Shown: positions 1 through 56,299 of the stretch, piece by piece
Layout of the letters: each line of letters opens with the position of its first letter
Position numbering within the stretch: position 1 is the stretch's first letter
DNA from: an uncultured bacterium
Lineage (GTDB): Bacteria > Armatimonadota > UBA5829
Assembly: GCA_964431685.1 (NCBI GenBank)
Contig: CAYSLA010000003.1
Span: 1-56,299 of the forward strand
Direction: 5' to 3'
DNA length: 56,299 nucleotides
Notes under the pieces: generated by a model
Databases searched by the model: none
Seen by the model: the letters and a program-made list of their open reading frames with translations, nothing else
What the model was told of the DNA's origin: nothing
Program-made: the position numbers and the translations under genes

Positions 1-18
1 TTCTGGGGCAGGAGATAA

Positions 19-142
19 GTAAGAGCTCAGACTATGTGAGAAACCACGTCATCCTGAACTTGGTTCAGGACCCATCCCTTCTCCGGATGGGTGCCGGATC
101 GAGTCCGGCATGACGTATTACTCAGTGAGACTGAGCTCTTAC
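19..142 (+). mobile_element. MITE copy A (124 bp), terminal inverted repeats GTAAGAGCTCAG / CTGAGCTCTTAC, flanked by 8-bp direct repeat GGAGATAA
   Basis: The TIRs were read directly at 19-30 and 131-142. An identical GGAGATAA sits at 11-18 and 143-150, which fits a target-site duplication. The interior is a chain of short hairpins (cctgaac..gttcagg, catcc..ggatg, gccggat..tccggc). There is no plausible ORF. Two more copies lie at 50855 and 56137. Confidence 0.85.
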
Positions 143-357
143 GGAGATAAGCCCAGACAGAAGATTTCTCCCTGCGGTCGAAATGACATAACCGCATGTC
201 ATTCCGAGCACCAGACCGCACGGATAGCTCGGTTGTTCTGGGTAGGAACTCCCCAAAATCAGGGGGCTTCCTTAGGAACGAAGTGAGGAATCTGCCTCCG
301 TCACATTTCGACTCCGCTCAGGGACCGATGGGGCAGGCGATCTTTGCAGGTTGGGTA

Positions 358-2421
358 CTATGCGGCGTTTGTCTCGCGGTATTCGCCTCGCCAGTTTGCC
401 AGGAATTGTTCGAACTCAAGGGCTGGCACAGGTCTGCTCACCAGGTATCCTTGGACTTCGTCACATCCAAGCGTCTTGAGATAGTGCCACTGTTCGCGTG
501 TCTCGACACCTTCTGCTACTACCTTCATACACAGGTTGTGAGCCATTGCCACAACGGCGCCGCATATTGAGGCATCATCCAGATTTGTGGTAACATCCCG
601 CACAAACGAACGGTCTATCTTCAGGCAGTCAATGGGGAAGCGCTTCAGGTAGCTCAGCGACGAGTAGCCGGTTCCGAAGTCATCGATCGTGACGCTTACG
701 CCCAGCCTCTTGAGGAGACGAAGTGTCTCCACCGCGTGTTCAGCATTCTGCATAAGGGCGCCTTCGGTTATCTCTATCTCGAGCAATTGCGGCGGCAGAG
801 CCGATTCAGCGAGAACCGTCTCGATGATTCTCAACAGCGACTGATCCGATTGGAACTGCTTCGGCGACACATTGACGGAAACACGCAGATCGGCCCCTCC
901 CTGTTTGTGCCAGGCACAAGCCTGAGTGCACGCGTTGCGGAGCGCCCACTCTCCCAGGGGCACTATCAGCCCGGTTTCTTCAGCGATGGGTATGAATGAA
1001 GAGGGCGGAGTAATGCCGTTCTCGGAGTGCTGCCACCGAAGCAGCGCTTCTGCACCGGTCACAGCGCTGGTGAACAACTCGACTCTCGGCTGATAGAAGA
1101 GCACAAACTCCTCGCGCTCAACTGCTTTCCTTAGATCCTGCTCAATCCTCAGGTTCTCCATCGCGACGATGTTGGTATTCTCGCAGTAGGCTTGATACCG
1201 GTTTCTGCCTCTCTCTTTGGCCTTGTACATTGCAGCATCGGCGTTCATGAGCATGGTTTCCATATCCGTTCCGTGCGCAGGACAGATGCTGTAGCCGATG
1301 CTTGCTGATGTTACGAGCTCGTGTCCGTCCACCAGGAATGTGCACCTGAGCGACTCGAGCACGCGTCTGGCCGCCGCGCGGACATCTACCTCCGATTGCA
1401 CCTCACTGAGCAGAACTGCGAACTCGTCCCCGCCCATCCGTGCCAGAGTGCCCGTACCATCCACACACTCCGCGAGCCGGTCTCCAACCTGCCGCAGCAG
1501 CGCGTCTCCGACGTCGTGACCGAGCGTGTCATTGATTACCCTGAACCTGTCAAGATCCACAAACAGTACAGCCAGCTTCTTTCTGCTGTCTCTAGACTTC
1601 AGACTGCGATCCAGTTCCTGGCGGAAGAGTTGCCGATTGGGCAGGCCGGTGGCGATATCGTAGTGGGAAAGGCGATCGAGTTGTTGCGCGTGGTTCTTGT
1701 GCTCCGATATATCGCGGAGTATGACGCTGAACACCGTTCTTCCGTTCATCTCAATGGTTTCGACGGTAACGTGAACGTCAATCAATCCCCCGTCTTTGCG
1801 TCTGTGTCGCGTTTCGAAGCAGTCTCGCCCCTTGCGAAGAATGCGTTTGACGCGGCGGCGGAGAGCCTGTTCGTTGTGAGCAGCATCATAGTCCAAGACG
1901 CGCAGGGAGGAGAACTCCTCACGTGTGTAGCCGAGCATATCGCAGACAGCATCGTTGTACATTATGGGAAGCGAGCTGTTGGCGTCAATCAGCAGAACGC
2001 CGTCAGATAGCGAGTTCAGTAAAGCCTTGCAGCGGTTATCCGAATCTCTGAGCCGGTTCTGGGTCTCGGCCAGAGAACTCGCTGCTTCGCTCAGTTGCTC
2101 CTGAGTCTGACTGAGCTGCTGCAGCGTGGAGTAGAGGCTGTCACTGGAGGTCTCGCCGAAGTCTGTGCGCACCCTTTCCATCAAGAAGTAGGCGATTGCC
2201 GCACAGAGCAAAACGAACAGCACGACACTGAGGTGGATTGAGAGTTGCTCGCGGGTGGTCTCAAGCGTTAGTATCCAACCACCCAATGCCAGCGGAATAC
2301 ACAGCAGTCCAACCGCAACCACACTTGGGATTCGGCCGTTCTTAGGCTCCCTGGAACTTCGGTTCAAACCTAACTGGGGTCTGATTCTCGCAAACATTAT
2401 CCACCAGCCTGCTGGGCACAC
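358..2421 (-). CDS. Membrane-anchored PAS-GGDEF-EAL c-di-GMP turnover protein
   Basis: 687-aa ORF. Two N-terminal hydrophobic helices, a coiled-coil and a PAS-like segment are followed by a GGDEF domain (RMGGDEFAVLL). The EAL domain shows EALLRW and DDFGTGYSSLSYL. The start is either the GTG at 2421 or the ATG at 2397. Confidence 0.9.
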   Translation of the reverse strand: MCPAGWWIMFARIRPQLGLNRSSREPKNGRIPSVVAVGLLCIPLALGGWILTLETTREQLSIHLSVVLFVLLCAAIAYFLMERVRTDFGETSSDSLYSTLQQLSQTQEQLSEAASSLAETQNRLRDSDNRCKALLNSLSDGVLLIDANSSLPIMYNDAVCDMLGYTREEFSSLRVLDYDAAHNEQALRRRVKRILRKGRDCFETRHRRKDGGLIDVHVTVETIEMNGRTVFSVILRDISEHKNHAQQLDRLSHYDIATGLPNRQLFRQELDRSLKSRDSRKKLAVLFVDLDRFRVINDTLGHDVGDALLRQVGDRLAECVDGTGTLARMGGDEFAVLLSEVQSEVDVRAAARRVLESLRCTFLVDGHELVTSASIGYSICPAHGTDMETMLMNADAAMYKAKERGRNRYQAYCENTNIVAMENLRIEQDLRKAVEREEFVLFYQPRVELFTSAVTGAEALLRWQHSENGITPPSSFIPIAEETGLIVPLGEWALRNACTQACAWHKQGGADLRVSVNVSPKQFQSDQSLLRIIETVLAESALPPQLLEIEITEGALMQNAEHAVETLRLLKRLGVSVTIDDFGTGYSSLSYLKRFPIDCLKIDRSFVRDVTTNLDDASICGAVVAMAHNLCMKVVAEGVETREQWHYLKTLGCDEVQGYLVSRPVPALEFEQFLANWRGEYRETNAA

Positions 2422-2564
2422 GGCGTCGGCAAAACGTGGTGCACGTCAGTTCGTGCACATTGGTCACACACTTAATGATGCCACTTAGGACGCGAAACTT
2501 AACACCTTTGACCAATAATTGCAGGTATTTTACCTGACAACGAAGGAAACCGAAGCGGTGGACT

Positions 2565-3113
2565 CTATCTGCTCTTGATCGGACCGAGGGATATTTCAAA
2601 GTCGGATGGTGTGGTGGTCTCCGGCGCGATGATCACCGGTCTGGCGCCACGGTCAGGGGGTATGATGTCTTTGGTTCCCAGAGGAAACGAGCGGAGATTG
2701 CGCTGTGCCCACTGGGCGGCCTCTTTGCTCACAGGACTCTTGAGGTTGTAGCTGCGATACTGAATCATATCGCCTATGTGGGCGATTATGTTTACCAGAG
2801 TCACACCGGCGGACCAGAAGTCCCCGATACACACATAGTCACCGATGTTCGGATGCCAGATGGGTGTGTGCATAACGCATCGTGGGGATTGTTTGGGATA
2901 TCCCAGAGGAAGCGTGATGTCGACCACGTGTTTGGTGACACCGTGGGGCCGCTGCTGCGAAGCGTCCCACGCAATGCCACTCAGGTTATACGTGACCAGA
3001 TACCGGCCGGGCGGATCGCCCGACACTGCTTGAACCGATACAATGTCGCTGTGCGAAAACTCCGAGAGCACCTGTCTATAATCGTTGGCGAGTCGCCTTG
3101 CGCGGATACTCAT
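2565..3113 (-). CDS. Ubiquitin-conjugating enzyme (canonical UBC/E2 fold) homologue
   Basis: 182 aa. The core reads LPLGYPKQSPRCVMHTPIWHPNIGDYVCIGDFWSAGVTL, which matches the eukaryotic E2 core pattern YP..PP.v.F.T.i.HPNI...G.iCl..L...WSpa. The HPN codons are at 2847-2855 and the candidate catalytic Cys95 codon is at 2829-2831. The N-terminal RRLANDYRQVL resembles E2 helix 1. The ATG overlaps the JAMM stop (ATGA at 3110-3113). Confidence 0.85.
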   Translation of the reverse strand: MSIRARRLANDYRQVLSEFSHSDIVSVQAVSGDPPGRYLVTYNLSGIAWDASQQRPHGVTKHVVDITLPLGYPKQSPRCVMHTPIWHPNIGDYVCIGDFWSAGVTLVNIIAHIGDMIQYRSYNLKSPVSKEAAQWAQRNLRSFPLGTKDIIPPDRGARPVIIAPETTTPSDFEISLGPIKSR

Positions 3114-4567
3114 TCTTCTTCAGTCCCCGGTTTCTCCAGGCGCCTTGTTTCTTCGGGAGAGATTGCGCCCAGCATGTCCTTGGGCCGAGGATCACGCCGC
3201 GTATTTGCAAAGGCTGCAAGGTCCAATTGCTCGCTGCGTGTCATCTCGCCAAACACCCTCTTGAGGGTTGACTCCGGGGCGTCAAGAAGAGACGTGTGGA
3301 AGCGTTTCTTCTCGCCCTGAAGCCACCTCAGAGCAGCTCGGTACTCCTCCGGGGCTCTGGATTCGGCAGGGCCCTTCGAACTCGCTCGAACCATATTGGA
3401 CGCCAGTCGGGCGCGTTCGACTCTTTCCGGCCAAGTTCGCGCATGGCGCCAGTAGACTTCGGCAAGCCTTGCGGCGCGCGCAGACGCGGCCGAGGCCTGT
3501 GCCTGTGAAGCATCCTTGTCTACACCGATCCTCTCGCCTACTGAGAGCGGCCGATTGTCGCTGCGGTTGGCGGCGATGGAGGCTGAGATGATAAGGTTCG
3601 CTCCGTCAAGCTCGGGGCTGTCGAGTTCTCGCGCCCGCAACGCCGCCCGCACCTTCACAAGCCTTTCAAGTTCCCGAAGTGCGGCACTGTTGGTCCGATC
3701 TGCAGCCACAGCACGCCTTAACCAATCCTCCGCGTCCGAGTAGTCCGAAATCCTGATCAAGCGCAGAGCCACCTTAGTTGGGTCGGGAGGCGGGTCAGGA
3801 CGCATCGCAATTGAAAGGATTAATCCTGCGAGCACGAGCGTGGCAATTGCCCAGGGCAACCATCCGCGAATCCCGAGCTTTCGGGTCCGGCGCGTGCCAG
3901 CTATTGAGGATGAGGCAGCATTAGCGGCCGCGGTGTCGCGCCTGCGATATTCGCTAAGCCTCCTGGCAGTGTCTCTGGCCTTTCTGGACGATCGCTTCTC
4001 CTCGAAAATGTAGAATCCTCGGGTTCTTACCAGGGATCCGTCTTTCCATCTGAAGCAGCCCCAGTTCTCGTGCATTGGGTCCAGAACGAGCGCGACCTGC
4101 CACGGGTCCCGAAAGAACCCGTTGTGGATAAAGTCGTCCTCCCTGCTCATGAAGACCCCAAGGCCAGGGTGCGTATGATACCACCCAACTATCTGCCGAT
4201 TCTCCCCGAGGCGAGCGAGCTCCTTGCTGATCTCCTTCCAGGATTCGTGCGTGAATGTGAAGGAGATGTCCGTCTTCTGGTCACTGGGCGCTTCGATGAT
4301 GCCGTCGATCTCGATGTATGATTCCGTCTGTGTGCGGTAGAAGCCGCCCACCAGCACTCCTCCAGTCTCTACGCCGGAGTCTGCCGTGGCTTGAGCGGAA
4401 ATCCCCGCTATCACACTCTCGCGGATGAAGACCGGGATGCTGTCTGAGGCGGGATCGTCGTACGCGAAGCAGACAAGAGACCTGTCCAGCAACGGGCTGG
4501 GTTTTGACTCTATGCCTTTACGCTTTGACTCACCAAGACTGATTTCGAAATCACCGTCAGAGTTCAA
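3110..4567 (-). CDS. JAMM/MPN+ metalloisopeptidase (deubiquitinase-like) with one TM helix and a ~230-aa C-terminal helical domain
   Basis: 485 aa. It has the conserved Glu (VETGGVLVG) and the complete JAMM motif WYHTHPGLGVFMSREDD (H-x-H-x7-S-x2-D). A hydrophobic helix WLPWAIATLVLAGLILSIAM (about residues 236-255) is preceded by RRTRKLGIR. The C-terminal region is Arg/Ala-rich and helical. The start is a TTG at 4567 with a GGGAG Shine-Dalgarno 7 nt upstream. Confidence 0.85.
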   Translation of the reverse strand: MNSDGDFEISLGESKRKGIESKPSPLLDRSLVCFAYDDPASDSIPVFIRESVIAGISAQATADSGVETGGVLVGGFYRTQTESYIEIDGIIEAPSDQKTDISFTFTHESWKEISKELARLGENRQIVGWYHTHPGLGVFMSREDDFIHNGFFRDPWQVALVLDPMHENWGCFRWKDGSLVRTRGFYIFEEKRSSRKARDTARRLSEYRRRDTAAANAASSSIAGTRRTRKLGIRGWLPWAIATLVLAGLILSIAMRPDPPPDPTKVALRLIRISDYSDAEDWLRRAVAADRTNSAALRELERLVKVRAALRARELDSPELDGANLIISASIAANRSDNRPLSVGERIGVDKDASQAQASAASARAARLAEVYWRHARTWPERVERARLASNMVRASSKGPAESRAPEEYRAALRWLQGEKKRFHTSLLDAPESTLKRVFGEMTRSEQLDLAAFANTRRDPRPKDMLGAISPEETRRLEKPGTEEE

Positions 4568-4585
4568 GGATCATCTCCCGCTGAA

Positions 4586-4618
4586 CACCTCCCCCCTCCG
4601 TTCCGGAGGGGGGAGGTG
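4586..4618. repeat. Perfect 15-bp-stem C/G-rich palindrome CACCTCCCCCCTCCG-ttc-CGGAGGGGGGAGGTG
   Basis: Read directly. It lies in the intra-operon spacer about 20 nt upstream of the JAMM start. A related copy is at 13890-13929. One arm contains the SD-like GGAGGTG and the other contains its complement CACCTCC. Confidence 0.85.
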
Positions 4619-4705
4619 CTGATACGCTGCACTTCGTAATGGACGTGAAGGGGCGAGTTCTCAAATGCCGCCCCATCGTGGGCTCGGCCAGGCAAGATGT
4701 CTGTA

Positions 4706-4737
4706 CCACAATGCCCGACATGAGTGTCGGGCCTACC
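4706..4737 (-). repeat. REP element (GTAGG + CCCGACA..TGTCGGG palindrome), copy 1 in the Ub-operon spacer
   Basis: The plus strand reads ccacaatgcccgacatgagtgtcgggcctacc. On the minus strand it starts with GGTAGG followed by a hairpin. It is 31/32 identical to the copy at 4778-4809 and belongs to the same family as 44139-44196. Confidence 0.85.
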
Positions 4738-4777
4738 TTCTGGGGGAGGTTGGACGCCGCCCCCCGTGTCTCGTGCG

Positions 4778-4809
4778 CCACAATGCCCGACACGAGTGTC
4801 GGGCCTACC
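4778..4809 (-). repeat. REP element, copy 2 (direct orientation relative to copy 1, 72 bp apart)
   Basis: The plus strand reads ccacaatgcccgacacgagtgtcgggcctacc. It has a single mismatch to copy 1, located in the hairpin loop. Confidence 0.85.
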
Positions 4810-4829
4810 ATAGCCTGCCCCATAGTGGT

Positions 4830-5243
4830 CTAGCCCAGGAACTTCCAGAGCAGAAACGCCCCACCACCAATGATAATGCCGTAGAAGATTATGTTGCTGA
4901 GGGATGCCGTGCGCTGCTTCACTCTGCAGTTCCAGCAGAGCAGGTGCTTTTCGTCCGCCACCTCGCCACACGCAAAACATCTCATACTGGGCCTGTCCGC
5001 TTCAACGGACGACTTTGGCTGCGAAAGCTCAACAGTGGCATCCACCCGCGGCGCGATCTTCTCCGCTATACTCTCATCCCACAGCGCAGCGCCATCACAC
5101 CCATACACCGCGCATTTTCCGTTCGCTTTCCAGCACTCCCGATGATGCGATGACCCACATCTGGGACACCTTACACGCTCATCGGATTCGCCGATGTTTC
5201 CCAGGCAGTACGGGCACTTGCCCGGTTCGCTGTTTGTGCTCAT
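4830..5243 (-). CDS. Tail-anchored RING-like (C4HC3 binuclear treble-clef) zinc-finger protein, paralogue B; candidate E3
   Basis: 137 aa. The N-terminal ligand pattern is CPYC-x12-CPRC-x4-H-x2-CW-x5-C-x4-C. A second CxxC-x10-CxxC zinc ribbon follows (CFACGEVADEKHLLCWNC). The C-terminal hydrophobic helix is IIFYGIIIGGGAFLLWKF. The ATG overlaps the stop of paralogue A (ATGA at 5240-5243). Confidence 0.75.
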   Translation of the reverse strand: MSTNSEPGKCPYCLGNIGESDERVRCPRCGSSHHRECWKANGKCAVYGCDGAALWDESIAEKIAPRVDATVELSQPKSSVEADRPSMRCFACGEVADEKHLLCWNCRVKQRTASLSNIIFYGIIIGGGAFLLWKFLG

Positions 5244-5692
5244 TTAATCCACTGCCCTCCAATCGTAATGAGCAGTATCAATCCAACCAAACCCAGGACA
5301 AACAAAGCTCCGAGCATAAGGGCCACCGGATTGTCTGTCCTCTGCGACTCCTCAAAACTGCGCCTGCATTCCTGGCAGCTCAGTTCCCCCTCTGGCAGTT
5401 GCCGTCCGCACACGATGCACGGATTGTACCCTGAGGGGGCGGTTCTGTAAGGCTTGATTACTATCTTCTCTCGCTGCCCGCCAACATCAAGTGTCACCTG
5501 CTCCGTGACATTGATCTCGGTGCGCTTTACGGATCTCGGACAATCCGGAACGCAGCAACCGCCGTTCTCGTCCCAGCACTCGCTGTGCATCACGGATCCG
5601 CAGGCCTGGCACGCGACGGCGGTCTCGCCCTGTGCGATATTGTCGAGGCAATACGGACACGTGCGCTCCGACGGGGAACCCTGTTCTCCCAT
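5240..5692 (-). CDS. Tail-anchored RING-like (C4HC3) zinc-finger protein, paralogue A; candidate E3
   Basis: The pattern is CPYC-x12-CQAC-x4-H-x2-CW-x6-C(C)-x3-C, followed by CIVCGRQLPEGELSCQEC and the C-terminal TM helix LMLGALFVLGLVGLILLITIGG. I prefer the ATG at 5692, which lies 7 nt after the E1 stop, over the TTG at 5713 given in the ORF track. Confidence 0.75.
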   Translation of the reverse strand: MGEQGSPSERTCPYCLDNIAQGETAVACQACGSVMHSECWDENGGCCVPDCPRSVKRTEINVTEQVTLDVGGQREKIVIKPYRTAPSGYNPCIVCGRQLPEGELSCQECRRSFEESQRTDNPVALMLGALFVLGLVGLILLITIGGQWIK

Positions 5693-5699
5693 ATCTGTG

Positions 5700-6896
5700 C
5701 TAGACAATCCCAAATACCTGCTTCAGGTCTCCGCTGATCTCCACACCCACGCTTGTCTCGGAGAATCTGACCGTGACGATCTCCGCCGGGGCAAACCCCA
5801 TATCCTGAAGCGTCAGATGACTGAGACTCGCTTCTCCCACACATTCTGTTACGACATCCGGTAGCCTGAGAGTTCCACACTTTGGGCACGCCGCTTCGTC
5901 CGGCGTCACCGTATCCAATAATCGGTAGAATCCAACCCGCTCTTCACAGGCTCTGCATTCCAGACTGGTAACTATCTCGGACGGAGGCTCGATTCGTCCG
6001 GTCATGCCCATTTCGTGTTGGGCGGCGTCAAGCACATCGGATATGGTGGCAGTTTGGCGATCCAGTTCTGTTTCTATCACGACGTCCAGCGTTTCGTGGC
6101 TTATGCAGTCGTCCCTGCGCACGTAGCCTACGGTGAAGCAGTCGTAGGTCAGTCCGTCGAAGAAGAATCCTCTACCAGCCAGTCCGGGAAGACCGGCGCC
6201 GGGATGCAGCAGTTTGACCGCTTCCTGAACCTCCACGCCGGCGATAACCGCAGCGGTTGCCGGGGTAGTGGGAGTTCGTCCCGCGTGTGCTGCCTGCCTT
6301 TCAATGAAGCCGCACGAGTTCCTTATGGTCATGAACCTGGTGTCCTGCTCACTCAGTGTGCACTCATAGCAGGGGCCATCAGGCGGCACAAATACTCTGG
6401 CTATGCCCTGAAAGGCTTCCGTAGCACCGTCCACCCAGGGCCTGTTCACCTTCCAGCAAGCCCGGTTGACCGCAAAACGCGCGTCGCGGTTGTCCAATCC
6501 GGCAATTACCACGTCTGCCCAGCGGAAGAAGCCAGCGCCCACCTGCGTAGTAACGTCTGCGTTCATCCATCGGGGCTGACAGTCCGGGTTGATAGATTGA
6601 GCTGCCTGGGCCGCAACCTCTGCTTTACACCTGCCCCGGTCGGACTTGCGATACAGAACGCTGCGTGAGAGATTGGAGTCCTCGATCTCGTCGAAGTCCA
6701 CTATCAGCAAGTGACCCACCCCGAGAAGCGCGAGGTTCTTGACTATCTCGTTGCCTAGAGCTCCTGCCCCGACAACCAATACGCGTGCATCGGCCAGTGC
6801 ACGCTGATCCCACCACGGGATCAGGCGAAGCCGCTCATAGCGGTCTTCCGGAGCGTCAAGATGTATGATTTCGCTGGCGGGTTCATCGAAGTTCAT
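5700..6896 (-). CDS. Ubiquitin-activating (E1) enzyme homologue, ThiF/MoeB/Uba adenylation fold with C-terminal Zn-ribbon and putative ubiquitin-fold extension
   Basis: The Rossmann/ATP motif is VLVVGAGALGNEIVKNLALLGVGHLLIVDFDEIEDSNLSRSVLY, followed by GLDNRDARFAVNRAC. CxxC pairs are present (PCYEC, CRAC...CPKC), and a Cys in the crossover region (IRNSCGF) is a candidate catalytic residue. I prefer the ATG at 6896, 5 nt after the Ubl stop, over the track start at 6959, which would overlap the Ubl gene by 58 nt. Confidence 0.85.
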   Translation of the reverse strand: MNFDEPASEIIHLDAPEDRYERLRLIPWWDQRALADARVLVVGAGALGNEIVKNLALLGVGHLLIVDFDEIEDSNLSRSVLYRKSDRGRCKAEVAAQAAQSINPDCQPRWMNADVTTQVGAGFFRWADVVIAGLDNRDARFAVNRACWKVNRPWVDGATEAFQGIARVFVPPDGPCYECTLSEQDTRFMTIRNSCGFIERQAAHAGRTPTTPATAAVIAGVEVQEAVKLLHPGAGLPGLAGRGFFFDGLTYDCFTVGYVRRDDCISHETLDVVIETELDRQTATISDVLDAAQHEMGMTGRIEPPSEIVTSLECRACEERVGFYRLLDTVTPDEAACPKCGTLRLPDVVTECVGEASLSHLTLQDMGFAPAEIVTVRFSETSVGVEISGDLKQVFGIV

Positions 6897-6901
6897 TTCG
6901 C

Positions 6902-7171
6902 CTATCCGGCCGTTATCTCCGGTATCAACCGCAGAACATCTCCTTCGTTTACCTCGCACTGTGCCAGGGTGAGGTTGTCCAGAAGATGCCTGCCGGTCGC
7001 TTTGTGCAGAAACTTATATGTGATTGGAACGCCGGCAGTGTTAACCACGGGCAGATATAACGCCTCTATGAGCTTTTCGACTACTCGCCCCACCGGGACA
7101 TCATCCGGAACAACTGCTTCCTGCTCCTTGCTTCCCGTGGTGTCTATTACTACGATATTGAGCTTTGCCAT
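6902..7171 (-). CDS. Ubiquitin-like beta-grasp protein ending in a free C-terminal glycine (…LRLIPEITAG-stop)
   Basis: 89 aa. The hydrophobic periodicity resembles ubiquitin (LNIVVID…, GDVLRLIP). The ORF terminates immediately after Gly89. A GAGG Shine-Dalgarno lies 7 nt upstream of the ATG. It is the first gene of the operon, directly upstream of the E1. Confidence 0.75.
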   Translation of the reverse strand: MAKLNIVVIDTTGSKEQEAVVPDDVPVGRVVEKLIEALYLPVVNTAGVPITYKFLHKATGRHLLDNLTLAQCEVNEGDVLRLIPEITAG

Positions 7172-7189
7172 ATGTTGACCTCTGAACAG

Positions 7190-7218
7190 ATTATACCCGA
7201 TTACGCCGCGACACTCAA
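7190..7218 (-). promoter_or_regulatory. Sigma70-type promoter of the Ubl-E1-RING-JAMM-E2 operon (TTGAGT-17 nt-TATAAT)
   Basis: The minus strand reads TTGAGTgtcgcggcgtaatcgggTATAAT. The -10 element ends about 18 nt upstream of the Ubl ATG, so the 5' leader would be very short. Confidence 0.6.
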
Positions 7219-7377
7219 CGCGCCGAATCCCGGCCGGAACGTCGTCGTGAGCAACCGCTTCTTGTGGTATCCACTACTGCGGTATTGAGGATTCGCGAGC
7301 ACCGGCCTGCCCAGCTGCCAGAATGAGTCGTACCGCGTCCAGGGCTTACTAACCGGTGGGAATTGTCTCTCCGCAAA

Positions 7378-7386
7378 TGGTATAAT
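7378..7386 (+). promoter_or_regulatory. Extended -10 element (TGGTATAAT) upstream of pstS
   Basis: Read directly. It is divergent from the Ubl promoter. No clear -35 element was seen. Confidence 0.4.
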
Positions 7387-7511
7387 GTGATTGCTCTCCA
7401 GCGTGGTAAGCCGAAATTGCGTCGCAGAGAACCGTGACTGCGTACCGGGTCACAGCGTGCAGAACAACTCGGCTTCTCACGAATGATACAAGCCAATAAG
7501 AGGTCCTGGCC

Positions 7512-8495
7512 ATGGTAACGATGGTTTGCGTTTTGAACCGTCAGAGGAAAGAAAGATTGGATAAGAAAACTGCTGTATCCGTTCTGCTGGCGGCACTGAT
7601 CCTGGCATCGGCCGCGGCGTCCACACCCCTGCAGGCTGCACAGCTTTCGGGCACACTGAGCTTGTCCGGCGCCTGGGCAATCTACCCGCTCGTCGTCAAG
7701 TGGGCCGAAGCCTTCAAGAAAGCGAACCCGAAAGTCAAGATGGACATCTCAGCCGGAGGCGCGGGCAAGGGCATGGCTGACGCTCTCGTTGGGGCAGTCG
7801 ATATCGGAATGGTTTCGCGCGAGGTGGATAAGACCGAACTTGCGAAAGGCGCGCTGCCGATTCTCATTGTCAAAGACGCGGTCTTCCCAACCATCAGCGC
7901 ACGCAATCCCGCCGTGAAACGGGCTGCCGCAAAGGGCATGTCGCGCAAGACACTCGTTGACATCTATGTCAGAGGTACGGTCAAGAACTGGCGCGACGTC
8001 GGAGGGGCCAACACTCCGATCCACGCCTACACTCGCTCCGATGCGTGCGGGGCTGCGTCAGCGTGGGCCGCCGCCCTCGGCAAGTTCAAGCAGGATGATC
8101 TGAAGGGAATTGGAGTCTACGGAGATCCTGGACTCCTGGCGGCTGTGGTGCGCGATCCGCTGGGGATGGGCTACAACAACCTGAGCTACGTCTTCACCGG
8201 CGACAAGGTAGCCAGGGGGATAGCGATCGTGCCAATCGACGCCAACAACAACGGCAAGATTGATGCTCACGAGCGAATTGACTCCCTGTCAAAGGCAGAA
8301 AGAGAGATTGCGAGCGGACGCTATATCGGCGCGCGCAGGGAGTATCTCATGACGAAAGGTAAGCCGAAACCACTCGCGCGCGCATTCATCGAATTCGCCC
8401 TGAGCGACGCCGGAAACAAGATAGTCAAAGAGGTCGGAGGCTACGTGCCGTTGTCCGACTCCGAACGTGCCCAGCAACTGCGAAAGATGAGATAG
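7512..8495 (+). CDS. pstS: Phosphate ABC transporter substrate-binding protein PstS
   Basis: Signal peptide (KKTAVSVLLAALILASAAAS). The PstS-type core reads SGAWAIYPLVVKWAEAF…ISAGGAGKGMADALVGAVDIGMVSREV. It is followed by pstC, pstA and pstB. Confidence 0.85.
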   Translation: MVTMVCVLNRQRKERLDKKTAVSVLLAALILASAAASTPLQAAQLSGTLSLSGAWAIYPLVVKWAEAFKKANPKVKMDISAGGAGKGMADALVGAVDIGMVSREVDKTELAKGALPILIVKDAVFPTISARNPAVKRAAAKGMSRKTLVDIYVRGTVKNWRDVGGANTPIHAYTRSDACGAASAWAAALGKFKQDDLKGIGVYGDPGLLAAVVRDPLGMGYNNLSYVFTGDKVARGIAIVPIDANNNGKIDAHERIDSLSKAEREIASGRYIGARREYLMTKGKPKPLARAFIEFALSDAGNKIVKEVGGYVPLSDSERAQQLRKMR

Positions 8496-8519
8496 CTCCG
8501 GAAGCAAAGGGAATCGAAA

Positions 8520-9440
8520 GTGAGTCTCAGGAGGCGGATAATTGAATTCATCGCAGGCAGGACAATGCTGGCGACATCGCTCTTCTCAGGGGCGCTGGTC
8601 GTCGTCATCGCGGTGGCTCTATATGTCCGCGCAAGTCCACTGATTGAATCAGAATCACTGTGGGCCATAGTATCCGGGGCTGACTGGAAGCCGTCGGAGG
8701 CCAGGTTCGGTCTGAGGCCGTTTATCATAGGCACTGCCTGGGTAACGGTCATCGCCGCGATTATCGCGGTGCCGCTGAGCATCTTCGCGTCAGTCTACCT
8801 TGCCGAATATGCCTCGCCAAGGACGCGTTCGTTTCTCAAGCCTCTTATAGACTTGCTTGCGGGAATTCCGTCGGTAGTTTATGGCGCGTGGGCAGCACTG
8901 GTGATCGTTCCGCTTATCGCCGACCATCTCGGGCCGTACGCTCAAGCCAATCTGAAAAGCGTGCCCCTGGCGGGAGCCGAATACGTAACAGGATACAGCG
9001 TACTGGCCGGCGGAATTGTACTCGCCGTGATGATCATCCCAGTGATAATCTCCGTCTCGGAGGAAGTGCTGCGAGCGGTTCCGCGCGACTATCGCGAAGC
9101 CTCCTACGCGGTAGGGGCTACCCGCCTGGAAACGATAACAAGGGTGGTGATCCGAAGAGCGCTGCGTGGCCTGATGGCAGCAGTTGTGCTGGGCATATCC
9201 CGGGCTCTGGGCGAGACAATGGCTGTCTTGATGGTAGTGGGGAACGTTGTGGCTTCGCCGAAGTCGATATTTGACCCGGCGTACCCACTGCCTGCTCTCA
9301 TAGCCAATAACTACGGTGAGATGATGTCCATACCAATGTATGACTCCGCTCTTCTTTGCGCCGCTCTGGTGCTGCTCGTGGTTGTCCTTTTCTTCAATGT
9401 AGGGGCGCGGCTTGTGCTCGTTAGCGGGATGTCAAGATGA
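8520..9440 (+). CDS. pstC: Phosphate ABC transporter permease PstC
   Basis: 306-aa polytopic membrane protein. The EAA-loop region reads EEVLRAVPRDYREASYAVGATRLETI. Position in the pst operon supports the call. Confidence 0.85.
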   Translation: MSLRRRIIEFIAGRTMLATSLFSGALVVVIAVALYVRASPLIESESLWAIVSGADWKPSEARFGLRPFIIGTAWVTVIAAIIAVPLSIFASVYLAEYASPRTRSFLKPLIDLLAGIPSVVYGAWAALVIVPLIADHLGPYAQANLKSVPLAGAEYVTGYSVLAGGIVLAVMIIPVIISVSEEVLRAVPRDYREASYAVGATRLETITRVVIRRALRGLMAAVVLGISRALGETMAVLMVVGNVVASPKSIFDPAYPLPALIANNYGEMMSIPMYDSALLCAALVLLVVVLFFNVGARLVLVSGMSR

Positions 9441-10286
9441 CGAGAAGGAGACTGCTGGACAGGTTGCTGAAGTTCGTTGCGGTGGCCTCGATGGGTATCG
9501 TGGTCGCGGTCCTGGCCGCGATACTGGTGACGGTTACTCTCAAGGGGGCCGGGAACCTGAACTGGTCGTTCATAACCCAGATTCCGAAGGGGGACTTACT
9601 ACACGGGCGGCGGCGGCGGAATCGCCAACGCCATCCTGGGTTCTATCTACCTGGCTATCGGCGCAACACTCCTTGCTCTGGCGATCAGCATGCCCACTGT
9701 GCTTTACCTGCGGACCTATGCCGACAGGAGCCGTCTCGCATCAATAGTGAGAGGTCTGCTCGATGTGTTGTGGGGGGTACCGTCAATTGTCTTCGGGGCG
9801 TTCGGGTTCACGCTGATGATCCACCTGGGCATGCGGGCATCGCTGCTTGCCGGCATAATAACAGTGGCGCTCTTCGAACTACCGATTATGATACGGGCTA
9901 TAGACGTAGTGATGAGAATGGTGCCGCGTGAACTGGATGAGGTATCTTATGGCCTCGGAGCCACGCGATGCGAGACGGCCGCAAGAGTAATTACTCGGCA
10001 GGCTCTGCCCGGAATAGTGACTGGAACACTTCTGGCTTTCGGGAGAGGGATTGGGGACGCTGCTTCTGTGCTCTTTACTGCCGGGTTCACCGACCGCATC
10101 CCGGAGAGCCTTACTCAACCAGCTGCGACGCTGCCACTGGCGATCTTCTTTCAGTTGGGGACACCTTTTGAGGAAGTCCATAGCAGGGCGTACGGCACTG
10201 CTTTAGTGTTGGTGATAATCGTGCTTGTGACGAGCGTTCTGTCGCGCATTCTCAGCGCTCGATTGGGCAAGTATGTGGTGAAATGA
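9437..10286 (+). pseudogene. pstA: Phosphate ABC transporter permease PstA, reading frame broken by a +1 shift at a G5 run (9589-9593)
   Basis: The N-terminal part (…[11 protein letters not shown]) is in the frame of 9437. The continuation [34 protein letters not shown]… through to the stop at 10286 is in the frame of the 9690 ORF. That second frame has a TAA at 9573, so the shift must lie between about 9576 and 9597. Removing one G restores …[12 protein letters not shown]…. Confidence 0.8.
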
Positions 10287-10295
10287 GGAGCGTTT

Positions 10296-11054
10296 ATGCC
10301 TAGCCCGCACATTACAGTCCGCAATCTCAATCTCTTCTACCACAATGCCCAAGTGCTTAGAGACGTCAGCGTCAGCATACACGCCCTGCACGTTACGGCG
10401 ATCATCGGCCCGTCGGGATGCGGCAAGACCAGTCTGCTGAAATGCATCAATCGTATGGCAGAACTCTCGGCGGCGGCGCGCGTGAGCGGCGAGATACTTA
10501 TCGGCGGCCAGAATATCTATGAAAGAAGTGTAGACGTCACGGCGGTACGCAAACGTATCGGTTTGATAGCCCAGAAGCCGACAGTGCTGCCGATGTCTAT
10601 CTTTGAGAATGTCGCCTATGGCCCCAGGATCTACGGCGCAGGGCCGAAGAAGAAACTGAGGGATACGGTGGAGAAATGCCTCAGGACGGTCGGACTGTGG
10701 GATGAAGTGCATACCCGGCCTAAGGACCCTGCCAGCAGGCTCTCAATCGGCCAGCAGCAGCGTCTGTGCCTGGCACGCGGACTTGCCGTGGAGCCCGAAG
10801 TTCTGCTCTTCGATGAACCGACTTCTTCGCTTGACCCGACCTCTGCTCTGCGCATAGAGCGGGTCATAACCGAGCTCAAGACCAACTACACCTGCGTGGT
10901 CGTCACCCACAATCTCGCTCAGGCGCGGCGGATCGCGGATCACGTTCTCTTTATGTCTGACGGCAAACTGGTCGAGCACGGCGCGGCGGATGCAGTGTTC
11001 GAGTCACCCCGCCACGCTCAGACGCAGGCCTACATTAGTGACGAGAGCCTGTAG
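10296..11054 (+). CDS. pstB: Phosphate ABC transporter ATP-binding protein PstB
   Basis: Walker A GPSGCGKTS, ABC signature LSIGQQQRL and Walker B LLFDEPTSSLD. A GAGGAG Shine-Dalgarno is present. Confidence 0.92.
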   Translation: MPSPHITVRNLNLFYHNAQVLRDVSVSIHALHVTAIIGPSGCGKTSLLKCINRMAELSAAARVSGEILIGGQNIYERSVDVTAVRKRIGLIAQKPTVLPMSIFENVAYGPRIYGAGPKKKLRDTVEKCLRTVGLWDEVHTRPKDPASRLSIGQQQRLCLARGLAVEPEVLLFDEPTSSLDPTSALRIERVITELKTNYTCVVVTHNLAQARRIADHVLFMSDGKLVEHGAADAVFESPRHAQTQAYISDESL

Positions 11055-11133
11055 GCCGATTTGTCCCTGCGCGTGGATCGCGTGGTAAAGAGTTAGAGCC
11101 AAGAGCTCGGATCGGAGTGGTGATTCGCTTTGC

Positions 11134-11173
11134 GGAGGTGACGCCTCCTCCAATCTTGGGGAGCGTCACCTCC
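11134..11173. terminator. Stem-loop (11-bp arms GGAGGTGACGC / GCGTCACCTCC) between convergent pstB and the dehydrogenase gene
   Basis: The inverted repeat was read directly. The loop is 18 nt and there is no strong T tract. Confidence 0.4.
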
Positions 11174-11215
11174 ATCTCTGTGTACGGAAGGTCCGGAACG
11201 AGGCTTCTGCGGCTT

Positions 11216-12274
11216 CTAAGCGTTGGCCACGTACTCGGCCACCAGATCTCCGACTTCGGTTGTGGAATAGCCCATCTTGCCGGCGCTCATACTCTTCAGC
11301 TTGCTGCCGGTAACGTGCGCCACGGCCTTGTCGACCAAGTCAGCGGCCTTGGCTTCACCCAGCGTTTCCAGCATCATCTGCAAAGCGCCGATTGCGGCGA
11401 GCGGGTTGATGACATTCATTCCAGTATACTTGGGCGCTGAACCGCCGATAGGCTCGAACATCGAGACTCCGTTGGGATTGATGTTTCCGCCCGCGGCTAT
11501 CCCCATTCCGCCCTGGGTCATGGCGCCGAGGTCTGTAATGATATCGCCAAACATGTTATCTGTAACGATGACGTCGAACCATTCCGGATTCTTGACCATC
11601 CACATAGTCGTGGCATCGACGTGCGCATAGTCAGTCTTGATATCCGGGTAGTCTTTGGCGACTTCGTAGAAGGTGCGCTCCCAAAGGTCGAATGCGAACG
11701 TCAGAACGTTTGTCTTGCCGCACAGGGTCAGTGTCTTCCTGCGGTCGCGCTTCCGGCAATACTCAAAAGCGAACCTAATGCACCGCTCAACGCCTTTTCG
11801 GGTGTTGATGGACTCTTGCACCGCCACTTCATCAAGCGTGCCTTTTTTCAGCACTCCGCCTGCACCCGCATAGAGCCCTTCAGTGTTCTCTCGGACCACG
11901 ACATAGTCGATGTCCGCAGGGCCCTTGTCCTTGAGCGGGGTCTCGACTCCAGGGTAGAGTTTCACCGGACGCAGGTTGATGTACTGGTCGAGGCCAAAAC
12001 GCAGAGCCAGCAATATGCCCTTCTCCAGAATCCCCGGTTTGACGTCGGGATGTCCGATGGCGCCCAGATATATGGCGTCGTACTTGCTCATCTCTTCGCA
12101 GGCGTTCTCCGGAAGCACCTCGCCGGTCCTGAGATACCTGTCCCCGCCCCAGTCGTAAGGTGTGACTTCGTAACTGAACCCGGTCTTTTCGCTCGCGACT
12201 TTGAGTACTTTCAGTCCCTCAGCCACAACTTCCGGGCCGGTTCCGTCGCCGCCCAACACTGCTATCTTATGCAT
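11216..12274 (-). CDS. Beta-decarboxylating dehydrogenase of the 3-isopropylmalate / tartrate dehydrogenase family
   Basis: 352 aa. Family blocks seen are IAVLGGDGTGPEV, LRPVKLYPG, VVVRENTEGLY, NMFGDIITDL and GSAPKY. A GGAGGA Shine-Dalgarno is present. Substrate specificity cannot be judged by eye. Confidence 0.8.
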   Translation of the reverse strand: MHKIAVLGGDGTGPEVVAEGLKVLKVASEKTGFSYEVTPYDWGGDRYLRTGEVLPENACEEMSKYDAIYLGAIGHPDVKPGILEKGILLALRFGLDQYINLRPVKLYPGVETPLKDKGPADIDYVVVRENTEGLYAGAGGVLKKGTLDEVAVQESINTRKGVERCIRFAFEYCRKRDRRKTLTLCGKTNVLTFAFDLWERTFYEVAKDYPDIKTDYAHVDATTMWMVKNPEWFDVIVTDNMFGDIITDLGAMTQGGMGIAAGGNINPNGVSMFEPIGGSAPKYTGMNVINPLAAIGALQMMLETLGEAKAADLVDKAVAHVTGSKLKSMSAGKMGYSTTEVGDLVAEYVANA

Positions 12275-12446
12275 TTGCTCTGATTCCTCCGTGCGTTATG
12301 TGATTCCGCGGCAAAACCACCTTCCGCGGTTCCAGGATGATACTTGCAGTGTATTATACACAAAATCGCCCGTTTTTTTCCATGTGCAGGATTTTCGGCT
12401 GTCAAGGACTAACAGGAAATCAGGCATACTTGAGGGTAAAGATCTT

Positions 12447-13409
12447 ATGAGCAAATCAACTCTGATTATCGACACTATCAGGATTATACGGGAGAATCCG
12501 GGCATAACGATCGACTCGCTGGCGAGAGAGCTTGCAAGAAGCGAGCGGACAGTATATCGGTGGCTTGCGGAGATATGCAGCGACCTGAAGACGCGAATCT
12601 ACTGCGAGGACGGCGGCTACTACATCGAAGATCGCGACTACAGCAGCGTGCTTGACCTCACGGCCAGGGAGTTGCTTGCGGTGAGGATGAGCCTTAAGGC
12701 TCCGGCGTTTGCCAGCAATTCGCCAATGTCAGATGCCGCTCACTCATCGTGGATGAAGATACGGGCGGCTTCGCATGACGCCAAACTGCAGAATGTCGAC
12801 AGGCTGTCGGCAATGCACGCCGTAGGCGCCGTGCCCCCATCCGAGGTGTCTGCGGATATAGCCGAAGCGCTGGAACGGGCAACGGCCCAGCGCCACGTCA
12901 TCAGAGTCACATACCGCTCTCCGAGGAGTGAGGTGGTCCGCCCCTACAGGTTCAGACCCTATGCGGTAGCATTCAGAAGGCACAGTTGGTACGTTGTGGG
13001 CCACAGCACTCACCACAGCAAGACGATAACACTGAAGATGGCGCGCGTGCACTCGGTAGTAGATACCGGCAAAGAGTTCGAAGTGCCAGACGAGTTCTCC
13101 ATCGAAGAGTACTTCAAGAACTCGTGGGAAGTGTGGGCTGGTGATGAGCCGGTGAATGTGCGAATCCGCTTTCCGAAGAAACTCGCAGCGATGATGTCGG
13201 AGACCAGGAGACACCCGACTCAGGTAATCTACCCCCAGCCTGACGGCAGCATCATCTTCGAAGTAATCGTCTCCGGCATTGAGGAGATCGGAACCTGGAT
13301 CATGGGTTACGGCGGCGATGCTGAGGTGTTGGAGCCGGAATCACTGCGTCAGCACGTCCTCGAAAAGGCGCAGGGCATTCTGGCACTCTACGCGGCTCCA
13401 CAAAAATAA
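12447..13409 (+). CDS. HTH-WYL-WCX family transcriptional regulator
   Basis: N-terminal HTH (IIRENPGITIDSLARELARSERTVYRWL). WYL core PYRFRPYAVAFRRHSWYVVGH. C-terminal WCX-like GTWIMGYGGDAEVLEPESLR. The start is taken at the ATG at 12447; the track ORF from 12201 runs antisense into the neighbouring gene. Confidence 0.8.
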   Translation: MSKSTLIIDTIRIIRENPGITIDSLARELARSERTVYRWLAEICSDLKTRIYCEDGGYYIEDRDYSSVLDLTARELLAVRMSLKAPAFASNSPMSDAAHSSWMKIRAASHDAKLQNVDRLSAMHAVGAVPPSEVSADIAEALERATAQRHVIRVTYRSPRSEVVRPYRFRPYAVAFRRHSWYVVGHSTHHSKTITLKMARVHSVVDTGKEFEVPDEFSIEEYFKNSWEVWAGDEPVNVRIRFPKKLAAMMSETRRHPTQVIYPQPDGSIIFEVIVSGIEEIGTWIMGYGGDAEVLEPESLRQHVLEKAQGILALYAAPQK

Positions 13410-13704
13410 GTCTGCATACAAACGGAGATACTGACACGTTCTGACAGTGCCTTTGTCTATCATGTATATATGGGAGACGATTGGTGAAATGAAGAACGTG
13501 GAGAAGACCATATCAGGTGACCTGGCCGAGTATCTTAGGCCTCGAAGAAATGTCGTGCGCCGTGTGCAGGATGCTGTTAGCGAGAGTAGCAGCCACCCGC
13601 CGGACGTGAAGAACCTCGAAGAGCATTTGCGGGAGTGCGCACGACGGGCGCTGCTTACCCCATCAGGCGACGACTAGCAGGAACTCAGCCTGTCCGTCAG
13701 ATCG

Positions 13705-15534
13705 TCAGTATCCGCCGGATTTCGCGGCTCTGGCTTTGCGCTGCTCTGCGAAGTAGCCGGGTGTTCTCGCTGAGCGCACCTTGGCAGGGCTGGCGGAACG
13801 GCTCCCGGATGACTTGCGAACCTGCGCGGGGCCTGATGGCCGGTTGCGCGGCGCCATCGGAGCGCGCTTGAACTCATCCCTGACCGGAACACGTCCCCCC
13901 TCCGTTTCGGAGGGGGCTAGGGGGAGGTGCGGGGCCGGTGCGCTGTAGTCAAAAGATTCCAGCTTGCGTCGCTCGATGGGACCGCCTTGCGCCTTCTCGA
14001 TGTCGAAGACCGTCGCCGCATCCTTTGGGGTCACCAGAGTAATCGCGTCACCCTCGCGTTCCATCCGCCCGGTCCGCCCGATGCGGTGCAGATATGTGTC
14101 GGCGGTATCAGGGATGTCATAGTTGATGACGTGGGATATGGTCGCAACATCCAGGCCGCGTGCGGCGATATCGGTGGCAACCAGTATCTGGCACCGACCT
14201 CCCCGGAAATCGTCCAGCGCAACCTGCCGCTGATTCTGTGACCTGTTTGCGTGCAGCGCGGCGGTTCTGTATCCGGCCTTCTGAATCTGCTCTGCGACGC
14301 GGTTCGCGCGGTGCTTTGTGCGTGTGAAGATCAGCACCGAGTTGGTGTCGGAACGTTCGAGAACGTTTAGGACCATCGAGGTCTTAAGGTGTTCCGGGCA
14401 CGGGTAAAGCGCGTGCGCGATGGTCCTGGGAGGCGCACAGATATCTACGTCCACTCGCTGCGGATTCCTCAGAGTCTCTTCACTCAGCTTCATCAGCTCA
14501 GGTGCGAAGGTGGCCGAAAACAGCATTGTGTGGCGCTCTCTCGGAAGTTGAGTAAGTATGCGCCGGATGGGCGGAAGAAATCCCATGTCCAGCATTCTGT
14601 CCGCCTCGTCCAACACAAGCTTGGTCACGTGCGAGAAATCCGTATTGCCGCGATCCATATGGTCGAGCAACCTGCCCGGACAAGCGACTATTACATCGGC
14701 TCCGTTCTTGAGAGCCTGTTCCTGTGGGATCATCCCGACTCCGCCGTAGACTGTCGCCGATTTTATCTTCGTGAACTTGCCCAACTGTTTGAACGTGTCG
14801 TTTATCTGCTCCGCCAGCTCTCGGGTGGGCGTTAGCACAATAGCTCTGGTGTGGCATTTATCGCCCGGGTTGTCCAGCAGATGCTGGAGTATTGGCAGAA
14901 CGAACGCGGCCGTTTTGCCGGTTCCAGTCTGAGCAGTGCCGATCAGATCCTGTCCTGCAAGAGCAATGGGAATTGTCGAGGTCTGCACTGGTGTGGGGAT
15001 GTCATACCCGGCCGCGCCAATCGCGCGGAGCAGGCGCGGGTCCAGATTGAACTGCGCGAATGTCATTTCACCGGAAGGCGCGTCGTTGCCCTGTCTGGTC
15101 TTCTTGGGCTTGCGCAAGACGAACTTCCTGGGGCCGGTCTCGGCGGTCGCTTCCCGAACGGTCTTGAAGCACTCTGCGCAATGCACGGGCTTTTCCGCAG
15201 AGGGTTTGAAAGGCACTTGGGCTTCTTTGCCGCAGGTTGAGCACGGGGCGGTGTACGTCTGCGTGTCGCCACCCCTGCTGTGTCTGCGCCTGCCGGTTCG
15301 CCTGGTGTGGCATTCCGCGCACCGCGTCGGAGGGTTGAGGCCCTCCTGCAAGAACTGCTGCTGCATCTGTGCAGTGAATATGAACGTCTGCTCGCAGTCG
15401 CGGCACACGCACTCTTTGTCTTGATACTTCAAATACTTGAACTCCTGGTTGTGTTTTACACCATTGTCTCCGAGGCTTGAAGCGAGTGAGCCAGCCGAAC
15501 CGAAGATCTCAGGGGACAACCAGGCCATAGCCAA
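13705..15534 (-). CDS. DEAD-box ATP-dependent RNA helicase with two N-terminal CxxC zinc ribbons and a basic C-terminal tail
   Basis: Motifs seen are the Q-motif (FAQF…TPVQ), AQTGTGKT, PTRELA, DEAD, SAT and HRIGRTGR. The N-terminus has CRDC…CAEC and CSTC…CAEC. The ATG at 15528 is a possible alternative to the TTG at 15534. Confidence 0.92.
   Translation of the reverse strand: MAMAWLSPEIFGSAGSLASSLGDNGVKHNQEFKYLKYQDKECVCRDCEQTFIFTAQMQQQFLQEGLNPPTRCAECHTRRTGRRRHSRGGDTQTYTAPCSTCGKEAQVPFKPSAEKPVHCAECFKTVREATAETGPRKFVLRKPKKTRQGNDAPSGEMTFAQFNLDPRLLRAIGAAGYDIPTPVQTSTIPIALAGQDLIGTAQTGTGKTAAFVLPILQHLLDNPGDKCHTRAIVLTPTRELAEQINDTFKQLGKFTKIKSATVYGGVGMIPQEQALKNGADVIVACPGRLLDHMDRGNTDFSHVTKLVLDEADRMLDMGFLPPIRRILTQLPRERHTMLFSATFAPELMKLSEETLRNPQRVDVDICAPPRTIAHALYPCPEHLKTSMVLNVLERSDTNSVLIFTRTKHRANRVAEQIQKAGYRTAALHANRSQNQRQVALDDFRGGRCQILVATDIAARGLDVATISHVINYDIPDTADTYLHRIGRTGRMEREGDAITLVTPKDAATVFDIEKAQGGPIERRKLESFDYSAPAPHLPLAPSETEGGRVPVRDEFKRAPMAPRNRPSGPAQVRKSSGSRSASPAKVRSARTPGYFAEQRKARAAKSGGY
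13890..13929. repeat. C/G-rich palindromic element (variant of 4586-4618) inside the helicase C-terminal coding region
   Basis: The sequence cacgtcccccctccgtttcggagggggctagggggaggtg has the same arms as 4586-4618, with a 4-nt ctag insertion and one mismatch. Confidence 0.7.
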
Positions 15535-15629
15535 AGCAACGTAACAATCTCTGCTATTATATCACGAATGACGCAAAATGTATAATTTGCACTGGATTGC
15601 ACGAGTGATACGACTCTCGCAAAGCTGCC

Positions 15630-15815
15630 TTGTCGGAGCACCTCAGTCCGAATCAGCTTGACTTCATACGCCGCCTCGAGCCGATAAATGTCGAAAGCCG
15701 ATATCCTGCGGATCGCGAACTACTTGCCAGAGCGCTCTCGCGAGAGAAGTGCGTGCAGATTCTGGAGCAAACGACGGAGATGTACAGATGGATAGAGCTG
15801 AAGCTATCAGGATAG
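15630..15815 (+). pseudogene. HEPN-domain fragment (C-terminal half only)
   Basis: 61 aa. The sequence LDFIRRLEPINVESRYPAD…EQTTEMYRWIELKL matches the C-terminal helices of HEPN (RYP motif). The N-terminal ~70 aa are absent and only 95 bp separate this ORF from the helicase start. Confidence 0.55.
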
Positions 15816-16105
15816 CCAAGCGGTATTCGGATAGAGTGTGCGAGAAGATGCAGGTACGGAAGGTTGTCCTGTATGGCTCGCAGCTCCGAGGGGACGCGCA
15901 CGACGACAGTGACATAGACATAGCCGTTATTACTCGTGGGCTTGAGCAGGACTATCTTGACATTGCCGCTGAGCTATACCGTATCCGAAGTGAGGTAGAT
16001 ATTCACATCGAGCCAATATTGCTCGATGAGACACGTGACCGAACCGGTTTCGTCAAGGAAATCGTCAGAACCGGCGAATCCGTGTATGAGTCGGAAGAAG
16101 ACTGA
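15788..16105 (+). CDS. Minimal nucleotidyltransferase (MNT) partner of HEPN
   Basis: The Pol-beta-type NTase motif is VVLYGSQLRGDAHDDSDIDIAV. The ATG at 15788 overlaps the end of the HEPN fragment. Confidence 0.75.
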   Translation: MDRAEAIRIAKRYSDRVCEKMQVRKVVLYGSQLRGDAHDDSDIDIAVITRGLEQDYLDIAAELYRIRSEVDIHIEPILLDETRDRTGFVKEIVRTGESVYESEED

Positions 16106-16215
16106 CGGCAGTATCCAGTTGGTGCTCCGGTTCTTTGCCCAGGTGTGTGTGTCACTAACAACTGCGCACTAGACTGGGTGTCCCGGTGTATCTGCGAGTG
16201 ACCTGAGATGTCGCG

Positions 16216-16941
16216 CTACAGTCTCCTACCGATGGAGCTCCAGATGGTTTCCGCAATGGCAGCCATGCCTTTGTCGCCCGGATGGTTCCCGACATCGACG
16301 TTCTTGAACATGCGCTCTGCGGAAGCGAAGTTCGATTTGTCGGTTCCCAGTTGGCCAATCTCCACAAATGTGCCCCCGACCTTAGTGCAAGCCCGCCGCA
16401 GCATCTCGTCTCTGTCTGGGGCGGGCCAGAAGCAACTTCGCACAATGATCTCCGGGCTGCCGCTGCTCTTGAGCGCAATCAGCAGCTCCACTACCGCGTC
16501 TCGGAACGTCATTTTGGCCTCGTCTGTGGTGAGGCTGGGCACGTTTTCGCCAATGGCCAGAATAACGACATCGGGCCTGAAGTCAATGTGTTTCGTGAAG
16601 GCCGTGGGGATGTCGAAGGTGTCGTGATGCCTTTCGAAGTCGGCGATGTTCTCGACTATCGCGTCCGGTGTGCGCCCCCCGGCTGCTTCGGCAAACCTGG
16701 CGAGCAGCAGATGCACGTAGTCTTTGTCCGGTGCGCTCGCCGCCATGCCGCAGTCGCCGGGCCAATCTTCGTCCGGCACCGGTGGGTGCATAGTAATGCT
16801 GTTGCCTAAGAAAAGAGCCCTGTCTACTTTCAATCTGGCCACCTTTGCGTCACGATACGGACTGAGCTGATGAATGGCGAAGCGGTTACTTGCCGGATTA
16901 TACCACCTATCCACAGTTGCGGCAAGACTCCGCCCAGGCAA
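16216..16941 (-). CDS. SGNH/GDSL-like hydrolase (esterase)
   Basis: Block I is LFLGNSIT, block III is LAIGENV and the block V-like segment is DVGNHPGDKG. The start is a TTG, so the 5' end is uncertain. Confidence 0.6.
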   Translation of the reverse strand: MPGRSLAATVDRWYNPASNRFAIHQLSPYRDAKVARLKVDRALFLGNSITMHPPVPDEDWPGDCGMAASAPDKDYVHLLLARFAEAAGGRTPDAIVENIADFERHHDTFDIPTAFTKHIDFRPDVVILAIGENVPSLTTDEAKMTFRDAVVELLIALKSSGSPEIIVRSCFWPAPDRDEMLRRACTKVGGTFVEIGQLGTDKSNFASAERMFKNVDVGNHPGDKGMAAIAETIWSSIGRRL

Positions 16942-17342
16942 CGGATAGCAGGCGAAATGTCTTGGGCGATGGCTATCGATTCCACTCGTCTGCGTGGGCC
17001 AGGCATTGGAGAGACATGTAGGTGCCGAGCATATCGCTGATAGGCAGCGGATCGGATATCCTGATCGAGTGGTGTGCGGGCAGACAAAACGCGCGGGCGA
17101 ACGCGAAAGCGCCGTCGGTCTTGCGATAGTTCTCCAGAAAGCATCGCACCAGCATGTCCGCAGGGCGTACTACATCGCTGTGCCGGTGTGTGCCTTTGAG
17201 CTGCTTATACAGGTCACGCATAGTCCAGAGCGCATCCCAGCCACTCCAGCACTCCTGACCGTACAGTCTCAACGTAACTCGTGTCGCCTCTGCCCAATGT
17301 TTCCCCCCGCGTACCAGTTTCCTGTTTTTGTAGCTGGGCCTA

Positions 17343-20144
17343 TCACAAAGTCAGTCTGGATTCAAAAGTGTATTGGCCTCCGAGCACGGTAAACACGGCA
17401 AGGCTATCGGTCTGCCCCGCTTCCTGTTTGACGTGCGCCTCGTCACCCTCAATGAGCCGGACGTTCTCTCCGGGAACGTAGACCACAGCCTCGGTATTGG
17501 CCGGCACTGCCGCGTGCAGAGTCAGTCGATCGCCAGATATGATCCATCTGCTGGTGATCAGGCCCCGCACCGAATCGTATTGTGCTTCGACCCACGTGAG
17601 CGCGGGATCGATCTGCGGGCGGATGATGAACCGCCGGAAACCGGGCTGATCCGGGTCAGGACAGATTCCACCGAGTGACTGGTAGAACCAGAAGCTGATC
17701 GTGGACAGTCCGGGGTGAGGAATCATCCCTCCAGTCCAGAACTCGGGCATTATCGTCAAGCGTTCGGGAGTCTGCGGGTGGTCCAGCATGCTCCAGATGC
17801 TCGGCGCAGTCTCGTTAGCAAGGATGACGTGAGCGACATCGGGACGGTTCAGCTTAATCAGCGTTTTGAGCAGAGCAACCGTGCCGCCGAAGCCCGTGTT
17901 CAGATGCCCATTTCGGGTGTCCATGATGTCGGCTATCAGTTGGTCGGCGACCTTGTCTCTAGCCTCCGAAGGGACTATATCCAGTGCGAGAGCCATAGCG
18001 TGGCAGCCCTGATCTCCGTCGCCATACAGACCAGCATCCCGATCCAGAAAGTCGGCCCGATTGCACTTATCCACCAGTCTTCCCTGCACCTGCCGGTAAC
18101 GCTCGGCGTCTGCATCCTCGCCCAGGACGCTGGCTATGTGTTCAACCGCTCGGAAGTAGCCTACCATCGCCATAGTTTCGTACAGATCTCCGGTATGGGG
18201 ATCGTACCACCTCGCCGTCGGTCGGCCGTGGTCGCCACACGGGGCTTCTGCGTGCCCCTGCTCCGGCGGACGCCACGTACGCGCAGAGAGATCGTGCCGA
18301 GGCAGGATCAGGTCGGTGTAATTGCGTATTGACTCATAGTTTGCGCGGAGTATCTCCGTGTCACCGTAGAACAGATAGGCAAGCCACGGAAGATGAGCCA
18401 GGGCTTCCTTGGGCGCGGGGTAGTCCAGTGAGATGGGCGCGCCGTACATCCCGGCCCAACCATCTGGGCGCTGCTGGTCGCGAAAGTCCCCGGTGAGTTT
18501 GCGGCAGTAAGCGGCCAGATCCCACCCACAGAGCGATGACTCGGACGGCATGAACGTGCCGAACCTCTCCTGCCACGAATCCATCATCATACCGCTCAAC
18601 AGATGGGCCCGAACGGTGCGCTCGGCAACGGCTGCTATCTCCGTGAGTTTCGGGTCGGAGCACGCAAAGCTACCGGCACGCTCGACAGCACTGCCGATGT
18701 CTACTCCCCGGACGCTTACCACCTCGGGTTCCGGGCCTTTCCCAAAGAAGAACACAGGCACATATCTTACGACCCGGTGAGCGAAATGCAGTCGGATGGT
18801 CTCCTGCTGTCCGCCTCGCAGACGGTGGCAGTCCAGACCAAACATGCAGACCCAGTCGCCGTGACTTCCACTGACCTGCAGTTCGACCCATCCTGATACG
18901 TGCCTGCCCAGATCATACACCCAGCCTCCCAGAAACTGTTCGCCACACATCTCCAGGCAGGCGCGGTATGTCTTCTGCCATTCCTTGAAGAACCAGACGT
19001 CGGGGCTGAATGTGCTCCCCCCGTTGTAGAGGCCGTATCGGTTCAGTTCTTCGATGAGTTCAGTCTGGCTCTTTTGCCCGTCTATCCGCTGGCGGCTGAT
19101 TGGCTGCGCCTCGTATCGCACGCAGTTTGGCTCAATCATGTTGGCGCTCAGTTGAGCAGTAGGCGCGGCAACGTAGTTGATCCTATCCCAAAGGCTATCG
19201 TCGAACCTGGGTTCGTCCCAGCCCGGGGTCTCGCTCATACCATCGTAGGTCTCCCCGGAAAAGCCAAAACAGTACTTCCAATGGCTGCGCACCGGAGTGA
19301 GCGGACTCTCGGACGTCTTCCAGTGCTCGTCTGTACAGATAATCTCTTGAGAGCCATCGGCGTATCGAACTTCGAGTTGAGCGATGAGCACTTGCGGAGG
19401 ATAGGGGTAACCCATCAAGCCTGGCATCTTCATCTCCGACCAGGTGGCGGGGTCGCCGAACCATCCCGGCGAAAGCCACACGCCTATCGTGTTGTCTCCC
19501 TCATCCAAAAGACGGGATACATCAAAGGTGTCATAGAACATCCTCTTGGGGAAGTAGCTGAGGGTTGGGCCGAGCACTTGGTCGCTCAAGGTCCGCAAAG
19601 GAGCGGAGACGAACGCCTGGCGCGCGGCGCCGTTTATGGTCGCCTCGTAAGCGCCCTGACCGCAGATATACAGTCGCGCCGATTGCACGGGAGCGTGTAA
19701 GACGAAATCACGGCGCAATCGCGGAGACGCACTGAACTGTCCTCCGGTGATCCAGTTGGCCTGCCAGTCTGATGGCTCAAGCAGCCCCATTTCGAAGAAA
19801 GCCGCCTCGGAAGCGCCCGCGGGCTCGCCGTCCCTGTCCCATGCGTGAACCTGCCAGTAGCATCGCTGCCTGCTGGGTAGGGTTGTTCCGGCGTATGGCA
19901 CATTCACCGTCTCCGCCGACTGCACGACTCCGCTGTCCCACAAATCCGGCTGATCCTCAGCCAGAAGGCTGTAGGACGAAGCTACCACTATCCGATAGGC
20001 GCTCTGCAACTGCCCGGACTGCTCGCTCTCGAGCGTCCAGCTCAATCGCGGATTGCGGGCATCGATTCCCAGAGGGTTGACCAGATACTCGCAACGGGGG
20101 CTCGCTGGCCTCAGTGTTCTCCCGCGGTCTTCGGAGTCCTTCAT
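17343..20144 (-). CDS. Alpha-L-rhamnosidase (GH78)
   Basis: The typical GH78 N-terminus is present: CEYLVNPLGIDARNPRLSWTLES…YRIVVASS…WDSGVV…YWQVHAWD. A large (alpha/alpha)6-type C-terminal half follows. I prefer the ATG at 20144 with a GAGGTG Shine-Dalgarno over the track start at 20192. Confidence 0.85.
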   Translation of the reverse strand: MKDSEDRGRTLRPASPRCEYLVNPLGIDARNPRLSWTLESEQSGQLQSAYRIVVASSYSLLAEDQPDLWDSGVVQSAETVNVPYAGTTLPSRQRCYWQVHAWDRDGEPAGASEAAFFEMGLLEPSDWQANWITGGQFSASPRLRRDFVLHAPVQSARLYICGQGAYEATINGAARQAFVSAPLRTLSDQVLGPTLSYFPKRMFYDTFDVSRLLDEGDNTIGVWLSPGWFGDPATWSEMKMPGLMGYPYPPQVLIAQLEVRYADGSQEIICTDEHWKTSESPLTPVRSHWKYCFGFSGETYDGMSETPGWDEPRFDDSLWDRINYVAAPTAQLSANMIEPNCVRYEAQPISRQRIDGQKSQTELIEELNRYGLYNGGSTFSPDVWFFKEWQKTYRACLEMCGEQFLGGWVYDLGRHVSGWVELQVSGSHGDWVCMFGLDCHRLRGGQQETIRLHFAHRVVRYVPVFFFGKGPEPEVVSVRGVDIGSAVERAGSFACSDPKLTEIAAVAERTVRAHLLSGMMMDSWQERFGTFMPSESSLCGWDLAAYCRKLTGDFRDQQRPDGWAGMYGAPISLDYPAPKEALAHLPWLAYLFYGDTEILRANYESIRNYTDLILPRHDLSARTWRPPEQGHAEAPCGDHGRPTARWYDPHTGDLYETMAMVGYFRAVEHIASVLGEDADAERYRQVQGRLVDKCNRADFLDRDAGLYGDGDQGCHAMALALDIVPSEARDKVADQLIADIMDTRNGHLNTGFGGTVALLKTLIKLNRPDVAHVILANETAPSIWSMLDHPQTPERLTIMPEFWTGGMIPHPGLSTISFWFYQSLGGICPDPDQPGFRRFIIRPQIDPALTWVEAQYDSVRGLITSRWIISGDRLTLHAAVPANTEAVVYVPGENVRLIEGDEAHVKQEAGQTDSLAVFTVLGGQYTFESRLTL

Positions 20145-20176
20145 CGGTTCACCTCGCACGTGGCTGCTCTGCCGCG

Positions 20177-23100
20177 CTACGGCGCTTTCCACGGCCTCGG
20201 CGTCTGTAGCACGATCATCCGGTAATTATACTCCGTAACGGGAAAGACCACCACACCGTCCTCGATGCGGGCGTACTCCGCGGCGCTGTTGTCGAACAGC
20301 TCGCCCTCCTTGGTCGGAGCATCCCAGTCCTTCACCCGGAACCCGGTGGAATGGACTGCGTTGACAGCCGTCACGGTGGTCCAGTCGTCAAAGCCGAGTT
20401 GCTTCCAGTCGAGCTTCAGGCGAACCGGGCCTTTGTAGTCTCCGTGGTTATAGAAGATAAGCACGGCCTGGTGGATGCCATCGAGCCCGGTGTCGTAGGT
20501 GTCATAGTAGGAGTGTCCATACATCGACACGCTGACGGGCTGCTTGACGTAGAACGAGGCGTAGAACTCGGGACTGTCCACCGTAGTTACGGTCTGTTCC
20601 CAGTAGGGAATGAACCGGTTGAACGGGCTGAACATGTGATAGTTGTTGAACGGGACAAGCTCCCGCTCGCTCAGCAATCCCTCCAGGTAGCCTATCTTGC
20701 CGAACCAGCCGGTTCCGCAGTAGCAGTCGTGAAGCCACTGCACACCCGTCCACTGGTCCCACAGATCCGAGAAGCCGTACTTTCGCAGGGTCTCTGCACT
20801 GATGCGTCCCTGGCTGAGAAACGCGTTCCAGAAACCCCAGTTCGTGCCCATATACTGCGCTCTGTAGTTGTCCGGGGTAAGGAGGGTGCGATAGGTCGGG
20901 TTGTCGGCATTGATGATCGAGTTGCCATTCTCACCATCGTAGTCGCCCACGCAGTAGGACATGAAGATCATCGAAGGTCCCTCGGATGCGTGATACCAGA
21001 GCCCTCCGCCTGGGAAGACCACGTTCTGTATGTTGTATATCCGCTTCAAAACCTGCCTGTGTCCCAGCAGGCTCCAAGTGGGGGCAATGGTGCCGTCGGC
21101 GCGCTTGTATCCGGCCCCGGCGTATGTGTTGCTGGAACTCCAGGGCATGCTCACGTCGAAGTAGCCGCCGGCCACCGGTTCTTTCTTGAAGTACTCATTG
21201 AACCGCCAGATTATGTAGTCCTGCAGGCTCCTCGATTCCGTGGTAACGGGCACACTCCCACGCGACACCGAGTACTTCCCGCGCCAGCGCACGGTCTGAT
21301 CGGTCAGCCACTCATCGCCGAACTCCTGCATCGCTTCGTCCCTGGCTCCCATCATCATCAGGGTAGTGTGATGTACCGGCCTGTGCTCCACGCCCGGCAG
21401 AGTGGTTGACATCCTCGCGCGCTGAACGGAAGACTTGTTTATCCAGTGCTCGTGGAACGGCCTCCACAGCTCCTCCTGGTCCTGCCAGTAGCCCACCACG
21501 TGCGCATACCTGCGGAATCTGTCGCCTTCCACTGTGCGCAGCGTCTTTGGCCTGACCGGGGTTGCTATGAAACCGAACGGAATGTCCCTGGCCTCGGTCA
21601 GGGTGAACGGTTTGTTCACGAAATCCACGCGGGCTGTGCCGCCCTCGGGCGACGAGGTGACCTTCAGGCAGTTGTTCACGTCAGTGACTTCGTAAGGCCC
21701 GGAGGTCTCTGCGCACCACTGGATCCCGCCGATTGCGTTTCCCAGCCAGATGAACTCCGGCGAGCCGACGAAGCCCTCGGGCTTTAGCTTGCCGGTGTTT
21801 CGCATCGAGTAGTCGCGGGCATTGATGACATCGCTGAACGCCGGATTGTATGGTATCTCAAATGCAAGCGATCTTACTCGAACGCTTGAATCCGGTATGA
21901 GCCTGAGATTGGACCAGACCATACCGTCATACTCAATCCAGAAGCTGTGTTCCACGGTCAGCTTTCCGAGTTTCACGCTTCTGATGCCCTCAAGGCGCGT
22001 GTTCGATACTTTGGTCCATCGTATGTCCCCGGCGACCGCGGCCGGCGAGAGCTCCCCTTCCGAGGTCTCGAGTGAAATCCCAATGGGCGAACGCAGGATC
22101 GGTTTGCCCTGTGTAGATACGGCCTGAGGGAAGAGCTTGTCGCCAAAATCGTAAACACGGCCCCACACGCTCACGGAGTTGCCGTCGACCTTGATGTCCT
22201 GCCAGGGACAAGGTGCATCCTCACCATCAAACCCCAGCGTGTTTCCATACCACTCCGGCATAGGGTTCTTATCGAAAGTGTGGGTGGCTGTCTCGATGAC
22301 TTTGCCACGCGCCTTGAATACGAACGTGGTCGTGTAGGTTCCGGTGGGCAGAGACTTGGTGGGTATGTCGCGAACAAAATGGTAGTCTTTGAATCCTTTC
22401 AGAACCTCGCCCCACTTCTTTGCGCCCGATTTGTCCTTGACCGAGACCTCCGCGACAATCTCCCCTGGCTCGTAGATGGCGTGGTTGGTGAAGCCTACCT
22501 CGTATGCCACCTTGTCGTAGGACGGATACTTGCGGAAGTAGACGTCCGCCTCAGTCGGCCGCTGGACCGGATAGCCCGCAACCAGCACATCGGCGTTGGT
22601 CTGACTGTCTGTCACCCTGTGAGTGATCGTGTGCGTGCGTGGATCGACAATCCGTCCCGCATACTCGTAGACCACTTTCTCACCGGCGGGAACGGTGACT
22701 GTCTTGTCATCGCTCAGTTCGCCGCTGTTGGTTGTCACAGTGCATCGCACCGTCCTGGGCTCTCCAGAAGTGTTTACAAGCTCGGTAACGAAGTGCGGCT
22801 TGCCCTGGCCAATCTCGCCGATTGAGACTTGCCTTGCTGTCACGCCGGAGTCCTGGAAGACAACGCGCCCGGCGGGGCTGCACCGTAGTTCGTTTCCTTC
22901 GTCACTTGGCGCACGGTTGCCCCAGGCCCAGCTCGCCATCCCGCTGCGAATTGTCTGCCAAATCCGCATGAAGTTCACATACCACACGTCGCCGGCCTTG
23001 GGAGCGGGTATGTCGAACGAGTCCAGAGGCAGCGCAATCTCGAGGTGCCAGCCGTCCGTGTCGAGCGTCGACGCGCTGGTCCAGTCCGGGTCCCATGCAA

Positions 23101-24433
23101 GCTTCCTGAACCCGGGCTCCCCGGGCAGTCTGCGCCCCTCGATGAAGCCATTATCAGTGAACTCATAGTGAGTGTTCAGACCGTTAACGTAGACCCGATA
23201 GTAGTCGCCTCCGGGCCTGGGATACTGTATGGAGATCTTGAATGAATCGTCGAAGTCTACTGCGGCGTCGAAGGCGGTGACGCTCTTCTTGAGCATGACA
23301 GCAATCATCGCGTTGTTACCGGCAATCTCGCGCGGCGGAGGACAGTGGTAGGCCACGTAGAGGTTGTCCGAGTCATAGGCTAGAAACACGCGGTCCTTGA
23401 GATCGGTGAGCTCCCCAAGCATCCCATAGTCCGCGAGCACCCCGGCCAGGTGTGTGAGAGTAGACATGCCGGTCACGGCCGCTGCGTTGTCCCACTCCCC
23501 AGTCTTCATGATGCCGTCAATCGCGGGAGGAGTGTCGGCCCTCGGGATTGCCACCTGAAGCGGAAGCTGGAACATTCCTTCCTTGCGCCACAACTCGGCC
23601 ACCTGTGCGGGCGACAACTGTTTGTTCCAGACCGAGAAATCATCTATCCAACGATTCCACCGTTCCACACCTGCGCCGACCTGTCCCACAACGATCTCAC
23701 GCACGGACGCGGGCATCGCAAACTTGCCATCGGCCTTCAGCTCGCCATCGATCCAGATAGATGCCGTGCCGCTGCCGTAGTTGATCGTAACCATATGGAC
23801 CAGCGTGGGGTCGAAGTCTATGGGCAAGGAAATCTCGAGCCCACCTGGAGCCTGCAGAGTCAGCTTTCCGGGTTCAAGCTTCCCAAATGTTACGTTTCCG
23901 GACGTGGTACGGAGTTCGAAGAATGTCTCGCGAAGCGGAGAGTGCACATCCCAGTCGCGGAAGTTCACCCTGGTAGGGACGTCTTTCGTGCGGTCTACGG
24001 TTTGGGTGTAGTCCCATCCCTGACCGCGGAACCAGAACGTGATCGCTCCTGAGTCAGAAGGCACACGGTCCTTCGCCTCAAACAACACCGCCTGGTCTGT
24101 CTCTCCGGTGGGCATCATCAACCACATGCTTGCTACCCAGCCTTCGAGGTTCTCGAACATTCGCACCGTGCGCGAACTCAGGGCCTTGCCAACCTCGTCT
24201 TTGTTGGCGTTTGCCCGGACAGAACCGACGTCCTTACCAGGGGTCGCGCTGTAGACGGTTGTTAGTGCGACGGTCCTGGCCGCCATGCTTTCGGTGCCGT
24301 CGATGCCGCTGAAGTCGAGGTGGAACGTCCGGAGATCCTTCATCTCCACAGATGCTGAGGCTCCGGCCAGCGTCATCGTGAGCAGGGCAAAGATAACCGC
24401 GGTCAACCATCGACTGCAAATGCTGGTATGCAT
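20177..24433 (-). CDS. 1418-aa secreted multidomain protein (LamG-like + CBM9-like carbohydrate-binding modules + large uncharacterised, possibly glycoside-hydrolase, C-terminal region)
   Basis: Signal peptide (WLTAVIFALLTMTLAGASA). LamG-like end WIDDFSVWNKQLSPAQVAELW. CBM9-like segments PPAIDGIMKTGEWDNAAAV and GWHLEIALPLDSF…GDVWYVNFMRIW. An AAGGAG Shine-Dalgarno is present. No catalytic assignment is possible by eye. Confidence 0.6.
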   Translation of the reverse strand: MHTSICSRWLTAVIFALLTMTLAGASASVEMKDLRTFHLDFSGIDGTESMAARTVALTTVYSATPGKDVGSVRANANKDEVGKALSSRTVRMFENLEGWVASMWLMMPTGETDQAVLFEAKDRVPSDSGAITFWFRGQGWDYTQTVDRTKDVPTRVNFRDWDVHSPLRETFFELRTTSGNVTFGKLEPGKLTLQAPGGLEISLPIDFDPTLVHMVTINYGSGTASIWIDGELKADGKFAMPASVREIVVGQVGAGVERWNRWIDDFSVWNKQLSPAQVAELWRKEGMFQLPLQVAIPRADTPPAIDGIMKTGEWDNAAAVTGMSTLTHLAGVLADYGMLGELTDLKDRVFLAYDSDNLYVAYHCPPPREIAGNNAMIAVMLKKSVTAFDAAVDFDDSFKISIQYPRPGGDYYRVYVNGLNTHYEFTDNGFIEGRRLPGEPGFRKLAWDPDWTSASTLDTDGWHLEIALPLDSFDIPAPKAGDVWYVNFMRIWQTIRSGMASWAWGNRAPSDEGNELRCSPAGRVVFQDSGVTARQVSIGEIGQGKPHFVTELVNTSGEPRTVRCTVTTNSGELSDDKTVTVPAGEKVVYEYAGRIVDPRTHTITHRVTDSQTNADVLVAGYPVQRPTEADVYFRKYPSYDKVAYEVGFTNHAIYEPGEIVAEVSVKDKSGAKKWGEVLKGFKDYHFVRDIPTKSLPTGTYTTTFVFKARGKVIETATHTFDKNPMPEWYGNTLGFDGEDAPCPWQDIKVDGNSVSVWGRVYDFGDKLFPQAVSTQGKPILRSPIGISLETSEGELSPAAVAGDIRWTKVSNTRLEGIRSVKLGKLTVEHSFWIEYDGMVWSNLRLIPDSSVRVRSLAFEIPYNPAFSDVINARDYSMRNTGKLKPEGFVGSPEFIWLGNAIGGIQWCAETSGPYEVTDVNNCLKVTSSPEGGTARVDFVNKPFTLTEARDIPFGFIATPVRPKTLRTVEGDRFRRYAHVVGYWQDQEELWRPFHEHWINKSSVQRARMSTTLPGVEHRPVHHTTLMMMGARDEAMQEFGDEWLTDQTVRWRGKYSVSRGSVPVTTESRSLQDYIIWRFNEYFKKEPVAGGYFDVSMPWSSSNTYAGAGYKRADGTIAPTWSLLGHRQVLKRIYNIQNVVFPGGGLWYHASEGPSMIFMSYCVGDYDGENGNSIINADNPTYRTLLTPDNYRAQYMGTNWGFWNAFLSQGRISAETLRKYGFSDLWDQWTGVQWLHDCYCGTGWFGKIGYLEGLLSERELVPFNNYHMFSPFNRFIPYWEQTVTTVDSPEFYASFYVKQPVSVSMYGHSYYDTYDTGLDGIHQAVLIFYNHGDYKGPVRLKLDWKQLGFDDWTTVTAVNAVHSTGFRVKDWDAPTKEGELFDNSAAEYARIEDGVVVFPVTEYNYRMIVLQTPRPWKAP

Positions 24434-24582
24434 ATCAAGTCTCCTTTAAGTCACGGCTAGAAACCACTGAATAGACGTATAATCGTAGTATGCACGTTTA
24501 GCCTTGGTTTGTCAAGAGGTATCGAAGTCCATTTTTTCGGTTTCTTCGCCATCTAGCGACCACCCGAGTCTCAGGTCGGGCT

Positions 24583-24612
24583 TTGCCAAAAACGGGCTTC
24601 GGGAGGTATAAT
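24583..24612 (+). promoter_or_regulatory. Sigma70-type promoter of pfp (TTGCCA-18 nt-TATAAT)
   Basis: Read directly as TTGCCAaaaacgggcttcgggaggTATAAT, about 55 nt upstream of the pfp ATG. Confidence 0.6.
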
Positions 24613-24667
24613 ACACGCAGCGAAGAACATTCACAGACTAACCGAATCACAGAGGTGAACTCACAAA

Positions 24668-26323
24668 ATGGCAAGAGAGATTTCGTGCCTGCAAAGAGCC
24701 CGTGCATCGTATGAGCCGAAGCTTCCGAAAGCGCTGCGCGGTGGTAGCATCAAGATAGAGCTGGGAGCGTCTACCGAACCCGCAACCGATAAAGCCGAGA
24801 TCAAGAAGCTTTTTCCGCGAACCTATGGGCAAAGCGAGGCGAAGATAGTTGCCGACACCAGTGATCTGCCGACAGCCGCTCTGAATGTTGGGGTGGTATT
24901 GTCCGGCGGCCAGGCCCCTGGAGGACATAACGTCATCGCGGGTCTGTTCGATGCGCTCAAGGCCGCAAATCCTAAAAGCAGGCTATATGGTTTCCTGAAA
25001 GGTCCCAAAGGTGTCATAAAGGGCAAGTACATGGAACTGACCGCCGAGGTTATCGCGCCCTATCGCAATACCGGCGGTTTCGATATGATCATGAGCGGGC
25101 GTGACAAGATCGAGAAGCCTGAGGACCTCGCTGCCTGCCAGGACAACCTCTCAGCCCTCGATCTCGACGGACTGGTGGTGATTGGAGGCGATGACTCCAA
25201 CACGAACGCCGCCGTCCTGGCCGAGTATCTGGCGAGCAATGACGCCAAGACCCGCGTGATAGGCGTCCCCAAAACGATCGACGGAGATATGAAGAACGAA
25301 CAGATAGAGTGTTCGTTCGGTTTCGACACGGCCGCCAAGACCTACTCAGAGCTGATCGGCAATATATGCCGCGATGCCACCAGTGCTGTGAAGTACTGGC
25401 ATTTCGTCAGGCTCATGGGCAGGGCAGCCAGCCACGTGACACTGGAATGCGCCCTGCAGACACACCCGAACATCACGCTCATCTCGGAAGAGATTCAGGA
25501 GAAGGGCACCACGCTTGGCGAGATAGTCGACTACATCGTGGATGTGATTGTCAAGCGGGCGGAGGCTGGAAAGAATTATGGCATTCTTGTGGTGCCGGAA
25601 GGCTTGCCGGAGTTTATCTCTGACATCAAGATACTCATTGATGAACTCAGCGCCATTCTGGGCAAGAAGAAAGACTATCTGCAGCAACTCGGCGACCATT
25701 CTGAGCGACTGCAGTACCTCAGTTCTGAACTGACGGCACACAGCGCCCAGGTCTACTCGTCGCTTCCCACTGAGATTCAGGCAGTGCTGCTTGTGCGCGA
25801 CAGCCACGGCAATGTGCCGTTGTCTCAGGTCGAGACAGAGCGCCTGATCATAGACCTGGTCTCCGATAAGCTTCGGGAAATGAAGGCACAAGGCGAGGCC
25901 AAAGACGTGAAGTTCAGTGCGCTGGGTCATTTCTTTGGATATGAGGGTAGATGTGCCGCGCCGACGAACTTTGACGCCGATTACTGCTACTGCCTTGGTT
26001 ACGCAGCCGCGCAGCTTGTTCGCGGCGGTCTGACGGGCTACACCGTAAATGTGCAGAACCTTGTCAAAGACCCTGATGAATGGGTAGCGGGTGGAACTCC
26101 GGTCACGATGATGCTGAACATGGAATCGCGCGAAGGCAAGTCTGTGCCGGTGATCAAGAAGGCACTCGTGGATACGTCTGGCAAACCATTCAAAGAGCTT
26201 GCAAAGCATCGCGAGAAGTGGGCTCTGGAAGACGAATACCTGTTCCCTGGTCCGATCCAGTACTTTGGCTGTGCCGAGGTCTGCGACAGACCCAGTCTGA
26301 CCTTGCTTCTGGAAAAGGCATAG
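24668..26323 (+). CDS. pfp: Pyrophosphate-dependent 6-phosphofructokinase (long PFP type)
   Basis: 551 aa. Motifs seen are GVVLSGGQAPGGHNV, VVIGGDDSNTNAA (GGDD rather than the GGDG of ATP-dependent PFKs) and GVPKTIDGDM. Confidence 0.9.
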   Translation: MAREISCLQRARASYEPKLPKALRGGSIKIELGASTEPATDKAEIKKLFPRTYGQSEAKIVADTSDLPTAALNVGVVLSGGQAPGGHNVIAGLFDALKAANPKSRLYGFLKGPKGVIKGKYMELTAEVIAPYRNTGGFDMIMSGRDKIEKPEDLAACQDNLSALDLDGLVVIGGDDSNTNAAVLAEYLASNDAKTRVIGVPKTIDGDMKNEQIECSFGFDTAAKTYSELIGNICRDATSAVKYWHFVRLMGRAASHVTLECALQTHPNITLISEEIQEKGTTLGEIVDYIVDVIVKRAEAGKNYGILVVPEGLPEFISDIKILIDELSAILGKKKDYLQQLGDHSERLQYLSSELTAHSAQVYSSLPTEIQAVLLVRDSHGNVPLSQVETERLIIDLVSDKLREMKAQGEAKDVKFSALGHFFGYEGRCAAPTNFDADYCYCLGYAAAQLVRGGLTGYTVNVQNLVKDPDEWVAGGTPVTMMLNMESREGKSVPVIKKALVDTSGKPFKELAKHREKWALEDEYLFPGPIQYFGCAEVCDRPSLTLLLEKA

Positions 26324-26385
26324 GGCAAACTGGGGGATTTGGATGGACGGGGTGGACGTGGATAGACAGAATGGACATCGACTAT

Positions 26386-26410
26386 GCTTCGCGGACGTTT
26401 GTCCCGAAGC
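26386..26410. repeat. Palindromic repeat GCTTCG(c)GGAC…GTCCCGAAGC, copy 1
   Basis: Read directly. Related copies are at 26463-26489 and 35683-35706. Confidence 0.75.
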
Positions 26411-26462
26411 CCCGCGCCGAGTGGTCTTCGGGGCATGCGCCCGCGAAGTATCTACACACTAT

Positions 26463-26489
26463 GCTTCGGGACCGTTTCCGTCCCGAAGC
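26463..26489. repeat. Palindromic repeat GCTTCGGGAC…GTCCCGAAGC, copy 2
   Basis: Read directly. Like copy 1, it is preceded by ACTATG. Confidence 0.75.
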
Positions 26490-26520
26490 ATGGCCCTCAG
26501 CATCGGTCCCACACCTGCCA

Positions 26521-27771
26521 ATGCCTAATGACCTGACCCTCGAATTGTGCGAACCCGCAGTCAACCCGCCCGGCAAGCCGCTCAACGAAGAGCTGCGCAG
26601 CTTCTGCACGTTTGGCCGTGAAAGCACAGAGTATAACCTGGCCGGCGTGCCGGTATTCGTGAACGAGTTCTGGACAGCAAAGCAGCGCGACGCAAGCTCC
26701 CTGCACGAAGTAAGCTATCGGGCGTGCTTCAAGCCCCAACTTCCCCGCTTCTTCATAGAACGGCTTACCTCACTTGGAGACACGGTCTACGATCCGTTCA
26801 TGGGACGCGGGACGACGCTGATTGAAGCCGCCCTGACTGGACGCGTGCCGCTGGGCTGTGACGTGAACCCACTGAGCACAGTGCTGGTGGCGCCGCGTCT
26901 GGAGCCGCCTGAGATGAGGGAAGTGGCTGAGAGGCTTACGACCATAGATCGAACCCACCTGCCGCCGCTGCCCGATGACCTTCTGGCTTTCTACCACCCT
27001 GACACGCTGACAGAGATCTGCGCCCTGCGTGAGCACTTCATTGGAAAGGAGCGCGAGGGAACGCTGGACAGGGTAGACCGGTGGATAAGAATGGTCTCGG
27101 TTAACAGGCTTACAGGCCATTCACCCGGGTTCTTCAGCGTGTACACGATGCCGCCAAATCAGGCGGTTTCGGCGGAAGGACAGCGGAAGATAAACGCTCG
27201 CCGCAAGCAGGTTCCTCCGAAGCGGGACATAGACGCGATCATATTGCGCAAATCGCAATCTTTGCTCAAGGACTGCCGTCAGTCTACTCGTCGCATGCTT
27301 GCATTGACTGAGGGTAATTCACGTCTGCTGACAGGCGATTGTGCCAGTACTCCCGCCATTGCCGAAAGCTCCGTGAAACTTGTGGTTACGTCGCCTCCAT
27401 TTCTGGACGTAGTAGACTATGCCAAGGATAATTGGCTGCGCTGCTGGTTTTGCGGAATTGACCCCAGGAGCATACACATTTCCGTGATAAAGGGCATCGA
27501 CGCGTGGAGAGACAAGATGCGCTCGGTGTTTGCGGAGCTCGAGCGAGTCCTGGTTCCGGGTGGACACATAGCATTTGAGGTCGGCGAAGTGAGGAACGGC
27601 AAGGTCAGACTTGAAGAGGTCGTTCTTGAGGCGGTGAGCGGGCTGCGATATGAGCCGGTGTGTGTTATGGTGAACGAGCAGGACTTCACCAAGACCGCCA
27701 ACTGCTGGGGCGTCTCCAACAACACCAAGGGCACGAACACAAACCGGATTGTTGTACTGAAAAAAGTCTGA
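26521..27771 (+). CDS. Orphan N6-adenine/N4-cytosine DNA methyltransferase (AdoMet motif before catalytic SPPF)
   Basis: The AdoMet-binding motif is VYDPFMGRGTTLIEAA. The catalytic motif VVTSPPFLDVVDY lies about 210 aa downstream. The start is uncertain; the ATG at 26521 was chosen because the upstream in-frame region is occupied by palindromic repeats and overlaps pfp. Confidence 0.75.
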   Translation: MPNDLTLELCEPAVNPPGKPLNEELRSFCTFGRESTEYNLAGVPVFVNEFWTAKQRDASSLHEVSYRACFKPQLPRFFIERLTSLGDTVYDPFMGRGTTLIEAALTGRVPLGCDVNPLSTVLVAPRLEPPEMREVAERLTTIDRTHLPPLPDDLLAFYHPDTLTEICALREHFIGKEREGTLDRVDRWIRMVSVNRLTGHSPGFFSVYTMPPNQAVSAEGQRKINARRKQVPPKRDIDAIILRKSQSLLKDCRQSTRRMLALTEGNSRLLTGDCASTPAIAESSVKLVVTSPPFLDVVDYAKDNWLRCWFCGIDPRSIHISVIKGIDAWRDKMRSVFAELERVLVPGGHIAFEVGEVRNGKVRLEEVVLEAVSGLRYEPVCVMVNEQDFTKTANCWGVSNNTKGTNTNRIVVLKKV

Positions 27772-27829
27772 ACACGATTGAAGGGATTCAGAGACGCACA
27801 GGATGGTGAGTCCCTCCATTGTCAATTGT

Positions 27830-29920
<2,091 letters not shown>

Positions 29921-30958
29921 CTAGCCGCTTTTCAGGATTCTTCGCAGTTTGAAACAATCCTTCTGGCGCTGCGCAACCTCCTGGTCCGTCATGACTCTGT
30001 TGTGGCGGGAATCGAACCTGGACGCTTCCAGAATGCCATCCACAACGTGACTCTTCGGGATGGTCCTGAATATGTGCATCCGGCGCTGGTAGTCCTTCCA
30101 ACTGAGCTTGCCTTTGACATACAGTATGGACGCCAAAAGGTGGGCCATCTCAGAACGCTTCTTTCCCTGCAGTTCATCCCGCGAGAATATATGGTCTGAG
30201 AGATAGTCATACTCCAGATTGTATGGTGGATCATCCCGGAATAGTTCACTGAGCAGAGTGGTCGCCCGCCAATTGAGAATGACGCGCCGTCCGTGGGTAG
30301 TGTAAAGTACTTTTATCTCCGCATCATAGATGTCCGTCTCGACACCATCGGACGTCACTACGCCGAACTTCTTGAGCGTGCGGTAGAGCCTTGGCTGCCC
30401 GGGTTTCGAGGCGGCGTTCTCTATGCCGGCAATGTCGGAATCCGAGACGGCCAGTACCTTTGCATAGCAGTTGCTCAGATGCTCGCTCTCCTTGCGCAGA
30501 TCTCCCCGCAGGCGAATGTAGTCACCGACCTGAAGATGCAGGTCAACCCCGTCCTTGGCTATTCTGGACGTCACGTCCTCCCGGGCGAGGATGTCCTTCA
30601 GAGCACTTCTGATGAAGTCGTTCTGGTTGGGACTGGACAGCGCCCTGGCAATGGCCTCAGCGAGGCTCGCCTGCTCCTGACCGCCTTCTGCAATCCGCGT
30701 CGGGTATTTCCTGGATATCCTGGCTGCCGAAGTGGCGCACTTGATCTTGTCCTCTACCACCCTCACGAATTCCTGGTTGCGGACGTTGCGGATGGAGTAT
30801 ACCCAATGCGGGACCGGAGTAGGAATCACATCTACGGCGATAATCTCGCCAAGCGTGCGCTCGTGACCGTGCCGACCGTAGCTTTGCCTGGGCAGTTTGG
30901 GGTCGGAGTGTTCGTATACTACGAGCCGTCCTATGCTGTATTTGTAGTCGTCAAGCAT
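29921..30958 (-). CDS. Hypothetical protein (345 aa), co-directional with and 15 nt upstream of ligA
   Basis: Long uninterrupted ORF with an ATG start. I recognise no motif. Confidence 0.65.
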   Translation of the reverse strand: MLDDYKYSIGRLVVYEHSDPKLPRQSYGRHGHERTLGEIIAVDVIPTPVPHWVYSIRNVRNQEFVRVVEDKIKCATSAARISRKYPTRIAEGGQEQASLAEAIARALSSPNQNDFIRSALKDILAREDVTSRIAKDGVDLHLQVGDYIRLRGDLRKESEHLSNCYAKVLAVSDSDIAGIENAASKPGQPRLYRTLKKFGVVTSDGVETDIYDAEIKVLYTTHGRRVILNWRATTLLSELFRDDPPYNLEYDYLSDHIFSRDELQGKKRSEMAHLLASILYVKGKLSWKDYQRRMHIFRTIPKSHVVDGILEASRFDSRHNRVMTDQEVAQRQKDCFKLRRILKSG

Positions 30959-31232
30959 CGTCGTGGCCCTCTCTACTACTATTATACTCAGCCAGACGAA
31001 ATCGTCAAATCCGCGCGACGCACGGCGTGCGCAGTGCCGGTGAACTCACGTAATCCTTGACCCAGATTGGTTCCTCTACGCTTTCTCGAATCAGTTGTTG
31101 GGGCACGTGAGCGGCCGCAGCGTGCCCAGGGCTAAACTATTCGGCTCTGTCTTCCGATTCATTTACATGGAAGTACTGCGCGAAAGGAATCTAGGATTGG
31201 TCGAAGAAGAAGTCGTAAAGACTCAGCCGAAT

Positions 31233-32216
31233 ATGTCCGGTCTTGAGAAAGCCTCAGTCCTGCTGATAACACTGGGGGCTGAGATATCTTCGGCTGTACT
31301 CCAGCAGCTCACGCCCGACGAGATCGAAAGACTCGCGGCTGAGATTCTCCGCCTCAAGAAGATTGACCCCAAGACACGCAGGCGTGTCCTTGACGACTGC
31401 CGCAAAACCATTCTTGAAAGTCCCGAGTTCGGCGGCATGGAGTATGCCCAGACCGTGCTCTCGCAGGTGTTCGGCGAAACCAAAGCGCGTGAAGTGCTGG
31501 GAAAACTGGCGGCCGGTGGCGGCGTAGGGACGCTTCGTTGGATCCGCAGCATATCCCCTCGCCAACTCGTGCACGCCATCCGAAACGAGCGGCCGCAGGT
31601 CGTGGCGCTGGTAATTGGCCATCTGCCCCCGGAACAGGCCGCGGAGGTGCTTTCTGCGCTGCCGGAAGACATTCAGGGACAGGTAGTGTTGCGCCTGACA
31701 ACTATGCAGCCTACCGACCCGGAAGTCATCCGCTATCTAAACCAGACCCTCCACCTCAGGCTGGCTTCTTCAGACAACGCCGCGATGACCGAGGTGGGCG
31801 GAAACGACGCCGTGGTTCAGATACTAAACGCCATAGACCGCAGCTCTGAAAAGAAGATTCTGGACTATCTTACAGGCGTTGATGAAGATGTTGCCAACAG
31901 CATAAAAGAGCAGATGTTTGTTTTCGAAGACCTTCTCAATCTGGATGACCGTGCGATCCAGGCAGTCCTCCGTGAAGTGCCTCAGGAAGACTTGCGGCTG
32001 GCCCTCAAAGGCGCATCGCCGGAAGACAGGGATGTGTTCTTCCGAAACATGTCACAGCGCGCCGCAGAGACTCTGAAAGAGGACCTGGAAGCCACGGGCC
32101 CTGTCCGATTGCGTGACGTTGAGGCAGCGCAGGGCCGCATAGTCATCGTTGCCCGCCAACTGGACGAAGCTGGAGAGATCAGCCTGCGTGAGAGCAACGA
32201 AGAAGTTGTCGTCTAG
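31233..32216 (+). CDS. fliG: Flagellar motor switch protein FliG homologue (isolated)
   Basis: N-terminus GLEKASVLLITLGAEISSAVLQQLTPDEIERL. The C-terminal domain has EDLLNLDDRAIQAVLREV, FRNMSQRAAETLKEDLE and PVRLRDVEAAQ. The start is taken at the ATG at 31233, giving 327 aa. Confidence 0.85.
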   Translation: MSGLEKASVLLITLGAEISSAVLQQLTPDEIERLAAEILRLKKIDPKTRRRVLDDCRKTILESPEFGGMEYAQTVLSQVFGETKAREVLGKLAAGGGVGTLRWIRSISPRQLVHAIRNERPQVVALVIGHLPPEQAAEVLSALPEDIQGQVVLRLTTMQPTDPEVIRYLNQTLHLRLASSDNAAMTEVGGNDAVVQILNAIDRSSEKKILDYLTGVDEDVANSIKEQMFVFEDLLNLDDRAIQAVLREVPQEDLRLALKGASPEDRDVFFRNMSQRAAETLKEDLEATGPVRLRDVEAAQGRIVIVARQLDEAGEISLRESNEEVVV

Positions 32217-32368
32217 GGAGTCCGACTCCGAGAGGTCGCTGCAGGTTTGATTCGCGTTGAGCAGGACGGCATATTCGTCGCGAGTTTCCACAGCCAGTCT
32301 GTCATTGTAAGCCCGAGGCATCCTGCGTAGAAGGAATACTCAATGGTTGTGGGGAACACCCTCAGAAG

Positions 32369-33085
32369 TTGCGCTTCTTACTGGATGATCTGGGGGTGGA
32401 GTCGTTGGGCAAGAGTCGGTTCGTCACGATAGTCGTGACTTTGGTCGCTGCGGCGGTGGTAGCCGCGCTCTGGAAGTTCAACCGCAGTTCGGACTCCTAC
32501 AACCAGTATCTGGTTGGCAACCTCGTTGGTCTGTTCTTTGTGCCGATGCTGACCATCCTGCTTGTGTTTCGGTCGGATCCCTCCAAATTCGGATTTGCGT
32601 GGTCTTCCTCAACATCGGCCTGGCTTTTTGTTGCAGCGGCTTATGTAGCGCTGTCCATCGCAATGCTGGCGGTCGCGGGCAGGCAGGACTTCCAGAGCTA
32701 CTACCCATTGTTCAAACGCTACCCTGAGTTCTCCGGGTTCTTCGCGTCCTATCCCCGGGTGAATCCATACATCACCGTTCCGATGGCGATGCTTTTTGCC
32801 GAAGTCAGCTACGGAATGTACCTTTTCTGCTGGGAGTTCTTTTTTCGTGGATATCTTCTCTTTGGACTTGTCAGATCCATCTACTGGCCTGCTGTTGTGG
32901 TCCAGGCAGTTGCATTCGGTCTGCTCCACATAGGGAAACCTACGATGGAGGTGGCCTCGTCGTTTGCAGCCGGTATAATACTGGGTGTGCTTGCTCTGAA
33001 AGCGAAGTCGTTCGTGCCCTGCTTCGTATTGCACTGGGCGGCGTCCGTCACGTTCAACCTGTTGGTAGTATACAGAGCGCGCTAG
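32369..33085 (+). CDS. CPBP-family (CAAX/Abi-like) intramembrane protease
   Basis: Polytopic protein. Motif 1-like WEFFFRGYLL, motif 2 FGLLH and motif 3 HWAASVTFN. TTG start. Confidence 0.65.
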   Translation: MRFLLDDLGVESLGKSRFVTIVVTLVAAAVVAALWKFNRSSDSYNQYLVGNLVGLFFVPMLTILLVFRSDPSKFGFAWSSSTSAWLFVAAAYVALSIAMLAVAGRQDFQSYYPLFKRYPEFSGFFASYPRVNPYITVPMAMLFAEVSYGMYLFCWEFFFRGYLLFGLVRSIYWPAVVVQAVAFGLLHIGKPTMEVASSFAAGIILGVLALKAKSFVPCFVLHWAASVTFNLLVVYRAR

Positions 33086-33127
33086 CAGGTGATGGCCTCG
33101 TGCTTCACCGCACGGGCGCAGGGGGGA

Positions 33128-33157
33128 TTGACAACTTGCGCGCTATTGGTGTATCTT
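33128..33157 (+). promoter_or_regulatory. Candidate promoter TTGACA-18 nt-TATCTT upstream of the STAS gene
   Basis: Read directly. It is followed by an AAGGAGG Shine-Dalgarno and a TTG start. Confidence 0.45.
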
Positions 33158-33185
33158 ATAGTTAGCTTTAAGGAGGAATCCCGAT

Positions 33186-33539
33186 TTGGAGAGCATTCGT
33201 CTCGCAACTGCCACAAAGGAAGTCGACGGGTATACCATTCTGGTGCTCAACGGCGAGGTAGACGTTTACACGGCTCCGCAGTTCAGAGAAGCTATCGACA
33301 AGGTGCTCACGCAAGGTCAGTTACACCTGATCCTCGAGATGTCCGGGATTTCGTATATCGATAGCAGCGGGTTTGGAATTCTGCTGTCAGCCATAAAGCG
33401 AATTCGCCCCAAAGGCGGTACGGTCAACCTGATCGCCTGCAACGCGGCGATTGACCGTGTGCTGCCCATCACCAAGCTCAACACCGTATTCAATGTTGTC
33501 GACACCCTCGATCAGGTTCTCACAGCCGTCAAACCCTGA
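33186..33539 (+). CDS. STAS-domain anti-sigma-factor antagonist (SpoIIAA/RsbV-like)
   Basis: 117 aa. The phosphorylatable-Ser region is ISYIDSSGFGILL. Confidence 0.85.
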   Translation: MESIRLATATKEVDGYTILVLNGEVDVYTAPQFREAIDKVLTQGQLHLILEMSGISYIDSSGFGILLSAIKRIRPKGGTVNLIACNAAIDRVLPITKLNTVFNVVDTLDQVLTAVKP

Positions 33540-33601
33540 GAACCTGACACTTGCTTTTCTGGGACTCGCAGACTCCCTGAGCGCACGTCTGGGGCACTCC
33601 T

Positions 33602-34720
33602 ATGAAACTGCTTGACGCTACCTTCGACCCGTTTGACCCATCGCCGCACGGCGGCAAACCGATCATTGTGCTTATGAGCGGCGGGGTAGACAGCTCCGTT
33701 GCCGCAATGCTCCTGCGCGACTCAGGCCGTCAGGTTGTGGGAGTCACGATGAAAATCCCGACGGCACGTGACTGCGACTACTCCAGATCGTGCTGCGGCA
33801 TGGAGGCGGGGTATGTCTGCCGCGAACTGCGAATCCCTCACTACTATCTTGACGTGGGGGGGGAGTTCGACGATCTGGTGATCAAGCCTTTTGCCCGCGA
33901 CTACCGCCAGGGACGCACCCCAAGTCCCTGTGTCGACTGCAACAGCGAAGTGAAGTTTGGTGTTGCCTGGGAGTTTCTGCGCGGCGCTTTCGGCATCGAC
34001 GATCTGGCTACCGGTCACTATGCTCGCATCGGAGATGAGCAGGGACGGGCCTGTCTATGCCGTGGGCGGGATCACACTCGCGACCAAAGTTACTTCCTTT
34101 ATGGTATCCGGGCGGAGAAGCTCTCCAGCCTCCTGTTTCCGCTTGTGGACTACTCGAAGGACCAGGTCAGGCAGATGGCGGCGTGCGCGAGACTGCCGGT
34201 GGCGAGAAGGTCGGACAGCATGGAATTGTGCTTCGCCGGCGAGGGTGACTACCGCAAAGCCCTGGGTCTCGAATCTCGTGCAGGGGAGATTTACGACACG
34301 GCTGGCCGTGTTATAGGGCAACATCAGGGGATCGAAAACTTTACTATCGGGCAGCGCAAGGGCATAGGCATAGCCGCGCGTGAGCCGCTGTATGTGGTGC
34401 GAATATCTCCGGAACAAAACTCCATTACCGTGGGAACCGCCGATGACGCTATGTCCACCGACGTAGTTGCGTGCCACGTAAACGTCCTTATACCCGACCT
34501 GCTTGTCTCCGGGACGCATTTGTACGGGAAGATCAGATCACAGGGCGAGCCGGCGCAGTGTGAAATACAAGATTTCGATGGCCGGGAGCTGAGTGTGCGG
34601 TTTTCCGAGCCGCAGTTTGCCCCGACGCCGGGCCAACGGCTTGTTCTCTACAGTGACAGGGAGTGCGTTGTTGCGGGTGGCGTGATCAGCCCTGGTTCGG
34701 CTCCGGGGTCAGCCGTCTGA
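33602..34720 (+). CDS. mnmA: tRNA 2-thiouridine(34) synthase MnmA
   Basis: The PP-loop is LMSGGVDSSVAA. Catalytic Cys regions (PCVDCN…) are present. The length of 372 aa fits. Confidence 0.9.
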   Translation: MKLLDATFDPFDPSPHGGKPIIVLMSGGVDSSVAAMLLRDSGRQVVGVTMKIPTARDCDYSRSCCGMEAGYVCRELRIPHYYLDVGGEFDDLVIKPFARDYRQGRTPSPCVDCNSEVKFGVAWEFLRGAFGIDDLATGHYARIGDEQGRACLCRGRDHTRDQSYFLYGIRAEKLSSLLFPLVDYSKDQVRQMAACARLPVARRSDSMELCFAGEGDYRKALGLESRAGEIYDTAGRVIGQHQGIENFTIGQRKGIGIAAREPLYVVRISPEQNSITVGTADDAMSTDVVACHVNVLIPDLLVSGTHLYGKIRSQGEPAQCEIQDFDGRELSVRFSEPQFAPTPGQRLVLYSDRECVVAGGVISPGSAPGSAV

Positions 34721-35636
34721 CAGTCACGCGCTCCACCAACTGTTCTACATCAGCCCTCTTGCCTATGTCGGTCCCGTCACTCATCGCGGTGGCGGCTCCC
34801 GTCGCGGAACCGTACTTCAGGGCGTCCTCGATCGACTTGCCTTCTTCCAGAGCCCACAGAATTCCCGCGGTCATCGAGTCGCCCGAGCCAATTGTGCTGA
34901 TGGACTTGACCTCTGGCGCGGAGACGTCATAGATCGCCCCTTCATACGCGGCAACGGAGCCACGTTTGCCCAGCGAAATCACTGCCAGCTCAACCCCCAT
35001 TTCGGCGATTTTCAGTGCTCCGCGGGCCACGTCTGCCTTTGAGGAGAACTCAGTGTCCAGGAGCCGCGATGCCTCCGCGAGATTGGGCTTGACCATAAAC
35101 GGTCTCGCCTTCAGGCCTTGGACCAACGGCTCGCCGTCGGTGTCCAGGACAGCGCGCGCTCCGCCGTGTGCGGCAATCTGAATCAGTGCGTCGTAGATGT
35201 CCGGCCCAATGCCCGGCGGCAGGCTGCCTCCGAAAACCATGTAGCTGCTCGTCCGGGACGCGTCCTTCGCACGCTCAAGAAGGGCAACCAGGTTCGAGTG
35301 CTCCACACTTCCTCCGAGCTCATTGAACGTGGTCGGAGGCACATCGGATGACTCCTCGACGGCTATGCACGTTCGTGTGGATTTTGCGATGTCTATGCGG
35401 GTGAGAGGGATACCTTCTCTATCGAGAACGCCGGCAATGAAGTCACCCGTCTTACCCCCTAGAAACGTGATCACCTGGGTAGAAGCCCCCAGCTCGTGCA
35501 GCATGCGAGAGCAGTTGACCCCTTTGCCGCCAGCATCAATCTCTTCCTTGAGCACACGGTTGGTGTCGTTGGCTACCAGTTTGTTGACATAGATGGTCTT
35601 GTCGAGAGAGGGGTTGAGTGTAATCGTAGAGATCAT
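34686..35636 (-). CDS. PfkB-family sugar-phosphate kinase (1-phosphofructokinase / tagatose-6-P kinase type)
   Basis: Motifs seen are ITLNPSLDKTIYV, AGGKGVNCSRML and the C-terminal GSGDSMTAG. The ATG at 35636 was chosen; the upstream in-frame extension is palindromic-repeat sequence. Confidence 0.85.
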   Translation of the reverse strand: MISTITLNPSLDKTIYVNKLVANDTNRVLKEEIDAGGKGVNCSRMLHELGASTQVITFLGGKTGDFIAGVLDREGIPLTRIDIAKSTRTCIAVEESSDVPPTTFNELGGSVEHSNLVALLERAKDASRTSSYMVFGGSLPPGIGPDIYDALIQIAAHGGARAVLDTDGEPLVQGLKARPFMVKPNLAEASRLLDTEFSSKADVARGALKIAEMGVELAVISLGKRGSVAAYEGAIYDVSAPEVKSISTIGSGDSMTAGILWALEEGKSIEDALKYGSATGAATAMSDGTDIGKRADVEQLVERVTVRRLTPEPNQG

Positions 35637-35682
35637 TGTCAGTGCCTTCCCGGACGTTTGCTGTGAAGATGGAATGCACTGT

Positions 35683-35706
35683 GCTTCGGGACAGTTGTCC
35701 CGAAGC
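35683..35706. repeat. Palindromic repeat GCTTCGGGACAGTTGTCCCGAAGC, copy 3
   Basis: Read directly. It is the same family as 26386 and 26463, and is followed by a half-site of the 27830 palindrome. Confidence 0.75.
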
Positions 35707-35777
35707 ACAGCAAAATCGCGCCCGATAAGGGGCGTTCGGTTCCACCGAGCATTCTCAGTTGAGTTTGCCGGCGCAGG

Positions 35778-36728
35778 CTATCCGCCGAGGAATGTCCGCA
35801 CTTCTTCGAGCTGACCAGCAGAGCCCAGGAGCTCGTTTCGGCTGGCGATGAACTTCGCATATTCCTCGATGAATACTTTGCCGATCGGCCGGAAATCGAA
35901 TACTTCCGGTTTGTCGCGGAACATCTCGCGGTGAACTCTTGTCCACACCAGCCGTCCGTCGGTGTCGATGTTGATCTTGCACACACCCTTCTTCGCTGCG
36001 GGCAGGTACTGGTTGGGGTCGACCCCGCTCGCGCCTTTGAGTGTACCACCGGCAGCATTGATGCGCTCGACCTCGTCCTGCGGGACCGATGATGAACCGT
36101 GCATGACCAGCGGGAAGCCCGGGACCAGTTTCTGTATGCCTTCGATAATCTCGAAGTGCAGGGATTGACTGCCGGAGAATTTAAAGGCTCCGTGGCTTGT
36201 GCCAATTGCGCAGGCCAGACTATCGCATCCAGTCCGCTCAATGAACTCCGCGGCCTGTTTGGGGTCTGTCAGGTGGGCCTTGTCCTGGTCGACACTGATG
36301 TCTTCTTCAACGCCGCCCAACTGTCCCAACTCGGCTTCCACACTGATTCCCTTCGCGTGGGCACGGTCAACGACCCGTTTTGTGATGGCGATATTGTTCT
36401 CGAACGACTCGTGGCTTGCATCAATCATCACGGAGGAGTAAAACCCGGAGTCGATACAGTCGTAGCAGGTCTCCTCGTCGCCGTGGTCAAGATGCACCGC
36501 GAATATGGACTCGGGGAAGATATCGCCTGCGGCGCGGAGCATAGCTTCCAACAGAAGCTTGTGTGTGTAGCTGCGTGCGCCCTTTGATATCTGGATAATG
36601 AACGGTGCCTTGGAATCCATATTGCCGCGGAAGAGCCCCATGGTCTGCTCCGCGTTGTTGATGTTGTATGCTCCCAAAGCATAGTTGCCGTACGCGTGTT
36701 TGAATAGATCCTTTGTGGTAACGATCAT
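35778..36728 (-). CDS. fba: Class II fructose/tagatose-bisphosphate aldolase
   Basis: Motifs seen are AYNINNAEQ, VHLDHG, LVMHGSS and KINIDTD. An AAGGAG Shine-Dalgarno is present. Confidence 0.9.
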   Translation of the reverse strand: MIVTTKDLFKHAYGNYALGAYNINNAEQTMGLFRGNMDSKAPFIIQISKGARSYTHKLLLEAMLRAAGDIFPESIFAVHLDHGDEETCYDCIDSGFYSSVMIDASHESFENNIAITKRVVDRAHAKGISVEAELGQLGGVEEDISVDQDKAHLTDPKQAAEFIERTGCDSLACAIGTSHGAFKFSGSQSLHFEIIEGIQKLVPGFPLVMHGSSSVPQDEVERINAAGGTLKGASGVDPNQYLPAAKKGVCKINIDTDGRLVWTRVHREMFRDKPEVFDFRPIGKVFIEEYAKFIASRNELLGSAGQLEEVRTFLGG

Positions 36729-36751
36729 CGAATGCGCTCCTTGAGGTTAGA

Positions 36752-37324
36752 TCAGGCCTGTTCTATGAGGCCGTAGTGTCCATCGTCTCGTTTGTAGACC
36801 ACGCACACGTTGTTAGATTCGGCGTCTGTGAATAGATAGAAGTCGTGGTGGAGAAGCTCCATCTGCTGGGCCGCCTCCTCCGGCGCCATCGGCTTCATCG
36901 TGAAGCGCTTGACGCGGACAATGGTCGGGCGATCTTCTGCCTCTTCCTCAGCGGTTGGTTCCTGCTCAGAGCCATAAGCCTCACTCATCATCTGGCTCTT
37001 CATATCTTCTTTTTCCTTGGGACCCTCTTCTACGGACTTGCCGAATCTTCTGTGCTTGAACTTCTTGACGCGGGTCTCGAGTTTTTCAACCACCTGATCG
37101 ATTGAACCGTACATGTCCGTGCCCTGTCGTTCCTCGCCCCGCAGAAGTATGCCGTCGCCCTCCAACTGGATCTCGACTATATGCATGCCGCGTTGCACCG
37201 ACATCGTGACCACTGCTTCCTTGATCTCGTGGAAGTACTTTTCCAGTTTGTGGACTTTCTTGCTAACATATTCCTGAAGGGCCTCAGTGGGTTCCACATT
37301 TCTGCCCTTAACACTTATCAACAT
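36752..37324 (-). CDS. hpf: Ribosome hibernation-promoting factor (long HPF)
   Basis: The N-terminal domain reads ISVKGRNVEPTEALQEYVSKKVHKLEKYF. The C-terminal dimerisation domain reads VRVKRFTMKPMAPEEAAQQMELLHHDFYLF. Confidence 0.9.
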   Translation of the reverse strand: MLISVKGRNVEPTEALQEYVSKKVHKLEKYFHEIKEAVVTMSVQRGMHIVEIQLEGDGILLRGEERQGTDMYGSIDQVVEKLETRVKKFKHRRFGKSVEEGPKEKEDMKSQMMSEAYGSEQEPTAEEEAEDRPTIVRVKRFTMKPMAPEEAAQQMELLHHDFYLFTDAESNNVCVVYKRDDGHYGLIEQA

Positions 37325-37737
37325 GACTGGGGAAACTCCTTTCAGATGGCTCCGAATTTGCCCATGAAGTTTAGCATGCCATCGCTGCCAGTGTCAAACC
37401 GAACTCGGGTTTTGGCGCCGCGGTTCCTCCATCGGGCGAGTAGTCAGATTCCTACTATTAGAGTTTACCCAGATTGGCTTGACACCATTCCGTGAAAGCA
37501 GTACATTTGGTACAGGAGAACACCGAATTCGGGGAATCGGCGAAAGCCTTCTCCCCGCTGCGAGATCCTCCAAGTGCTTTTTGCCCAGGTACGAAAGTCG
37601 GCTGCAGGGACGCAGTTGGCCCCACAGGAAGTGAACCCCGTAAGGCTCAGTATCGGAAAATCGCGTCCGGAGCCAAATTCTGGTATTTCTCACAGTAGCA
37701 GAAGGGAATTCGTGTGAGGTATACTGGAGTTGGTGGC

Positions 37738-39150
37738 ATGATGAAAACCGTAAGAGACGTGATGACAGCAGGTGTGGTTTCGGCAAGCCCTTCGGCTCGC
37801 GTCCGCACGGCTGTCATTTTGATAAAAGGTCACAACGTAGGCGTGCTGCCAATAGTGGAAAGCAACGACCTTGTGATAGGTGTGGTTACACGGCATCACC
37901 TGCTCGGGGAGCCTGACGACATCGCCGTGTCAGAGCTGATGTCGACCGACTTTACGTCCGTGGACCCCAACGCAACCGTAGCCGAAGCTGCGGAGATTAT
38001 GCGCAAGGCGGGTACCAGTTTCCTGCTGGTTATGGAGAACTCCAAACTGGTTGGGATTGTCTGCTACGGAGACCTCGTTCCTGAACTGGGCAAGACATAC
38101 GATCCTCTCACTGGTCTGCCCTGGTCCGACACCTTCCGCGAGTGGGCAGTTGCCGCACTGAAGCGGGGAGTGGAAATCACCATCATCTTCTTCGATCTGG
38201 ACAGGTTTGGCACGCTCAACAAGCTGTACGGTCATGTCGTGGGCGACAAAGCGCTGATTGATGTGGCCGGGGCGATACGGCAGAGTGTTGACTACGAGCA
38301 GGACTGCGCGTGCAGGTACGGAGGAGACGAGTTTGCCATAGTCACAACACGCAGCTTCGAGGACGCGGAGCGGATGGCTCTTAGCATTCAGCAGGGTATC
38401 GCCGAAATCAGCATCGCCGAGGTCCCGGACGGAGTGCGTGGTACCTTCGGGATTTCCGGCGGTAGACGCACCGAAGAACGCCAGGACATCCATTATGCGG
38501 CAACCATCGACAACCTCATAACCAAGGCCAGTAAGGACTGCATATCCAGAAAGCCCGCTGATTCAGTCGATAGCGTCAGTAGTGTCGGACAACAGCAGGC
38601 TCCGCAAGAAGCTGTCGAGATTGAGGAAATAGTGGCGGACGACTCCGCGCAAGCGCCGCCCCAGCCCCCTCCTGCTGCGCAGCCGTCAGATGCACGCGCC
38701 CGCCGCCCTGTTTCAGGACGCTTGAGTATCGACAGTGTGACAGTAACCACGGCCGGCGCAAGCGTAAAGGCCAGCGTGCGCGTATCTGCCGGCGAGGCTG
38801 CATTTGACGGTGAGGCCTCGGCGTTCAATTCGCACGCCGACGGCATCGCGAGGGTAGCGGCGGAGGCGTGCGCGAATGCCCTGAGCTCGTATGTGCCGGC
38901 CGGGCACGCAATCCAGCTTGAGGACTTTGCGGTCACGGCGATCAGGGGTGGTGAGGAGATGACTACGTGCGTGCTCGCGTATGTGGCTCCAAGCTCAGTC
39001 GAACGTAACGCCGGTTCAGCGATTGTGCGTATGGGCGACAAGAACCGGGCCGCCGCCGCGTGCGTGCTCGCGGCAATCAATCGCAGACTCACAATGTTTG
39101 GCGTCTTACCAGGCGCCGAATCCGATTCCGAAGACCAGGCGGCGCCTTAA
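37738..39150 (+). CDS. CBS-pair + GGDEF diguanylate cyclase with an uncharacterised ~150-aa C-terminal domain
   Basis: CBS region VRDVMTAGVVSASP…LPIVE. GGDEF domain FFDLDRFGTLNKLYGHVVGD…RYGGDEFAIV. A Pro/Gln linker is followed by an unknown domain. Confidence 0.85.
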   Translation: MMKTVRDVMTAGVVSASPSARVRTAVILIKGHNVGVLPIVESNDLVIGVVTRHHLLGEPDDIAVSELMSTDFTSVDPNATVAEAAEIMRKAGTSFLLVMENSKLVGIVCYGDLVPELGKTYDPLTGLPWSDTFREWAVAALKRGVEITIIFFDLDRFGTLNKLYGHVVGDKALIDVAGAIRQSVDYEQDCACRYGGDEFAIVTTRSFEDAERMALSIQQGIAEISIAEVPDGVRGTFGISGGRRTEERQDIHYAATIDNLITKASKDCISRKPADSVDSVSSVGQQQAPQEAVEIEEIVADDSAQAPPQPPPAAQPSDARARRPVSGRLSIDSVTVTTAGASVKASVRVSAGEAAFDGEASAFNSHADGIARVAAEACANALSSYVPAGHAIQLEDFAVTAIRGGEEMTTCVLAYVAPSSVERNAGSAIVRMGDKNRAAAACVLAAINRRLTMFGVLPGAESDSEDQAAP

Positions 39151-39286
39151 CCCGCTTCGTTTGCCCGCAAGCACGATTTCCTCACGGCCTGTCACCTCGA
39201 ATGTCGTTAGTTGCGGTTACTCCTGCCGGGCGACACGCTCGCGTTGCTCTGAACGGTGCGGGTTAATCCCGCAAAACCACGCTCTG

Positions 39287-39316
39287 TTGCCAAAAACGGG
39301 CATTCTGTGGTATTAT
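39287..39316 (+). promoter_or_regulatory. Sigma70-type promoter TTGCCA-18 nt-TATTAT
   Basis: Read directly. It shares the 15-mer TTGCCAAAAACGGGC with the pfp promoter. Confidence 0.55.
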
Positions 39317-39403
39317 ATTGCCTAGTCTGGCGTCGGGGCGCGGATTCCGCGTGCAAGTTCTGGCAGCCTGGTAGACGCAAATCCGCAGCTCGGAGGGATT
39401 CAA

Positions 39404-39769
39404 TTGGCAGAGAAAAAAGGCAAACTAAGTAAGACCGGTAGAGCATCAACTCACTTTGGCACCAAAGATCAGACTGGGCCAGTAATAGAGAACGACAGTT
39501 CCCGCGGGAAGGTCTTCGTAGAGGTGAAGAACCTGTTGGTGGAGTCTAAGATCGGATTCCAGAATATCAGTTCCAGTCACCCGGTTATTATCAACAAAGG
39601 CAGTTTTGACGAAGCCGTGGCGGCTATCAAGGGCGCTCTGGTTGAGACGGGCAAGTATGGAGTAGAGAAGGAAGAGCCAGGTCACGTGGTCTTCCTGGAG
39701 AATGCTCCGAAGGATCCCGGGCGAATGGTTGTTAAGGAAAGCCCGTTTTCCTGGTACGCAGCCGGCTAG
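39404..39769 (+). CDS. Hypothetical protein (121 aa)
   Basis: TTG start with a GGAGGG Shine-Dalgarno 7 nt upstream. A promoter lies about 90 nt upstream. No recognisable motif. Confidence 0.5.
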   Translation: MAEKKGKLSKTGRASTHFGTKDQTGPVIENDSSRGKVFVEVKNLLVESKIGFQNISSSHPVIINKGSFDEAVAAIKGALVETGKYGVEKEEPGHVVFLENAPKDPGRMVVKESPFSWYAAG

Positions 39770-39858
39770 TCCAATATCCCGAAAGAACAAATGACACAAG
39801 AGTGCCGGTGAGTCCGGGTTCTGGAATTGCCGGTTTGTGTCGCGAACATACGTATGAT

Positions 39859-39883
39859 CGGACCGATTGAACAAATCGGTCCG
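39859..39883 (+). terminator. Hairpin CGGACCGAT-tgaacaa-ATCGGTCCG downstream of the 121-aa ORF
   Basis: Perfect 9-bp stem read directly. There is no strong T tract. Confidence 0.4.
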
Positions 39884-39978
39884 ATTCGGCACATGGCACC
39901 TTGAGAGTTCTGGCGAGGATCATCAACGATATGGCCGGTGCGCACGTGCCGAACCTCTTCTACAGGCGCCAAAGGCCG

Positions 39979-41358
39979 CTACAGACCCAGCGACCTCATC
40001 AGATTACCCAGCATGATCGATGCAATAGTGATCACCAGTGCCACCGCTCCGGGGGCAGCGCCGATCAGCGTCCACCAGTAGATGTCCAGGCCGTTGGCCT
40101 TCAGGGGAACGACCGGAGGGTCCACCACCACAAATTGCGGCCCACGGCTCTGCGCTATCAGTTCCGCTTTCACGTATTCGCCGCGAACCAGAGTCAACCG
40201 GCTGCGCTGATCCCGCAGATCTAGCTCCAACTGCGCGTATTTCGCTTGCGCTCCCGGCAGCGACTGAAGCTTCTCCTGTACGGATGTTTCCGCGTTGGCC
40301 AGACCCTGGACCTTTGCCTTGGCGGTAACGGCAGCCAGGATGGAGTCCTTTACATAGGGAGAAGCTCCGGACTTCAAGCCGCTCAACTGCCTGGATATCT
40401 CAGCATTCAGCTCATCTCTTGCCACACTCAGGTTTGCCCTTGCCGCCACCACCTCGGGTCTTTTTTCGGTATACGTCTGCCTCAGAGTTGCCAGCGATGT
40501 TTCAAGCTCCACCACTCTGTTGTATATTATCGAGATCATGGATTTCTCGCTGCCGATTGGATCCTGTGCGTATGAGATCATCTTCTCAGCCTGGCTGGAC
40601 AGCGATTTCGCGTGAGATTCCGCCGCTGCCGCCTCAATCCGTGCAGTGTAGAGATTCTTCAGTGTATCTGAGTATATCTCTCCTATAGTCCGGAGTTGCA
40701 CATCCGGCGGCGCTCCTCCAAGCGACTTCTGAAAGTCAACCAGTTCCTTCTGAGCTCTTGCCGCGTCACTTTCCGCCTTATTAAGGCTCTTCTTCAGAAG
40801 ACTCAGGTTCCTGCCGGCGGGATCGAGACTCAGGGCCTCGACGGACTCCGTAAGAATGTCAATAGCCGAAGTCAGTATCTCCTCTGCCCGGCCTGGGTCA
40901 TAGTCCGTAATGCTGATCTTCAGGTCACCACTCAACCCCTCGCTGCACACGAAGCTGCGTTGAAACTGTCGAATCGCTTTCTCTTCATTCAGGCGCCAAT
41001 GCTTGGCCAGATTGAACCTCTTTATCAGCGTCGTAGCCGTCTTCCTGCTCTTGAGAATCATCCCCGCAGTGCTCGGAGAAGAACCGGGCTGCGGCATCTG
41101 CAGAACGCCCTGCATCAGCGGAAGTGACGGCTGATCGACTGACCCTCCTCCAGTGCCGGGCGCACCCCCGGATGGCCCCGAACTCTGAGCGGGAAACCCG
41201 CCGGAGCCCGAAGGGCGTGAGCTTCCGGGAAAGAGTATGGACGCGTAGGAAGTGTACTCCCGCCGGATCAGCAGCCATCGCACTGTGCCCAGAACGGCTC
41301 CTGCAAGGGCCACGATTGCCAGAATCTTGATGAATCTTTTCTGCTTGTGATTAAACAT
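39979..41358 (-). CDS. Polysaccharide co-polymerase (Wzz/GumC-type chain-length determinant), no kinase domain
   Basis: There are N- and C-terminal TM helices (ILAIVALAGAVLGTV; WWTLIGAAPGAVALVITIASIML) around a long coiled-coil region. It is adjacent to the export protein. Confidence 0.7.
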   Translation of the reverse strand: MFNHKQKRFIKILAIVALAGAVLGTVRWLLIRREYTSYASILFPGSSRPSGSGGFPAQSSGPSGGAPGTGGGSVDQPSLPLMQGVLQMPQPGSSPSTAGMILKSRKTATTLIKRFNLAKHWRLNEEKAIRQFQRSFVCSEGLSGDLKISITDYDPGRAEEILTSAIDILTESVEALSLDPAGRNLSLLKKSLNKAESDAARAQKELVDFQKSLGGAPPDVQLRTIGEIYSDTLKNLYTARIEAAAAESHAKSLSSQAEKMISYAQDPIGSEKSMISIIYNRVVELETSLATLRQTYTEKRPEVVAARANLSVARDELNAEISRQLSGLKSGASPYVKDSILAAVTAKAKVQGLANAETSVQEKLQSLPGAQAKYAQLELDLRDQRSRLTLVRGEYVKAELIAQSRGPQFVVVDPPVVPLKANGLDIYWWTLIGAAPGAVALVITIASIMLGNLMRSLGL

Positions 41359-41384
41359 AGCTACTTACACTCCATCCGGACCGG

Positions 41385-44003
41385 CTAATCGAACGAACGT
41401 ATTACCAGGGCCACGCCCAGGAGATCGGCAAGTATGTCTGCGGTTGTCCGCTGGATCCTGGGCTGGACAACCTGGTATTTCGATGCGACCACGATCACAT
41501 CACCCGGATCGATGACTTTGGTTCTGCCCAGGGGCTGCACGGCTCCGGATACTTTGATTACCACCGCTCGCTTCATGTCCGCGTCGGGAGCTCCTCCGCC
41601 TGCCCTGTCGATGTACTTTCCCGCGGTCAATCCGGTTCCATAGAAGACCGGACCTGGCGATTGCACCGCGCCGAGCACCTGGACAACATCACTGAGTTTT
41701 GGCACCTCAACCACGTCCCCATCCGCCAGCTTCATCTTGCCGATTCGATCCAGATAGGAACCTCTATCCTCCAGCGTCAGGGCAATGCGCTTGCCTGTAG
41801 GCATGCCCGTCAGACGCCTCGGAGAAACGAGCAGAACGTTTCCCGCGAGTCTTCGGCTTGAGACGCTGCTGCCCCCCGATTGCGCTGAAGCCGTGTCCAA
41901 CGGATCCACCTGCGGTTCCTGAGCGGAGGCGAAGGGCGGGTCCGGCTGCAGACTGGCAGTGCCTGTCTCGGAAGGCAAGAGCTGATCCATCGTCTGCATT
42001 ACCATCTTGATCTGCTCACCAGTGGCGGCCGACAGCATCTGGTCAGTGCGCCGCACGAAAGAGATACCGAATGGATCGCTGTTTTCCGCCAGACCGCCTG
42101 CTCGTTCTATGAGCGAGTCCAGGGTCTCTTCCTCGGACAAGAGAGCATATACCCCGGGCCGCTTGAACTGACCCTTCAACTCCACACGCCTCGGCTCTAT
42201 CAGCTTATCTTGCCTTCGGGGCAGGGAGATGAGCATTCCAGCCTTCACTGGCTCGTCGGTCATAGGACCGGTCATTACATCAGACAGGGGTATTATCCGC
42301 ACCGACGATGCCCAGAGCTGGTCCCCAGCCGCCACCGGTCTGGCGACTTCAACCGTTCCTGATGCCATGTCTGTTGGCCCGCCAGCCTGAATCAGCAGAT
42401 CATAAAGCGTCATGCCTTCGTAGAATGTGAACTCACCGGGCTTCTGGACCTCTCCCAGAACAGTCAGAACGCTGCGCTTGAACTCCACGTCCTTCTGTCT
42501 GTAGACGACGAGTCTGTCCTGGTCGGTCAACCTCGGATTGCCCGCGTCATCGTCGCGCGGTAACTGGGCTGGGCAGATACGGATCAGCCTAAAGCTGTTG
42601 GGGCCAGTTCTTCTGTACAGGTGTGCCACATCGCGAGAAGCATCCTGCAGGAGACCTCCCGAGGCAAATATCAAGTCTCCGGCTCTCATCCCGTCTGCCA
42701 GCCTGTATGTCGCGGGATTCCTCACCGGGCCTTCTATTGAGACGAGCGAGACAACTGTCTTTTCGTCGTTTGCATAGACCACCACTTCGTCCTGGTCCTG
42801 CATTTCAACATCTTTGCCTGCCATGAGGTCTCTGAGCATGATTGGAATCACCACAGGCGTGCCGTCGTCCAGCACTCTTGTCAGGTCCGCTCTCTCACGA
42901 TAGGCGCCGGTCTTCAGTTTGGCCTCGTCGAGAAGAGCCTTTACAGTGGGAGTCCTCAGTATCGAGTAGTCCCCCGGATAATGGACATAGCCTTTCACAC
43001 TTACCCTGTCTGCGACGCGGCCGGTAACGTTTTCTACGGTGATAACGTCACCATCTCGCAGCGCGATGTCTTCGGTCTTCTCTGAAAAGCCTGCAATGGT
43101 GGCCCGGGCGTCGACGGTGCGCTCGACGCGCCGGCCGTCTTCCACGCGCTGCAGCCTGACTATCCGGCTGTACGCAGACGGTCTCAACCCGCCTGCCATC
43201 TCCAGAACTCCGGAGATCGTAGTTCCATCGACAAGCTCATAGATCGCCGGTCGCACAACCTGGCCGGCCACGGTCACCCTGGGGCCGGCAATCGGGAAGA
43301 ATATGGCATCCTGATCCTTAAGCACGATGTCCCTGTCAGTTCGCCCACTGATCAGAAAGCCATACGCGTCAGTCTGGGCTACTGGGCTGCCTTTGCGGAT
43401 GACCGTGACTTTGCGCAGTGTGCCCTCATCAGACGCCCCACCGGCCGCATATATGACATTGAACAGGCTGCATTCGGCCTTGAGCGTGTAGCGGCCGGGT
43501 CTGCGGGCGGCCCCAGTCACAAAGACCACGATCGTGCGAGTCTCGATGAGATCCACAGTGTAGCTCGGGCTCTTGAGCTGCTCAGTTATTCTTGCTCCCA
43601 CGCGTTCGCGGAACTGCGAGACCGTATAACCGGCAGCACGGAAATCGCCGATGCCGGGCAATGCAACCGTGCCCTTGTCATTCACCCGCAGTTCGTATGA
43701 GACTTCGGGAAGCGTGGGGGTCCAATATCTGATAGACACGCGGTCGTTGCCGTCCAGCACGTAGCTGTCCGGGACAGGCGCGTCCGGCGCGATGTTGAAC
43801 GACTCCGGCGCAGATGTGAAGAAGTCATGGCCAAAAGGCCGGATCTGTTCTACGGCGCTGCTGATTGGTTGTGCTGCCTCGGTCGTTGCCACAGCGGGAG
43901 ATGGCAGGACATAGTTGGCACTTTGCTGCGCCCAGACACAGGCCATGGATACCCACGTCACTGACAGCGAGAACGCCAGAATAAAGCGAGTCTTGTTTCT
44001 CAT
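41385..44003 (-). CDS. Outer-membrane polysaccharide export protein (Wza-like) with about six SLBB repeats
   Basis: Signal peptide. The Poly_export-like segment is YVLDGNDRVSIRYW. x-A-G-G modules recur: YAAGGASDEG, MAGGLRPSA, ASGGLLQDA, QAGGPTDMA, RAGGLAENS and RAGGGAPDA. Confidence 0.75.
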   Translation of the reverse strand: MRNKTRFILAFSLSVTWVSMACVWAQQSANYVLPSPAVATTEAAQPISSAVEQIRPFGHDFFTSAPESFNIAPDAPVPDSYVLDGNDRVSIRYWTPTLPEVSYELRVNDKGTVALPGIGDFRAAGYTVSQFRERVGARITEQLKSPSYTVDLIETRTIVVFVTGAARRPGRYTLKAECSLFNVIYAAGGASDEGTLRKVTVIRKGSPVAQTDAYGFLISGRTDRDIVLKDQDAIFFPIAGPRVTVAGQVVRPAIYELVDGTTISGVLEMAGGLRPSAYSRIVRLQRVEDGRRVERTVDARATIAGFSEKTEDIALRDGDVITVENVTGRVADRVSVKGYVHYPGDYSILRTPTVKALLDEAKLKTGAYRERADLTRVLDDGTPVVIPIMLRDLMAGKDVEMQDQDEVVVYANDEKTVVSLVSIEGPVRNPATYRLADGMRAGDLIFASGGLLQDASRDVAHLYRRTGPNSFRLIRICPAQLPRDDDAGNPRLTDQDRLVVYRQKDVEFKRSVLTVLGEVQKPGEFTFYEGMTLYDLLIQAGGPTDMASGTVEVARPVAAGDQLWASSVRIIPLSDVMTGPMTDEPVKAGMLISLPRRQDKLIEPRRVELKGQFKRPGVYALLSEEETLDSLIERAGGLAENSDPFGISFVRRTDQMLSAATGEQIKMVMQTMDQLLPSETGTASLQPDPPFASAQEPQVDPLDTASAQSGGSSVSSRRLAGNVLLVSPRRLTGMPTGKRIALTLEDRGSYLDRIGKMKLADGDVVEVPKLSDVVQVLGAVQSPGPVFYGTGLTAGKYIDRAGGGAPDADMKRAVVIKVSGAVQPLGRTKVIDPGDVIVVASKYQVVQPRIQRTTADILADLLGVALVIRSFD

Positions 44004-44138
44004 AACGGATAACCTTTTCTTCGAGCCCCGATAAAGGGATACACGGTTGTTGGAGCATTGCCCCGGTTAGCTACAACGTCTCTTCGCAGACTTCCTTCCA
44101 TTCTTGCGCAAAGTTAGTTAGTTTTTCGATGATTTGCC

Positions 44139-44196
44139 GGTAGGCCCGACACTCCTGTCGGGCCCCTGCACACCCGACAGGAGTGTCGGGCCTACC
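44139..44196. repeat. REPIN: two inverted REPs (GGTAGGCCCGACACTCCTGTCGGG / reverse complement) separated by 10 nt
   Basis: Perfect 24-bp arms read directly. Each arm is itself a hairpin preceded by GTAG. It lies in the intergenic region between the export gene and mfd. Confidence 0.9.
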
Positions 44197-44260
44197 GTGG
44201 CAGCGGCATCTTGTCTGCATGCTGGAAGCGAGGCGCCACTGCACCATTGACACCATGCCT

Positions 44261-47200
44261 CTACCCAACTCTGGTTCTTGCGTTCCTGAAAGCTCGGGCG
44301 ATGATCTCGACCATGTCTTCGACCTCCGAGATAACCCTGTTCGATGTTGGCGTCATCACAGCCTTGTCCGGCTGGAACACGGTGCGACGGTATACGCGCT
44401 GGAGCTCGCGGCACACGTCGAACGTCATACGCAGGTCTTTGCCGTATGTGATGTGGACGTGTTGCTGGGCCGTAGTCACGCTGCCCAGGCCGTGCTCGTG
44501 CAGGCGCAGCCGCAGCCGGACCACGGCCAGCAGGTTCCATACGCATTTCGGCGGGTCTCCGAACCTGTCCTCGAGCTCGTCCTGGACGGCCTGCACGTCG
44601 CCGGAGTTGGTCACGGACGCCAGTTTTTTGTAGAACAGTATTCTGTGGGCCTCGTTGGACATATAGCTCTGCGGGATATAGGCGTCCACCGGCAGATCGA
44701 CCTGGGGAAGTACGACTTCCGCGGTCTCCTCGCCCTTGAGCTCGGCGACGGCCCGCGAGAGCAACTGGCAGTAGAGGTCAAAGCCCACGGCGGACATGTT
44801 CCCGCTCTGCTCCTGCCCGAGCAGGTTACCCGCGCCGCGTATCTCCAGGTCGCGCATGGCGATCCTGAAGCCGCTGCCCAGTTCGGTGAACTCGCGTATT
44901 GCCTCAAGGCGTTTCTCGGCCACGTCGGAGAGCGCCTTGTCTGGTTTGTAGAGAAGATATGCGTATGCCTGTCTGTCTGATCTGCCGACTCTGCCTCTCA
45001 ACTGGTAGAGCTGTGCCAGCCCGAGTTTGTCCGCCTCGTTGATGACGATCGTGTTGGCGTTCGGAACATCCAGGCCGCTCTCGATGATCGTTGTGCACAC
45101 CAGAATATCGAACTTGCGCTCGTAGAAGTCCATCATCACACGTTCCAGCTCGGACTCAGGCATCTGACCGTGGGCAACATCGACCCGGGCGTACGGCACA
45201 AGCTCCTGAACCTGCCTGGCGACGTGCCCAATATTCTCCACGCGATTGTGCACGAAGAAGACCTGTCCGCCCCTGTCCAACTCACGGACCAGGGCCGCGC
45301 GCACCGTATCCTCCTGGGCTTCGCGCACGAAAGTCTGGATTGGCATTCGACCCTCAGGAGGGTCATTGATCACGCTCATGTCGCGTATTCCGGAAAGCGA
45401 CATATGCAGCGTTCGAGGGATGGGAGTGGCGGTCATCGTGAGCACGTCCACGGTTTTCTTGAGTTCCTTGAGCTTTTCCTTGTGCCGCACGCCGAAGCGC
45501 TGCTCCTCATCGACGATCAGCAGTCCCAGGTCTTTGAACTGCACATCCTTGCTGAGGAGTCTGTGGGTTCCGATCACTATGTCGAGGTCGCCGATTCTGA
45601 GGGCTTCAACGGTCTGAATCTGCTCGGCGCGGGAGCGGAACCTTGACAGGAGCCCTATCCGTATTGGGAACGCCGCCAGCCGTTCACGGAACGTGCTCGC
45701 GTGCTGCTGGGCGAGCACCGTGGTCGGTGAGAGAACGGCCACTTGCCTGCCCTCGGAGGCCACCTTGAACGCGGCGCGTATCGCCACCTCGGTCTTGCCG
45801 TAGCCAACGTCTCCACAGATGAGCCGATCCATGGCACGCGGTTTCTCAAGATCACGCTTGACGTCCTGGATGGCCGTCAGTTGATCTGGAGTCTCGACGT
45901 AGGGGAATGCAGACTCCATCTCCTGCTGCCAGGGAGTATCTGCGGGGTATGCGTGGCCGCCGCTCGCCTGCCTCCATGCGTACAGCTCTACCAGCTCCTT
46001 AGCAATCTGAGAGACGGCTTTTCTGACCTTCTGCGTCGCTTTCTGCCAGTCGCTTCCGCCGAGCCTGTGCACAGTCGGGCCGTTGTCCTCGCCCCCGATA
46101 TATTTCTGCACACGGTCTATCTGGTCTGCCGGAACGTAGAGGGTGTCACTGCCCGCATACTCCAGGATGAGATACTCCTTCTCGATGCCAAGGTTTCTCA
46201 TCGTCTTGATGCCACGGTAGAATGCGATGCCGTGGTTTACGTGCACCACGTGGTCGCCTTCTTTGAGGTCAAGCACACTGGAGATCGGCACCCCTTCGTG
46301 ATAAGCGCGGCGCGCTCTGCGGAGCCTGGGCTCGCCGAAAACTTCCGAGTCGCTGATAACGTTCAGGTGGAGCTCAGCGAGTCTGTAGCCGCTTCGCAGA
46401 GGAACGTGCGACACATACACCCCGGCGTCCAGGCCCGCGACATCATCCAGTTGGAAAGCCCTCTCGTCGAACTCCGCCAGAATCTCGGCGATCCGTCGGT
46501 CCTGGTTGCTGGCTATCACGGTGCACATGCCGTGCTGTTTCCACGTTCTTAACTGGTCGGCGAACGCCTCGATCCGGCCATTGAACGATTCAGCGGGCGC
46601 ACTCTTTACTTCGAACACCACATCCGGTCTTGCCCAGGCAATGGGCCTGGGCAGCAGGACGAAACTGACTGCCTGGTGCCTGGCAAGGGCGCTCTTGATC
46701 GTGTGGTCGAACGGCGCGTGCTGACTGTGCAGACCGGCCAGAACCAGCCCTCTTCCGGCCCGGTTGATGAGACGCTCTACCATCTGCTCCTCGTGGGTCT
46801 GCCACTGCGCACTCAACTGCCCGGGCTCGTCCAGGACAATCAGCGTGTCGGCAGGCAGGAAGTCCAGCAGGGATTGCTCTTTGGTGTGCAGATACGGCAG
46901 ATAAAACTCGATGTTCGGGAAGTAGGCCTCGTTTTCCAGACGCGTGATGTCGTCTTCGACTTTTCCGACAAGGCGGGCTATCGACTCGGCATCGCCGGAC
47001 TCTTTGATGCCGTCTATCTGAGCCGCGAGTTCGGCGCGCACCCGCTGGGCCGCTGCGGCGCAGTTGCCTTTCGTGAGTATGACTTCGCGGGCGGGCAGTA
47101 TGCGTGCCGACGCGACCTTGTCTATCGAACGCTGAGAGGCCGTGTCGAAATGGCGTATGCTCTCGACCTCGTCGCCGAATAGCTCAATTCTCAGCGGGTT

Positions 47201-47854
47201 GTCCTCGTTGGCGGCGAACACATCCACCAGCCCGCCGCGCCGGGAGAACTCGCCCGGTCTGTCCACGACGTCCGTGGCCTGGTAACCCATCGCAACCAGG
47301 CGCGCCTGTATCTCGTCGATGTCCGTGTCTGTCCCTACCGCAACCTCGATAACCGATTCCAGCAACTCGTCACGAGTGACCGTCCGTCGCAGCGCAGCGT
47401 TCACAGGCGCAATCACGACAGGCGGACACGCGGGTCCGCCCCTACGGCATGCGGTTGCGTGTAGGGGCGGACCTCCGTGTCCGCCCGGCAAGCAAGCGAG
47501 TGCGTGGAGGGCCGCAAGCCTCTCTCCCGACATCCGCAGATCCTCGGAGCCTTCCTCGTAGATCAGAGAGTCGCTGGGGGGAAAGAAGAATACGTGCTCT
47601 TTGGATATACCGTAGTGGGGCAGATCCTCCGCTATGCGCTCCGCCTGCTCGTAAGTGTACGTTAGAACCAGCACCGGGCGGCGTGTCTGGTCGTAGAGGC
47701 CCGCGATCATCCATCCTTTGGCAGACGCAGTCAGTCCCTGGACTTCGACAAGCTTCGTGCCTTGACCAACCGACTCCAGTATATCAGAGTATCTGGACCC
47801 CTCGCGGTGCAGTTTTACCAGTTTTTCCAGGCTCATAGAACAAAGTACACGCAC
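44261..47854 (-). CDS. mfd: Transcription-repair coupling factor Mfd
   Basis: 1197 aa. Motifs seen are DRLICGDVGYGKTEVA, DEEQRFGV, TATPIPRT and QLRGRVGR. A UvrB-homology N-terminus and a CarD-like RID (GDHVVHVNHGIAFY) are present. The ATG at 47836 is an alternative start. Confidence 0.95.
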   Translation of the reverse strand: MRVLCSMSLEKLVKLHREGSRYSDILESVGQGTKLVEVQGLTASAKGWMIAGLYDQTRRPVLVLTYTYEQAERIAEDLPHYGISKEHVFFFPPSDSLIYEEGSEDLRMSGERLAALHALACLPGGHGGPPLHATACRRGGPACPPVVIAPVNAALRRTVTRDELLESVIEVAVGTDTDIDEIQARLVAMGYQATDVVDRPGEFSRRGGLVDVFAANEDNPLRIELFGDEVESIRHFDTASQRSIDKVASARILPAREVILTKGNCAAAAQRVRAELAAQIDGIKESGDAESIARLVGKVEDDITRLENEAYFPNIEFYLPYLHTKEQSLLDFLPADTLIVLDEPGQLSAQWQTHEEQMVERLINRAGRGLVLAGLHSQHAPFDHTIKSALARHQAVSFVLLPRPIAWARPDVVFEVKSAPAESFNGRIEAFADQLRTWKQHGMCTVIASNQDRRIAEILAEFDERAFQLDDVAGLDAGVYVSHVPLRSGYRLAELHLNVISDSEVFGEPRLRRARRAYHEGVPISSVLDLKEGDHVVHVNHGIAFYRGIKTMRNLGIEKEYLILEYAGSDTLYVPADQIDRVQKYIGGEDNGPTVHRLGGSDWQKATQKVRKAVSQIAKELVELYAWRQASGGHAYPADTPWQQEMESAFPYVETPDQLTAIQDVKRDLEKPRAMDRLICGDVGYGKTEVAIRAAFKVASEGRQVAVLSPTTVLAQQHASTFRERLAAFPIRIGLLSRFRSRAEQIQTVEALRIGDLDIVIGTHRLLSKDVQFKDLGLLIVDEEQRFGVRHKEKLKELKKTVDVLTMTATPIPRTLHMSLSGIRDMSVINDPPEGRMPIQTFVREAQEDTVRAALVRELDRGGQVFFVHNRVENIGHVARQVQELVPYARVDVAHGQMPESELERVMMDFYERKFDILVCTTIIESGLDVPNANTIVINEADKLGLAQLYQLRGRVGRSDRQAYAYLLYKPDKALSDVAEKRLEAIREFTELGSGFRIAMRDLEIRGAGNLLGQEQSGNMSAVGFDLYCQLLSRAVAELKGEETAEVVLPQVDLPVDAYIPQSYMSNEAHRILFYKKLASVTNSGDVQAVQDELEDRFGDPPKCVWNLLAVVRLRLRLHEHGLGSVTTAQQHVHITYGKDLRMTFDVCRELQRVYRRTVFQPDKAVMTPTSNRVISEVEDMVEIIARAFRNARTRVG
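47421..47485. repeat. REPIN-like palindrome (25-bp arms, 23/25 complementary, GTAGGGGCGGAC…) inside the mfd ORF
   Basis: The arms are ggcggacacgcgggtccgcccctac …15 nt… gtaggggcggacctccgtgtccgcc. The element encodes residues ~124-145 (GGHGGPPLHATACRRGGPACPP) in frame. Confidence 0.8.
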
Positions 47855-48029
47855 AAAACCCCGGCCACTATTGCAAAGAGACCGGGTTAGTATGGCAACA
47901 ATTAGCCAAGCTGGATAAAGATTACCCCGTCAACGTCTGCCGTGTCAAGTTGACCGGATGTCGGAGGTGGCATTTCACGGTCGCTGCCCGTTCGTCGTGA
48001 CGCGCACCGATTCAATCGCTATTTCGTGC

Positions 48030-50726
48030 TTATGCGCACGGTTTCTCAAGTCCCAGCGCTACTATCGCCACGTCGTCCTTTAGAAGCCCGTTACCATATT
48101 CCATCGCTTTCTGAAGCAACCGCTCCACCAACTCCGGAGGTGACGCGTCCTGCCTGGCAAGGAACTCCATCATTTGGCACTTGTCGAACATGCCGTGTTC
48201 CTCAGACCGGGCTTCGGTGACGCCATCTGTGACCAGCACAACCAGGTCTCCCGGCTCAAGTTCCAGGCATCCCTCCGGATAGTCGCACCCAGGCAGAACG
48301 CCGAGGGCCATGGCGCCCACGCTCAGTTCCTCAAGGCTGCCGTTTGCACGGCGGACCACCGGCGGCTCGTGTCCGGCGTTTGTGTATCTGATCAGGCAGT
48401 TGTCCGTATCTACGACGGCGAAGAACGCAGTGAACAGGTCCTCCTCGCTTTGCTGGTCGCGGCAGAGCGCTTCGTTGACGAGGCCGACTACCAGCGATGG
48501 TCTGGGCTCAATGTAGGCGTAGCTGCGGAACGCATGCCTGATTTGAGACACCTGCATTGCCGCGACAAGACCCTTGCCCGCAACGTCGCCTATCAGCACT
48601 CCTACTCTGCCGCAGTCAAGGTCGAAGACATCATAGAAATCTCCGCCAACCTGTGCCTCATCCAGGGCGGGCACGTACCTGGCGGAGAAATGACAGCCCG
48701 ACACTACCTGCGGTATCCGGGTTGGGACAAGCGCTTGCTGGAGCATCTCCGCTATACGATGCTCGCGGTCCAGCAGCCGCTGCTTCTCCTCTTCGAAAGC
48801 GACCCTTGCACTCTGATCACGGAATGTGGAGGTTGCTCCAATTACCTGCCCCTGGCCATCGAACACCGGAGAGGCGCTGGCGCTCACGGTAATGGTATCG
48901 CCATAGGGAGTCACCGTCCTGTACCGCGTGTCCGTGACTCGCTCCCCGCGAAGCGCTCGATAGGTTGCACGCTTCTCCACGGGCAGAGGCTTCCCATCGA
49001 GGGTGAACGTTTCATATCTCGACATCCAATCCGTGAAGTCCTCATCCCGGGGCACGCGCAAGATTTCCCTGCCTCCATCGTTCATCCAGACTACCCGGCC
49101 ATCGGCATCGATCATGCTGACGCCATCCGCGAGGTTCGAAACGAACGACTGCAACTCCGCCGCACGGCGCTGCGCTTCTGCGCGTGACTGCGCGAGCGCT
49201 TCCTCTGCCTGCTTGCGGGCGGTGATGTCTACGAACGCGCCTACGCACCCACTTACCTGTCCATCGGGACCACGCAGGGGGGTCGCACCGCCGAGCAGGT
49301 AGCGTCGTCCCCCGCTGGGCAACAATACCTCGAACTCGTCCTCCTTAGTGTCCACGTTGTGGATTGCCGCATACTGCATTGGCAGTTCATCAGGCGGCAG
49401 CTCTCTGCCGTCGCGGAAGAAACGCCGGACCGCCGACGAGTTGGCAGAGACATTGTCGCCTTCTTCCGCCTCATAGAACTGATTCGCGATGGCGTTGCCG
49501 GAAATGTGCTCACACTCCGGGTCCTGTGCGATCCATACTGCTGCTGGAACCGCTTCAAACACAGCCTGTAACTCCTGCGCGGTCCGTTCGGCCCGCGCCC
49601 GCGCTTCCGACAGCGACTCGACAGCCTGTTTGAGCTCGGTGATATCCTGGGTGATTCCGAACCCGCCCAGCAGCCTGCCGGAATCGTCGAATTCCAGGTA
49701 GGCCTTCTCACGCACCCATTTCACCTGTTCGCCCACCACAATTCGATGCTCGACGTTGTAGGGTTCGCCGCGGAGGGCCGCATTCCACTGTTCGTCTACG
49801 TGCTGCCGGTCATCGGGATGGATCGCTCCAAGGAAAGTCTCGTATGTCAAAGGCGTTCCCTTGGGCACCCCGAAGATGCGGTGGTTCTCGTCGGACCAGG
49901 TTAGAACATTGTGCTGCGTGTCAAGACGCCACGATCCGATCTGTCCGACCTCCTGAGCTCGGTCAAGGTCTTCCCGGCTCCTGCGGAGTTCTTCTTCGGC
50001 GTGTTTGCGCTCCGTGATGTCAGTGAAGATTACCGCGAATTGACGCGGCGCCGGGCTGTAGGCAACCACGGCATAGTGACGGTTGAGCGCCGGGGAGTAG
50101 TTTTCGAAATGAACCGACTTACCAGTTAGCGCAACCTTGCCGTACATCTGGACCCACTTTGGGTCATCGTCAGGCAGCAGGTCTCTCAGGGTAGCGCCGA
50201 TCACGTCATCACGCTTGAGACCGGTTAGGCGCTCGAATGCCGGGTTAATGTCGAGGAAACGGTAGTCGCAGGGCTCGCCTTTCTCATCACTGATGATCTC
50301 GTGAAGGGCAAACCCCTCGGTCATTGCGCTGAAGAGAAGCCGGTAGCGTTCTTCGCTTTCCTGGAGAGTAATCTTCAGGGAGTCAGACTTGCGAGCCGAG
50401 GCGCCGTTCGGCGGGCATCCTCTATCAGCTTGGCGGGGAGTGCTCAGTTCTGGATTAGCACCAGACCGCTGTCCACTTTCCGGTCCTTCGGAGACGGATC
50501 CTGCAGAATTCGTGGAATGAGCAACAGAATGTGCGATAACCTCACTGTTGGCTACCGCCTCCTTCAATGATCGTGACGCGATCTCTGAGTCTTCTGAAGA
50601 CGCTACGCTTCTGACGGACTCAACGTGTTCTATTGAAGGACCCGAACCGGCAGCTTGGTCGTCGTGATCAACCCCGGACTTGTCATCGATGCACAGCGCG
50701 TCTCGTCGTCGGACTACTTTACCCAA
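48030..50726 (-). CDS. Multi-PAS sensor fused to a PP2C-type (SpoIIE/RsbU-like) serine phosphatase
   Basis: About four PAS repeats (SEERYRLLFSAMTEGF, etc.). The phosphatase motifs are GGDFYDVF, GDVAGKGL, YTNAGHEPP and VLVTDGVTEA. TTG start with an AGGTGA Shine-Dalgarno. Confidence 0.9.
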   Translation of the reverse strand: MGKVVRRRDALCIDDKSGVDHDDQAAGSGPSIEHVESVRSVASSEDSEIASRSLKEAVANSEVIAHSVAHSTNSAGSVSEGPESGQRSGANPELSTPRQADRGCPPNGASARKSDSLKITLQESEERYRLLFSAMTEGFALHEIISDEKGEPCDYRFLDINPAFERLTGLKRDDVIGATLRDLLPDDDPKWVQMYGKVALTGKSVHFENYSPALNRHYAVVAYSPAPRQFAVIFTDITERKHAEEELRRSREDLDRAQEVGQIGSWRLDTQHNVLTWSDENHRIFGVPKGTPLTYETFLGAIHPDDRQHVDEQWNAALRGEPYNVEHRIVVGEQVKWVREKAYLEFDDSGRLLGGFGITQDITELKQAVESLSEARARAERTAQELQAVFEAVPAAVWIAQDPECEHISGNAIANQFYEAEEGDNVSANSSAVRRFFRDGRELPPDELPMQYAAIHNVDTKEDEFEVLLPSGGRRYLLGGATPLRGPDGQVSGCVGAFVDITARKQAEEALAQSRAEAQRRAAELQSFVSNLADGVSMIDADGRVVWMNDGGREILRVPRDEDFTDWMSRYETFTLDGKPLPVEKRATYRALRGERVTDTRYRTVTPYGDTITVSASASPVFDGQGQVIGATSTFRDQSARVAFEEEKQRLLDREHRIAEMLQQALVPTRIPQVVSGCHFSARYVPALDEAQVGGDFYDVFDLDCGRVGVLIGDVAGKGLVAAMQVSQIRHAFRSYAYIEPRPSLVVGLVNEALCRDQQSEEDLFTAFFAVVDTDNCLIRYTNAGHEPPVVRRANGSLEELSVGAMALGVLPGCDYPEGCLELEPGDLVVLVTDGVTEARSEEHGMFDKCQMMEFLARQDASPPELVERLLQKAMEYGNGLLKDDVAIVALGLEKPCA

Positions 50727-50854
50727 GTTCTTTCACCTGTCCACCTCAACCAATTATCCTTAGTCTGACCGGGCCGCATTCAGCGAGCAGTACTGCGTGT
50801 GCACCTGCCACATTTACCATTATATCACATGTTCTGCCGGACGTTGCCGTGGTC

Positions 50855-50978
50855 GTAAGAGCTCAGTCTCGCTAAGTACAACGTCATGCCGGACTTGATC
50901 CGGCACCCATCCGGAGAAGGGATGGATCCTGAACCAAGTTCAGAATGACGTGGTTTCTCACATACTCCGAGCTCTTAC
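50855..50978 (-). mobile_element. MITE copy B (124 bp, inverted relative to copy A), flanked by CCGTGGTC / CTGTGGTC
   Basis: The TIRs are gtaagagctcag and ccgagctcttac. The interior is the near-exact reverse complement of copy A. The 8-bp flanks match at 7 of 8 positions. Confidence 0.85.
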
Positions 50979-51321
50979 CTGTGGTCCTGGGCGTTCAAAC
51001 TCGAAATCTGCGCCGGCCTTCGCAGGCGTATAGACCGGGGCGCGTCGCGCTCGCCGGCAGGTAGGCGCCCGACTACTTCGTCATTATTCCCACAAACGGC
51101 CGATCTCAAGCGCAGTACGTGCCTCATCCGGACCGACTCATTGATCCCGTCAGGAGACGACCCGCAATGCGGCGCAGGGAGACAGACGAGGGAGTGTCTT
51201 TCTTTTTTACGACTACTTGGTTTAGCTGACTGCTTGTTTTGGGTATCAATAGGTTGTAGCCAGCTTTCAGTGCTGGAATCGTTTCTCGGAGGAAACCATC
51301 TCTCTGGTTGGAGGAAAGAAA

Positions 51322-51840
51322 ATGTCTAAGAGGATTATCGTTGTTGCTCTCGTTGTCTTGGCTCTTGGCGCCAGCTTTGGCGTTGCTACCGCCGACGTGC
51401 TTCCCGTGACTGCCAGTTGGACCAATTTCTATTGGTCGGGCAGTGCTCCGGTGTATGCGACCCCTTCGTTTACAGTGACCTGGGGCGGTACCTTCCGGCT
51501 GTGGGTGACTGACGGCTTCATCACCGGCGATCAGTTTGAGGTCTATGTAGATAACGTCTTGGCGTTTACTACGAACTCCGTGACGAAGGACATCGATACC
51601 TTCGCAACAAATGGCGACAGTGCCTGGGGTGACTATAGACTCAGCAAGGGTTCCATTCTTCTTGGCCCCGGCAGTTATGTTGTCGACATCAAGGTTATCG
51701 ACCAGACAACTCTCGTTGCCGGAGGTGGCGCGTTTATCAGAGCCACCTGTGAGACCGTAGTTCCTGAGCCGTCGAGCGTGCTTGCCCTGGTTTCCGGCCT
51801 TGGTGGAGTTCTCGGACTGGCCTGGAGACGCAGAAAGTAG
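51322..51840 (+). CDS. PEP-CTERM sorting-domain secreted protein
   Basis: Signal peptide. The C-terminus VPEPSSVLALVSGLGGVLGLAWRRRK has the PEP motif, a TM helix and a basic tail. A GGAGGA Shine-Dalgarno is present. Confidence 0.85.
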   Translation: MSKRIIVVALVVLALGASFGVATADVLPVTASWTNFYWSGSAPVYATPSFTVTWGGTFRLWVTDGFITGDQFEVYVDNVLAFTTNSVTKDIDTFATNGDSAWGDYRLSKGSILLGPGSYVVDIKVIDQTTLVAGGGAFIRATCETVVPEPSSVLALVSGLGGVLGLAWRRRK

Positions 51841-51875
51841 ATTCGCTCAAGTCCGAATACGTTCGATTCAAAATG

Positions 51876-51912
51876 GCGGCGAGGACAGATCCGGTCCTCG
51901 CCGCTTTCGATT
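51876..51912 (+). terminator. Rho-independent terminator (GCGGCGAGGAC-agatccg-GTCCTCGCCGC + TTTCGATT)
   Basis: 11-bp perfect stem followed by a T-rich tail, read directly. Confidence 0.7.
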
Positions 51913-52133
51913 ATGACCCTTCCGATCGGCTTGACGGGGTCACGCAACCATGTTGACTTCTGACTTTCGCCAGTTTAGGCAGTTGTGTCTTATGGGTAGA
52001 AACAGAACAGTGTTGCCCGGCAGAGGTAGTGTTCCATCGAACTCAGTTCTCATGACTCGCCGGTGACACCCGAGTCCAGGATTCCCGCAGGAAGCAAGAT
52101 TCACAATCAGAAGATGAAGGAGGTTGTATCAAA

Positions 52134-52988
52134 ATGAAAAGTCTATCATCTGCGCTTGCAGTAGCGGTGGCGTCGGTACTGCTCTGTGGAGTCGCGATAG
52201 CGGATACCGTTGTCACATACGACGGTTTCGCTGATATTGTCGGGCTGACACTCAGCGGGAGTGCCGCGGTGGTTGCGACGGGTGACGGTCAGGTCTTGCG
52301 ACTCTGTCCGGCAGTCGGCAATCGGGCGGGGAGCGCGTTCAGTAGCGTGCCGCTAAATGCCGCCGGTTTCAGCACGTTCTTCAAGTTCCGCATAACCGAC
52401 CCGGGCGGAACGCTTTTCGACGGCAATGACAAGGTCGGAGCTGACGGCATCGTGTTTGTAGCCCAGTCGGTAAGCGCCAGCATCGGGGGTATTGGCGTCG
52501 GGATTGGATACGCCGGAATCCCCAATAGCGTGGGTGTCGAGTTTGACACCTGGCACAACAGCTCCGAGAACGATCCGGATTCGAACCACCTGGGAATCGA
52601 CATCAACGGCTCCGTGAACCACGGCCCGGGGAGTCTGAATACTCAGCCGATGAGCCCTGACTTTGACGACGGGAATCTCTGGTACGCGTGGGTTGACTAC
52701 AATGGAATCCAGGTGGAGGTTCGGGCTAACCAGACGGGCATCCGCCCACTGCTTCCGGACCTGAGCCGTGCGCTGGACATCACGTCGATTTTGGGGCAGA
52801 CCACAGCTTACGTTGGCTTCACGTCCGGCACCGGGGCTGACTGGGGAAACCACGACATAGTCTACTGGACCTATCGCGACTACTACAATCCTGTGCCCGA
52901 ACCCGGTAGTCTCGCGGCCCTCGCAGTTGGCCTGGGCGGGTTCGGCATGGCGTTTGCACGGTCTGCCAGACGACGGCGCCAGGCATAG
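52134..52988 (+). CDS. Legume-lectin-like (concanavalin fold) PEP-CTERM protein
   Basis: Signal peptide. The lectin-like blocks are GADGIVFVAQS and VGVEFDTWHNSSENDPDSNHLGIDINGS. The C-terminus is VPEPGSLAALAVGLGGFGMAFARSARRRR. Confidence 0.8.
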   Translation: MKSLSSALAVAVASVLLCGVAIADTVVTYDGFADIVGLTLSGSAAVVATGDGQVLRLCPAVGNRAGSAFSSVPLNAAGFSTFFKFRITDPGGTLFDGNDKVGADGIVFVAQSVSASIGGIGVGIGYAGIPNSVGVEFDTWHNSSENDPDSNHLGIDINGSVNHGPGSLNTQPMSPDFDDGNLWYAWVDYNGIQVEVRANQTGIRPLLPDLSRALDITSILGQTTAYVGFTSGTGADWGNHDIVYWTYRDYYNPVPEPGSLAALAVGLGGFGMAFARSARRRRQA

Positions 52989-53017
52989 CGCTGCGCCAAC
53001 TGTGGAGTAATGACAGA

Positions 53018-53055
53018 GCGGGACGGGATATGATGATCTCGTCCCGCGTCTTTTT
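53018..53055 (+). terminator. Rho-independent terminator (GCGGGACG…CGTCCCGC + GTCTTTTT)
   Basis: 8-bp stem with a T5 tail, read directly. Confidence 0.65.
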
Positions 53056-53083
53056 GCCAAGGTCCGCCTGGCCGCGCTATAAT
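53054..53083 (+). promoter_or_regulatory. Sigma70-type promoter TTGCCA-18 nt-TATAAT upstream of the larA-like gene
   Basis: Read directly. The -10 element overlaps the track ATG at 53082, which argues for the ATG at 53121 as the true start. Confidence 0.55.
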
Positions 53084-53120
53084 GAAGAACCACCATCGTT
53101 TGCGGGAAGAGAGTATTTCC

Positions 53121-54377
53121 ATGGATTTTGGCGACGTATCCAGTTCCACCACGCTCGGGGACGAGCAGGTCAGGCAACGCGTGCACCAGGCAATCGACGG
53201 GGCCGGGCTTGCAGGCAAGAGGGTGCTTGCCGTGATACCCGACCATACGCGGACTGCGCCGATTCCGCTGATGTTTTCGACACTCTACGAAGCACTAGCC
53301 GACCGCGCGGCGGCATTCGATGTGCTCATCGCTCTCGGCACGCATCCTCCGATGACGGACCAGCAGATATATGAGCGCGTCGGGATCACGGCCGATGAGC
53401 ATAGAACTCGCTACCCAAAGACGCGCTTCTTCAACCACCTCTGGAAGGATCCTGCTTCTCTTGCTCATATTGGGACGATTGACGAGGAAACCATCGACGA
53501 GATATCCGGCGGCCTTTTCCGGATGTCAGTAAGCCTTACGATCAACCGCCTTGTGTTAGACTACGACCATATCATGATCGTCGGGCCGGTGTTTCCTCAC
53601 GAAGTAGTCGGTTTCTCCGGAGGCAACAAGTATCTCTTCCCCGGCATCGCCGGTCAGGAGATCATCGACTTCTTCCACTGGCTTGGCGCGGTGATCACCA
53701 ATCCTGAGATAATAGGCACAAAGTATACGCCGGTTCGCAAGGTTGTCGATGCGGCGGCCGCATTCGTTGAGGTCGAAAAGAGCTGTTTTGCGATGGTGGT
53801 CGAGGGTCACGACCTTGCCGGACTCTACTACGGCACGCCGGAGGACGCTTGGTCGGAAGCGGCCGATCTCTCGGAGAAACTGCACATCTGTTACAAAGAG
53901 AAGCCCTTCCACACTGTGCTTTCGTGTGCCCCGAAGATGTATGATGATCTCTGGACTGGCGGCAAGTGTATGTACAAGCTGGAGCCGGTGGTTGCGGACG
54001 GGGGAAGATTGATCATATACGCGCCGCACATCGACGAGATATCCTACACGCACGGCAAAGTGCTGGACGAGATCGGTTACCACACCCGCGACTACTTCTC
54101 AAAGCAGTGGGACAACTTCAAGCACTATCCCTGGGGCGTGGTTGCCCACTCCACACATGTTCGCGGAATCGGCAAGTATGAGAACGGAATCGAGAATCCC
54201 AGAGTAGATGTCATTCTGGCTACCTCCATTCCCGAGGAGCGGTGCCGCAAAGTGAATCTGGGCTACATGAGCCCGGCTGACGTGTGCATTGATGACTACA
54301 TCGACCGTGAGGATGAAGGTATCCTGTATGTCGCCAAGGCTGGCGAGATGCTATACAGGCTCGGGGCGAAGAAGTAG
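53121..54377 (+). CDS. LarA-family (nickel-pincer-dependent lactate racemase-like, DUF2088) protein
   Basis: Family blocks seen are VLAVIPDHTRTAP, LIALGTHPPM and PHEVVGFSGGNKYLFPG. Confidence 0.75.
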   Translation: MDFGDVSSSTTLGDEQVRQRVHQAIDGAGLAGKRVLAVIPDHTRTAPIPLMFSTLYEALADRAAAFDVLIALGTHPPMTDQQIYERVGITADEHRTRYPKTRFFNHLWKDPASLAHIGTIDEETIDEISGGLFRMSVSLTINRLVLDYDHIMIVGPVFPHEVVGFSGGNKYLFPGIAGQEIIDFFHWLGAVITNPEIIGTKYTPVRKVVDAAAAFVEVEKSCFAMVVEGHDLAGLYYGTPEDAWSEAADLSEKLHICYKEKPFHTVLSCAPKMYDDLWTGGKCMYKLEPVVADGGRLIIYAPHIDEISYTHGKVLDEIGYHTRDYFSKQWDNFKHYPWGVVAHSTHVRGIGKYENGIENPRVDVILATSIPEERCRKVNLGYMSPADVCIDDYIDREDEGILYVAKAGEMLYRLGAKK

Positions 54378-54513
54378 GAGCGCGGTCTCCGGTTGAACAT
54401 GGATGTGCAAGATATTCAGGATAGGACTTCCAGCGTCCGTCGATGTCCATCTCGTTCATTCTGTCCACCCATGTCCATAGTCCATAATGAACAGTACTCG
54501 GGCATTGGGTTCG

Positions 54514-54542
54514 TTGGAGTGCTGCGGGAGATGTGATATAAT
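54514..54542 (+). promoter_or_regulatory. Sigma70-type promoter TTGGAG-17 nt-TATAAT upstream of gnd
   Basis: Read directly, with TG at the extended -10 position (TGTGATATAAT). An AAGGAGGG Shine-Dalgarno precedes the ATG at 54571. Confidence 0.55.
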
Positions 54543-54570
54543 ATTCGAACTCAAGGAGGGTAAATCCGAA

Positions 54571-56022
54571 ATGGCTAAAGCTGACATAGGTCTTATTGGT
54601 TTGGCGGTTATGGGTGAGAACCTTGTTCTCAACATGGAGAGCAAGGGCTTCACAGTCGCCGTGTTCAACCGCACGGTGGCTAAGGTGGACGATTTCATGA
54701 GCCATCGCGGGGCCGGCAAGAAGTTCATTGCCTGCCATTCAATCGAGGAACTGGTGGCCAGTCTTGACAGGCCGCGCAAGGTCATGATGCTGGTCAAGGC
54801 CGGTCAGGCTGTGGACGATTTCATAGAGAAGTTGATACCGCACCTGGAACCCGGCGACATCATCATCGACGGCGGCAACTCTCACTTCCCCGACACCATC
54901 CGCCGCACACACTATGTGGAGAGCAAGGGGCTTCTCTACATCGGGACCGGAGTCTCCGGGGGTGAAGAAGGCGCGCTGCGTGGACCGTCCATGATGCCCG
55001 GGGGAAGCAACGCAGCCTGGCCGCACGTAAAGGACATATTCCAAGCCATCTGTGCCAAGACCCCCCAGGGGGAGCCATGCTGCGACTGGATCGGCGAAAA
55101 TGGCGCAGGGCATTTCGTCAAGATGGTGCACAACGGCATCGAGTACGGCGACATGCAGATGATCTGTGAAACGTATCAGTTCATGCGCGACGTGCTCGGA
55201 ATGTCTAACACCGAGATGCACGAGGTCTTTACTGACTGGAACAAAGGCGAACTGGACAGCTACCTGATAGAGATCACTCGCGACATTCTCGCCTACAAGG
55301 ACGAAGATGGCAAAGAAGTAGTCGATTTGATCCTCGATACGGCGGGCCAGAAAGGCACTGGCAAGTGGACTGCCATCGCAGCACTCGACGAAGGCATGCC
55401 GCTGACCCTGATCGGGGAAGCAGTATTTGCGCGATGTCTGTCGGCGATGAAAGAGGAGCGAGTCGAGGCGAGCAAGGTCATTAAGGGCGAGGTTATTCCA
55501 TTCGCTGGCGACAAGAAACAGATGATCGAGGACCTGCGGGCCGCTCTATACGCCAGCAAGATCGTCAGCTATGCCCAGGGCTACCAACTCATGCGGGCGG
55601 CAGCGAAGTCCCACGGCTGGAACCTGAACTACGGTGGGATCGCGCTTGTCTGGCGCGGCGGGTGCATCATTCGGTCGGTATTCCTCGGCAAGATCAAGGA
55701 TGCGTTCGATGCAAATCCGAACCTGGTCAATCTTCTCGTAGACCCGTTCTTCAAGGACACCGTTGGCGCGAGGCAGGCCGCGTGGCGGCGAGTGATTGTG
55801 GCGGCGGCGCAAGCCGGTATTCCGATGCCTGCGCAGAGCTCCGCGCTGGCGTATTTCGACGGGTATCGCTGCGAGCGGCTGCCGGCCAATCTGCTCCAGG
55901 CCCAGCGCGACTACTTCGGTGCGCACACCTATGAGAGGGTCGACCATCCGCGCGGCAAGTTCTTCCACACGAACTGGACCGGCGAGGGTGGAAACACCAC
56001 CTCCAGCGGCTACGAGGTGTAG
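54571..56022 (+). CDS. gnd: 6-phosphogluconate dehydrogenase (decarboxylating)
   Basis: Motifs seen are ADIGLIGLAVMGENLVLNM, GHFVKMVHNGIEYGDMQ and WRGGCIIRS. 483 aa from the ATG at 54571. Confidence 0.95.
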   Translation: MAKADIGLIGLAVMGENLVLNMESKGFTVAVFNRTVAKVDDFMSHRGAGKKFIACHSIEELVASLDRPRKVMMLVKAGQAVDDFIEKLIPHLEPGDIIIDGGNSHFPDTIRRTHYVESKGLLYIGTGVSGGEEGALRGPSMMPGGSNAAWPHVKDIFQAICAKTPQGEPCCDWIGENGAGHFVKMVHNGIEYGDMQMICETYQFMRDVLGMSNTEMHEVFTDWNKGELDSYLIEITRDILAYKDEDGKEVVDLILDTAGQKGTGKWTAIAALDEGMPLTLIGEAVFARCLSAMKEERVEASKVIKGEVIPFAGDKKQMIEDLRAALYASKIVSYAQGYQLMRAAAKSHGWNLNYGGIALVWRGGCIIRSVFLGKIKDAFDANPNLVNLLVDPFFKDTVGARQAAWRRVIVAAAQAGIPMPAQSSALAYFDGYRCERLPANLLQAQRDYFGAHTYERVDHPRGKFFHTNWTGEGGNTTSSGYEV

Positions 56023-56036
56023 CATTTCGCAACCGA

Positions 56037-56065
56037 ATCGGGTGGCGGTACGTCCGCCACCCGAT
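56037..56065 (+). terminator. Hairpin ATCGGGTGGCGG-tacgt-CCGCCACCCGAT after gnd
   Basis: 12-bp perfect stem read directly. No T tract follows. Confidence 0.45.
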
Positions 56066-56136
56066 CTCAGATCGCGCCCTACCAGGGTCATCTCCCCCCT
56101 GCGGTTGAAACGGCCTGGCAACCTCTAAGTCCCCTT

Positions 56137-56275
56137 GTAAGAGCTCAGAGTATGTGAGAAAACACGTCATCCTGAAGGTGGTTCAGGATCCATCCCTTCT
56201 CCGGATGGGTGCCGGATATCCTGAACTTGATTCAGGACCGGCACGACGTAGTACACAGCGAGACTGAGCTCTTGC
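56137..56275 (+). mobile_element. MITE copy C (139 bp, extra internal hairpin module), flanked by a perfect 8-bp duplication GTCCCCTT
   Basis: The TIRs are gtaagagctcag and ctgagctcttgc. GTCCCCTT occurs at 56129-56136 and 56276-56283. The interior resembles copy A but carries a second cctgaac…ttcagg module. Confidence 0.85.
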
Positions 56276-56299
56276 GTCCCCTTCCTCAAAACCCGCATG

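Follow-up and report, generated by a model that had tools for sequence, protein, structure and literature searches.

In the 56,299-nucleotide stretch of DNA analysed here (the window), the open reading frame list and the sequence contain an operon of six co-directional genes on the minus strand (2565-7171), in the order Ubl, E1, RING-A, RING-B, JAMM and E2 (Table 1), which probably encodes a complete, self-contained system of Ubl conjugation and deconjugation on the cytoplasmic face of the membrane. The original prediction, which read these genes as a full E1-E2-E3 cascade in a bacterial, membrane-tethered form, is supported: profile searches assigned each of the six proteins to its expected family with every Pfam gathering cut-off exceeded, the family motifs claimed for E1, the RINGs, JAMM, E2 and Ubl are present in the sequence and conserved in relatives, and all the sequence-level checks it had proposed came out as predicted. 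Catalytic residues are kept at 94-100% across 31-47 relatives per family.

Table 1. Genes, predicted segments and other sequence features of the operon.
Feature	Position	Residues	Strand	Details
Ubl gene	6902-7171		-	89 aa; end EITAG-stop
E1 gene	5700-6896		-	398 aa
RING-A gene	5240-5692		-	150 aa; alternative TTG starts 5707, 5713
RING-B gene	4830-5243		-	137 aa
JAMM gene	3110-4567		-	485 aa; TTG start
E2 gene	2565-3113		-	182 aa
RING-A TM helix	~5243-5335	120-150	-	hydropathy
RING-B TM helix	~4833-4907	113-137	-	hydropathy; AF2 helix 104-136
JAMM TM helix	~3803-3865	235-255	-	hydropathy; conserved in subtype
Motif SDFEISLG, E2 tail	2583-2606	170-177	-	score 15.2, p = 0.0005
Motif GDFEISLG, JAMM N-terminus	4532-4555	5-12	-	score 14.8, p = 0.0025
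Sigma-70-like promoter candidate TTGAGT-17-TATAAT	7190-7218		-	consensus match only
Intra-operon spacer, RING-B/JAMM	4568-4829		-	262 nt
Palindromic REP-like repeat, two copies	4706-4737, 4778-4809			32 nt; in spacer
GC-rich hairpin	4586-4618			perfect 15-bp stem, no T-run

To judge from sequence and model, E2 is a canonical UBC core with an HPN motif and catalytic Cys95. It matched Pfam UQ_con (3.7e-9) and, in a phmmer search of the PDB, yeast Ubc1 (4.7e-6); its AF2 model has pLDDT > 90 over most of the core (residues 1-130), and the best 50 Foldseek matches were all UBC E2 enzymes (50/50, probability 1.00), so that the UBC identity claimed for E2 is borne out both by direct match to eukaryotic enzymes and by predicted fold. 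Among its motifs (Y72-P73, H87-P88-N89-I90 and C95), H87, P88, N89 and C95 are kept in 47/47 sequences. JAMM is, by its sequence matches, an MPN+ protease of the Rpn11-like type: it matched Prok-JAB (4.4e-9) and JAB (5.8e-8) in Pfam, and in the PDB the Caldiarchaeum Rpn11-like protein 6fjv was best (6e-7), followed by Rpn11, CSN5 and AMSH. Its catalytic domain (approximately residues 40-180) carries the motif E67...H131xH133x7S141x2D144, with E67, H131, H133, S141 and D144 kept at 94-98%, and its TTG start is backed by homologues with the N-terminus MNNGEDFQIELG; the C-terminal region (~230 aa) had no family match in Pfam. An acidic/hydrophobic strand motif common to the tail of E2 and the N-terminus of JAMM is significant in sequence scoring with a matrix trained without window sequences, the highest score among 26 control proteins being 10.1. 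E2 tails at loci L003-L020 scored 12-19 (p <= 0.014), and the JAMM N-terminal motif is kept in Armatimonadota and Clostridia. The E2 C-terminal tail has pLDDT 41-57 and is hence predicted to be flexible or disordered.

The gene junctions agree with those originally reported, namely 5 nt between Ubl and E1, 7 nt between E1 and RING-A, ATGA overlaps at RING-A/RING-B and JAMM/E2, and a single spacer of 262 nt. The promoter claim held in part: the TTGAGT-17-TATAAT site matches 10/12 consensus positions and is the top score within 2300-7600, but the number of promoter-like sites shows no excess over shuffles (4 observed, 2.2 +/- 1.5 expected). With the Ubl ATG ~19 nt downstream and a GAGG Shine-Dalgarno in between, the site at 7218-7190 is a plausible operon promoter. 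The junction between RING and JAMM genes in relatives measures 2 to ~70 nt, which indicates that the spacer is an insertion specific to the window's genome, where it was found in all copies of the organism's operon. Its REP-like repeat occurs also at 44144-44191 (7 matches vs 0.02 expected), and its RNA fold has an energy of -126.6 kcal/mol (z = -3.5); this insertion with its hairpin may mean that expression of JAMM and E2 is no longer coupled to that of the genes upstream.

Co-directional homologues of all six proteins turned up at 43 species-representative genome loci and on additional public contigs, and the operon with its spacer was assembled in at least 5 independent metagenomes; the association of the six genes is therefore far beyond chance. 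The gene set is always co-directional in Armatimonadota, Clostridia (cultured Anoxynatronum included), Sumerlaeota, Chloroflexota, Planctomycetota and Acidobacteriota, so that the association holds across phyla, and the gene order is identical in five Armatimonadota loci. The predicted membrane tethering likewise extends to both RINGs and to JAMM and is a conserved trait of the subtype: by hydropathy (with one AF2 helix, that of RING-B), TM segments occur in 34/35 of its RING proteins and in most of its JAMM proteins, vs none in E1 and E2 and, for Ubl, only one distant Chloroflexota-type ORF.

The same chemistry could serve anti-phage or inter-genomic conflict, with Ubl put on an invader protein or effector at the membrane upon infection, a role that we consider rather unlikely. 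It would be in line with the function-tested bacterial E1/E2/JAB/Ubl operons, type II CBASS and Bil, which are defensive (PMC11601603; 10.1101/2023.09.26.559546), as Bub operons probably are too. A Chloroflexota variant has a giant WD40 protein and a homologue of the Pup ligase as neighbours, a context that recalls conflict systems of multicellular bacteria with Ubl, E1, RING and JAB (PMC7159879). A WYL-WCX regulator gene lies ~5 kb from the operon in the window, but pstSCAB and a dehydrogenase gene stand between them. Against such a role, PADLOC returned only generic E1 and JAB matches for the operon and nothing for E2, the RINGs or Ubl; no defence island was found around the operon in the window or in the close relatives inspected, all of which have housekeeping flanks that differ from species to species; 50,697 phage records gave no matches to the operon proteins and IMG/VR only one distant match; and Ubl is mature as made behind a constitutive-looking promoter. 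Downstream DtxR-FeoB neighbours are common to two species. The patchy occurrence across phyla, the expansion in some relatives to 4-5 RING paralogues that differ in their C-terminal domains and a RING-less relative on a mobilizable cyanobacterial (Crinalium) plasmid would fit a conflict system equally well.

Both RING proteins exceeded the gathering score of Prok-RING_1 (RING-A, 1.1e-8, with DUF2116 at 6e-6; RING-B, 3.3e-12), a family that, like Prok-JAB, stems from the work of Burroughs, Iyer and Aravind in 2011. RING-A carries a C4HC3 Prok-RING_1 domain at its N-terminus and, besides a second zinc ribbon, a TM helix at its C-terminus; its orthologous group was found at relative loci L002, L004, L006, L007 and L008. 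RING-B combines a C4HC3 Prok-RING_1 domain with a Cys4 zinc ribbon (C89/C92/C103/C106) and likewise has a TM helix at its C-terminus, its zinc ligands being invariant among homologues. The C4HC3 ligands of the RING motif are C10, C13, C26, C29, H34, C37, C44 and C49. The RING-B model (RING core pLDDT 85-89) is a predicted RING/PHD cross-brace plus a TM helix, for which Foldseek placed RING-H2 E3 domains on top and PHD fingers next, with weak E-values of 0.08 and above, and the RING profile had EL5 RING-H2 as its best PDB match (5.5e-4). The predicted prokaryotic RING identity thus stands, with RING-H2 E3 ligases nearest; the fold alone does not separate RING from PHD, and the E3 role is putative. 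It is improbable, in our view, that the two proteins are instead anchors, adaptors or substrates, with E2 acting without an E3. PHD fingers nearly equal RINGs in fold-search scores, weak Pfam PHD and C1 matches occur too, the Trp beside Cys37 is by our own reading placed unlike that of canonical RING-H2 or PHD domains, and the Crinalium relative does without a RING; against this, the Prok-RING_1 scores lie above gathering, the best profile and fold matches are E2-binding RING-H2 domains (EL5, Arkadia, RNF38 and Pirh2), RING genes accompany HPN-type E2 across phyla, and the counterpart in the archaeal operon, a small RING protein, does stimulate discharge of the E2 (PMC5654768).

E1 matched Pfam ThiF (1.5e-55), and comparison with the PDB shows UBA7 as best match (2e-30), then Uba1 and SAE2, with MoeB/ThiF behind at ~1e-21, so that its search scores put it closer to the E1 enzymes of eukaryotes than to MoeB/ThiF. 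It comprises a ThiF-type adenylation domain, Cys195 in the crossover loop and, at the C-terminal end, a region bearing a Cys4 zinc ribbon; the GxGxxG motif, C176xxC179 and C195 were confirmed, and G43/G45/G48, R78, K91, D135, C176/C179, C195, C264/H267 and C314/C317/C337/C340 are kept in 38-41/42 sequences. Ubl is a beta-grasp protein of YukD type (Pfam YukD 6.9e-10, 40 bits, cut-off 27), whose C-terminus, PEITAG-stop, means that it is encoded in mature form, with T87, A88 and G89 kept in 94-97% of 31 homologues. Of the claims made for it, the beta-grasp and the terminal Gly89 hold, whereas its sequence is YukD-like and not detectably ubiquitin-like (Pfam ubiquitin E = 0.069, under the cut-off; no match in the PDB) and it ends in AG, not GG. 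YukD itself, a beta-grasp protein of Bacillus type VII secretion found in ESX/T7SS loci, is reportedly not conjugated (PMC1779556), which speaks against Ubl as a modifier; unlike YukD, however, Ubl exposes a conserved Gly at its C-terminus and is encoded beside E1, E2 and JAMM genes. That E1 and Ubl act as a sulfur-carrier pair of ThiS/MoaD type in the biosynthesis of a cofactor or thio-compound, with no protein modifier, is very improbable: the best NCBIfam models for E1 are ThiF, MoeB and SAMP-E1 and the terminal Gly resembles that of ThiS and MoaD, but the NCBIfam scores are far under the cut-offs (e.g., ThiF 139.9 vs 275), the operon contains no rhodanese domain, thiamine or molybdopterin gene, Ubl matches neither ThiS nor MoaD, and the pair is strictly linked to a catalytic-Cys E2, RINGs and JAMM.

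Mis-binning or chimeric assembly of eukaryotic or archaeal DNA into a bacterial contig, which the eukaryotic best PDB matches of E2, E1 and JAMM might suggest, is refuted by the even GC across the window (0.54-0.60), the overlapping junctions of bacterial style, the recurrence 39 kb away of the host REP-like repeat within the operon, the repeated independent assembly and the homologous operons in 40 or more bacterial genomes, cultured isolates included.

The operon is a real, conserved case of a class already predicted rather than a new kind. Burroughs, Iyer and Aravind (Mol Biosyst 2011) predicted computationally, and with a sporadic occurrence in bacteria, Ubl-E1-E2-RING-JAB operons that bring the same five domain families together; their E2 is of the classical, His-containing kind, their RING is C4HC3 and their peptidase a JAB. 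In the literature searched, we found no experiments on any bacterial RING-containing Ubl operon and, with the 2011 original outside that search, no description of membrane-anchored E3s and DUB throughout the subtype, of the conserved Ubl TAG end and E2/JAMM motif, or of the REP-like repeat/hairpin spacer insertion. The Caldiarchaeum subterraneum (Aigarchaeota)/Asgard operon encodes Ub, E1-like, E2-like, a small RING finger protein and Rpn11 (PMC5654768), and this homologous archaeal cascade was reconstituted in vitro in 2017 (PMC5654768; PMC6043591). It has the same Ubl-E1-E2-RING-Rpn11-like JAMM logic, 6fjv being the best solved relative of the window's JAMM, and shares with some relatives of our operon a Ubl precursor in need of JAMM processing. 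Unlike the YukD-like Ubl with its AG end, archaeal Ub is ~31% identical to human ubiquitin and ends in GG after processing, and the archaeal RING is termed just a small RING finger protein, the passages of PMC5654768 consulted making no mention of a membrane anchor; the window operon has two RINGs, anchors on these and on JAMM, and a bacterial host. Type II CBASS Cap2/Cap3 and Bub (DUF6527) systems share bacterial E1, E2 and JAB chemistry, but without RING, with E1-E2 fused or, in Type I Bub, E2-Ubl and E1-JAB peptidase fusions (PMC11601603), and tied to a CD-NTase or DUF6527 protease, neither of which was found at the window operon. Bil (BilABCD) encodes Ubl, E2, JAB and E1 as separate genes, and its conjugation to target lysines is demonstrated, but its E2 motif is CEHH, not HPN (10.1101/2023.09.26.559546), it lacks a RING, and membrane anchors are not reported in the Bil literature searched. 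The PADLOC Bil models gave a weak partial BilD among generic E1 matches and no BilA, BilB or BilC. Eukaryotic MARCH/Doa10 RING-CH proteins hold a cytoplasmic C4HC3 RING on TM helices and act on membrane-protein substrates together with a UBC E2 that is soluble or tail-anchored. The C4HC3 RING attached to TM helices is similar by analogy only; the window proteins have no Pfam RINGv match and space the last Cys pair differently (C-x4-C), and any homology would be at the level of the RING superfamily.

Deduced wholly from family chemistry, the mechanism would begin with the soluble E1 adenylating the C-terminal Gly89 of Ubl, already mature as made, which would then be held as a thioester on Cys195 and handed on to Cys95 of the classical HPN-type E2. 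The two tail-anchored C4HC3 RINGs would bring E2~Ubl to the membrane, for transfer of Ubl onto lysines of substrates at or in it; the two RING genes show translational coupling and are kept together as a pair, and their products may therefore form a heterodimeric E3. The membrane-anchored Rpn11-like JAMM would remove the modification. In relatives, Ubl has short extensions past the terminal Gly or is fused to JAMM, which implies that JAMM cleaves after this Gly, and there it would also mature Ubl precursors. The acidic beta-strand motif of the E2 tail and JAMM N-terminus probably docks both on one common partner. For bacteria of this lineage we know of neither a demonstrated receptor nor a demonstrated degradation machinery that would serve such a tag, which counts against the cascade reading. 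For the conjugation system as a whole, we tentatively favour a role in regulating membrane-associated proteins, or in their quality control, over one in phage defence.

Six open reading frames were found on the minus strand at exactly the positions originally predicted, and the junctions between them were confirmed: 5 nt between the Ubl and E1 genes, 7 nt between E1 and RING-A, an ATGA overlap between RING-A and RING-B, 262 nt between RING-B and JAMM, and an ATGA overlap between JAMM and E2. All six predicted proteins score over the curated Pfam cut-offs in the expected families (YukD, ThiF, Prok-RING_1 twice, Prok-JAB/JAB and UQ_con), and the diagnostic motifs of the E1, E2, JAMM and RINGs, as well as the Ubl Gly, are present and conserved across homologues. 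With all six families, their catalytic residues and the gene set conserved, the reading as a bacterial, full E1-E2-E3 Ubl cascade is supported, and the operon is best interpreted as a complete cascade for Ubl conjugation and deconjugation. The whole operon, including the 262-nt spacer, was assembled independently in at least five metagenomes.

Features of the window and their coordinates
Feature	Position	Strand	Remarks
Ubl gene	6902-7171	-	89 aa, C-terminus ...PEITAG-stop
E1 gene	5700-6896	-	398 aa
RING-A gene	5240-5692	-	150 aa; public gene calls start at TTG 5707
RING-B gene	4830-5243	-	137 aa
JAMM gene	3110-4567	-	485 aa, start codon TTG
E2 gene	2565-3113	-	182 aa
Promoter candidate	7218-7190		TTGAGT-17-TATAAT
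REP-like repeat, first direct copy	4706-4737		32 nt, palindromic, in spacer
REP-like repeat, second direct copy	4778-4809		32 nt, palindromic, in spacer
REP-like repeat, inverted pair	44136-44199		between Wza-like export gene and mfd
Hairpin	4586-4618		perfect, 15 bp, G/C-rich; no T-run
WYL-WCX regulator	12201-13409	+	~5 kb from operon
DEAD-box helicase	13705-15534	-	two N-terminal treble-clef zinc fingers
1418-aa ORF	20177-24433	-	weak partial GH123_N match only
DNA methylase ORF	26080-27771	+	N6_N4_Mtase; overlaps PFK gene end
FliG gene	31095-32216	+	full length; N, M and C domains
459-aa ORF	39979-41358	-	no Pfam match

The promoter originally proposed upstream of the Ubl gene is the region's top promoter-like match (10/12), but such matches are not enriched (4 vs 2.2 expected from shuffles), so we regard it as a reasonable candidate and nothing beyond. 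Automatic calling truncates two proteins in the public annotation of the organism of the window (entries L049, 4848-5156 and 2131-2481, and L052, 1591-1941): the E2 keeps 102 aa and loses the HPN-Cys region, and RING-A keeps 116 aa and loses the RING. Domain-based surveys would therefore overlook parts of the operon.

The E2 matches Pfam UQ_con (E = 3.7e-9) and, when its sequence is compared with the PDB, eukaryotic Ubc1 and UbcH5-type enzymes (4.7e-6), the alignment including the HPN-Cys region; its H87, P88, N89 and C95 are 100% conserved (31-47 homologues per family). The AlphaFold2 model has pLDDT >90 over most of the core (residues 1-130) and a disordered tail from residue 156, and the top 50/50 Foldseek matches of the model are UBC E2 enzymes (probability 1.00). 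The JAMM protein matches Prok-JAB (4.4e-9) and JAB (5.8e-8), and among PDB entries it is closest to the Caldiarchaeum Rpn11-like protein (6fjv), then to Rpn11, CSN5 and AMSH. Its motif is intact, with E67, H131, H133, S141 and D144 conserved at 94-98%, and its C-terminal ~230 aa matched no Pfam family at E <= 10.

Both RING proteins exceed the Prok-RING_1 cut-off of 29.1 bits (35.3 bits, E = 1.1e-8 for RING-A; 46.6 bits, E = 3.3e-12 for RING-B), and the C4HC3 ligands and a second Cys4 ribbon show little or no variation. With a profile of 45 RING sequences, the RING-H2 ligases EL5, Pirh2 and Arkadia came first in the PDB, at marginal E-values from 5.5e-4. In the AlphaFold2 model of RING-B, the RING core (pLDDT 85-89) is followed by a long C-terminal helix (104-136); its Foldseek neighbours are RING-H2 domains (EL5, Arkadia, RNF38, RNF13 and Pirh2) with PHD fingers close behind, all at E >= 0.08, which is to be expected with a domain of ~45 residues. 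The modelled fold is a RING/PHD cross-brace, in which RING and PHD are inseparable by fold alone.

The Ubl scores over the curated cut-off of Pfam YukD (E = 6.9e-10) and under that of Pfam ubiquitin (E = 0.069; 13.4 vs 25.4 bits), and a PDB search by sequence returned no solved relative. Its tail, (E/Q)(I/M/L)TAG, is kept across phyla, with T87, A88 and G89 conserved at 94-97% (97% for G89; 31-47 homologues per family). Many of the relatives' Ubls stop at this Gly, as does that of the window; others extend past it (EITAGAG, EITAGGCFCVC, EMTAGREA), and in natural fusions ...MTAG runs straight into a JAMM domain (homologous loci L022 9485-10339, L023 11147-12016 and L032 9458-10294). These extensions and fusions imply that the JAMM protein would cut after the Ubl Gly, as has been demonstrated with Caldiarchaeum pro-ubiquitin (PMC5654768, PMC6043591). 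The extensions in L006 and L007 are Cys-rich (EITAGGCFCVC and EITAGESFRVC).

The E1 matches ThiF (E = 1.5e-55), and its top PDB matches are UBA7, Uba1 and SAE2 (2e-30 to 5e-24), with MoeB/ThiF behind (~1e-21); in NCBIfam, ThiF and MoeB rank first, all far under their cut-offs. Conserved residues include GxGxxG, R78, K91, D135, C176/C179 with C264/H267 and a second Cys4 site, and the crossover-loop C195 is conserved in 41/42 homologues. As the C-terminal 139 aa gave only weak zinc-ribbon matches in Pfam, a ubiquitin-fold domain in this region stays a guess.

Hydropathy bears out the proposal that the cascade is membrane-tethered: transmembrane (TM) segments are predicted in both RING proteins and in the JAMM protein, in a conserved pattern. 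RING-A (residues 120-150) and RING-B (residues 113-137) each have one C-terminal segment and the JAMM protein has one mid-protein segment (residues 235-255); by the same measure, the E1, E2 and Ubl of the window have none. A TM segment is present in 34/35 RING proteins and most JAMMs from Armatimonadota, Clostridia, Sumerlaeota and Ignavibacteria; in the Chloroflexota-type systems, by contrast, both the double-RING proteins and the JAMMs are soluble. The charges flanking the JAMM segment (RRTRKLGIR before, PDPPPD after) suggest that the catalytic domain is cytoplasmic, in which case the ~230-aa C-terminal region would lie outside the cell.

A word-indexed search with the E2 returned 98 matches, mostly of 50-65% identity and 180-190 aa, some of them annotated 'ubiquitin-conjugating enzyme E2 [Armatimonadota bacterium]', and phmmer against 1.84 billion representatives returned 695 matches at E <= 1e-10 (45 at E <= 1e-30), many of them longer multidomain proteins. 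Scanning one genome per species yielded 43 loci. The nearest relatives are Armatimonadota MAGs (E2 identity 53-61%); the Clostridia include the cultured Anoxynatronum sibiricum Z-7981 and A. buryatiense Su22 as well as Tindallia and Syntrophomonas, and the other hosts are Sumerlaeota, Ignavibacteria, Chloroflexota, Schlesneria, Acidobacteriota and one Asgard archaeon. Comparison of gene order by tblastn with all six window proteins shows that the predicted neighbourhood is conserved, the same gene set being co-directional almost everywhere in diverse bacteria. The order of the window, Ubl-E1-RING-RING-JAMM-E2, recurs in Armatimonadota of its clade (L002, L004, L006, L007, L008); the order is Ubl-E1-E2-JAMM-RING in Clostridia (L012-L014, L018), Ubl-RING x5-E1-E2-JAMM in Sumerlaeota (L016), and RING-E1-E2-x-Ubl-x-JAMM-JAMM in the Chloroflexota type (L022-L043).

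Four to five RING paralogues, differing in TM number and C-terminal domains, occur in L009-L011 (~5200-7500, 10400) and in L016 (4400-6300), one with a ~170-aa TPR-like region and one with an acidic tail. A second E2 and a second JAMM are also present in L009-L011, which together with the paralogues suggests several substrate-specific E3s for one E1/Ubl in these loci. The soluble variant of an Anaerolineae MAG (L036, 3621-16296; similar in L035-L043) has a RING protein with two RING domains, and its neighbours are Pup-ligase (PafA/Dop-like), HEAT-repeat, YbjN-like and 1745-aa WD40/beta-propeller genes. One match lies on a plasmid, the mobilizable pCRI9333.03 of Crinalium epipsammum PCC 9333 (L048, 7248-10725), where a RING-less E1-Ubl-Ubl-E2-JAB cluster adjoins replication and conjugation genes. 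Of its Ubl paralogues, one ends ...AEGG-Y and the other ...YVEVS without a Gly, so that the latter is not activatable as it stands. The phage collection gave zero matches and IMG/VR a single distant one (27% identity) on a 302-kb contig.

An acidic/hydrophobic strand motif is common to the E2 tail (S170-DFEISLG-177) and the JAMM N-terminus (G5-DFEISLG-12). Scored with a matrix trained on relatives only, with the window left out, the E2 tail reached 15.2 (p = 0.0005) and the JAMM protein 14.8 (p = 0.0025), whereas 26 control proteins from the rest of the window, 13,691 aa together, reached 10.1 at most. E2s and JAMMs from other clades have the motif at corresponding positions, and among relatives a few RING paralogues and a few E1 N-termini carry it as well; matrix scoring did not find it in the window's RINGs, E1 or Ubl (p = 0.86/0.96 for RING-A/RING-B and, in a second test, 0.44/0.59). 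Its presence in every RING was rejected, with p <= 0.05 in only 6/52 RING proteins (PSSM). We also rejected, as a general idea, that FEISLG mimics the Ubl tail (PEITAG) and so serves as a pseudo-substrate or JAMM cleavage site, because in other clades motif and Ubl tail do not change together (LIELI vs PEMTAG in Chloroflexota; DLEIEL vs EPTAG in L009). The motif is similar to a SUMO-interaction-type strand, and we propose that it may dock E2 and JAMM on one common partner.

Within the RING-B/JAMM spacer, a 32-nt palindromic REP-like repeat (GGTAGGCCCGACAC...GTGTCGGGC) is present in two direct copies and recurs in the window as an intergenic inverted pair, with 7 matches in total vs 0.02 expected by chance. 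Since the RING/JAMM junction of relatives measures only 2 to ~70 nt, the spacer is, judging from these comparisons, an insertion of dispersed REP-like elements particular to this genome. The hairpin (CACCTCCCCCCTCCG / CGGAGGGGGGAGGTG) is located 19 nt upstream of the JAMM TTG, and the short RING/JAMM junctions of relatives lack it; elsewhere, its G/C-rich arm recurs no more often than by chance. The hairpin was rejected as a terminator, having no T-run and being missed by the terminator scan. The spacer and hairpin might stabilise or attenuate the transcript. No RNA gene was detected when the entire window was scanned for Rfam families and tRNAs.

By its sequence features, the operon corresponds in every testable respect to the prokaryotic Ubl-E1-E2-RING-JAB class (Burroughs et al. 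2011) and is of a kind already foreseen by comparative genomics. As far as the available excerpts of these papers go, the Aravind-group survey of 2006 listed bacterial E1/E2/JAB/Ubl operon types (with E2s lacking the classical His in types 6c and 6d), the same group's 2011 paper added prokaryotic RINGs, and bacterial RING-containing operons have since 2011 stood as 'rare, uncharacterised' predictions. In a full-text literature search of incomplete coverage, no bacterial cascade with a RING turned up as the subject of experiments. The Caldiarchaeum operon is alike in its Rpn11-type JAMM, E1-like protein, UBC E2 and small RING protein, and the window operon would work like it. The archaeal modifier, however, is recognisably ubiquitin-like with a C-terminal GG, whereas the window Ubl is YukD-like and ends in AG (TAG), and the RINGs and DUB of the window are predicted to be membrane-anchored, whereas TM anchors are not mentioned for the archaeal RING protein in the excerpts at hand.

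Other known systems do not fit. For Bil, PADLOC gave only a partial BilD match (1.1e-9) among generic E1 matches and none for the E2 or Ubl, and the BilB-type E2 has a CEHH motif and no HPN, unlike the window E2. In type II CBASS (Cap2/Cap3), E1 and E2 are fused and accompanied by a CD-NTase and an effector, whereas they are separate genes here, and the window proteins scanned include no CD-NTase. Bub (6E / DUF6527) differs in having a DUF6527 serine protease and fused E1/E2/Ubl architectures; the operon and its flanks contain no DUF6527 domain. Despite the Pfam YukD match of the Ubl, type VII secretion is not indicated, the context being E1/E2/JAMM and the EccD score 20.4 bits vs a cut-off of 94.95. 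Nor does ThiS/MoaD-ThiF/MoeB sulfur transfer fit, given the low NCBIfam scores of the E1 and the lack of cofactor-biosynthesis neighbours or a rhodanese domain at the operon.

The window is ordinary chromosome of uniform GC content, with genes for a PAS-GGDEF-EAL protein, pstSCAB, an isopropylmalate-type dehydrogenase, a WYL-WCX regulator, a DEAD-box helicase, glycosidases, PFK, LigA, Mfd, MnmA, aldolase, HPF and 6PGD. Close relatives likewise have housekeeping flanks, which differ among them, downstream DtxR-FeoB being common to two species. PADLOC recognised generic E1 and JAB domains only. The WYL-WCX regulator adjoins the DEAD-box helicase and is separated from the operon by pstSCAB and the dehydrogenase gene; some Bub and CBASS operons are under the control of a WYL regulator. 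No restriction enzyme was evident beside the DNA methylase among the window proteins scanned, nor were other flagellar genes found among the ORFs neighbouring fliG.

On the conserved anchoring of E3 and DUB, the housekeeping flanks and a Ubl made in mature form, we lean towards a role in the regulation or quality control of membrane-associated proteins. A role in defence or conflict is a serious, though less likely, rival; it would accord with the precedent of Bil and CBASS, the patchy distribution, the expansion of RING paralogues, the plasmid-borne relative, and the Pup-ligase homologue, YbjN-like gene and 1745-aa WD40 protein adjoining the Chloroflexota variants.

In the best-supported reading of the cascade, G89 of the Ubl would be adenylated by the E1, joined by a thioester to E1 C195 and handed on to C95 of the E2. 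RING-A and RING-B, a conserved and translationally coupled pair that is possibly a heterodimer, would assist Ubl transfer onto substrates lying at the membrane's inner face, and the membrane-anchored Rpn11-like JAMM would reverse the modification. We infer all chemical steps from family knowledge and the reconstituted archaeal homologue. A rather doubtful, more specific reading is that of a RING-E3-dependent membrane tagging and editing machine, a prokaryotic analogue or forerunner of membrane ubiquitination of the MARCH/Doa10/ERAD type. Here, membrane substrates would be chosen by a heterodimeric, tail-anchored RING pair, envelope signals would act through the extracytoplasmic domain of an Rpn11-like DUB to adjust the tag, and the acidic strand motif, which would then be previously undescribed, would dock E2 and DUB on a single hub, for instance the Ubl, the C-terminal domain of the E1 or the zinc ribbon of a RING.

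Eukaryotes are characterised by full E1-E2-RING-DUB cascades; the sole prokaryotic cascade reconstituted to date is, to our knowledge, archaeal. The new details, namely the conserved membrane anchoring of this subtype, the TAG tail, the E2/DUB motif, the REP insertion and the cultured hosts, increase testability and leave the category of the system unchanged. With catalytic residues intact and predicted membrane anchoring clear, the locus and its relatives provide a compact test case of 5-6 genes, with homologues in the cultured strains A. sibiricum Z-7981 and A. buryatiense Su22 (and, RING-less, in C. epipsammum PCC 9333) and with the E2/DUB motif and the invariant TAG tail as specific handles for mutagenesis. 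Identifying the tagged targets would reveal the significance of a ubiquitin-like tag for a cell possibly lacking a proteasome, and whether membrane-bound RING ligases predate eukaryotes.

Follow-up and report, generated by a model that had tools for sequence, protein, structure and literature searches.

Among the described systems closest to the locus presented here, the Bil system comprises BilA (Ubl), BilB (E2), BilC (JAB), and BilD (E1) and has no RING protein, and CBASS Cap2/Cap3 systems have a CD-NTase together with Cap2, in which E1 and E2 are fused, and Cap3, a small JAB protein that is soluble. A computational study by Burroughs, Iyer, and Aravind (Mol Biosyst, 2011) reportedly described prokaryotic RING-type Ubl operons, which contain a YukD-like Ubl, E1, E2, Prok-RING_1, and JAB. 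In PMC4029887, family 1 of the prokaryotic RING fingers is said to be "characterized by a transmembrane domain." An operon of Caldiarchaeum subterraneum contains Ub, E1, E2, srRING, and Rpn11 (Hennell James 2017, PMC5654768; Fuchs 2018, PMC6043591; PDB 6FJV), and Bub operons contain Ubl-E2 or E2-E1 fusions, a JAB-E1 fusion, and a DUF6527 protease (PMC11601596, PMC11601603). Among bacterial systems, operons that encode all of Ubl, E1, E2, RING, and DUB come closest to eukaryotic ubiquitination, and no experimental study of such operons was found in the literature searched.

The window (the whole 56,299-nt stretch of DNA analyzed) contained a cassette of six overlapping or abutting genes on one strand, which were annotated by Pfam as encoding a YukD-like Ubl, a ThiF-family E1, two Prok-RING_1 E3s, a JAB (JAMM) protein, and a UQ_con E2; all features described below lie on the minus strand. 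The Ubl (positions 6902 to 7171; 89 amino acids [aa]) is preceded just upstream by a promoter-like site, TTGAGT-17-TATAAT, recognized solely by its match to the consensus (7190 to 7218). The E1 ORF (5700 to 6959) starts at 6959, with the ATG at 6896 being the probable true start by homology. The putative RING E3s (number 1, 5240 to 5713; number 2, 4830 to 5243) each combine Prok-RING_1 with a zinc ribbon and are predicted to be tail anchored, with C-terminal transmembrane helices (TMs) at residues 131 to 149 and 114 to 136; TMs were C-terminal to the RING in 16 of 16 Prok-RING_1 proteins from the window and eight related loci. Between RING E3 number 2 and the JAMM gene (3110 to 4567) lies a structured 262-nt spacer (4568 to 4829) with a 16-bp GC hairpin and two REP-like palindromes; the orthologous operons L001 and L006 do not have this spacer. 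Rfam had no match in the window. The E2 (2565 to 3113) contains an HPN...C motif and ends in the tail DFEISLGPIKSR (2565 to 2603).

The order of the cassette genes was the same in L001 and L006, related operons were found in Pirellulales and other MAGs, and the genes beside the cassette varied between loci. Distant JAMM loci (L007 to L017, Gemmatimonadota and Bryobacterales among them) had no Prok-RING_1 genes and were left out of the comparison. A defense-island or mobile-element context was considered and rejected; the surroundings of the cassette are chromosomal housekeeping genes (LigA, Mfd, PFK, and 6PGD in the window), which also sets it apart from Cap3 and BilC. No unfoldase or proteasome gene was found near the cassette.

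With a co-operonic Ubl, E1, E2, RING E3, and JAB and with TMs in its RING proteins, the cassette has the features of a Prok-RING_1 Ubl operon. It shares with the operon type of Burroughs and coworkers the gene set, the Pfam families, the membrane-anchored RING E3s, and the position of a JAB beside the conjugation enzymes, and no defining difference was seen. The operon logic of Caldiarchaeum, namely, Ubl, E1, E2, a small RING, and an Rpn11-like DUB, is also the same, but the Caldiarchaeum Ubl is ubiquitin-like with GG, whereas the window Ubl is YukD-like and ends in AG. Membership in three other system types was rejected. For Bil, PADLOC returned only a partial BilD match on the E1 (1.3e-9) and generic JAB matches, and the cassette encodes two RING E3s; for CBASS, the E1 and E2 genes are separate, the operon has no CD-NTase, and the E1-E2 and JAB matches were generic; and for Bub, the operon contains neither fusions nor DUF6527. 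PADLOC had no match for the E2, for the Ubl, or for either RING protein.

The JAMM ORF encodes 485 aa from a TTG start, which is supported by its exact alignment with the Met of homologues (MNSDGDFEISLG versus MSEHDDFEIVLG and others), by GGGAG 8 to 12 nt upstream, and by the overlap of the JAMM stop codon with the E2 start as ATGA. Prok-JAB/JAB matches cover residues 50 to 149, and both PF14464 (E = 4.4e-9) and PF01398 (E = 5.8e-8) exceeded the gathering score. Conservation within the family extends from about residue 25 to residue 190, and the Rpn11-like JAMM/MPN+ catalytic domain was placed accordingly, from Pfam and near-invariant family columns, at residues ~25 to 190 (3998 to 4495). Its motif, E...HxH(x7)SxxD, is complete and canonically spaced (E67, H131, H133, S141, and D144). 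The best PDB sequence matches of the domain were to the Caldiarchaeum Rpn11-like (CsRpn11) structures 6FJV/6FJU (E, about 2e-7); Rpn11 of yeast and human, AMSH, and CSN5 came next. CsRpn11 is thus the closest solved relative, with a match limited to the catalytic core, and its deposited chains are 155 to 228 aa long compared with 485 aa for the window protein. CsRpn11 is a soluble protein.

By sequence, these matches place the JAMM protein in the Rpn11-like subgroup and not among the prokaryotic JABs of the Cap3 type or of other types. Cap3 (CBASS type II) and BilC share with it the JAB/JAMM fold and a deconjugating role opposite E1/E2, but they are soluble, are about 160 aa long, and occur without a RING E3, whereas the window protein has 485 aa and a predicted TM. 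The claim of the earlier note that soluble Cap3/BilC-type enzymes do not have this architecture held, as PADLOC JAB models are 157 to 170 aa long and matched weakly to residues 33 to 144 only. The gene product is most likely a Ubl-deconjugating isopeptidase. The invariant Ubl tail LR[LI][IQ]PEITAG is followed by 0 to 10 variable residues at other loci; the window Ubl has no such extension and ends exactly at ...LRLIPEITAG; trimming of C-terminal Ubl extensions by a Caldiarchaeum-type DUB fits the variable extensions at the related loci, but since the window Ubl already ends at ...ITAG, the JAMM protein would be needed there for deconjugation and not for precursor trimming.

Sequence comparison also revealed a short motif, DFEISLG, at residues 6 to 12 of the JAMM protein (4532 to 4552), which recurs in the C-terminal tail of the E2 and resembles the Ubl tail PEITAG. 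It is possible, if unlikely, that this Ubl-tail-like motif acts as a pseudosubstrate through which the soluble E2 would dock to the DUB at the membrane.

The catalytic domain is followed by a poorly conserved basic linker (residues 191 to 234; 3866 to 3997) that ends in RRTRKLGIR (residues 226 to 234) and had a pLDDT of <50 in the full-length AF2 model. Hydropathy analysis predicted a single TM, GWLPWAIATLVLAGLILSIAM, at residues 235 to 255 (3803 to 3865), in which none of the 21 residues is charged; its Kyte-Doolittle 19-mer peak was 2.18, compared with 1.08 for the second-best peak in the protein. The helix is followed by a Pro-rich exit (RPDPPPDP, residues 256 to 263) and, in all, a C-terminal tail of ~230 aa that contains 15.8% Ala and 14% Arg and is predicted to be all helical (residues 256 to 485; 3113 to 3802). 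The domain layout that the earlier note had read from the sequence (JAMM domain, basic stretch, one hydrophobic helix, Pro-rich exit, and Arg/Ala-rich helical tail) was therefore present throughout. No N-terminal hydrophobic segment or signal peptide was found by hydropathy, and with one hydrophobic peak above the threshold, the protein shows by hydropathy the single TM and the lack of a cleavable signal peptide that are typical of type II bitopic proteins.

A comparable hydrophobic segment was found in 134 of the 143 assessable homologues (those with at least 120 aa beyond the HxHP motif), at a median of 104.5 residues past that motif, and the uncharged span had a median length of 25 residues across the family. 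By these counts, a predicted TM is a family trait and not a chance feature: 94% of the Rpn11-like JAMMs in Prok-RING_1 operons have one, and the JAMM-TM architecture is the usual one in the group with which the protein should be compared. Whether homologues keep both the helix and the C-terminal domain had been raised in the earlier note; the helix is kept, but the region after it is swapped between clades, with at least six unrelated families represented. Tail types in other clades include LysM, TPR/HEAT, and coiled coils, and some family members stop within 7 to 30 residues of the TM.

Hydropathy and comparison with homologues suggest that the JAMM protein is very probably bitopic, most likely with the protease on the cytoplasmic side and an extracytoplasmic C-terminal domain. 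This orientation had originally been argued from the positive-inside rule, which agrees with the flanks of the window protein (N-terminal side, 5 K/R and 0 acidic residues, net +5; C-terminal side, 3 K/R and 2 acidic residues, net +1) but gave only a weak trend over 102 single-TM homologues (mean K/R, 2.78 versus 2.48; Wilcoxon test, P = 0.08). As the family-level bias was not significant, the rule was dropped as the main argument. The same orientation is instead supported by homologues with additional landmarks. JAMM is separated from LysM, a peptidoglycan-binding domain, by one TM and no more in 22 of 23 LysM-bearing homologues, which belong to paralogous clades and do not include the window protein itself, and a second TM closes a loop of typically 130 to 200 aa in 31 homologues. 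Together with the missing signal peptide and the cytoplasmic location of the partner enzymes (the ATP-dependent E1, the E2, and the Ubl), these variants argue for an N-in/C-out topology. When the C-terminal domain was the query in word-indexed homologue searches, both by itself and as a profile, the only matches were P0002 and P0035, each a JAMM fusion or fragment; these searches found no stand-alone or signal peptide-bearing version of the domain from which its compartment could be fixed independently.

The Hessa-scale value of helix 235 to 255, approximated as a simple sum, was about 0 kcal/mol, which is borderline and not strongly favorable for insertion, and Arg-rich helical domains are common among cytoplasmic proteins. 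Both points would suit a segment that does not span the membrane, being instead either a helix buried in the core or an anchor in the membrane plane, in a wholly cytoplasmic protein. We regard this reading as very improbable. The 21 uncharged residues lie between a basic stretch and a Pro-rich exit, and homologues conserve their hydrophobicity but not their sequence, contrary to what is expected of a core helix. The helix also packs against nothing in the full-length model, and the C-terminal domain gave a confident fold when modeled without it. In 22 homologues, the equivalent segment is followed by LysM, and two-TM variants exist.

Structure prediction for the C-terminal domain with a 19-sequence alignment gave a confident AF2 model (pLDDT, 89.7; pTM, 0.82). 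The full-length model, built from a 5-sequence alignment, was poor (pLDDT, 56.7) and for that reason was left out of the fold comparison. The query-type domain was common to 21 representatives, with a fold of ~200 aa at about 22% identity, and the model indicates a real conserved fold. The search for a known fold proposed in the earlier note was unsuccessful: Foldseek comparison of the model with PDB and BFVD produced nothing meaningful (best E, about 0.4; TM-scores of ≤0.26), and Pfam assigned the helical tail to no family and had no TPR match to the protein. A profile search of PDB gave a weak match to designed CTPR (E = 8e-5) over a single hairpin (profile positions 22 to 53, ~30 residues). 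With one hairpin only, no Pfam TPR, and the low TM-scores, the domain was rejected as a TPR repeat protein; its first helix pair is TPR-like, and the remainder matches no known fold. The query-type tail was compared with one two-TM loop family by hhalign, with a probability of 0.1%.

Taken with its operon context, we consider it probable that the JAMM protein is a type II membrane-tethered deconjugase that acts beside anchored E3s, with a periplasmic helical module that serves in tethering. The cassette would constitute a self-contained, eukaryote-like Ubl conjugation system with the JAMM protein as its deconjugating isopeptidase. An Rpn11-like zinc protease on a flexible basic linker would lie on the cytoplasmic side of the inner membrane, connected by a single helix through the membrane to a periplasmic helical domain of 230 folded residues. 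Both RING E3s would be tail anchored in the same membrane, and the Ubl, E1, and E2 would be soluble. As the JAMM protein and the RING E3s would share one membrane, conjugation and deconjugation would both take place at its cytoplasmic face, and the substrates are presumably membrane or membrane-proximal proteins, judging from localization alone. The periplasmic module would differ by clade, as an addition to a conserved chassis of JAMM, linker, and TM, and would most likely position or tether the enzyme through the cell wall or a partner protein.

In the earlier note, deconjugation was proposed to respond to an envelope signal. The exchange of tails between clades (LysM, TPR/HEAT, and coiled coils), in the manner of an input module, would also fit a periplasmic domain that detects an envelope or cell wall signal and switches the JAMM domain on or off or controls its clustering with the RING E3s. 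The TM-loop-TM arrangement in 31 homologues resembles periplasmic sensor loops, LysM binds peptidoglycan, and the tail is a well-folded conserved domain and not a spacer. No recognized sensor fold (Cache, PAS, CHASE, or 4HB) or transducer (HAMP) is present, however, and allosteric transmission through a single helix is hard to picture because about 45 poorly conserved, low-confidence residues join the enzyme to the TM. Family members that end 7 to 30 residues past the TM would need no periplasmic input. We therefore regard signal detection as unlikely, and likewise the control of JAMM activity or clustering, relative to the tail-anchored RING E3s, by an exchangeable periplasmic module. If such control did operate, Ubl conjugation on inner-membrane proteins would report the state of the cell wall or envelope, and the operon would represent a bacterial trans-envelope ubiquitin-like signaling or quality-control system.

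Less likely still is a TM that is no more than an anchor, with a periplasmic domain that only oligomerizes or stabilizes the protein, without a part in localization or signaling, and a JAMM domain that mainly recycles Ubl nonspecifically. The anchor is the sole universally conserved feature, and the tails are highly variable and at times nearly absent, as such a passive role would allow. Against it, 21 representative clusters keep the ~200-aa tail fold at an identity of about 22%, which implies selection on the fold, and LysM has been acquired repeatedly, which implies that a specific interaction takes place outside the cytoplasm. Tethering by the periplasmic module remains the favored reading.

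Eukaryotes have RING E3s with TMs (Hrd1, Doa10, and MARCH) and TM-anchored DUBs (USP19 and USP30). The predicted arrangement, with E3s and DUB in one membrane and catalytic domains in the cytosol, resembles this machinery as an analogy of layout; the anchors are not homologous, the anchored DUBs of eukaryotes belong to the USP-type cysteine proteases and not to the JAMMs, and no link to a retrotranslocon, unfoldase, or proteasome was evident at the window cassette. As the membrane layout is kept in nearly all relatives, it would place the Ubl system at the cell membrane and mark the gene as ordinary: mostly, it is a typical member of a large, experimentally unstudied family and not a new kind of system, and for the window gene, the outcome is chiefly the correct annotation of a family member. 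Across the family, both the E3s and the DUB are predicted to be membrane anchored, the DUB with interchangeable extracytoplasmic modules that include peptidoglycan-binding LysM, and this anchoring would narrow the search for substrates to the side of the inner membrane that faces the cytoplasm.

The interval from 3110 to 4567 contained a single ORF, on the minus strand, predicted to encode a JAMM protease of 485 aa from a TTG start; plus-strand translation of the interval contained many stops. TTG was supported as the start because MNSDGDFEISLG matched homologues (MSDNDRDFEIELG, MSEHDDFEIVLG, and MNEHEDFQIELG) in alignment from their initiator Met, GGGAG lay 8 to 12 nt upstream, and the stop codon overlapped the start of the E2 gene as ATGA. 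Residues 50 to 149 matched Prok-JAB and JAB (Pfam), conservation across 148 homologues spanned P25 to approximately residue 190, and the full JAMM motif was present (E67, H131-x-H133, S141, and D144). The closest solved structures to this domain were 6FJV/6FJU, from the Caldiarchaeum subterraneum Rpn11-like protein, followed by eukaryotic Rpn11, AMSH, and CSN5. The elements described in the earlier note were all found: the JAMM domain was followed by a basic linker (residues 191 to 234) ending in RRTRKLGIR, an uncharged hydrophobic segment of 21 residues (GWLPWAIATLVLAGLILSIAM; residues 235 to 255), RPDPPPDP, and a tail of ~230 aa (15.8% Ala, 14% Arg). The Kyte-Doolittle (KD) peak of the segment was 2.18, and the next best in the protein was 1.08. 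In the orthologous operon L006, the JAMM gene (5673 to 7065) was present as two ORFs (131 and 324 aa) with an apparent frameshift, which could represent an assembly error or a pseudogene.

Exhaustive HMMER searching retrieved 2763 representative clusters at E ≤ 1e-10, and the best 168 sequences were surveyed for transmembrane (TM) segments. Among the 143 of these with ≥120 residues after the catalytic HxHP motif, 134 (94%) retained a hydrophobic segment (KD ≥ 1.6) at a median of 104.5 residues past HxHP, with a median uncharged span of 25 residues. Even among the closest relatives, hydrophobicity of the segment was kept and its sequence was not, which is typical of an anchor rather than a buried core helix. 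A second hydrophobic helix, enclosing a loop of typically 130 to 200 aa, was found in 31 homologues, and the C-terminal domain was modeled confidently by AlphaFold2 without the hydrophobic segment. Given this conservation, the uncharged span, the independent fold of the tail, and the two-TM variants, a buried helix of a soluble fold is very unlikely. The JAMM-linker-TM architecture is the rule in a large family and not an oddity.

The earlier note had placed the enzyme inside and the C-terminal domain outside by the positive-inside rule. Flanking charges of the query agreed (5 K/R and 0 acidic residues on the N-side, 3 K/R and 2 acidic residues on the C-side), but the bias was weak across 102 single-TM homologues (2.78 versus 2.48 K/R, P = 0.08). 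Stronger grounds came from LysM, an extracytoplasmic, peptidoglycan-binding module, which was detected by Pfam in 21 of 148 homologues scanned and by a local profile in 23, with exactly one TM between JAMM and LysM in 22 of the 23. Because LysM follows one TM, the JAMM protein has no N-terminal signal sequence, and the Ubl, ATP-dependent E1, and E2 are cytoplasmic, the predicted N-in/C-out topology is supported and would be the only sensible arrangement.

All-against-all comparison of 130 tails produced 44 clusters, the largest being the query type (21 members), LysM (21), and another family (19). The others were two unrelated families of the two-TM loop type (12 and 9 members), a six-member family, three clusters with two or three members each, and 35 singletons. 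Iterative searching among tails showed the query type to be common to 21 representatives over ~200 residues, and an alignment of 19 sequences contained conserved positions at ~22% identity to the query, its one close relative excepted. Structure prediction from this alignment, a check the earlier note had proposed, yielded a confident all-alpha AlphaFold2 model of 13 helices (pLDDT 89.7, pTM 0.82), with no Foldseek match in PDB or BFVD (TM-scores ≤0.26). A profile search of PDB sequences matched only designed TPR proteins (~30 residues, E = 8e-5); TPR resemblance is therefore confined to the first helix pair, the remainder being without assignment. Searches with the domain alone recovered it solely in fusion with this JAMM, and hhalign detected no relation between the query-type domain and the two-TM loop family of 12 members (probability, 0.1%). 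Four single-TM homologues terminated ≤30 residues past the TM. With unrelated tail families and near-tailless members, JAMM-linker-TM is therefore the conserved chassis, and the extracytoplasmic part has been repeatedly replaced.

The JAMM gene was fifth of six co-oriented, closely packed minus-strand genes. The others encode a YukD-like Ubl (6902 to 7171), a ThiF-type E1 (5700 to 6959), two Prok-RING_1 proteins (5240 to 5713 and 4830 to 5243), and a UQ_con E2 (2565 to 3113). The E1 coordinates are those of a mechanical ORF that starts at GTG and shares 58 nt with the Ubl gene; judging by homologues, the true start is probably ATG at 6896 (MNFDEPASEII...), 6 nt past the Ubl stop. A promoter-like site (consensus match only) lay immediately upstream of the Ubl gene. 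Both RING proteins ended in a hydrophobic helix with just 5 to 8 trailing residues and are therefore tail-anchored. A spacer of 262 nt (4568 to 4829, minus strand) separated the second RING gene from the otherwise abutting JAMM gene and was absent from the orthologous operons L001 and L006. A REP-like palindrome, GCCCGACACTCNTGTCGGGC, was present twice in the spacer and twice more at 44144 to 44191 (chance expectation, 0 matches); the spacer also held a GC-rich 16-bp hairpin ending ~20 nt ahead of the JAMM start and had a folding z score of -3.8. The spacer may partition operon expression.

L001 and L006 carried the identical six-gene set in identical order; the closest genome match (L004) was an Armatimonadota MAG. 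Related operons, from one Pirellulales MAG and metagenome contigs, retained E1, TM-bearing JAB, E2, and Prok-RING_1, in most cases the YukD-like Ubl, and additionally carried FHA proteins and small membrane proteins. More distant versions (L002, 11945 to 13336 and 9324 to 10394; L019, 7543 to 10853; L020, 7943 to 9055) included FHA/Yop-YscD_cpl proteins, a second JAB, DUF4190 and DUF2752 as small membrane proteins, and two fusions, one of FHA with RING and one of Prok-RING_1 with a trypsin-like protease via two TMs, extras that hint at a link to phospho-threonine signaling at the membrane. Flanks varied by locus: feoAB in L001 and, in the window, a PAS-GGDEF-EAL gene (358 to 2421, minus strand) whose product has two hydrophobic segments at its N terminus and a divergent pstS/pstC phosphate-transport operon (7512 to 9440, plus strand). 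A second contig with an identical JAMM (L021) likewise had a GGDEF-EAL neighbor. As flanks differed and the remaining window genes were chromosomal housekeeping genes (LigA, Mfd, PFK, and 6PGD), the cassette is self-contained and outside any obvious defense island.

From Armatimonadota-like to Pirellulales loci (the window, L001, L002, L004, L006, and L019), the Ubl C terminus LR[LI][IQ]PEITAG was invariant, which implies a conjugation end of -AG, not -GG. PEITAG was followed elsewhere by 0 to 10 variable residues (GA, GK, NGSR, C, or GGLRIVCQMN) and by none in the window Ubl; the window JAMM is therefore required for deconjugation rather than precursor maturation. A DFEISLG motif at the JAMM N terminus (4532 to 4552, minus strand) was shared with the E2 C-terminal tail (2583 to 2603, minus strand), which terminates in DFEISLGPIKSR, and E2 tails of orthologous operons (motif loci L001, L005, and L006) terminated in EPQISLGPIRTRN, LEITLGPMRNTQR, and LDIDLGPIRERRPG. 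The motif occurred in 38 of 155 JAMM homologues, versus a background of 0.6%, and resembled PEITAG. It may represent a Ubl-tail mimic, a pseudosubstrate whose Gly-Pro could be resistant to cleavage, or a docking strand common to both proteins.

Burroughs, Iyer, and Aravind (2011) reportedly gave a computational description of prokaryotic RING-type Ubl systems. The cassette belongs with these systems, every defining feature checked being present; Bil, Bub, and CBASS membership was rejected. Prok RING family 1 is "characterized by a transmembrane domain" (PMC4029887). The deposited CsRpn11 chains of the characterized Caldiarchaeum system are much shorter than the query JAMM (155 to 228 versus 485 aa), their match covers the catalytic core only, and the window Ubl differs in being YukD-like and AG-terminated. 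Membrane RING E3s alongside anchored DUBs in eukaryotes have a similar layout, by analogy only.

We favor, with some reserve, a membrane-tethered deconjugase: the catalytic domain would hang from the inner membrane face beside two tail-anchored RING E3s, so that Ubl would cycle on and off only membrane or membrane-proximal targets. The periplasmic domain would most plausibly tether or position the enzyme, via the cell wall in LysM clades and via a putative partner for the query. Deconjugation responsive to an envelope signal, as the earlier note had proposed, would make that domain an input to JAMM; modular tails and TM-loop-TM variants do resemble input modules, but no known sensor or transducer domain was found, and the enzyme is set apart from the TM by ~45 residues that are poorly conserved and modeled with low confidence; such sensing is considered less likely. 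Family-wide membrane anchoring and swappable periplasmic modules suggest the site of action of an uncharacterized bacterial ubiquitin-like system.

Follow-up and report, generated by a model that had tools for sequence, protein, structure and literature searches.

What does one short peptide do on both a predicted conjugating enzyme and a predicted deconjugating protease? The question is raised by an operon on the minus strand of the window, that is, the whole 56,299-nucleotide stretch of DNA that was analysed, which encodes a ubiquitin-like protein (Ubl), an E1, two RING proteins, a JAMM metalloprotease and an E2. The heptapeptide DFEISLG lies near the C-terminus of the E2 and near the N-terminus of the JAMM, and the features concerned are as follows.

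6902-7171, minus strand: Ubl, 89 residues, YukD-like beta-grasp (Pfam YukD, 6.9e-10)
5700-6896, minus strand: E1, with a ThiF adenylation domain (Pfam ThiF, 1.7e-55), a Cys-rich region and a C-terminal beta-rich domain
5240-5713, minus strand: Prok-RING_1 E3-like protein a, 157 residues (Pfam PF14446, 1.2e-8)
4830-5243, minus strand: Prok-RING_1 E3-like protein b, 137 residues (Pfam PF14446, 3.3e-12)
3110-4567, minus strand: JAMM/JAB metalloprotease, 485 residues, TTG start (Pfam Prok-JAB and JAB)
4514-4552, minus strand: JAMM N-terminal motif DFEISLG-ESKRKG, core heptapeptide at 4532-4552
2565-3113, minus strand: E2 with a UBC fold, 182 residues (Pfam UQ_con, 3.7e-9, above cut-off)
2604-2669, minus strand: Pro/Thr/Ala-rich linker of the E2, residues 149-170, between UBC core and motif
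2568-2603, minus strand: E2 C-terminal motif DFEISLG-PIKSR, its basic extension reaching the stop codon

All five component types that were tested for, namely Ubl, E1, E2, RING candidate and JAMM, are present. The Ubl ends in ...LRLIPEITAG-stop, with PEITAG at 6905-6922 and the stop codon directly after it, and judging from its sequence it is a beta-grasp protein whose C-terminal Gly would be available for adenylation, as in eukaryote-like ubiquitination operons. The likely start of the E1 is the ATG at 6896, immediately past the Ubl stop, and its best sequence matches in the PDB are the eukaryotic UBA7, UBA1 and SAE2. Both Prok-RING_1 proteins score above the Pfam cut-off and are candidate RING-type E3s; each has a RING (5540-5659 in protein a, 5097-5216 in protein b), a zinc ribbon and, by hydropathy, a C-terminal transmembrane helix (5255-5323 and 4836-4892, respectively). 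The JAMM gene, whose end overlaps the E2 start by 4 nt, begins (TTG)MNSDGDFEISLGESKRKG, with an in-frame TGA two codons 5' of the TTG and the sequence GGGAGA at 4574-4579. Its catalytic Glu67 (4358-4372) and H-x-H...S..D motif (4136-4177) are intact, E67, H131, H133, S141 and D144 being invariant among 53 relatives. A transmembrane helix spans residues 236-255 (3803-3862), with the hydropathy peak at residue 237, and the region C-terminal to it is helical and probably extracytoplasmic. The AlphaFold2 model of the JAMM (pLDDT 89.5) matches Rpn11, CsRpn11 and CSN5, with Rpn11 and CsRpn11 as the top Foldseek hits. The E2 has an HPN...Cys95 active site (2829-2855) of which H87, P88, N89 and C95 are invariant in 33 orthologues, and its predicted model resembles eukaryotic E2 structures; the UBC core ends at about residue 148, and the linker that follows is of variable length, with no conserved columns in the orthologue alignment.

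The same five component types make up the operon of Caldiarchaeum subterraneum (Ubl, E1, E2, small RING and Rpn11-like JAMM; PMC5654768, PMC6043591, PMC3082918) and bacterial Prok-RING operons (Burroughs et al. 2011, as cited in PMC11601603). The JAMM described here is nearest to CsRpn11 and Rpn11 in both sequence and fold, the E1 is nearest to eukaryotic E1s, and Ubls in relatives of this operon carry a propeptide, as CsUb does. Unlike C. subterraneum-type operons, this one has a YukD-like Ubl with a single terminal Gly (EITAG) rather than Gly-Gly, two RING proteins and a membrane-anchored JAMM. Accounts of eukaryote-like prokaryotic ubiquitin operons, as represented in the sources cited here, make no mention of a terminal motif on the E2 or JAMM, and no published description of the present motif was found in the literature.

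The E2 ends in ...TTPSDFEISLGPIKSR-stop. DFEISLG occupies its residues 171-177 (2583-2603, minus strand) and residues 6-12 of the JAMM (4532-4552, minus strand); the initial annotation of this DNA had reported it at these two termini. The view taken there, that the conservation is at the level of the peptide and does not reflect a DNA repeat, also holds: the E2 and JAMM DNA (GACTTTGAAATATCCCTCGGT vs GATTTCGAAATCAGTCTTGGT) is identical at 14 of 21 bases, and the serine is encoded by TCC in one and AGT in the other. The shortness of the match is all that favours a chance identity or a recent gene-conversion patch without function. With 2.4e-4 identical 7-mers expected by chance between the two proteins, codons this divergent and the same termini conserved in dozens of orthologues, the likelihood of this explanation is practically nil, and the conservation data refute it. 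Scored with a profile built from distant operons, the E2 motif was the best 7-mer in the whole window (12.8 bits), and the JAMM motif, at 8.7 bits, exceeded the 99.9th percentile of background. The core itself carries little information, which weighs against a docking motif: 7-mers from inside unrelated proteins of the window reached 11 bits with a broad profile. At the N-terminus of the window's E1 (6837-6878, ASEIIHLDAPEDRY) there is only a degenerate copy, whose 1.3 bits are not significant, and no match was found in RING proteins a and b or the Ubl of the window.

I174, L176 and G177 do not vary among 33 aligned E2 orthologues, and conservation reaches at least 90% at P178 and R180. As I-x-L-G lies behind a gapped, unconserved linker, it forms a conserved island in an otherwise unconserved tail. 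The family logo of 93 unique E2 tails, x-D-D-[LVI]-[DE]-I-[SDE]-L-G-P-[VIA]-R-[ED]-R, matches that of 35 unique JAMM N-termini, D-D-[FILV]-[QED]-I-E-L-G-x-[SA]-V-R-R-H. Asp occurs at -7 in 60 and at -6 in 59 of the 93 E2 tails, with Asp or Glu at -4 in 70, and the JAMMs are alike in this respect. The initial annotation had tied its proposal to positional conservation in homologous operons, and this was borne out: every one of the 18 loci having both genes carries the motif at the E2 tail and at the JAMM N-terminus. DFEISLG is a conserved short linear motif and not a one-off.

The motif also extends beyond these two enzymes. In distant operons built around the same 89-residue Ubl, an acidic h-x-I-x-L core recurs at the termini of further proteins: at the N-terminus of E1s, JAMMs and FHA proteins, at the C-terminus of E2s (one to three copies), and in the C-terminal tails of membrane trypsin-like and M48 proteases, which, because they are located past the transmembrane helix and a basic stretch, would be cytosolic. 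Protein termini in six distant operons were scored with a profile whose training set was limited to E2 tails from the family of the window. The highest score among 32 flanking proteins, 6.8 bits, was exceeded by 22 of 53 system proteins (Mann-Whitney p = 0.009), and a strict pattern was matched by 18/53 system proteins vs 2/32 flanking proteins (Fisher p = 0.0035). The motif was absent from the Ubls (0/5 scored) and from the RING/zinc-ribbon proteins (0/9) of these operons. Across the six distant operons, several enzymes and effectors of one pathway bear it, and it is a terminal tag on most soluble parts of this bacterial Ubl-system family. RDD and some small unknown proteins showed weaker visual matches that fell below the flanking maximum. 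Several Pfam-less proteins in related loci also matched by eye, of which only unk128 (locus L049) cleared the scoring threshold.

The initial annotation had read the heptapeptide as a mimic of the Ubl tail, with pseudo-substrate auto-inhibition among its possible roles. On this reading the peptide would fill the groove for the Ubl tail in the JAMM, and perhaps in the E1 and E2, and bring about auto-inhibition or competitive regulation. Aligned on the Gly, the Ubl tail and the motif do both read [DE]-I-[ST]-x-G, and some distant E2-FHA fusions carry D-F-E-I-T-A-E, which has E-I-T-A in common with PEITAG. The motif Ile at -3 falls at the position of ubiquitin Leu73, a key recognition residue, and the three proteins that bind Ubl tails, the E1, E2 and JAMM, all carry copies in relatives. 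Nevertheless, the defining D-D-h (-7 to -5) and Leu (-1) correspond to L-I-P and Ala in the Ubl, and the Ubl tail scored -6.1 bits against the motif profile, where true instances reach at least 10.6 and 5.8% of Gly-ending background 8-mers score equally; against the independent profile from distant operons it scored -1.6 bits, which 3.6% of background 7-mers at least equal. By sequence, similarity to the Ubl tail beyond chance is not supported. Beyond the E2 family of the window, only 10 of 38 instances have the Gly itself, which is missing from about three-quarters of them, and the motif occurs on FHA proteins and cytosolic protease tails that have no groove for a Ubl tail. The predicted co-variation of E-I-[ST]-x-G tails was not seen. 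EI[TVI]AG ends all 22 Ubls of related operons, 17 of them with exactly EITAG, and in the 12 close-family loci having a Ubl gene (11 of the 18 paired loci) EITAG is invariant, leaving nothing for the variable E2 and JAMM copies to co-vary with; within operons these copies do not co-vary with one another (p = 0.11, or 0.43 with the window left out). While the initial annotation was right to see a functional, positionally conserved peptide element, its identification of that element as a mimic of the Ubl tail was not supported, and we regard pseudo-substrate regulation as decidedly unlikely.

A second role proposed from the Gly is that of a processing site, at which the JAMM would cut after ...ISLG and the exposed Gly of the E2 would be adenylated by the E1 and conjugated, as with CBASS Cap2. 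The precedent is real, the E1-like Cap2 activating the C-terminus of a non-Ubl protein, a cGAS-like enzyme (PMC10097602). Every aligned E2 of the window's family keeps the Gly, one distant E2 terminates in precisely ...DDLGIELG-stop, and Ubl relatives have propeptides of 2-6 residues after EITAG, so that the JAMM presumably does cut behind a Gly there. Against this, 89 of 93 unique E2 tails have Pro directly after the motif Gly, and Pro is an unfavourable P1' residue for deubiquitinase cleavage. The position at -1 holds a bulky Leu where Ubl tails have Gly or Ala, cutting at the N-terminal copies would free merely a peptide of about 12 residues, and most orthologues have Arg instead of Lys in the conserved tail. 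In relatives, C-terminal copies end in ...DITLH, ...DIELR, ...IELK or ...IELL, and mostly in H, K, R, L or N, not Gly. Processing is therefore a remote prospect. We give just as little weight to its extension, in which the tagged termini would be surrogate Ubl tails, trimmed by the JAMM and adenylated by the E1 at Gly, so that enzymes and membrane proteases become ligated to targets; if true, it would amount to CBASS-like conjugation of non-Ubl proteins within a full E1-E2-RING cascade.

AlphaFold2 assigned no secondary structure to either copy. The E2 tail, linker included, has a pLDDT of 39-51; JAMM residues 1-10 have a pLDDT of 58, compared with 97 for the fold from residue 21 on. These low-confidence segments are probably disordered, according to the models, and in the single-chain models neither copy was docked onto its own enzyme, so that the JAMM N-terminus was not placed in the JAMM's own groove, a further point against a pseudo-substrate. 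The lack of predicted secondary structure also weighs on the idea that the segment is a self-contained amphipathic beta-hairpin (acidic strand, Gly turn, basic strand) serving self-association or membrane-proximal clustering. Peptides that form beta-sheets typically alternate hydrophobic and charged residues, and a basic stretch comes after the Gly in both E2 and JAMM, not only in the window's family (LGPxRxR and LGxSVRRH) but also, independently, in locus L051 (LGPLKKR and LGEIKKRES). Downstream of the motif, acidic residues are fewer in Gly-bearing instances (p = 0.0095) and basic residues tend to be more numerous (p = 0.09), in a test that rests on non-independent sequences. As the Gly and the basic half are both missing in most instances from distant operons, we consider a hairpin very unlikely.

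By analogy with known interaction motifs, DFEISLG most likely serves as a handle for docking, as do the SUMO- and LC3-interacting motifs (SIMs and LIRs), rather than being a copy of the modifier's tail. With moderate confidence, we propose that the enzymes of the pathway are tethered to one cytosolic hub, likeliest the Ubl, through a docking motif that flexible termini present as a beta-strand. A conserved hydrophobic core in a probably disordered segment and an acidic flank, both looked for in such a motif, were found. In the SUMO pathway, SIMs lie on flexible extensions of SAE2, a subunit of the E1, and of the SENPs (PMC12687455). Like SIMs, the motif joins an acidic flank to a short hydrophobic core of beta-strand type on probably disordered termini, is found on both the activating or conjugating enzyme and the deconjugating protease within a single Ubl pathway, and would be compatible with simultaneous catalytic engagement of the modifier. 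Unlike SIMs, it has the consensus h-x-I-x-L, its Ubl binding is suggested by analogy, and it belongs to a bacterial, membrane-associated system in which proteases and FHA proteins are tagged too. ATG4B, part of the Atg8 machinery, carries LIRs at both termini, the C-terminal one being F388-E-I-L391 (PMC6769624), and LIR/AIM motifs are also found in ATG3 and the Atg7 C-terminal tail (PMC10214526, PMC5428781), which likewise places one class of terminal motif across the E1, E2 and protease of one Ubl system. F388-E-I-L391 resembles D-F-E-I-S-L by eye only, and N-terminal helices form the LIR pockets of Atg8, while the Ubl here is a plain 89-residue beta-grasp. F-E-I-S-L matches neither the canonical SIM (h-h-x-h or h-x-h-h) nor the LIR consensus ([WFY]-x-x-[LIV]), having no two adjacent hydrophobic residues and Ser at +3 from the Phe; the motif can work like a SIM or LIR but, by its sequence, belongs to neither class. 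UBA5 anchors UFM1 by means of the UIS/UFIM, which lies outside the adenylation domain, and Atg7 anchors Atg8 in like manner (PMC5428781, PMC8304084). The parallel drawn here, by analogy, is that of an anchoring peptide outside the catalytic domain that would hold the Ubl for activation. Human UBA5 has the sequence EWGIELV, in which the hydrophobic residues of W-x-I-x-L are spaced i, i+2, i+4, just as in F-x-I-x-L. In the UFM1 system that anchor is on the E1 only and has no acidic D-D prefix or Gly-basic suffix, and no homology is implied.

We infer a binding function for the motif, exercised in trans, with the Ubl as hub. In the mechanism we propose, the motif, which consists of one or two acidic residues and then h-x-I-x-L, followed in this lineage by Gly and a basic stretch, would bind one common hub as an added beta-strand from flexible chain termini on the cytosolic side. 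The E2, on its leash of about 22 residues, and the membrane-anchored JAMM would both be held at the same partner, as the E1, further JAMMs, membrane proteases and FHA proteins may be in related systems. The most probable hub would be the non-catalytic face of the Ubl beta-grasp, in the manner in which SIMs of SAE2 and SENPs, LIRs of ATG7, ATG3 and ATG4B and the UFIM of UBA5 keep hold of their modifiers. At the membrane in which both RING proteins would lie, a single Ubl or Ubl-conjugate could in that case be contested by the conjugating E2 and the deconjugating JAMM, or passed between them. The Ubl is the most conserved component (53-58% identity, vs 33-48% for E1, E2 and JAMM), and its surface-forming residues are near-invariant across 22 operons, as expected of a protein with many partners. 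It is encoded in seven of eight variant loci, and L050 has, of the components, only the Ubl and a JAMM-LysM protein that keeps the motif. For a shared, nearly invariant receptor, the absence of E2/JAMM co-variation is neutral and lends no positive support. Against the Ubl as hub, it is acidic (12 acidic vs 8 basic residues), as is the motif flank, so a local basic patch would be needed. In locus L044, moreover, where an E2, JAMM and FHA protein bear the motif, neither a Ubl nor an E1 is encoded within 7 kb. No solved structure of this Ubl was found.

The motif could instead dock onto another hub, such as the cytosolic RING/zinc-ribbon modules of the membrane E3s, the C-terminal beta-rich domain of the E1 or a non-catalytic surface of a JAMM/MPN domain that would serve as scaffold. 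Eukaryotic E2 tails dock on E3s, with the acidic tail of Cdc34 binding the cullin and the tail of Ube2S binding the APC/C. Among the operon proteins, the motif is lacking throughout only from the RINGs and the Ubl, so either could be the receptor, and L044, with its motif-bearing proteins and no nearby Ubl, does encode a RING-like membrane protein. A JAMM, the only component found in every locus examined, is present in two or three paralogues in large relatives. The ubiquity of the JAMM is biased, as the loci were found through E2 or JAMM queries, and AlphaFold2 leaves the JAMM's own N-terminal copy off the JAMM domain (pLDDT 58). Furthermore, L046 and L050 keep the motif in the absence of a RING, and L050 and L044 in the absence of an E1. 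A hub other than the Ubl is therefore possible but on the whole unlikely.

Non-covalent reader motifs such as SIM, LIR and UFIM organise eukaryotic Ubl pathways and are generally seen as eukaryotic elaborations. Here, a bacterial eukaryote-like operon with candidate RING E3s places one conserved terminal peptide on both the conjugating E2 and the deconjugating JAMM. Should the peptide prove to bind a hub, bacteria too would have a Ubl pathway wired by motifs, and the motif would give inexpensive experimental access to a membrane-associated system that is entirely uncharacterised. The tagged proteins in genomes could list the clients of the system, and the motif is a practical marker for recognising new components of these operons.

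The CBASS Cap2/Cap3, Bil and Bub systems (PMC10097602, PMC10557695, PMC11601596, PMC11601603) share with this operon a bacterial E1, E2 and JAMM chemistry, predicted here from sequence, but unlike it they have no RING E3. PADLOC models for these systems gave generic JAB and E1 matches only, the E2, Ubl and RINGs going unrecognised, and viral contigs yielded no relatives. With no system-specific match and no defence-island or mobile-element context, assignment to a known anti-phage Ubl system (CBASS type II, Bil) was rejected. The neighbours of the operon are a GGDEF-EAL gene and pst genes, a setting of housekeeping and signalling functions rather than a defence island.

The DFEISLG peptide pair sits within an operon of six genes on the minus strand:

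6902-7171 (-), Ubl, YukD-like, ending ...LRLIPEITAG-stop
5700-6896 (-), E1, ThiF
5240-5713 and 4830-5243 (-), two Prok-RING_1 proteins that both combine a zinc ribbon with a C-terminal TM helix
3110-4567 (-), JAMM, with a TM helix at aa 236-255 followed by a long helical C-terminal region
2565-3113 (-), E2, overlapping the JAMM stop by 4 nt

The E2 (HPN...C95) and the JAMM (E67, H131, H133, S141, D144) both retain their catalytic residues. The E2 model is similar to canonical eukaryotic E2s and the JAMM model to Rpn11, the Caldiarchaeum Rpn11 homologue and CSN5, while the sequences nearest to the E1 are eukaryotic UBA7, UBA1 and SAE2. In this operon the eukaryote-like Ubl/E1/E2/RING/JAMM arrangement takes a bacterial, membrane-anchored form. 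The operon type is already known, and its characterised example comes from Caldiarchaeum (PMC5654768, PMC6043591). PADLOC models of CBASS and Bil did not recognise the E2, Ubl or RINGs of the window, no relatives were found on viral contigs, and a search for a solved structure of this Ubl returned none. The operon is neighboured by a PAS-GGDEF-EAL gene and pstS/pstC.

The initial annotation had reported that DFEISLG is common to the E2 tail and the JAMM head, and this was confirmed at 2583-2603 and 4532-4552, respectively. The E2 ends in ...TTPSDFEISLGPIKSR, and the JAMM begins with MNSDGDFEISLGESKRKG from a TTG start; GGGAGA lies upstream, and an in-frame TGA precedes the TTG by two codons. 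The use of different codons for the same peptide was likewise borne out, with 14 of 21 bases identical and serine encoded by TCC versus AGT. By chance, 2.4e-4 identical 7-mers would be expected between E2 and JAMM. In L012, one of the related operon loci, the two copies match at six of seven residues. The check for co-variation of the E2 and JAMM copies within operons was negative (p = 0.11; 0.43 without the window), indicating that the perfect identity seen in the window is a peculiarity of its lineage.

When sought in homologous operons, the motif was present at the same termini of E2 and JAMM. Genomes and metagenomes, mostly of Armatimonadota, yielded 43 related loci with the common gene order Ubl-E1-RING-RING-JAMM-E2, and both copies occur in all 18 loci that hold both E2 and JAMM genes. 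Of 98 E2 homologues found, all 92 that are close and full-length carry the same C-terminal element. In an alignment of 33 E2 sequences, three motif positions never vary (I174, L176, G177) and two more (P178, R180) reach at least 90% conservation, while the ~25 residues preceding the motif are gapped and unconserved. The E2 logo (93 unique tails) reads x-D-D-[LVI]-[DE]-I-[SDE]-L-G-P-[VIA]-R-[ED]-R, and the JAMM logo (35 unique N-termini), starting 1-7 residues past the initiator Met, reads D-D-[FILV]-[QED]-I-E-L-G-x-[SA]-V-R-R-H. A strict pattern matched 23 times in 9,288 E2 residues and 15 times in 16,102 JAMM residues, as compared to 12 times in 417,467 residues of other ORFs, and gave zero matches in RINGs or Ubls. 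The Gly and basic suffix are specific to the window lineage. They recur in the unrelated L051 operon, on its E2 as well as its JAMM. They may form a turn and second strand; a statistical test of the Gly-to-basic-stretch coupling gave this hairpin idea weak support. In a 307-aa metagenome protein (P0094), FHA-FHA is followed by the C-terminal half of an E2 that keeps the tail ...DLDISLGPVRERHG, the junction falling exactly at the catalytic-Cys segment. This protein was left out of the analysis as a probable assembly chimera. FHA genes are nonetheless genuine neighbours of these Ubl systems.

The initial annotation had also read DFEISLG as a mimic of the Ubl C-terminal tail, and this reading was not supported. 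The similarity was not significant with either of two profiles. Aligned on the Gly, the Ubl tail scored -6.1 bits against the motif profile, with true instances scoring at least 10.6 and 5.8% of Gly-ending background 8-mers scoring as well as the tail. With an independent profile it scored -1.6 bits, a value at least equalled by 3.6% of background 7-mers. The motif-defining D-D-h (-7 to -5) and Leu (-1) are L-I-P and Ala in the Ubl. The EITAG tail does not vary in the close family, which leaves the motif copies nothing to co-vary with; across related operons, E-I-x-A-G is kept in 22 of 22 Ubls and is exactly EITAG in 17. The Gly is present in only 10 of 38 motif instances outside the window's E2 family. 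In 89 of 93 unique E2 tails the next residue is Pro, which is poorly suited to the P1' position of a cleavage site. The tag is also borne by proteins without any Ubl-tail groove. Pseudo-substrate binding in cis, another suggested role, was not seen in AlphaFold2 runs on the E2 (33-sequence alignment) and on JAMM residues 1-235 (53 sequences), in which both copies were low-confidence undocked coil (pLDDT 39-51 for the E2 tail; 58 for JAMM residues 1-10, beside a fold at 97). Cleavage or adenylation at the motif is possible but unlikely, as nothing computed favours either.

Two further observations concern the Ubl tail. The window Ubl ends exactly at the Gly (tail segment, 6902-6922), with no propeptide, and many relatives (L001, L004-L007, L022, L023, L027-L029, L052) have 2-6 residues after EITAG (GK, AG, GS, SS, GCFCVC, ESFRVC, GNEGVG, TNLG), a sequence feature that implies probable JAMM-dependent Ubl maturation in those relatives. 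The 5-mer LRLIP is common to the E1 (6816-6830, RY-E-R-LRLIP-WWDQ) and the Ubl tail (6920-6934, DV-LRLIP-EITAG), and both segments are conserved in relatives. Because 6% of shuffled E2/JAMM pairs have a 5-mer in common, this match may be coincidence.

A wider family was reached by searching with the JAMM domain (residues 1-235), which replaced a full-length JAMM query whose 20 hits were swamped by low-complexity C-terminal words. The consensus of the wider JAMM alignment still starts M-x5-D-x-x-I-x-L. Eight wider-family operons were examined (L044-L046, L048-L052). They centre on the same 89-residue Ubl, 53-58% identical to that of the window, and additionally encode trypsin-like and M48 membrane proteases, FHA, RDD, LysM-JAMMs and up to three RINGs. 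An acidic h-x-I-x-L element was found in these distant operons at the following termini:

E1 N-terminus: EDQILDIDLEEGRY..., MHGEPDIDIELEP...
JAMM N-terminus: in two or three JAMMs per operon
FHA protein N-terminus: present, and weaker in RDD and small unknown proteins
E2 C-terminus, in one to three copies: ...DDLEIELK, ...EEIEIELL, ...DDLGIELG
Trypsin-like and M48 protease tails, after a TM helix and a basic stretch: ...DVDITLH, ...DVDIELR, ...DSLEIELK

A forward profile was trained solely on E2 tails from the window's family. With it, 22 of 53 system proteins exceeded 6.8 bits, the highest score reached by any of 32 flanking proteins (Mann-Whitney p = 0.009); below this threshold fell the RDD protein and two of three small unknown proteins. 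A strict pattern was found in 18 of the 53 versus 2 of the 32 (p = 0.0035). The motif was absent from all five Ubls that were scored and from all nine RING or zinc-ribbon proteins. A reverse profile, built from the distant instances with the window excluded, ranked the window E2 and JAMM peptides first and second of all 7-mers in the six operon proteins (12.8 and 8.7 bits; background 99.9th percentile, 7.3). These peptides were the sole terminal matches in the whole window, and the result agrees with the forward test in pointing to a system-wide motif.

Although clear copies do exist on distant-operon E1s, the window E1 N-terminus was rejected as a third copy (1.3 bits). The last strand at the E1 C-terminus (5700-5760), VGVEISGD in the window and either YFELSGD or HFELSGD in the E1s of distant operons, bears a loose resemblance to the core F-E-I-S that is not significant (0.0 bits). 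A second, related N-terminal element, [RK]-[IL]-V-I-x-x-x-D-L, was seen in FHA and other proteins, for example as PIVINEEDLDE, RIVIRSEDLD and RLVITADDLHD. It occurs in L009, L038, L039 and L041 (in the gene between E2 and Ubl), in the RDD protein and unk109 of L048 and in FHA2 of L049, and could represent an extended form of the motif. E2-TM-FHA fusions bear N-D-F-E-I-T-A-E-E-L. Four of the distant loci (L045, L046, L048, L049) are much larger operons around the same Ubl. Their E2 genes form a pair of paralogues of which a single one is tagged, and there are two or three JAMM genes and as many as three RINGs, fused to modules of the FGE-sulfatase, beta-propeller, RDD or DUF2628 kind. Two membrane proteases, one trypsin-like and one M48, are also encoded, as are VWA and FHA proteins. 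The ensemble resembles machinery for signalling or quality control that spans the membrane and has sensor or effector domains in the periplasm.

We propose that the motif would act as a docking element for one common hub, because it forms a conserved island on a flexible terminus, its alternating hydrophobics give one hydrophobic beta-strand face with an acidic flank, copies lie on many proteins of one pathway and always on the cytosolic side, and two component classes lack it. The favoured candidate for the hub is the Ubl, a proposal made by analogy and weak in several places. The Ubl is the only partner common to E1, E2 and JAMMs, is the most conserved protein of the system, and is encoded in seven of the eight variant loci, among them L050, where its only companion is a motif-bearing JAMM-LysM. 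The remaining locus, L044, has tagged proteins and no Ubl within 7 kb. RINGs are absent from L046 and L050, and a JAMM occurs in every locus examined, which reflects how the loci were found. A Rosetta-stone search for a domain replacing the E2 tail (profile against 1.84 billion representatives, 1870 hits) found E2 fusions to Cys-rich repeats, TM-FHA modules and coiled coils, with the motif in 22 of the 148 best representatives; no receptor-identifying E2 fusion was among the 1870 hits.

The motif departs from both the SIM and the LIR consensus. Its nearest working analogues are the SIMs on flexible extensions of SAE2 and SENPs (PMC12687455), the LIRs of ATG4B and ATG3 and the UIS/UFIM of UBA5. 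ATG4B has both N- and C-terminal LIRs, the latter being F388-E-I-L391 (PMC6769624), and ATG3 has a LIR too (PMC10214526). The UBA5 UIS/UFIM is an anchor for UFM1 that lies beyond the adenylation domain, and Atg7 has a region with the equivalent role for Atg8 (PMC5428781, PMC8304084). Literature searches returned no description of the motif or the operon type, and the terminal motif is likewise undescribed in the Caldiarchaeum, Bil and Bub papers; Burroughs et al. 2011 lay outside this coverage. The element would be a new case of a short linear motif, of the reader or docking type, from a Ubl pathway in bacteria. Peptides would allow it to be tested directly, and it offers a way into a system that is so far uncharacterised.

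Two further features of the window operon concern gene boundaries. The mechanical E1 ORF begins at GTG 6959, giving a 58-nt overlap with the Ubl gene. The alternative start at ATG 6896, six bases past the Ubl stop, is more likely and gives an N-terminus (MNFDEP...) that agrees with relatives. From the stop of RING-b to the start of the JAMM, the spacer (4568-4829) measures 263 nt, as compared to ~4-25 nt in most related operons, and contains a 32-nt REP-like palindrome twice (4706-4737, 4778-4809; core GCCCGACA-N4-TGTCGGGC). The palindrome is found again at 44143-44192 (8 strand-hits versus 0.02 expected) and is possibly a dispersed repeat that inserted into the operon. The spacer also holds a perfect 15-bp GC hairpin at 4586-4618, ~20 nt upstream of the JAMM start, and these elements perhaps act as an attenuator or mRNA-stability element.

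Follow-up and report, generated by a model that had tools for sequence, protein, structure and literature searches.

RING A and RING B, two small proteins encoded by overlapping genes in an uncultured bacterium of the Armatimonadota, are probably the E3 components, of the RING type and anchored in the membrane, of a bacterial operon that carries a complete ubiquitin-like (Ubl) conjugation system. Both belong to the Prok-RING_1 family (PF14446), and each consists of an N-terminal C4HC3 zinc domain, a linker, a second zinc module and a single C-terminal hydrophobic helix. Their genes lie in a six-gene operon that encodes a YukD-like Ubl, an E1, RING A, RING B, a membrane-anchored JAB peptidase and an E2. 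The elements of the operon are located as follows in the window, which is the whole stretch of 56,299 nucleotides that was analysed.

7190..7218, minus strand: TTGAGT-17-TATAAT, a promoter-like site a short distance upstream of the Ubl gene, recognised by consensus match only (10 of 12 positions)
6902..7171, minus strand: Ubl, 89 aa, YukD-like beta-grasp (PF08817, 40.0 bits against a cut-off of 27)
5700..6959, minus strand: E1-like adenylating enzyme with a ThiF fold (PF00899, 188 bits), 419 aa from GTG
5240..5692 or 5240..5707, minus strand: RING A gene (A-type Prok-RING_1, PF14446), with the gene call from TTG 5707
4830..5243, minus strand: RING B gene (B-type Prok-RING_1, PF14446), 137 aa
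4568..4829, minus strand: structured spacer of 262 nt between RING B and JAB (RNA fold z-score -3.5)
3110..4567, minus strand: JAB/JAMM metallopeptidase, 485 aa (PF14464, 36.7 bits; PF01398, 33.0 bits)
2565..3113, minus strand: E2-like conjugating enzyme, 182 aa (PF00179, 36.7 bits against 27)

The initial annotation, made from the letters alone, described the two RING ORFs as a pair with a shared architecture and an ATGA overlap, and this is confirmed, with the stop of RING A and the start of RING B overlapping at 5240-5243. The two protein sequences share 35% identity across 99 residues (E 6e-16). From ATG 5692, RING A is 150 aa long, and TTG starts at 5707 and 5713 would extend it to 155 and 157 aa respectively; gene callers choose the 155-aa form, whose start at TTG 5707 overlaps the E1 stop by 8 nt. 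For the E1 itself they take a 398-aa ATG form (5700..6896).

Of the 448 ORFs of the window, RING A and RING B alone contain the eight-ligand pattern of the N-terminal domain, and 200 residue shuffles did not produce it once. Identical genes are present on the six metagenome contigs that were examined, of nine that carry the protein, and orthologues at 37-72% identity retain every ligand. Some metagenome records have a 116-aa RING A and a 102-aa E2, which could suggest pseudogenes; since these contigs retain the complete reading frames, the short versions are gene-calling differences. That the genes are spurious ORFs, or Cys-rich sequence devoid of conserved function, has next to no likelihood: nothing was found in its favour, the start codon of RING A and the differing 116-aa gene calls being the only uncertainties, and the conservation, together with PF14446 scores above threshold, the absence of the pattern from the shuffles and the intact full-length ORFs, already refutes it.

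Within the two proteins, the following elements are recognised.

5540..5659, minus strand: RING A binuclear C4HC3 zinc domain, residues 12-51 (numbered from ATG 5692)
5366..5419, minus strand: RING A second zinc module, CxxC-x10-CxxC, residues 92-109
5261..5326, minus strand: RING A C-terminal transmembrane helix, residues ~123-144, with six residues after it
5097..5216, minus strand: RING B binuclear C4HC3 zinc domain, residues 10-49
4926..4979, minus strand: RING B second zinc module, CxxC-x10-CxxC, residues 89-106
4839..4907, minus strand: RING B C-terminal transmembrane helix, residues ~113-135, ending 2-4 residues before the C-terminus

The N-terminal domain reads CPYC-x12-CQAC-x4-H-x2-CW-x5-C-x4-C in RING A and CPYC-x12-CPRC-x4-H-x2-CW-x5-C-x4-C in RING B. 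The eight C4HC3 ligands had been identified correctly in the initial annotation, but its variable x5/6 and x3/4 spacing does not stand; the ambiguity arose from the extra Cys47 of RING A, and alignment identifies Cys46 as the conserved ligand, which gives x5 and x4 in both proteins. The search with HMMs for prokaryotic RING families that it had proposed places both proteins in Prok-RING_1, RING B with 46.6 bits (E 3.3e-12) and RING A with 35.3 bits (E 1.1e-8) against a gathering threshold of 29.1. Across the 84-sequence family alignment the eight RING ligands, Trp38 and the four Cys ligands of the second module are invariant, and the ligand order CCCCHCCC is present in 324 of 339 instances of the PF14446 domain, the remainder being truncated sequences or single substitutions, with no informative variant that lacks one zinc site.

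The two proteins differ outside the ligands. A VYG motif between ligands 7 and 8 is kept in the B type and in 189 two-helix members of the family and is lost in the A type. Directly after its zinc domain, the B type carries a specific CDGWaxWsxxIxeriAP motif, whilst A-type orthologues have in common the linker motif LVLS[RK]E[AS]VESA. The linkers of RING A and RING B are otherwise dissimilar and predicted to be disordered (pLDDT 47-70), and the earlier observation of divergent linkers beside conserved ligand spacing thus holds, each subfamily having a linker motif of its own.

AlphaFold2 models the N-terminal domain with high confidence in both proteins (pLDDT 91-95 over residues 11-50 of RING A and 93-95 in the RING domain of RING B, for which the mean is 84 and the zinc domains exceed 90). 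When the RING B model was compared with the PDB in Foldseek, the RING of RNF165, in a structure with UbcH5b~Ub, came first (probability 0.98; rmsd 2.5 A across 46 columns; target-normalised TM-score 0.59), and the model superposes on the RINGs of RNF165, RNF24, RNF126 and EL5, with weak E-values (best 0.05, none at or below 0.001), a common outcome with zinc domains of 45 residues. Zinc-ribbon proteins do not dominate the matches, although a ribosomal protein takes second place, and the predicted structure, as had been anticipated, lies nearest to solved RINGs, if weakly. The family profile matched the EL5 RING-H2 domain (E 1.4e-4) in a register that pairs C10/C13 with ligands 1-2, C29 with ligand 3, H34 with ligand 5 and C37 with ligand 6, which would imply cross-braced zinc sites in the family. 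We infer that RING A and RING B may bind zinc with this geometry.

The ligand set leaves room for a different reading, in which the zinc domains are not E3s, but either PHD- or C1-like binding modules, through which the Ubl, a Ubl conjugate or some other ligand would be kept at the membrane, or substrates or anchors of the pathway. PHD and C1 domains are treble-clef zinc domains; their structures are also among the top Foldseek matches of RING B, and the C4HC3 order with CxxC-x4-H-x2-C is that of PHD fingers, which share the central spacing C-x2-C ... C-x2-C-x4-H-x2-C; the genes here, however, belong to a conjugation operon and not to a chromatin context. PHD, C1 and canonical RING models of Pfam give similar sub-threshold scores for the two proteins: PHD (PF00628) reaches 18.2 bits in RING A and 10.8 in RING B against 24, over the first 29-30 of 47 profile positions only, zf-RING_2 reaches 14.8 and 14.1 bits against 27.3, and zf-RING_16 reaches 14.4 against 27.4, whilst RINGv has no match at E <= 1 for either protein. 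Neither protein has the C3HC4 or C3H2C3 pattern of canonical RINGs. In RING B the last ligand is followed by Asp50 and not by a basic 'linchpin' residue, and loop 4 of the operon E2 has a Lys where UbcH5 has its RING-contacting Phe62.

Genomic context bears on this reading from both sides. Of 34 genome loci with a PF14446 domain, seven have no Ubl-system genes within the retrieved flanks, and 27 have Ubl, E1, JAB or E2 genes nearby. The commoner operon type has the order Ubl-E1-JAB-X-RING-E2, where X is a multi-pass membrane protein with an apparent C-terminal FHA domain, and its RING gene, which encodes a single protein of ~190 aa with two transmembrane helices, lies immediately upstream of the E2 gene. 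Three points make the non-E3 reading improbable: this order, the leading place of E3 RINGs among both the structural and the profile matches, and the conservation of hydrophobic residues (Tyr/Ile between ligands 1 and 2, Trp38, which is invariant, and Val46/Tyr47) at positions that would correspond, on the model of c-Cbl and UbcH7, to the E2 contacts of canonical RINGs. The E3 role preferred here draws on family membership, ligand invariance and predicted fold, on the location of the two genes between the E1 and the JAB/E2 pair and on the intact motifs of the Ubl, E1, JAB and E2, and the E3 interpretation of the initial annotation is supported as far as computation reaches.

The second module had been described as a zinc ribbon; the CxxC-x10-CxxC pattern is present in both proteins, but the module looks more like a treble-clef finger. 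In RING A it scores 26.6 bits against DUF2116, a 'probable treble clef' (cut-off 26.8), and in the RING B model the second knuckle opens a helix (residues 104-136, pLDDT 87-96) that would continue into the membrane helix.

The single C-terminal hydrophobic helix is borne out in each protein by the top 19-residue Kyte-Doolittle windows (2.9 at 124-142 in RING A and 1.9 at 118-136 in RING B) and by AlphaFold2 helices with pLDDT mostly above 90 (92-98 for helix 122-149 of RING A). Hydropathy and AlphaFold2 find this helix less than ~30 residues from the C-terminus, and no other hydrophobic segment or N-terminal signal, as in a tail anchor; A-type orthologues have a tail of ~15-25 residues after it. 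The N-terminus is predicted to be cytoplasmic, given the basic residues (R/K/R) that precede the membrane helix of RING B and a Cys-rich zinc domain that would need a reducing compartment. In most of the 34 loci the domain is succeeded by one or two transmembrane helices, and membrane anchoring, judged from sequence, is family-wide.

The other components of the operon appear intact. The Ubl ends in LRLIPEITAG, with its C-terminal Gly already exposed; LRL[IQ]PEITAG is conserved in the Ubl of 11 loci, with 2-6 extra residues after TAG in relatives. The nearest NCBIfam relatives of the E1 are ThiF, MoeB and UbaA, all below their equivalog cut-offs. The JAB protein has an intact HxH-x7-S-x2-D motif at residue 131 and one transmembrane helix (~233-251), a single such helix being present in all six related JAB proteins checked, and its C-terminal ~230 aa have no family match. 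The E2 carries the motif HPNIGDYVC with Cys95 as the predicted catalytic residue, and among PDB structures it is closest to yeast Ubc1 and further E2s (E 5e-6).

The site at 7190..7218 is a possible operon promoter, in a region where four promoter-like sites were found against 2.2 expected from shuffles. The 262-nt spacer contains REP-like palindromes at 4713-4732 and 4785-4804 and a 17-bp G+C hairpin at 4588-4616, and is lineage-specific, with 0-24 nt in its place in the relatives checked (the L007 and L008 gene junctions). Rfam has no match in the window.

In the proposed pathway, the soluble E1 would adenylate the exposed Gly89 of the Ubl, which would then pass to a thioester on Cys95 of the soluble E2. 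RING A and RING B would be fixed to the inner membrane face through their C-terminal helices; from the cytoplasmic side, their C4HC3 domains would recruit the E2~Ubl and stimulate passage of the Ubl to lysines of targets in or near the membrane, and the membrane-anchored JAB peptidase would take the Ubl off again. RING B would retain the family-typical surface, with RING A as its diverged partner.

A single-sequence word search with RING A matched only RING A itself, and homologues required a profile search. The nearest operons, at 38-44% identity, are in Armatimonadota bins, and the present sub-type, with the order Ubl-E1-A-B-JAB-E2 and a single C-terminal helix per RING, occurs in Armatimonadota-related metagenome bins. 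No homologue was found on plasmids. Three weak matches occur in small, unverified 'Bacteriophage sp.' contigs. Both types are present in seven of eight related lineages, RING A orthologues being found in L007, L008 and L041-L044, and a 4-nt ATGA or GTGA stop/start overlap is kept in all seven lineages with the pair. The pair had been taken for a duplication; RING A and RING B are paralogues, but the comparison indicates that the A and B types are old, distinct subfamilies and not the product of a recent duplication.

Whether such a pair works together or separately can be approached from this conservation. RING A and RING B could be two independent E3s, each binding E2 on its own and reaching different substrates through its linker, with no obligate complex. 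The dissimilar, disordered linkers and the conserved linker motif of each subfamily would suit this, as would the L009 lineage, which has the B type only, so that B can work without A, and the Solirubrobacteraceae loci, which have two or three separate RING paralogues with differing extracytoplasmic domains. The overlap kept in every paired lineage is instead what would be expected of co-produced subunits, and the loss of a near-invariant VYG in the A type would be odd for an autonomous E2-binding RING; independence is accordingly unlikely. Conserved translational coupling and the asymmetric divergence of RING A lean towards a complex over separate specificities, and RING A and RING B most likely act jointly as a hetero-complex.

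A more specific version of the hetero-complex can be put forward only tentatively: an obligate heterodimeric, tail-anchored RING ligase, in which B would activate the E2 and A would select substrates or regulate, modifying inner-membrane proteins. The FeoB iron transporter, encoded beside the operon in four relatives, is one candidate target. Heterodimeric RING pairs of eukaryotes include BRCA1-BARD1 and RING1B-BMI1, in which the E2 is bound by one partner only, an arrangement that the loss of VYG in the A type may resemble by analogy.

Eukaryotic membrane RING ligases include the MARCH/RING-CH proteins, Hrd1 and Doa10, and have in common with RING A and RING B a membrane-tethered binuclear zinc domain, here predicted to be cytoplasmic. 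The RING-CH domain is also C4HC3, with C-x-C at ligands 3-4, H seven residues on, a long loop and a final C-x2-C; the present domains differ in having CxxC-x4-H, a much shorter loop between ligands 6 and 8 and C-x4-C as the last pair, and in being held by a single tail helix instead of a multi-pass anchor.

The closest known systems are prokaryotic. Burroughs, Iyer and Aravind are said to have described the RING family and the operon type in 2011, with the RINGs proposed as E3s and the YukD-like Ubls proposed to be conjugated. The available citations attribute to them the prokaryotic RING fingers of Ubl-E1-E2-JAB operons (Mol Biosyst 7:2261, as cited in PMC10557695 and PMC7159879). The present operon resembles the other PF14446 systems in its C4HC3 ligand set and its neighbourhood of YukD-like Ubl, E1, E2 and JAB, and differs in having two heterotypic tandem RINGs with one helix each, where the commoner type has one two-helix RING.

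The operon of the archaeon Caldiarchaeum subterraneum encodes Ub, E1, E2, a small RING finger protein (srfp) and Rpn11 (PMC5654768, PMC6043591), and so unites the same five component types in a similarly compact prokaryotic form. Its RING is needed for E1/E2-dependent substrate modification in vitro (PMC5654768), a biochemical precedent for the role proposed here, and is a RING-H2 (C3H2C3), with no transmembrane segment mentioned in its description. Here, in contrast, there are two RING genes, the RINGs are C4HC3, both they and the JAB are membrane-anchored, and the modifier is YukD-like rather than ubiquitin-like. Rpn11 trims Ub, and JAB in relatives of the present operon would have to trim the short C-terminal extension of the Ubl. 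Bacterial Bil, Bub and type II CBASS operons encode E1, E2, Ubl and a JAB-type peptidase, and protein conjugation has been demonstrated (PMC10557695, PMC11601603, PMC11601596); unlike the present operon, they have no RING component. PADLOC gave weak matches to the E1 and JAB only (best 60 bits for the 'E1-E2' model; BilD 35 bits) and none to the E2, Ubl or RING proteins; neither PADLOC nor NCBIfam has a model for the RING proteins or the E2, and no defence-island context was seen here.

The pair is therefore a clear example of a known, already named RING family in a known operon type and does not point to a novel class of system; what may be new is confined to the conserved pairing of two different tail-anchored RINGs. 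To our knowledge, bacterial RING-type E3s have been predicted since 2011, whilst the recent work on Bil, Bub and CBASS concerns pathways without an E3, and no report of a biochemical test of any PF14446 member or bacterial RING-type E3 was found in the literature. Two questions could conveniently be addressed with this compact six-gene operon, with its Ubl that already ends in the reactive glycine, its soluble E1 and E2 and its small RINGs: whether the activation of E2s by RINGs is older than the eukaryotes, and what effect a Ubl tag has at a bacterial membrane. The heterotypic pair poses a testable question on RING heterodimers outside eukaryotes: an obligate A/B heterodimer, if true, would parallel in bacteria the heterodimeric and membrane-bound RING ligases of eukaryotes, and might even have preceded them in evolution.

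RING A and RING B, two adjacent minus-strand genes, belong to an operon that also encodes a ubiquitin-like protein (Ubl), an adenylating enzyme (E1), a JAB/JAMM peptidase (JAB) and a conjugating enzyme (E2), in the same-strand order Ubl, E1, RING A, RING B, a 262-nt spacer, JAB and E2:

6902..7171, minus strand: YukD-like Ubl, ending ...LRLIPEITAG
5700..6959, minus strand: ThiF-type E1, without a hydrophobic segment
5240..5692, minus strand: RING A, ORF of 150 aa from ATG
4830..5243, minus strand: RING B, ORF of 137 aa
3110..4567, minus strand: JAB/JAMM peptidase with an intact HxH-x7-S-x2-D motif and one transmembrane helix
2565..3113, minus strand: E2 with HPN-x5-C, without a hydrophobic segment

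Of nine metagenome contigs carrying RING B, the six shown have an operon encoding identical proteins. In the window it is flanked by a phosphate ABC transporter and a PAS-GGDEF-EAL protein; no signs of a defence island were seen at this locus, and PADLOC holds no model for the RINGs, E2 or Ubl of the operon. The PAS-GGDEF-EAL gene (358-2421, minus strand, 687 aa) lies on the same strand, 144 nt downstream of E2; the nearest NCBIfam model, phosphodiesterase DibA, scores under its cut-off, and in metagenome contig L001 the gene is broken into separate ORFs of 212 and 475 aa. The spacer between RING B and JAB (4568-4829) contains two palindromic elements of ~30 nt with the core GCCCGACAYGAGTGTCGGGC (4713-4732 and 4785-4804) and, directly ahead of the JAB start, a perfect 17-bp G+C hairpin (4588-4616). 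Two further copies of the palindrome occur at 44144-44191, and the spacer folded as RNA has a z-score of -3.5. Because the same junction measures only 0-24 nt in the relatives L007 and L008, the spacer looks like a lineage-specific, REP-like insertion within the operon.

Both RING proteins carry the pattern CPYC-x12-CxxC-x4-H-x2-CW-x5-C-x4-C (residues 12-51 in A and 10-49 in B), followed by CxxC-x10-CxxC (92-109 and 89-106 respectively) and a single C-terminal hydrophobic stretch. This architecture, the two ORFs and the ATGA at 5240-5243, in which the RING A stop overlaps the RING B start, agree with the initial annotation. It had allowed spacings of x5 or x6 and x3 or x4 in the RING; x5 and x4 hold in both proteins, and the x6/x3 alternative stems from an extra Cys47 in RING A adjoining the conserved ligand, which alignment identifies as Cys46 (one orthologue has Ala at the second position). 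The eight-ligand pattern is found in RING A and RING B only (2 of 448 window ORFs, 0 of 200 shuffles), and the two proteins are 35% identical over 99 residues (E 6e-16), mostly in the zinc modules. RING A may start at TTG 5707 instead of ATG, giving the 155-aa form picked by gene callers and an 8-nt overlap with the E1 stop, as in one relative.

Both proteins are members of Pfam PF14446 (Prokaryotic RING finger family 1), scoring 46.6 bits (B) and 35.3 bits (A) against a curated cut-off of 29.1; canonical RING, PHD and C1 Pfam models all fall well under their cut-offs on both. The second zinc module of RING A scores 26.6 bits against DUF2116 ('probable treble clef'), slightly under the threshold of 26.8. 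An alignment of 84 homologues shows no variation at the eight RING ligands, at Trp38 or at the four ligands of the second module. The family is large, since a profile of this alignment matched 10,993 cluster representatives at E <= 0.001 among 1.84 billion proteins, a count whose weak tail may hold proteins matching the ribbon or helices only, and 1,609 at E <= 1e-10. The matches (among them P0155, P0156, P0165 and P0269) include members with three or four tandem RING domains per protein and one protein of 1,317 aa with 19 stretches matched to the ribbon region.

The initial annotation read a real feature correctly, yet both the protein family and the type of operon were already known. Burroughs, Iyer and Aravind reportedly described both the RING family and its operon context in 2011; our literature search found no experimental work on PF14446. 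The family has been termed the 'prokaryotic RING-type E3 component' of tri-ligase systems (PMC7159879), and the C4HC3 configuration of prokaryotic RINGs is noted in a review (PMC11354881). Among biochemically tested systems, the archaeal Caldiarchaeum operon comes closest; its RING-H2 protein, described without mention of a transmembrane segment, is required for modification in vitro (PMC5654768).

A scan of one genome per species gave 34 loci; with the six window proteins mapped onto them by phmmer, 27 have Ubl, E1, JAB or E2 genes near the RING domain. The commonest type, in Verrucomicrobiota, Thermoanaerobaculia, Planctomycetota and others, has the order Ubl-E1-JAB-X-RING-E2. Its RING protein measures ~190 aa and combines the same RING with a CPxCG...RCRHC ribbon and two transmembrane helices. 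X is a multi-pass membrane protein of ~470 aa that, judged by eye, seems to end in an FHA domain; most of these operons (L019 6449-7978, L031 6571-7986 and 17 other loci) encode it between JAB and RING, and neither the window nor the RING-pair sub-type has it. In Solirubrobacteraceae each locus has two or three paralogues, which combine the RING with a Pro-rich linker, a single transmembrane helix and a domain outside the cytoplasm. Elsewhere RING and transmembrane helices occur as fusions with DnaJ-like Cys repeats, with a trypsin-like protease or with helical repeats. Anchoring to the membrane thus characterises the family as a whole, as well as its JAB partner, and is not specific to the window.

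These other architectures (L016 9251-10615; L025 7554-8858; L038 142-990; L010-L012) comprise a RING with two transmembrane helices and a trypsin-like serine protease, a RING with one transmembrane helix and four DnaJ-like CxxCxGxG repeats, and 490-aa proteins with a RING, helical repeats and a transmembrane helix; several of the loci lack Ubl-system genes nearby. In four operons of the single-helix sub-type (L009 10398-13275; L041 8555-11445; L043 4842-7681; L044 6467-8835), E2 is succeeded on its own strand, across a gap of ~100-260 nt, by genes for an iron-dependent repressor of the DtxR family that carries FeoA domains and for the ferrous-iron transporter FeoB. Neither gene occurs in the window; their position beside the operon could reflect shared gene order or point to a target in the membrane. 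Three unverified 'Bacteriophage sp.' contigs of 5.8-7.1 kb from human faeces (L045, MT838038.1 2048-2284; MT837325.1; MT837617.1) contain CFSC-x12-CPEC-x4-H-x2-CY-x6-C and a CxxC...CxxC ribbon (27-29% identity, E 1e-4), with no ORF from a start codon listed in that frame.

AlphaFold2 models of B and A have mean pLDDT values of 84 and 81.5, exceeding 90 in both zinc modules and the C-terminal helix and falling to 47-70 in the linker. The modelled RING region forms a short hairpin around the second CxxC and then a helix beginning at the His, and the second knuckle of the C-terminal module is predicted to open a helix that runs into the hydrophobic helix (B 104-136). In a Foldseek search of the B model against the PDB, where no match reached E <= 0.001, the best was the RING of RNF165 in its complex with UbcH5b~Ub (46 columns aligned at an rmsd of 2.5 A, probability 0.98, target-normalised TM-score 0.59), followed by the RINGs of RNF24, RNF126, Arkadia, EL5, RNF38 and RNF12, PHD fingers and a C1 domain. 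The sequence profile also matched the EL5 RING-H2 (E 1.4e-4) and Arkadia (0.008), and the EL5 alignment places C10/C13 at RING ligands 1-2, C29 at ligand 3, H34 at ligand 5 and C37 at ligand 6. By homology, Zn1 would be bound by C10, C13, H34 and C37 and Zn2 by C26, C29, C44 and C49, giving a cross-brace; natural ligand-loss variants were uninformative on this wiring. The main alternative to an E3 role, a PHD- or C1-like binding module without E3 function, is one we regard as unlikely; its basis is the order of the ligands, scores below threshold for several treble-clef families, the missing linchpin residue in RING B and the fact that seven loci have no Ubl genes close by.

The nearest operons, in Armatimonadota (L007, L008) and on metagenome contigs L041-L044, keep the exact window order of an A-type gene (156-161 aa) and then a B-type gene (139-142 aa). 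A-types and B-types form separate clades in a neighbour-joining tree, A being closer to the two-helix type, which makes the duplication an old one. All seven lineages with the pair retain the stop/start overlap of 4 nt, as ATGA or in one case GTGA, and this fits translational coupling of the subunits. The loop between RING ligands 7 and 8 touches E2 in canonical RINGs; here C-x-V-Y-G-C is kept in B-types and 189 two-helix members, and V-Y-G is replaced in 7 of 7 A-types. B-types have their own conserved extension, CDGWaxWsxxIxeriAP. Given these asymmetries and the coupling, a hetero-complex of A and B appears likeliest; two independent ligases are still to be considered, as a B-only lineage exists (L009).

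The relatives' Ubls (L007-L009, L041-L044, L014, L019 and L031) share LRL[IQ]PEITAG, followed in every one by 2-6 non-conserved residues, and would therefore need processing, as demonstrated for the archaeal Rpn11 system (PMC6043591). The window Ubl ends exactly after ...PEITAG and would already be mature, so this lineage seems to have lost the need for JAB-dependent Ubl maturation.

Alongside the observed membership, context, conservation and predicted fold of RING A and RING B, we infer a series of biochemical steps. Soluble E1 would activate Gly89 of Ubl and charge Cys95 of E2; the cytoplasmic RING domains, tethered to the inner membrane face, would engage E2~Ubl and promote transfer onto lysines of proteins in or close to the membrane; and membrane-anchored JAB would undo the modification. 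On balance, RING A and RING B probably act in this way, as a membrane-tethered RING E3 of the Ubl pathway. The feature that may be new is the conservation of a heterotypic, tail-anchored pair within a sub-type, related to Armatimonadota, that dispenses with the FHA membrane protein.
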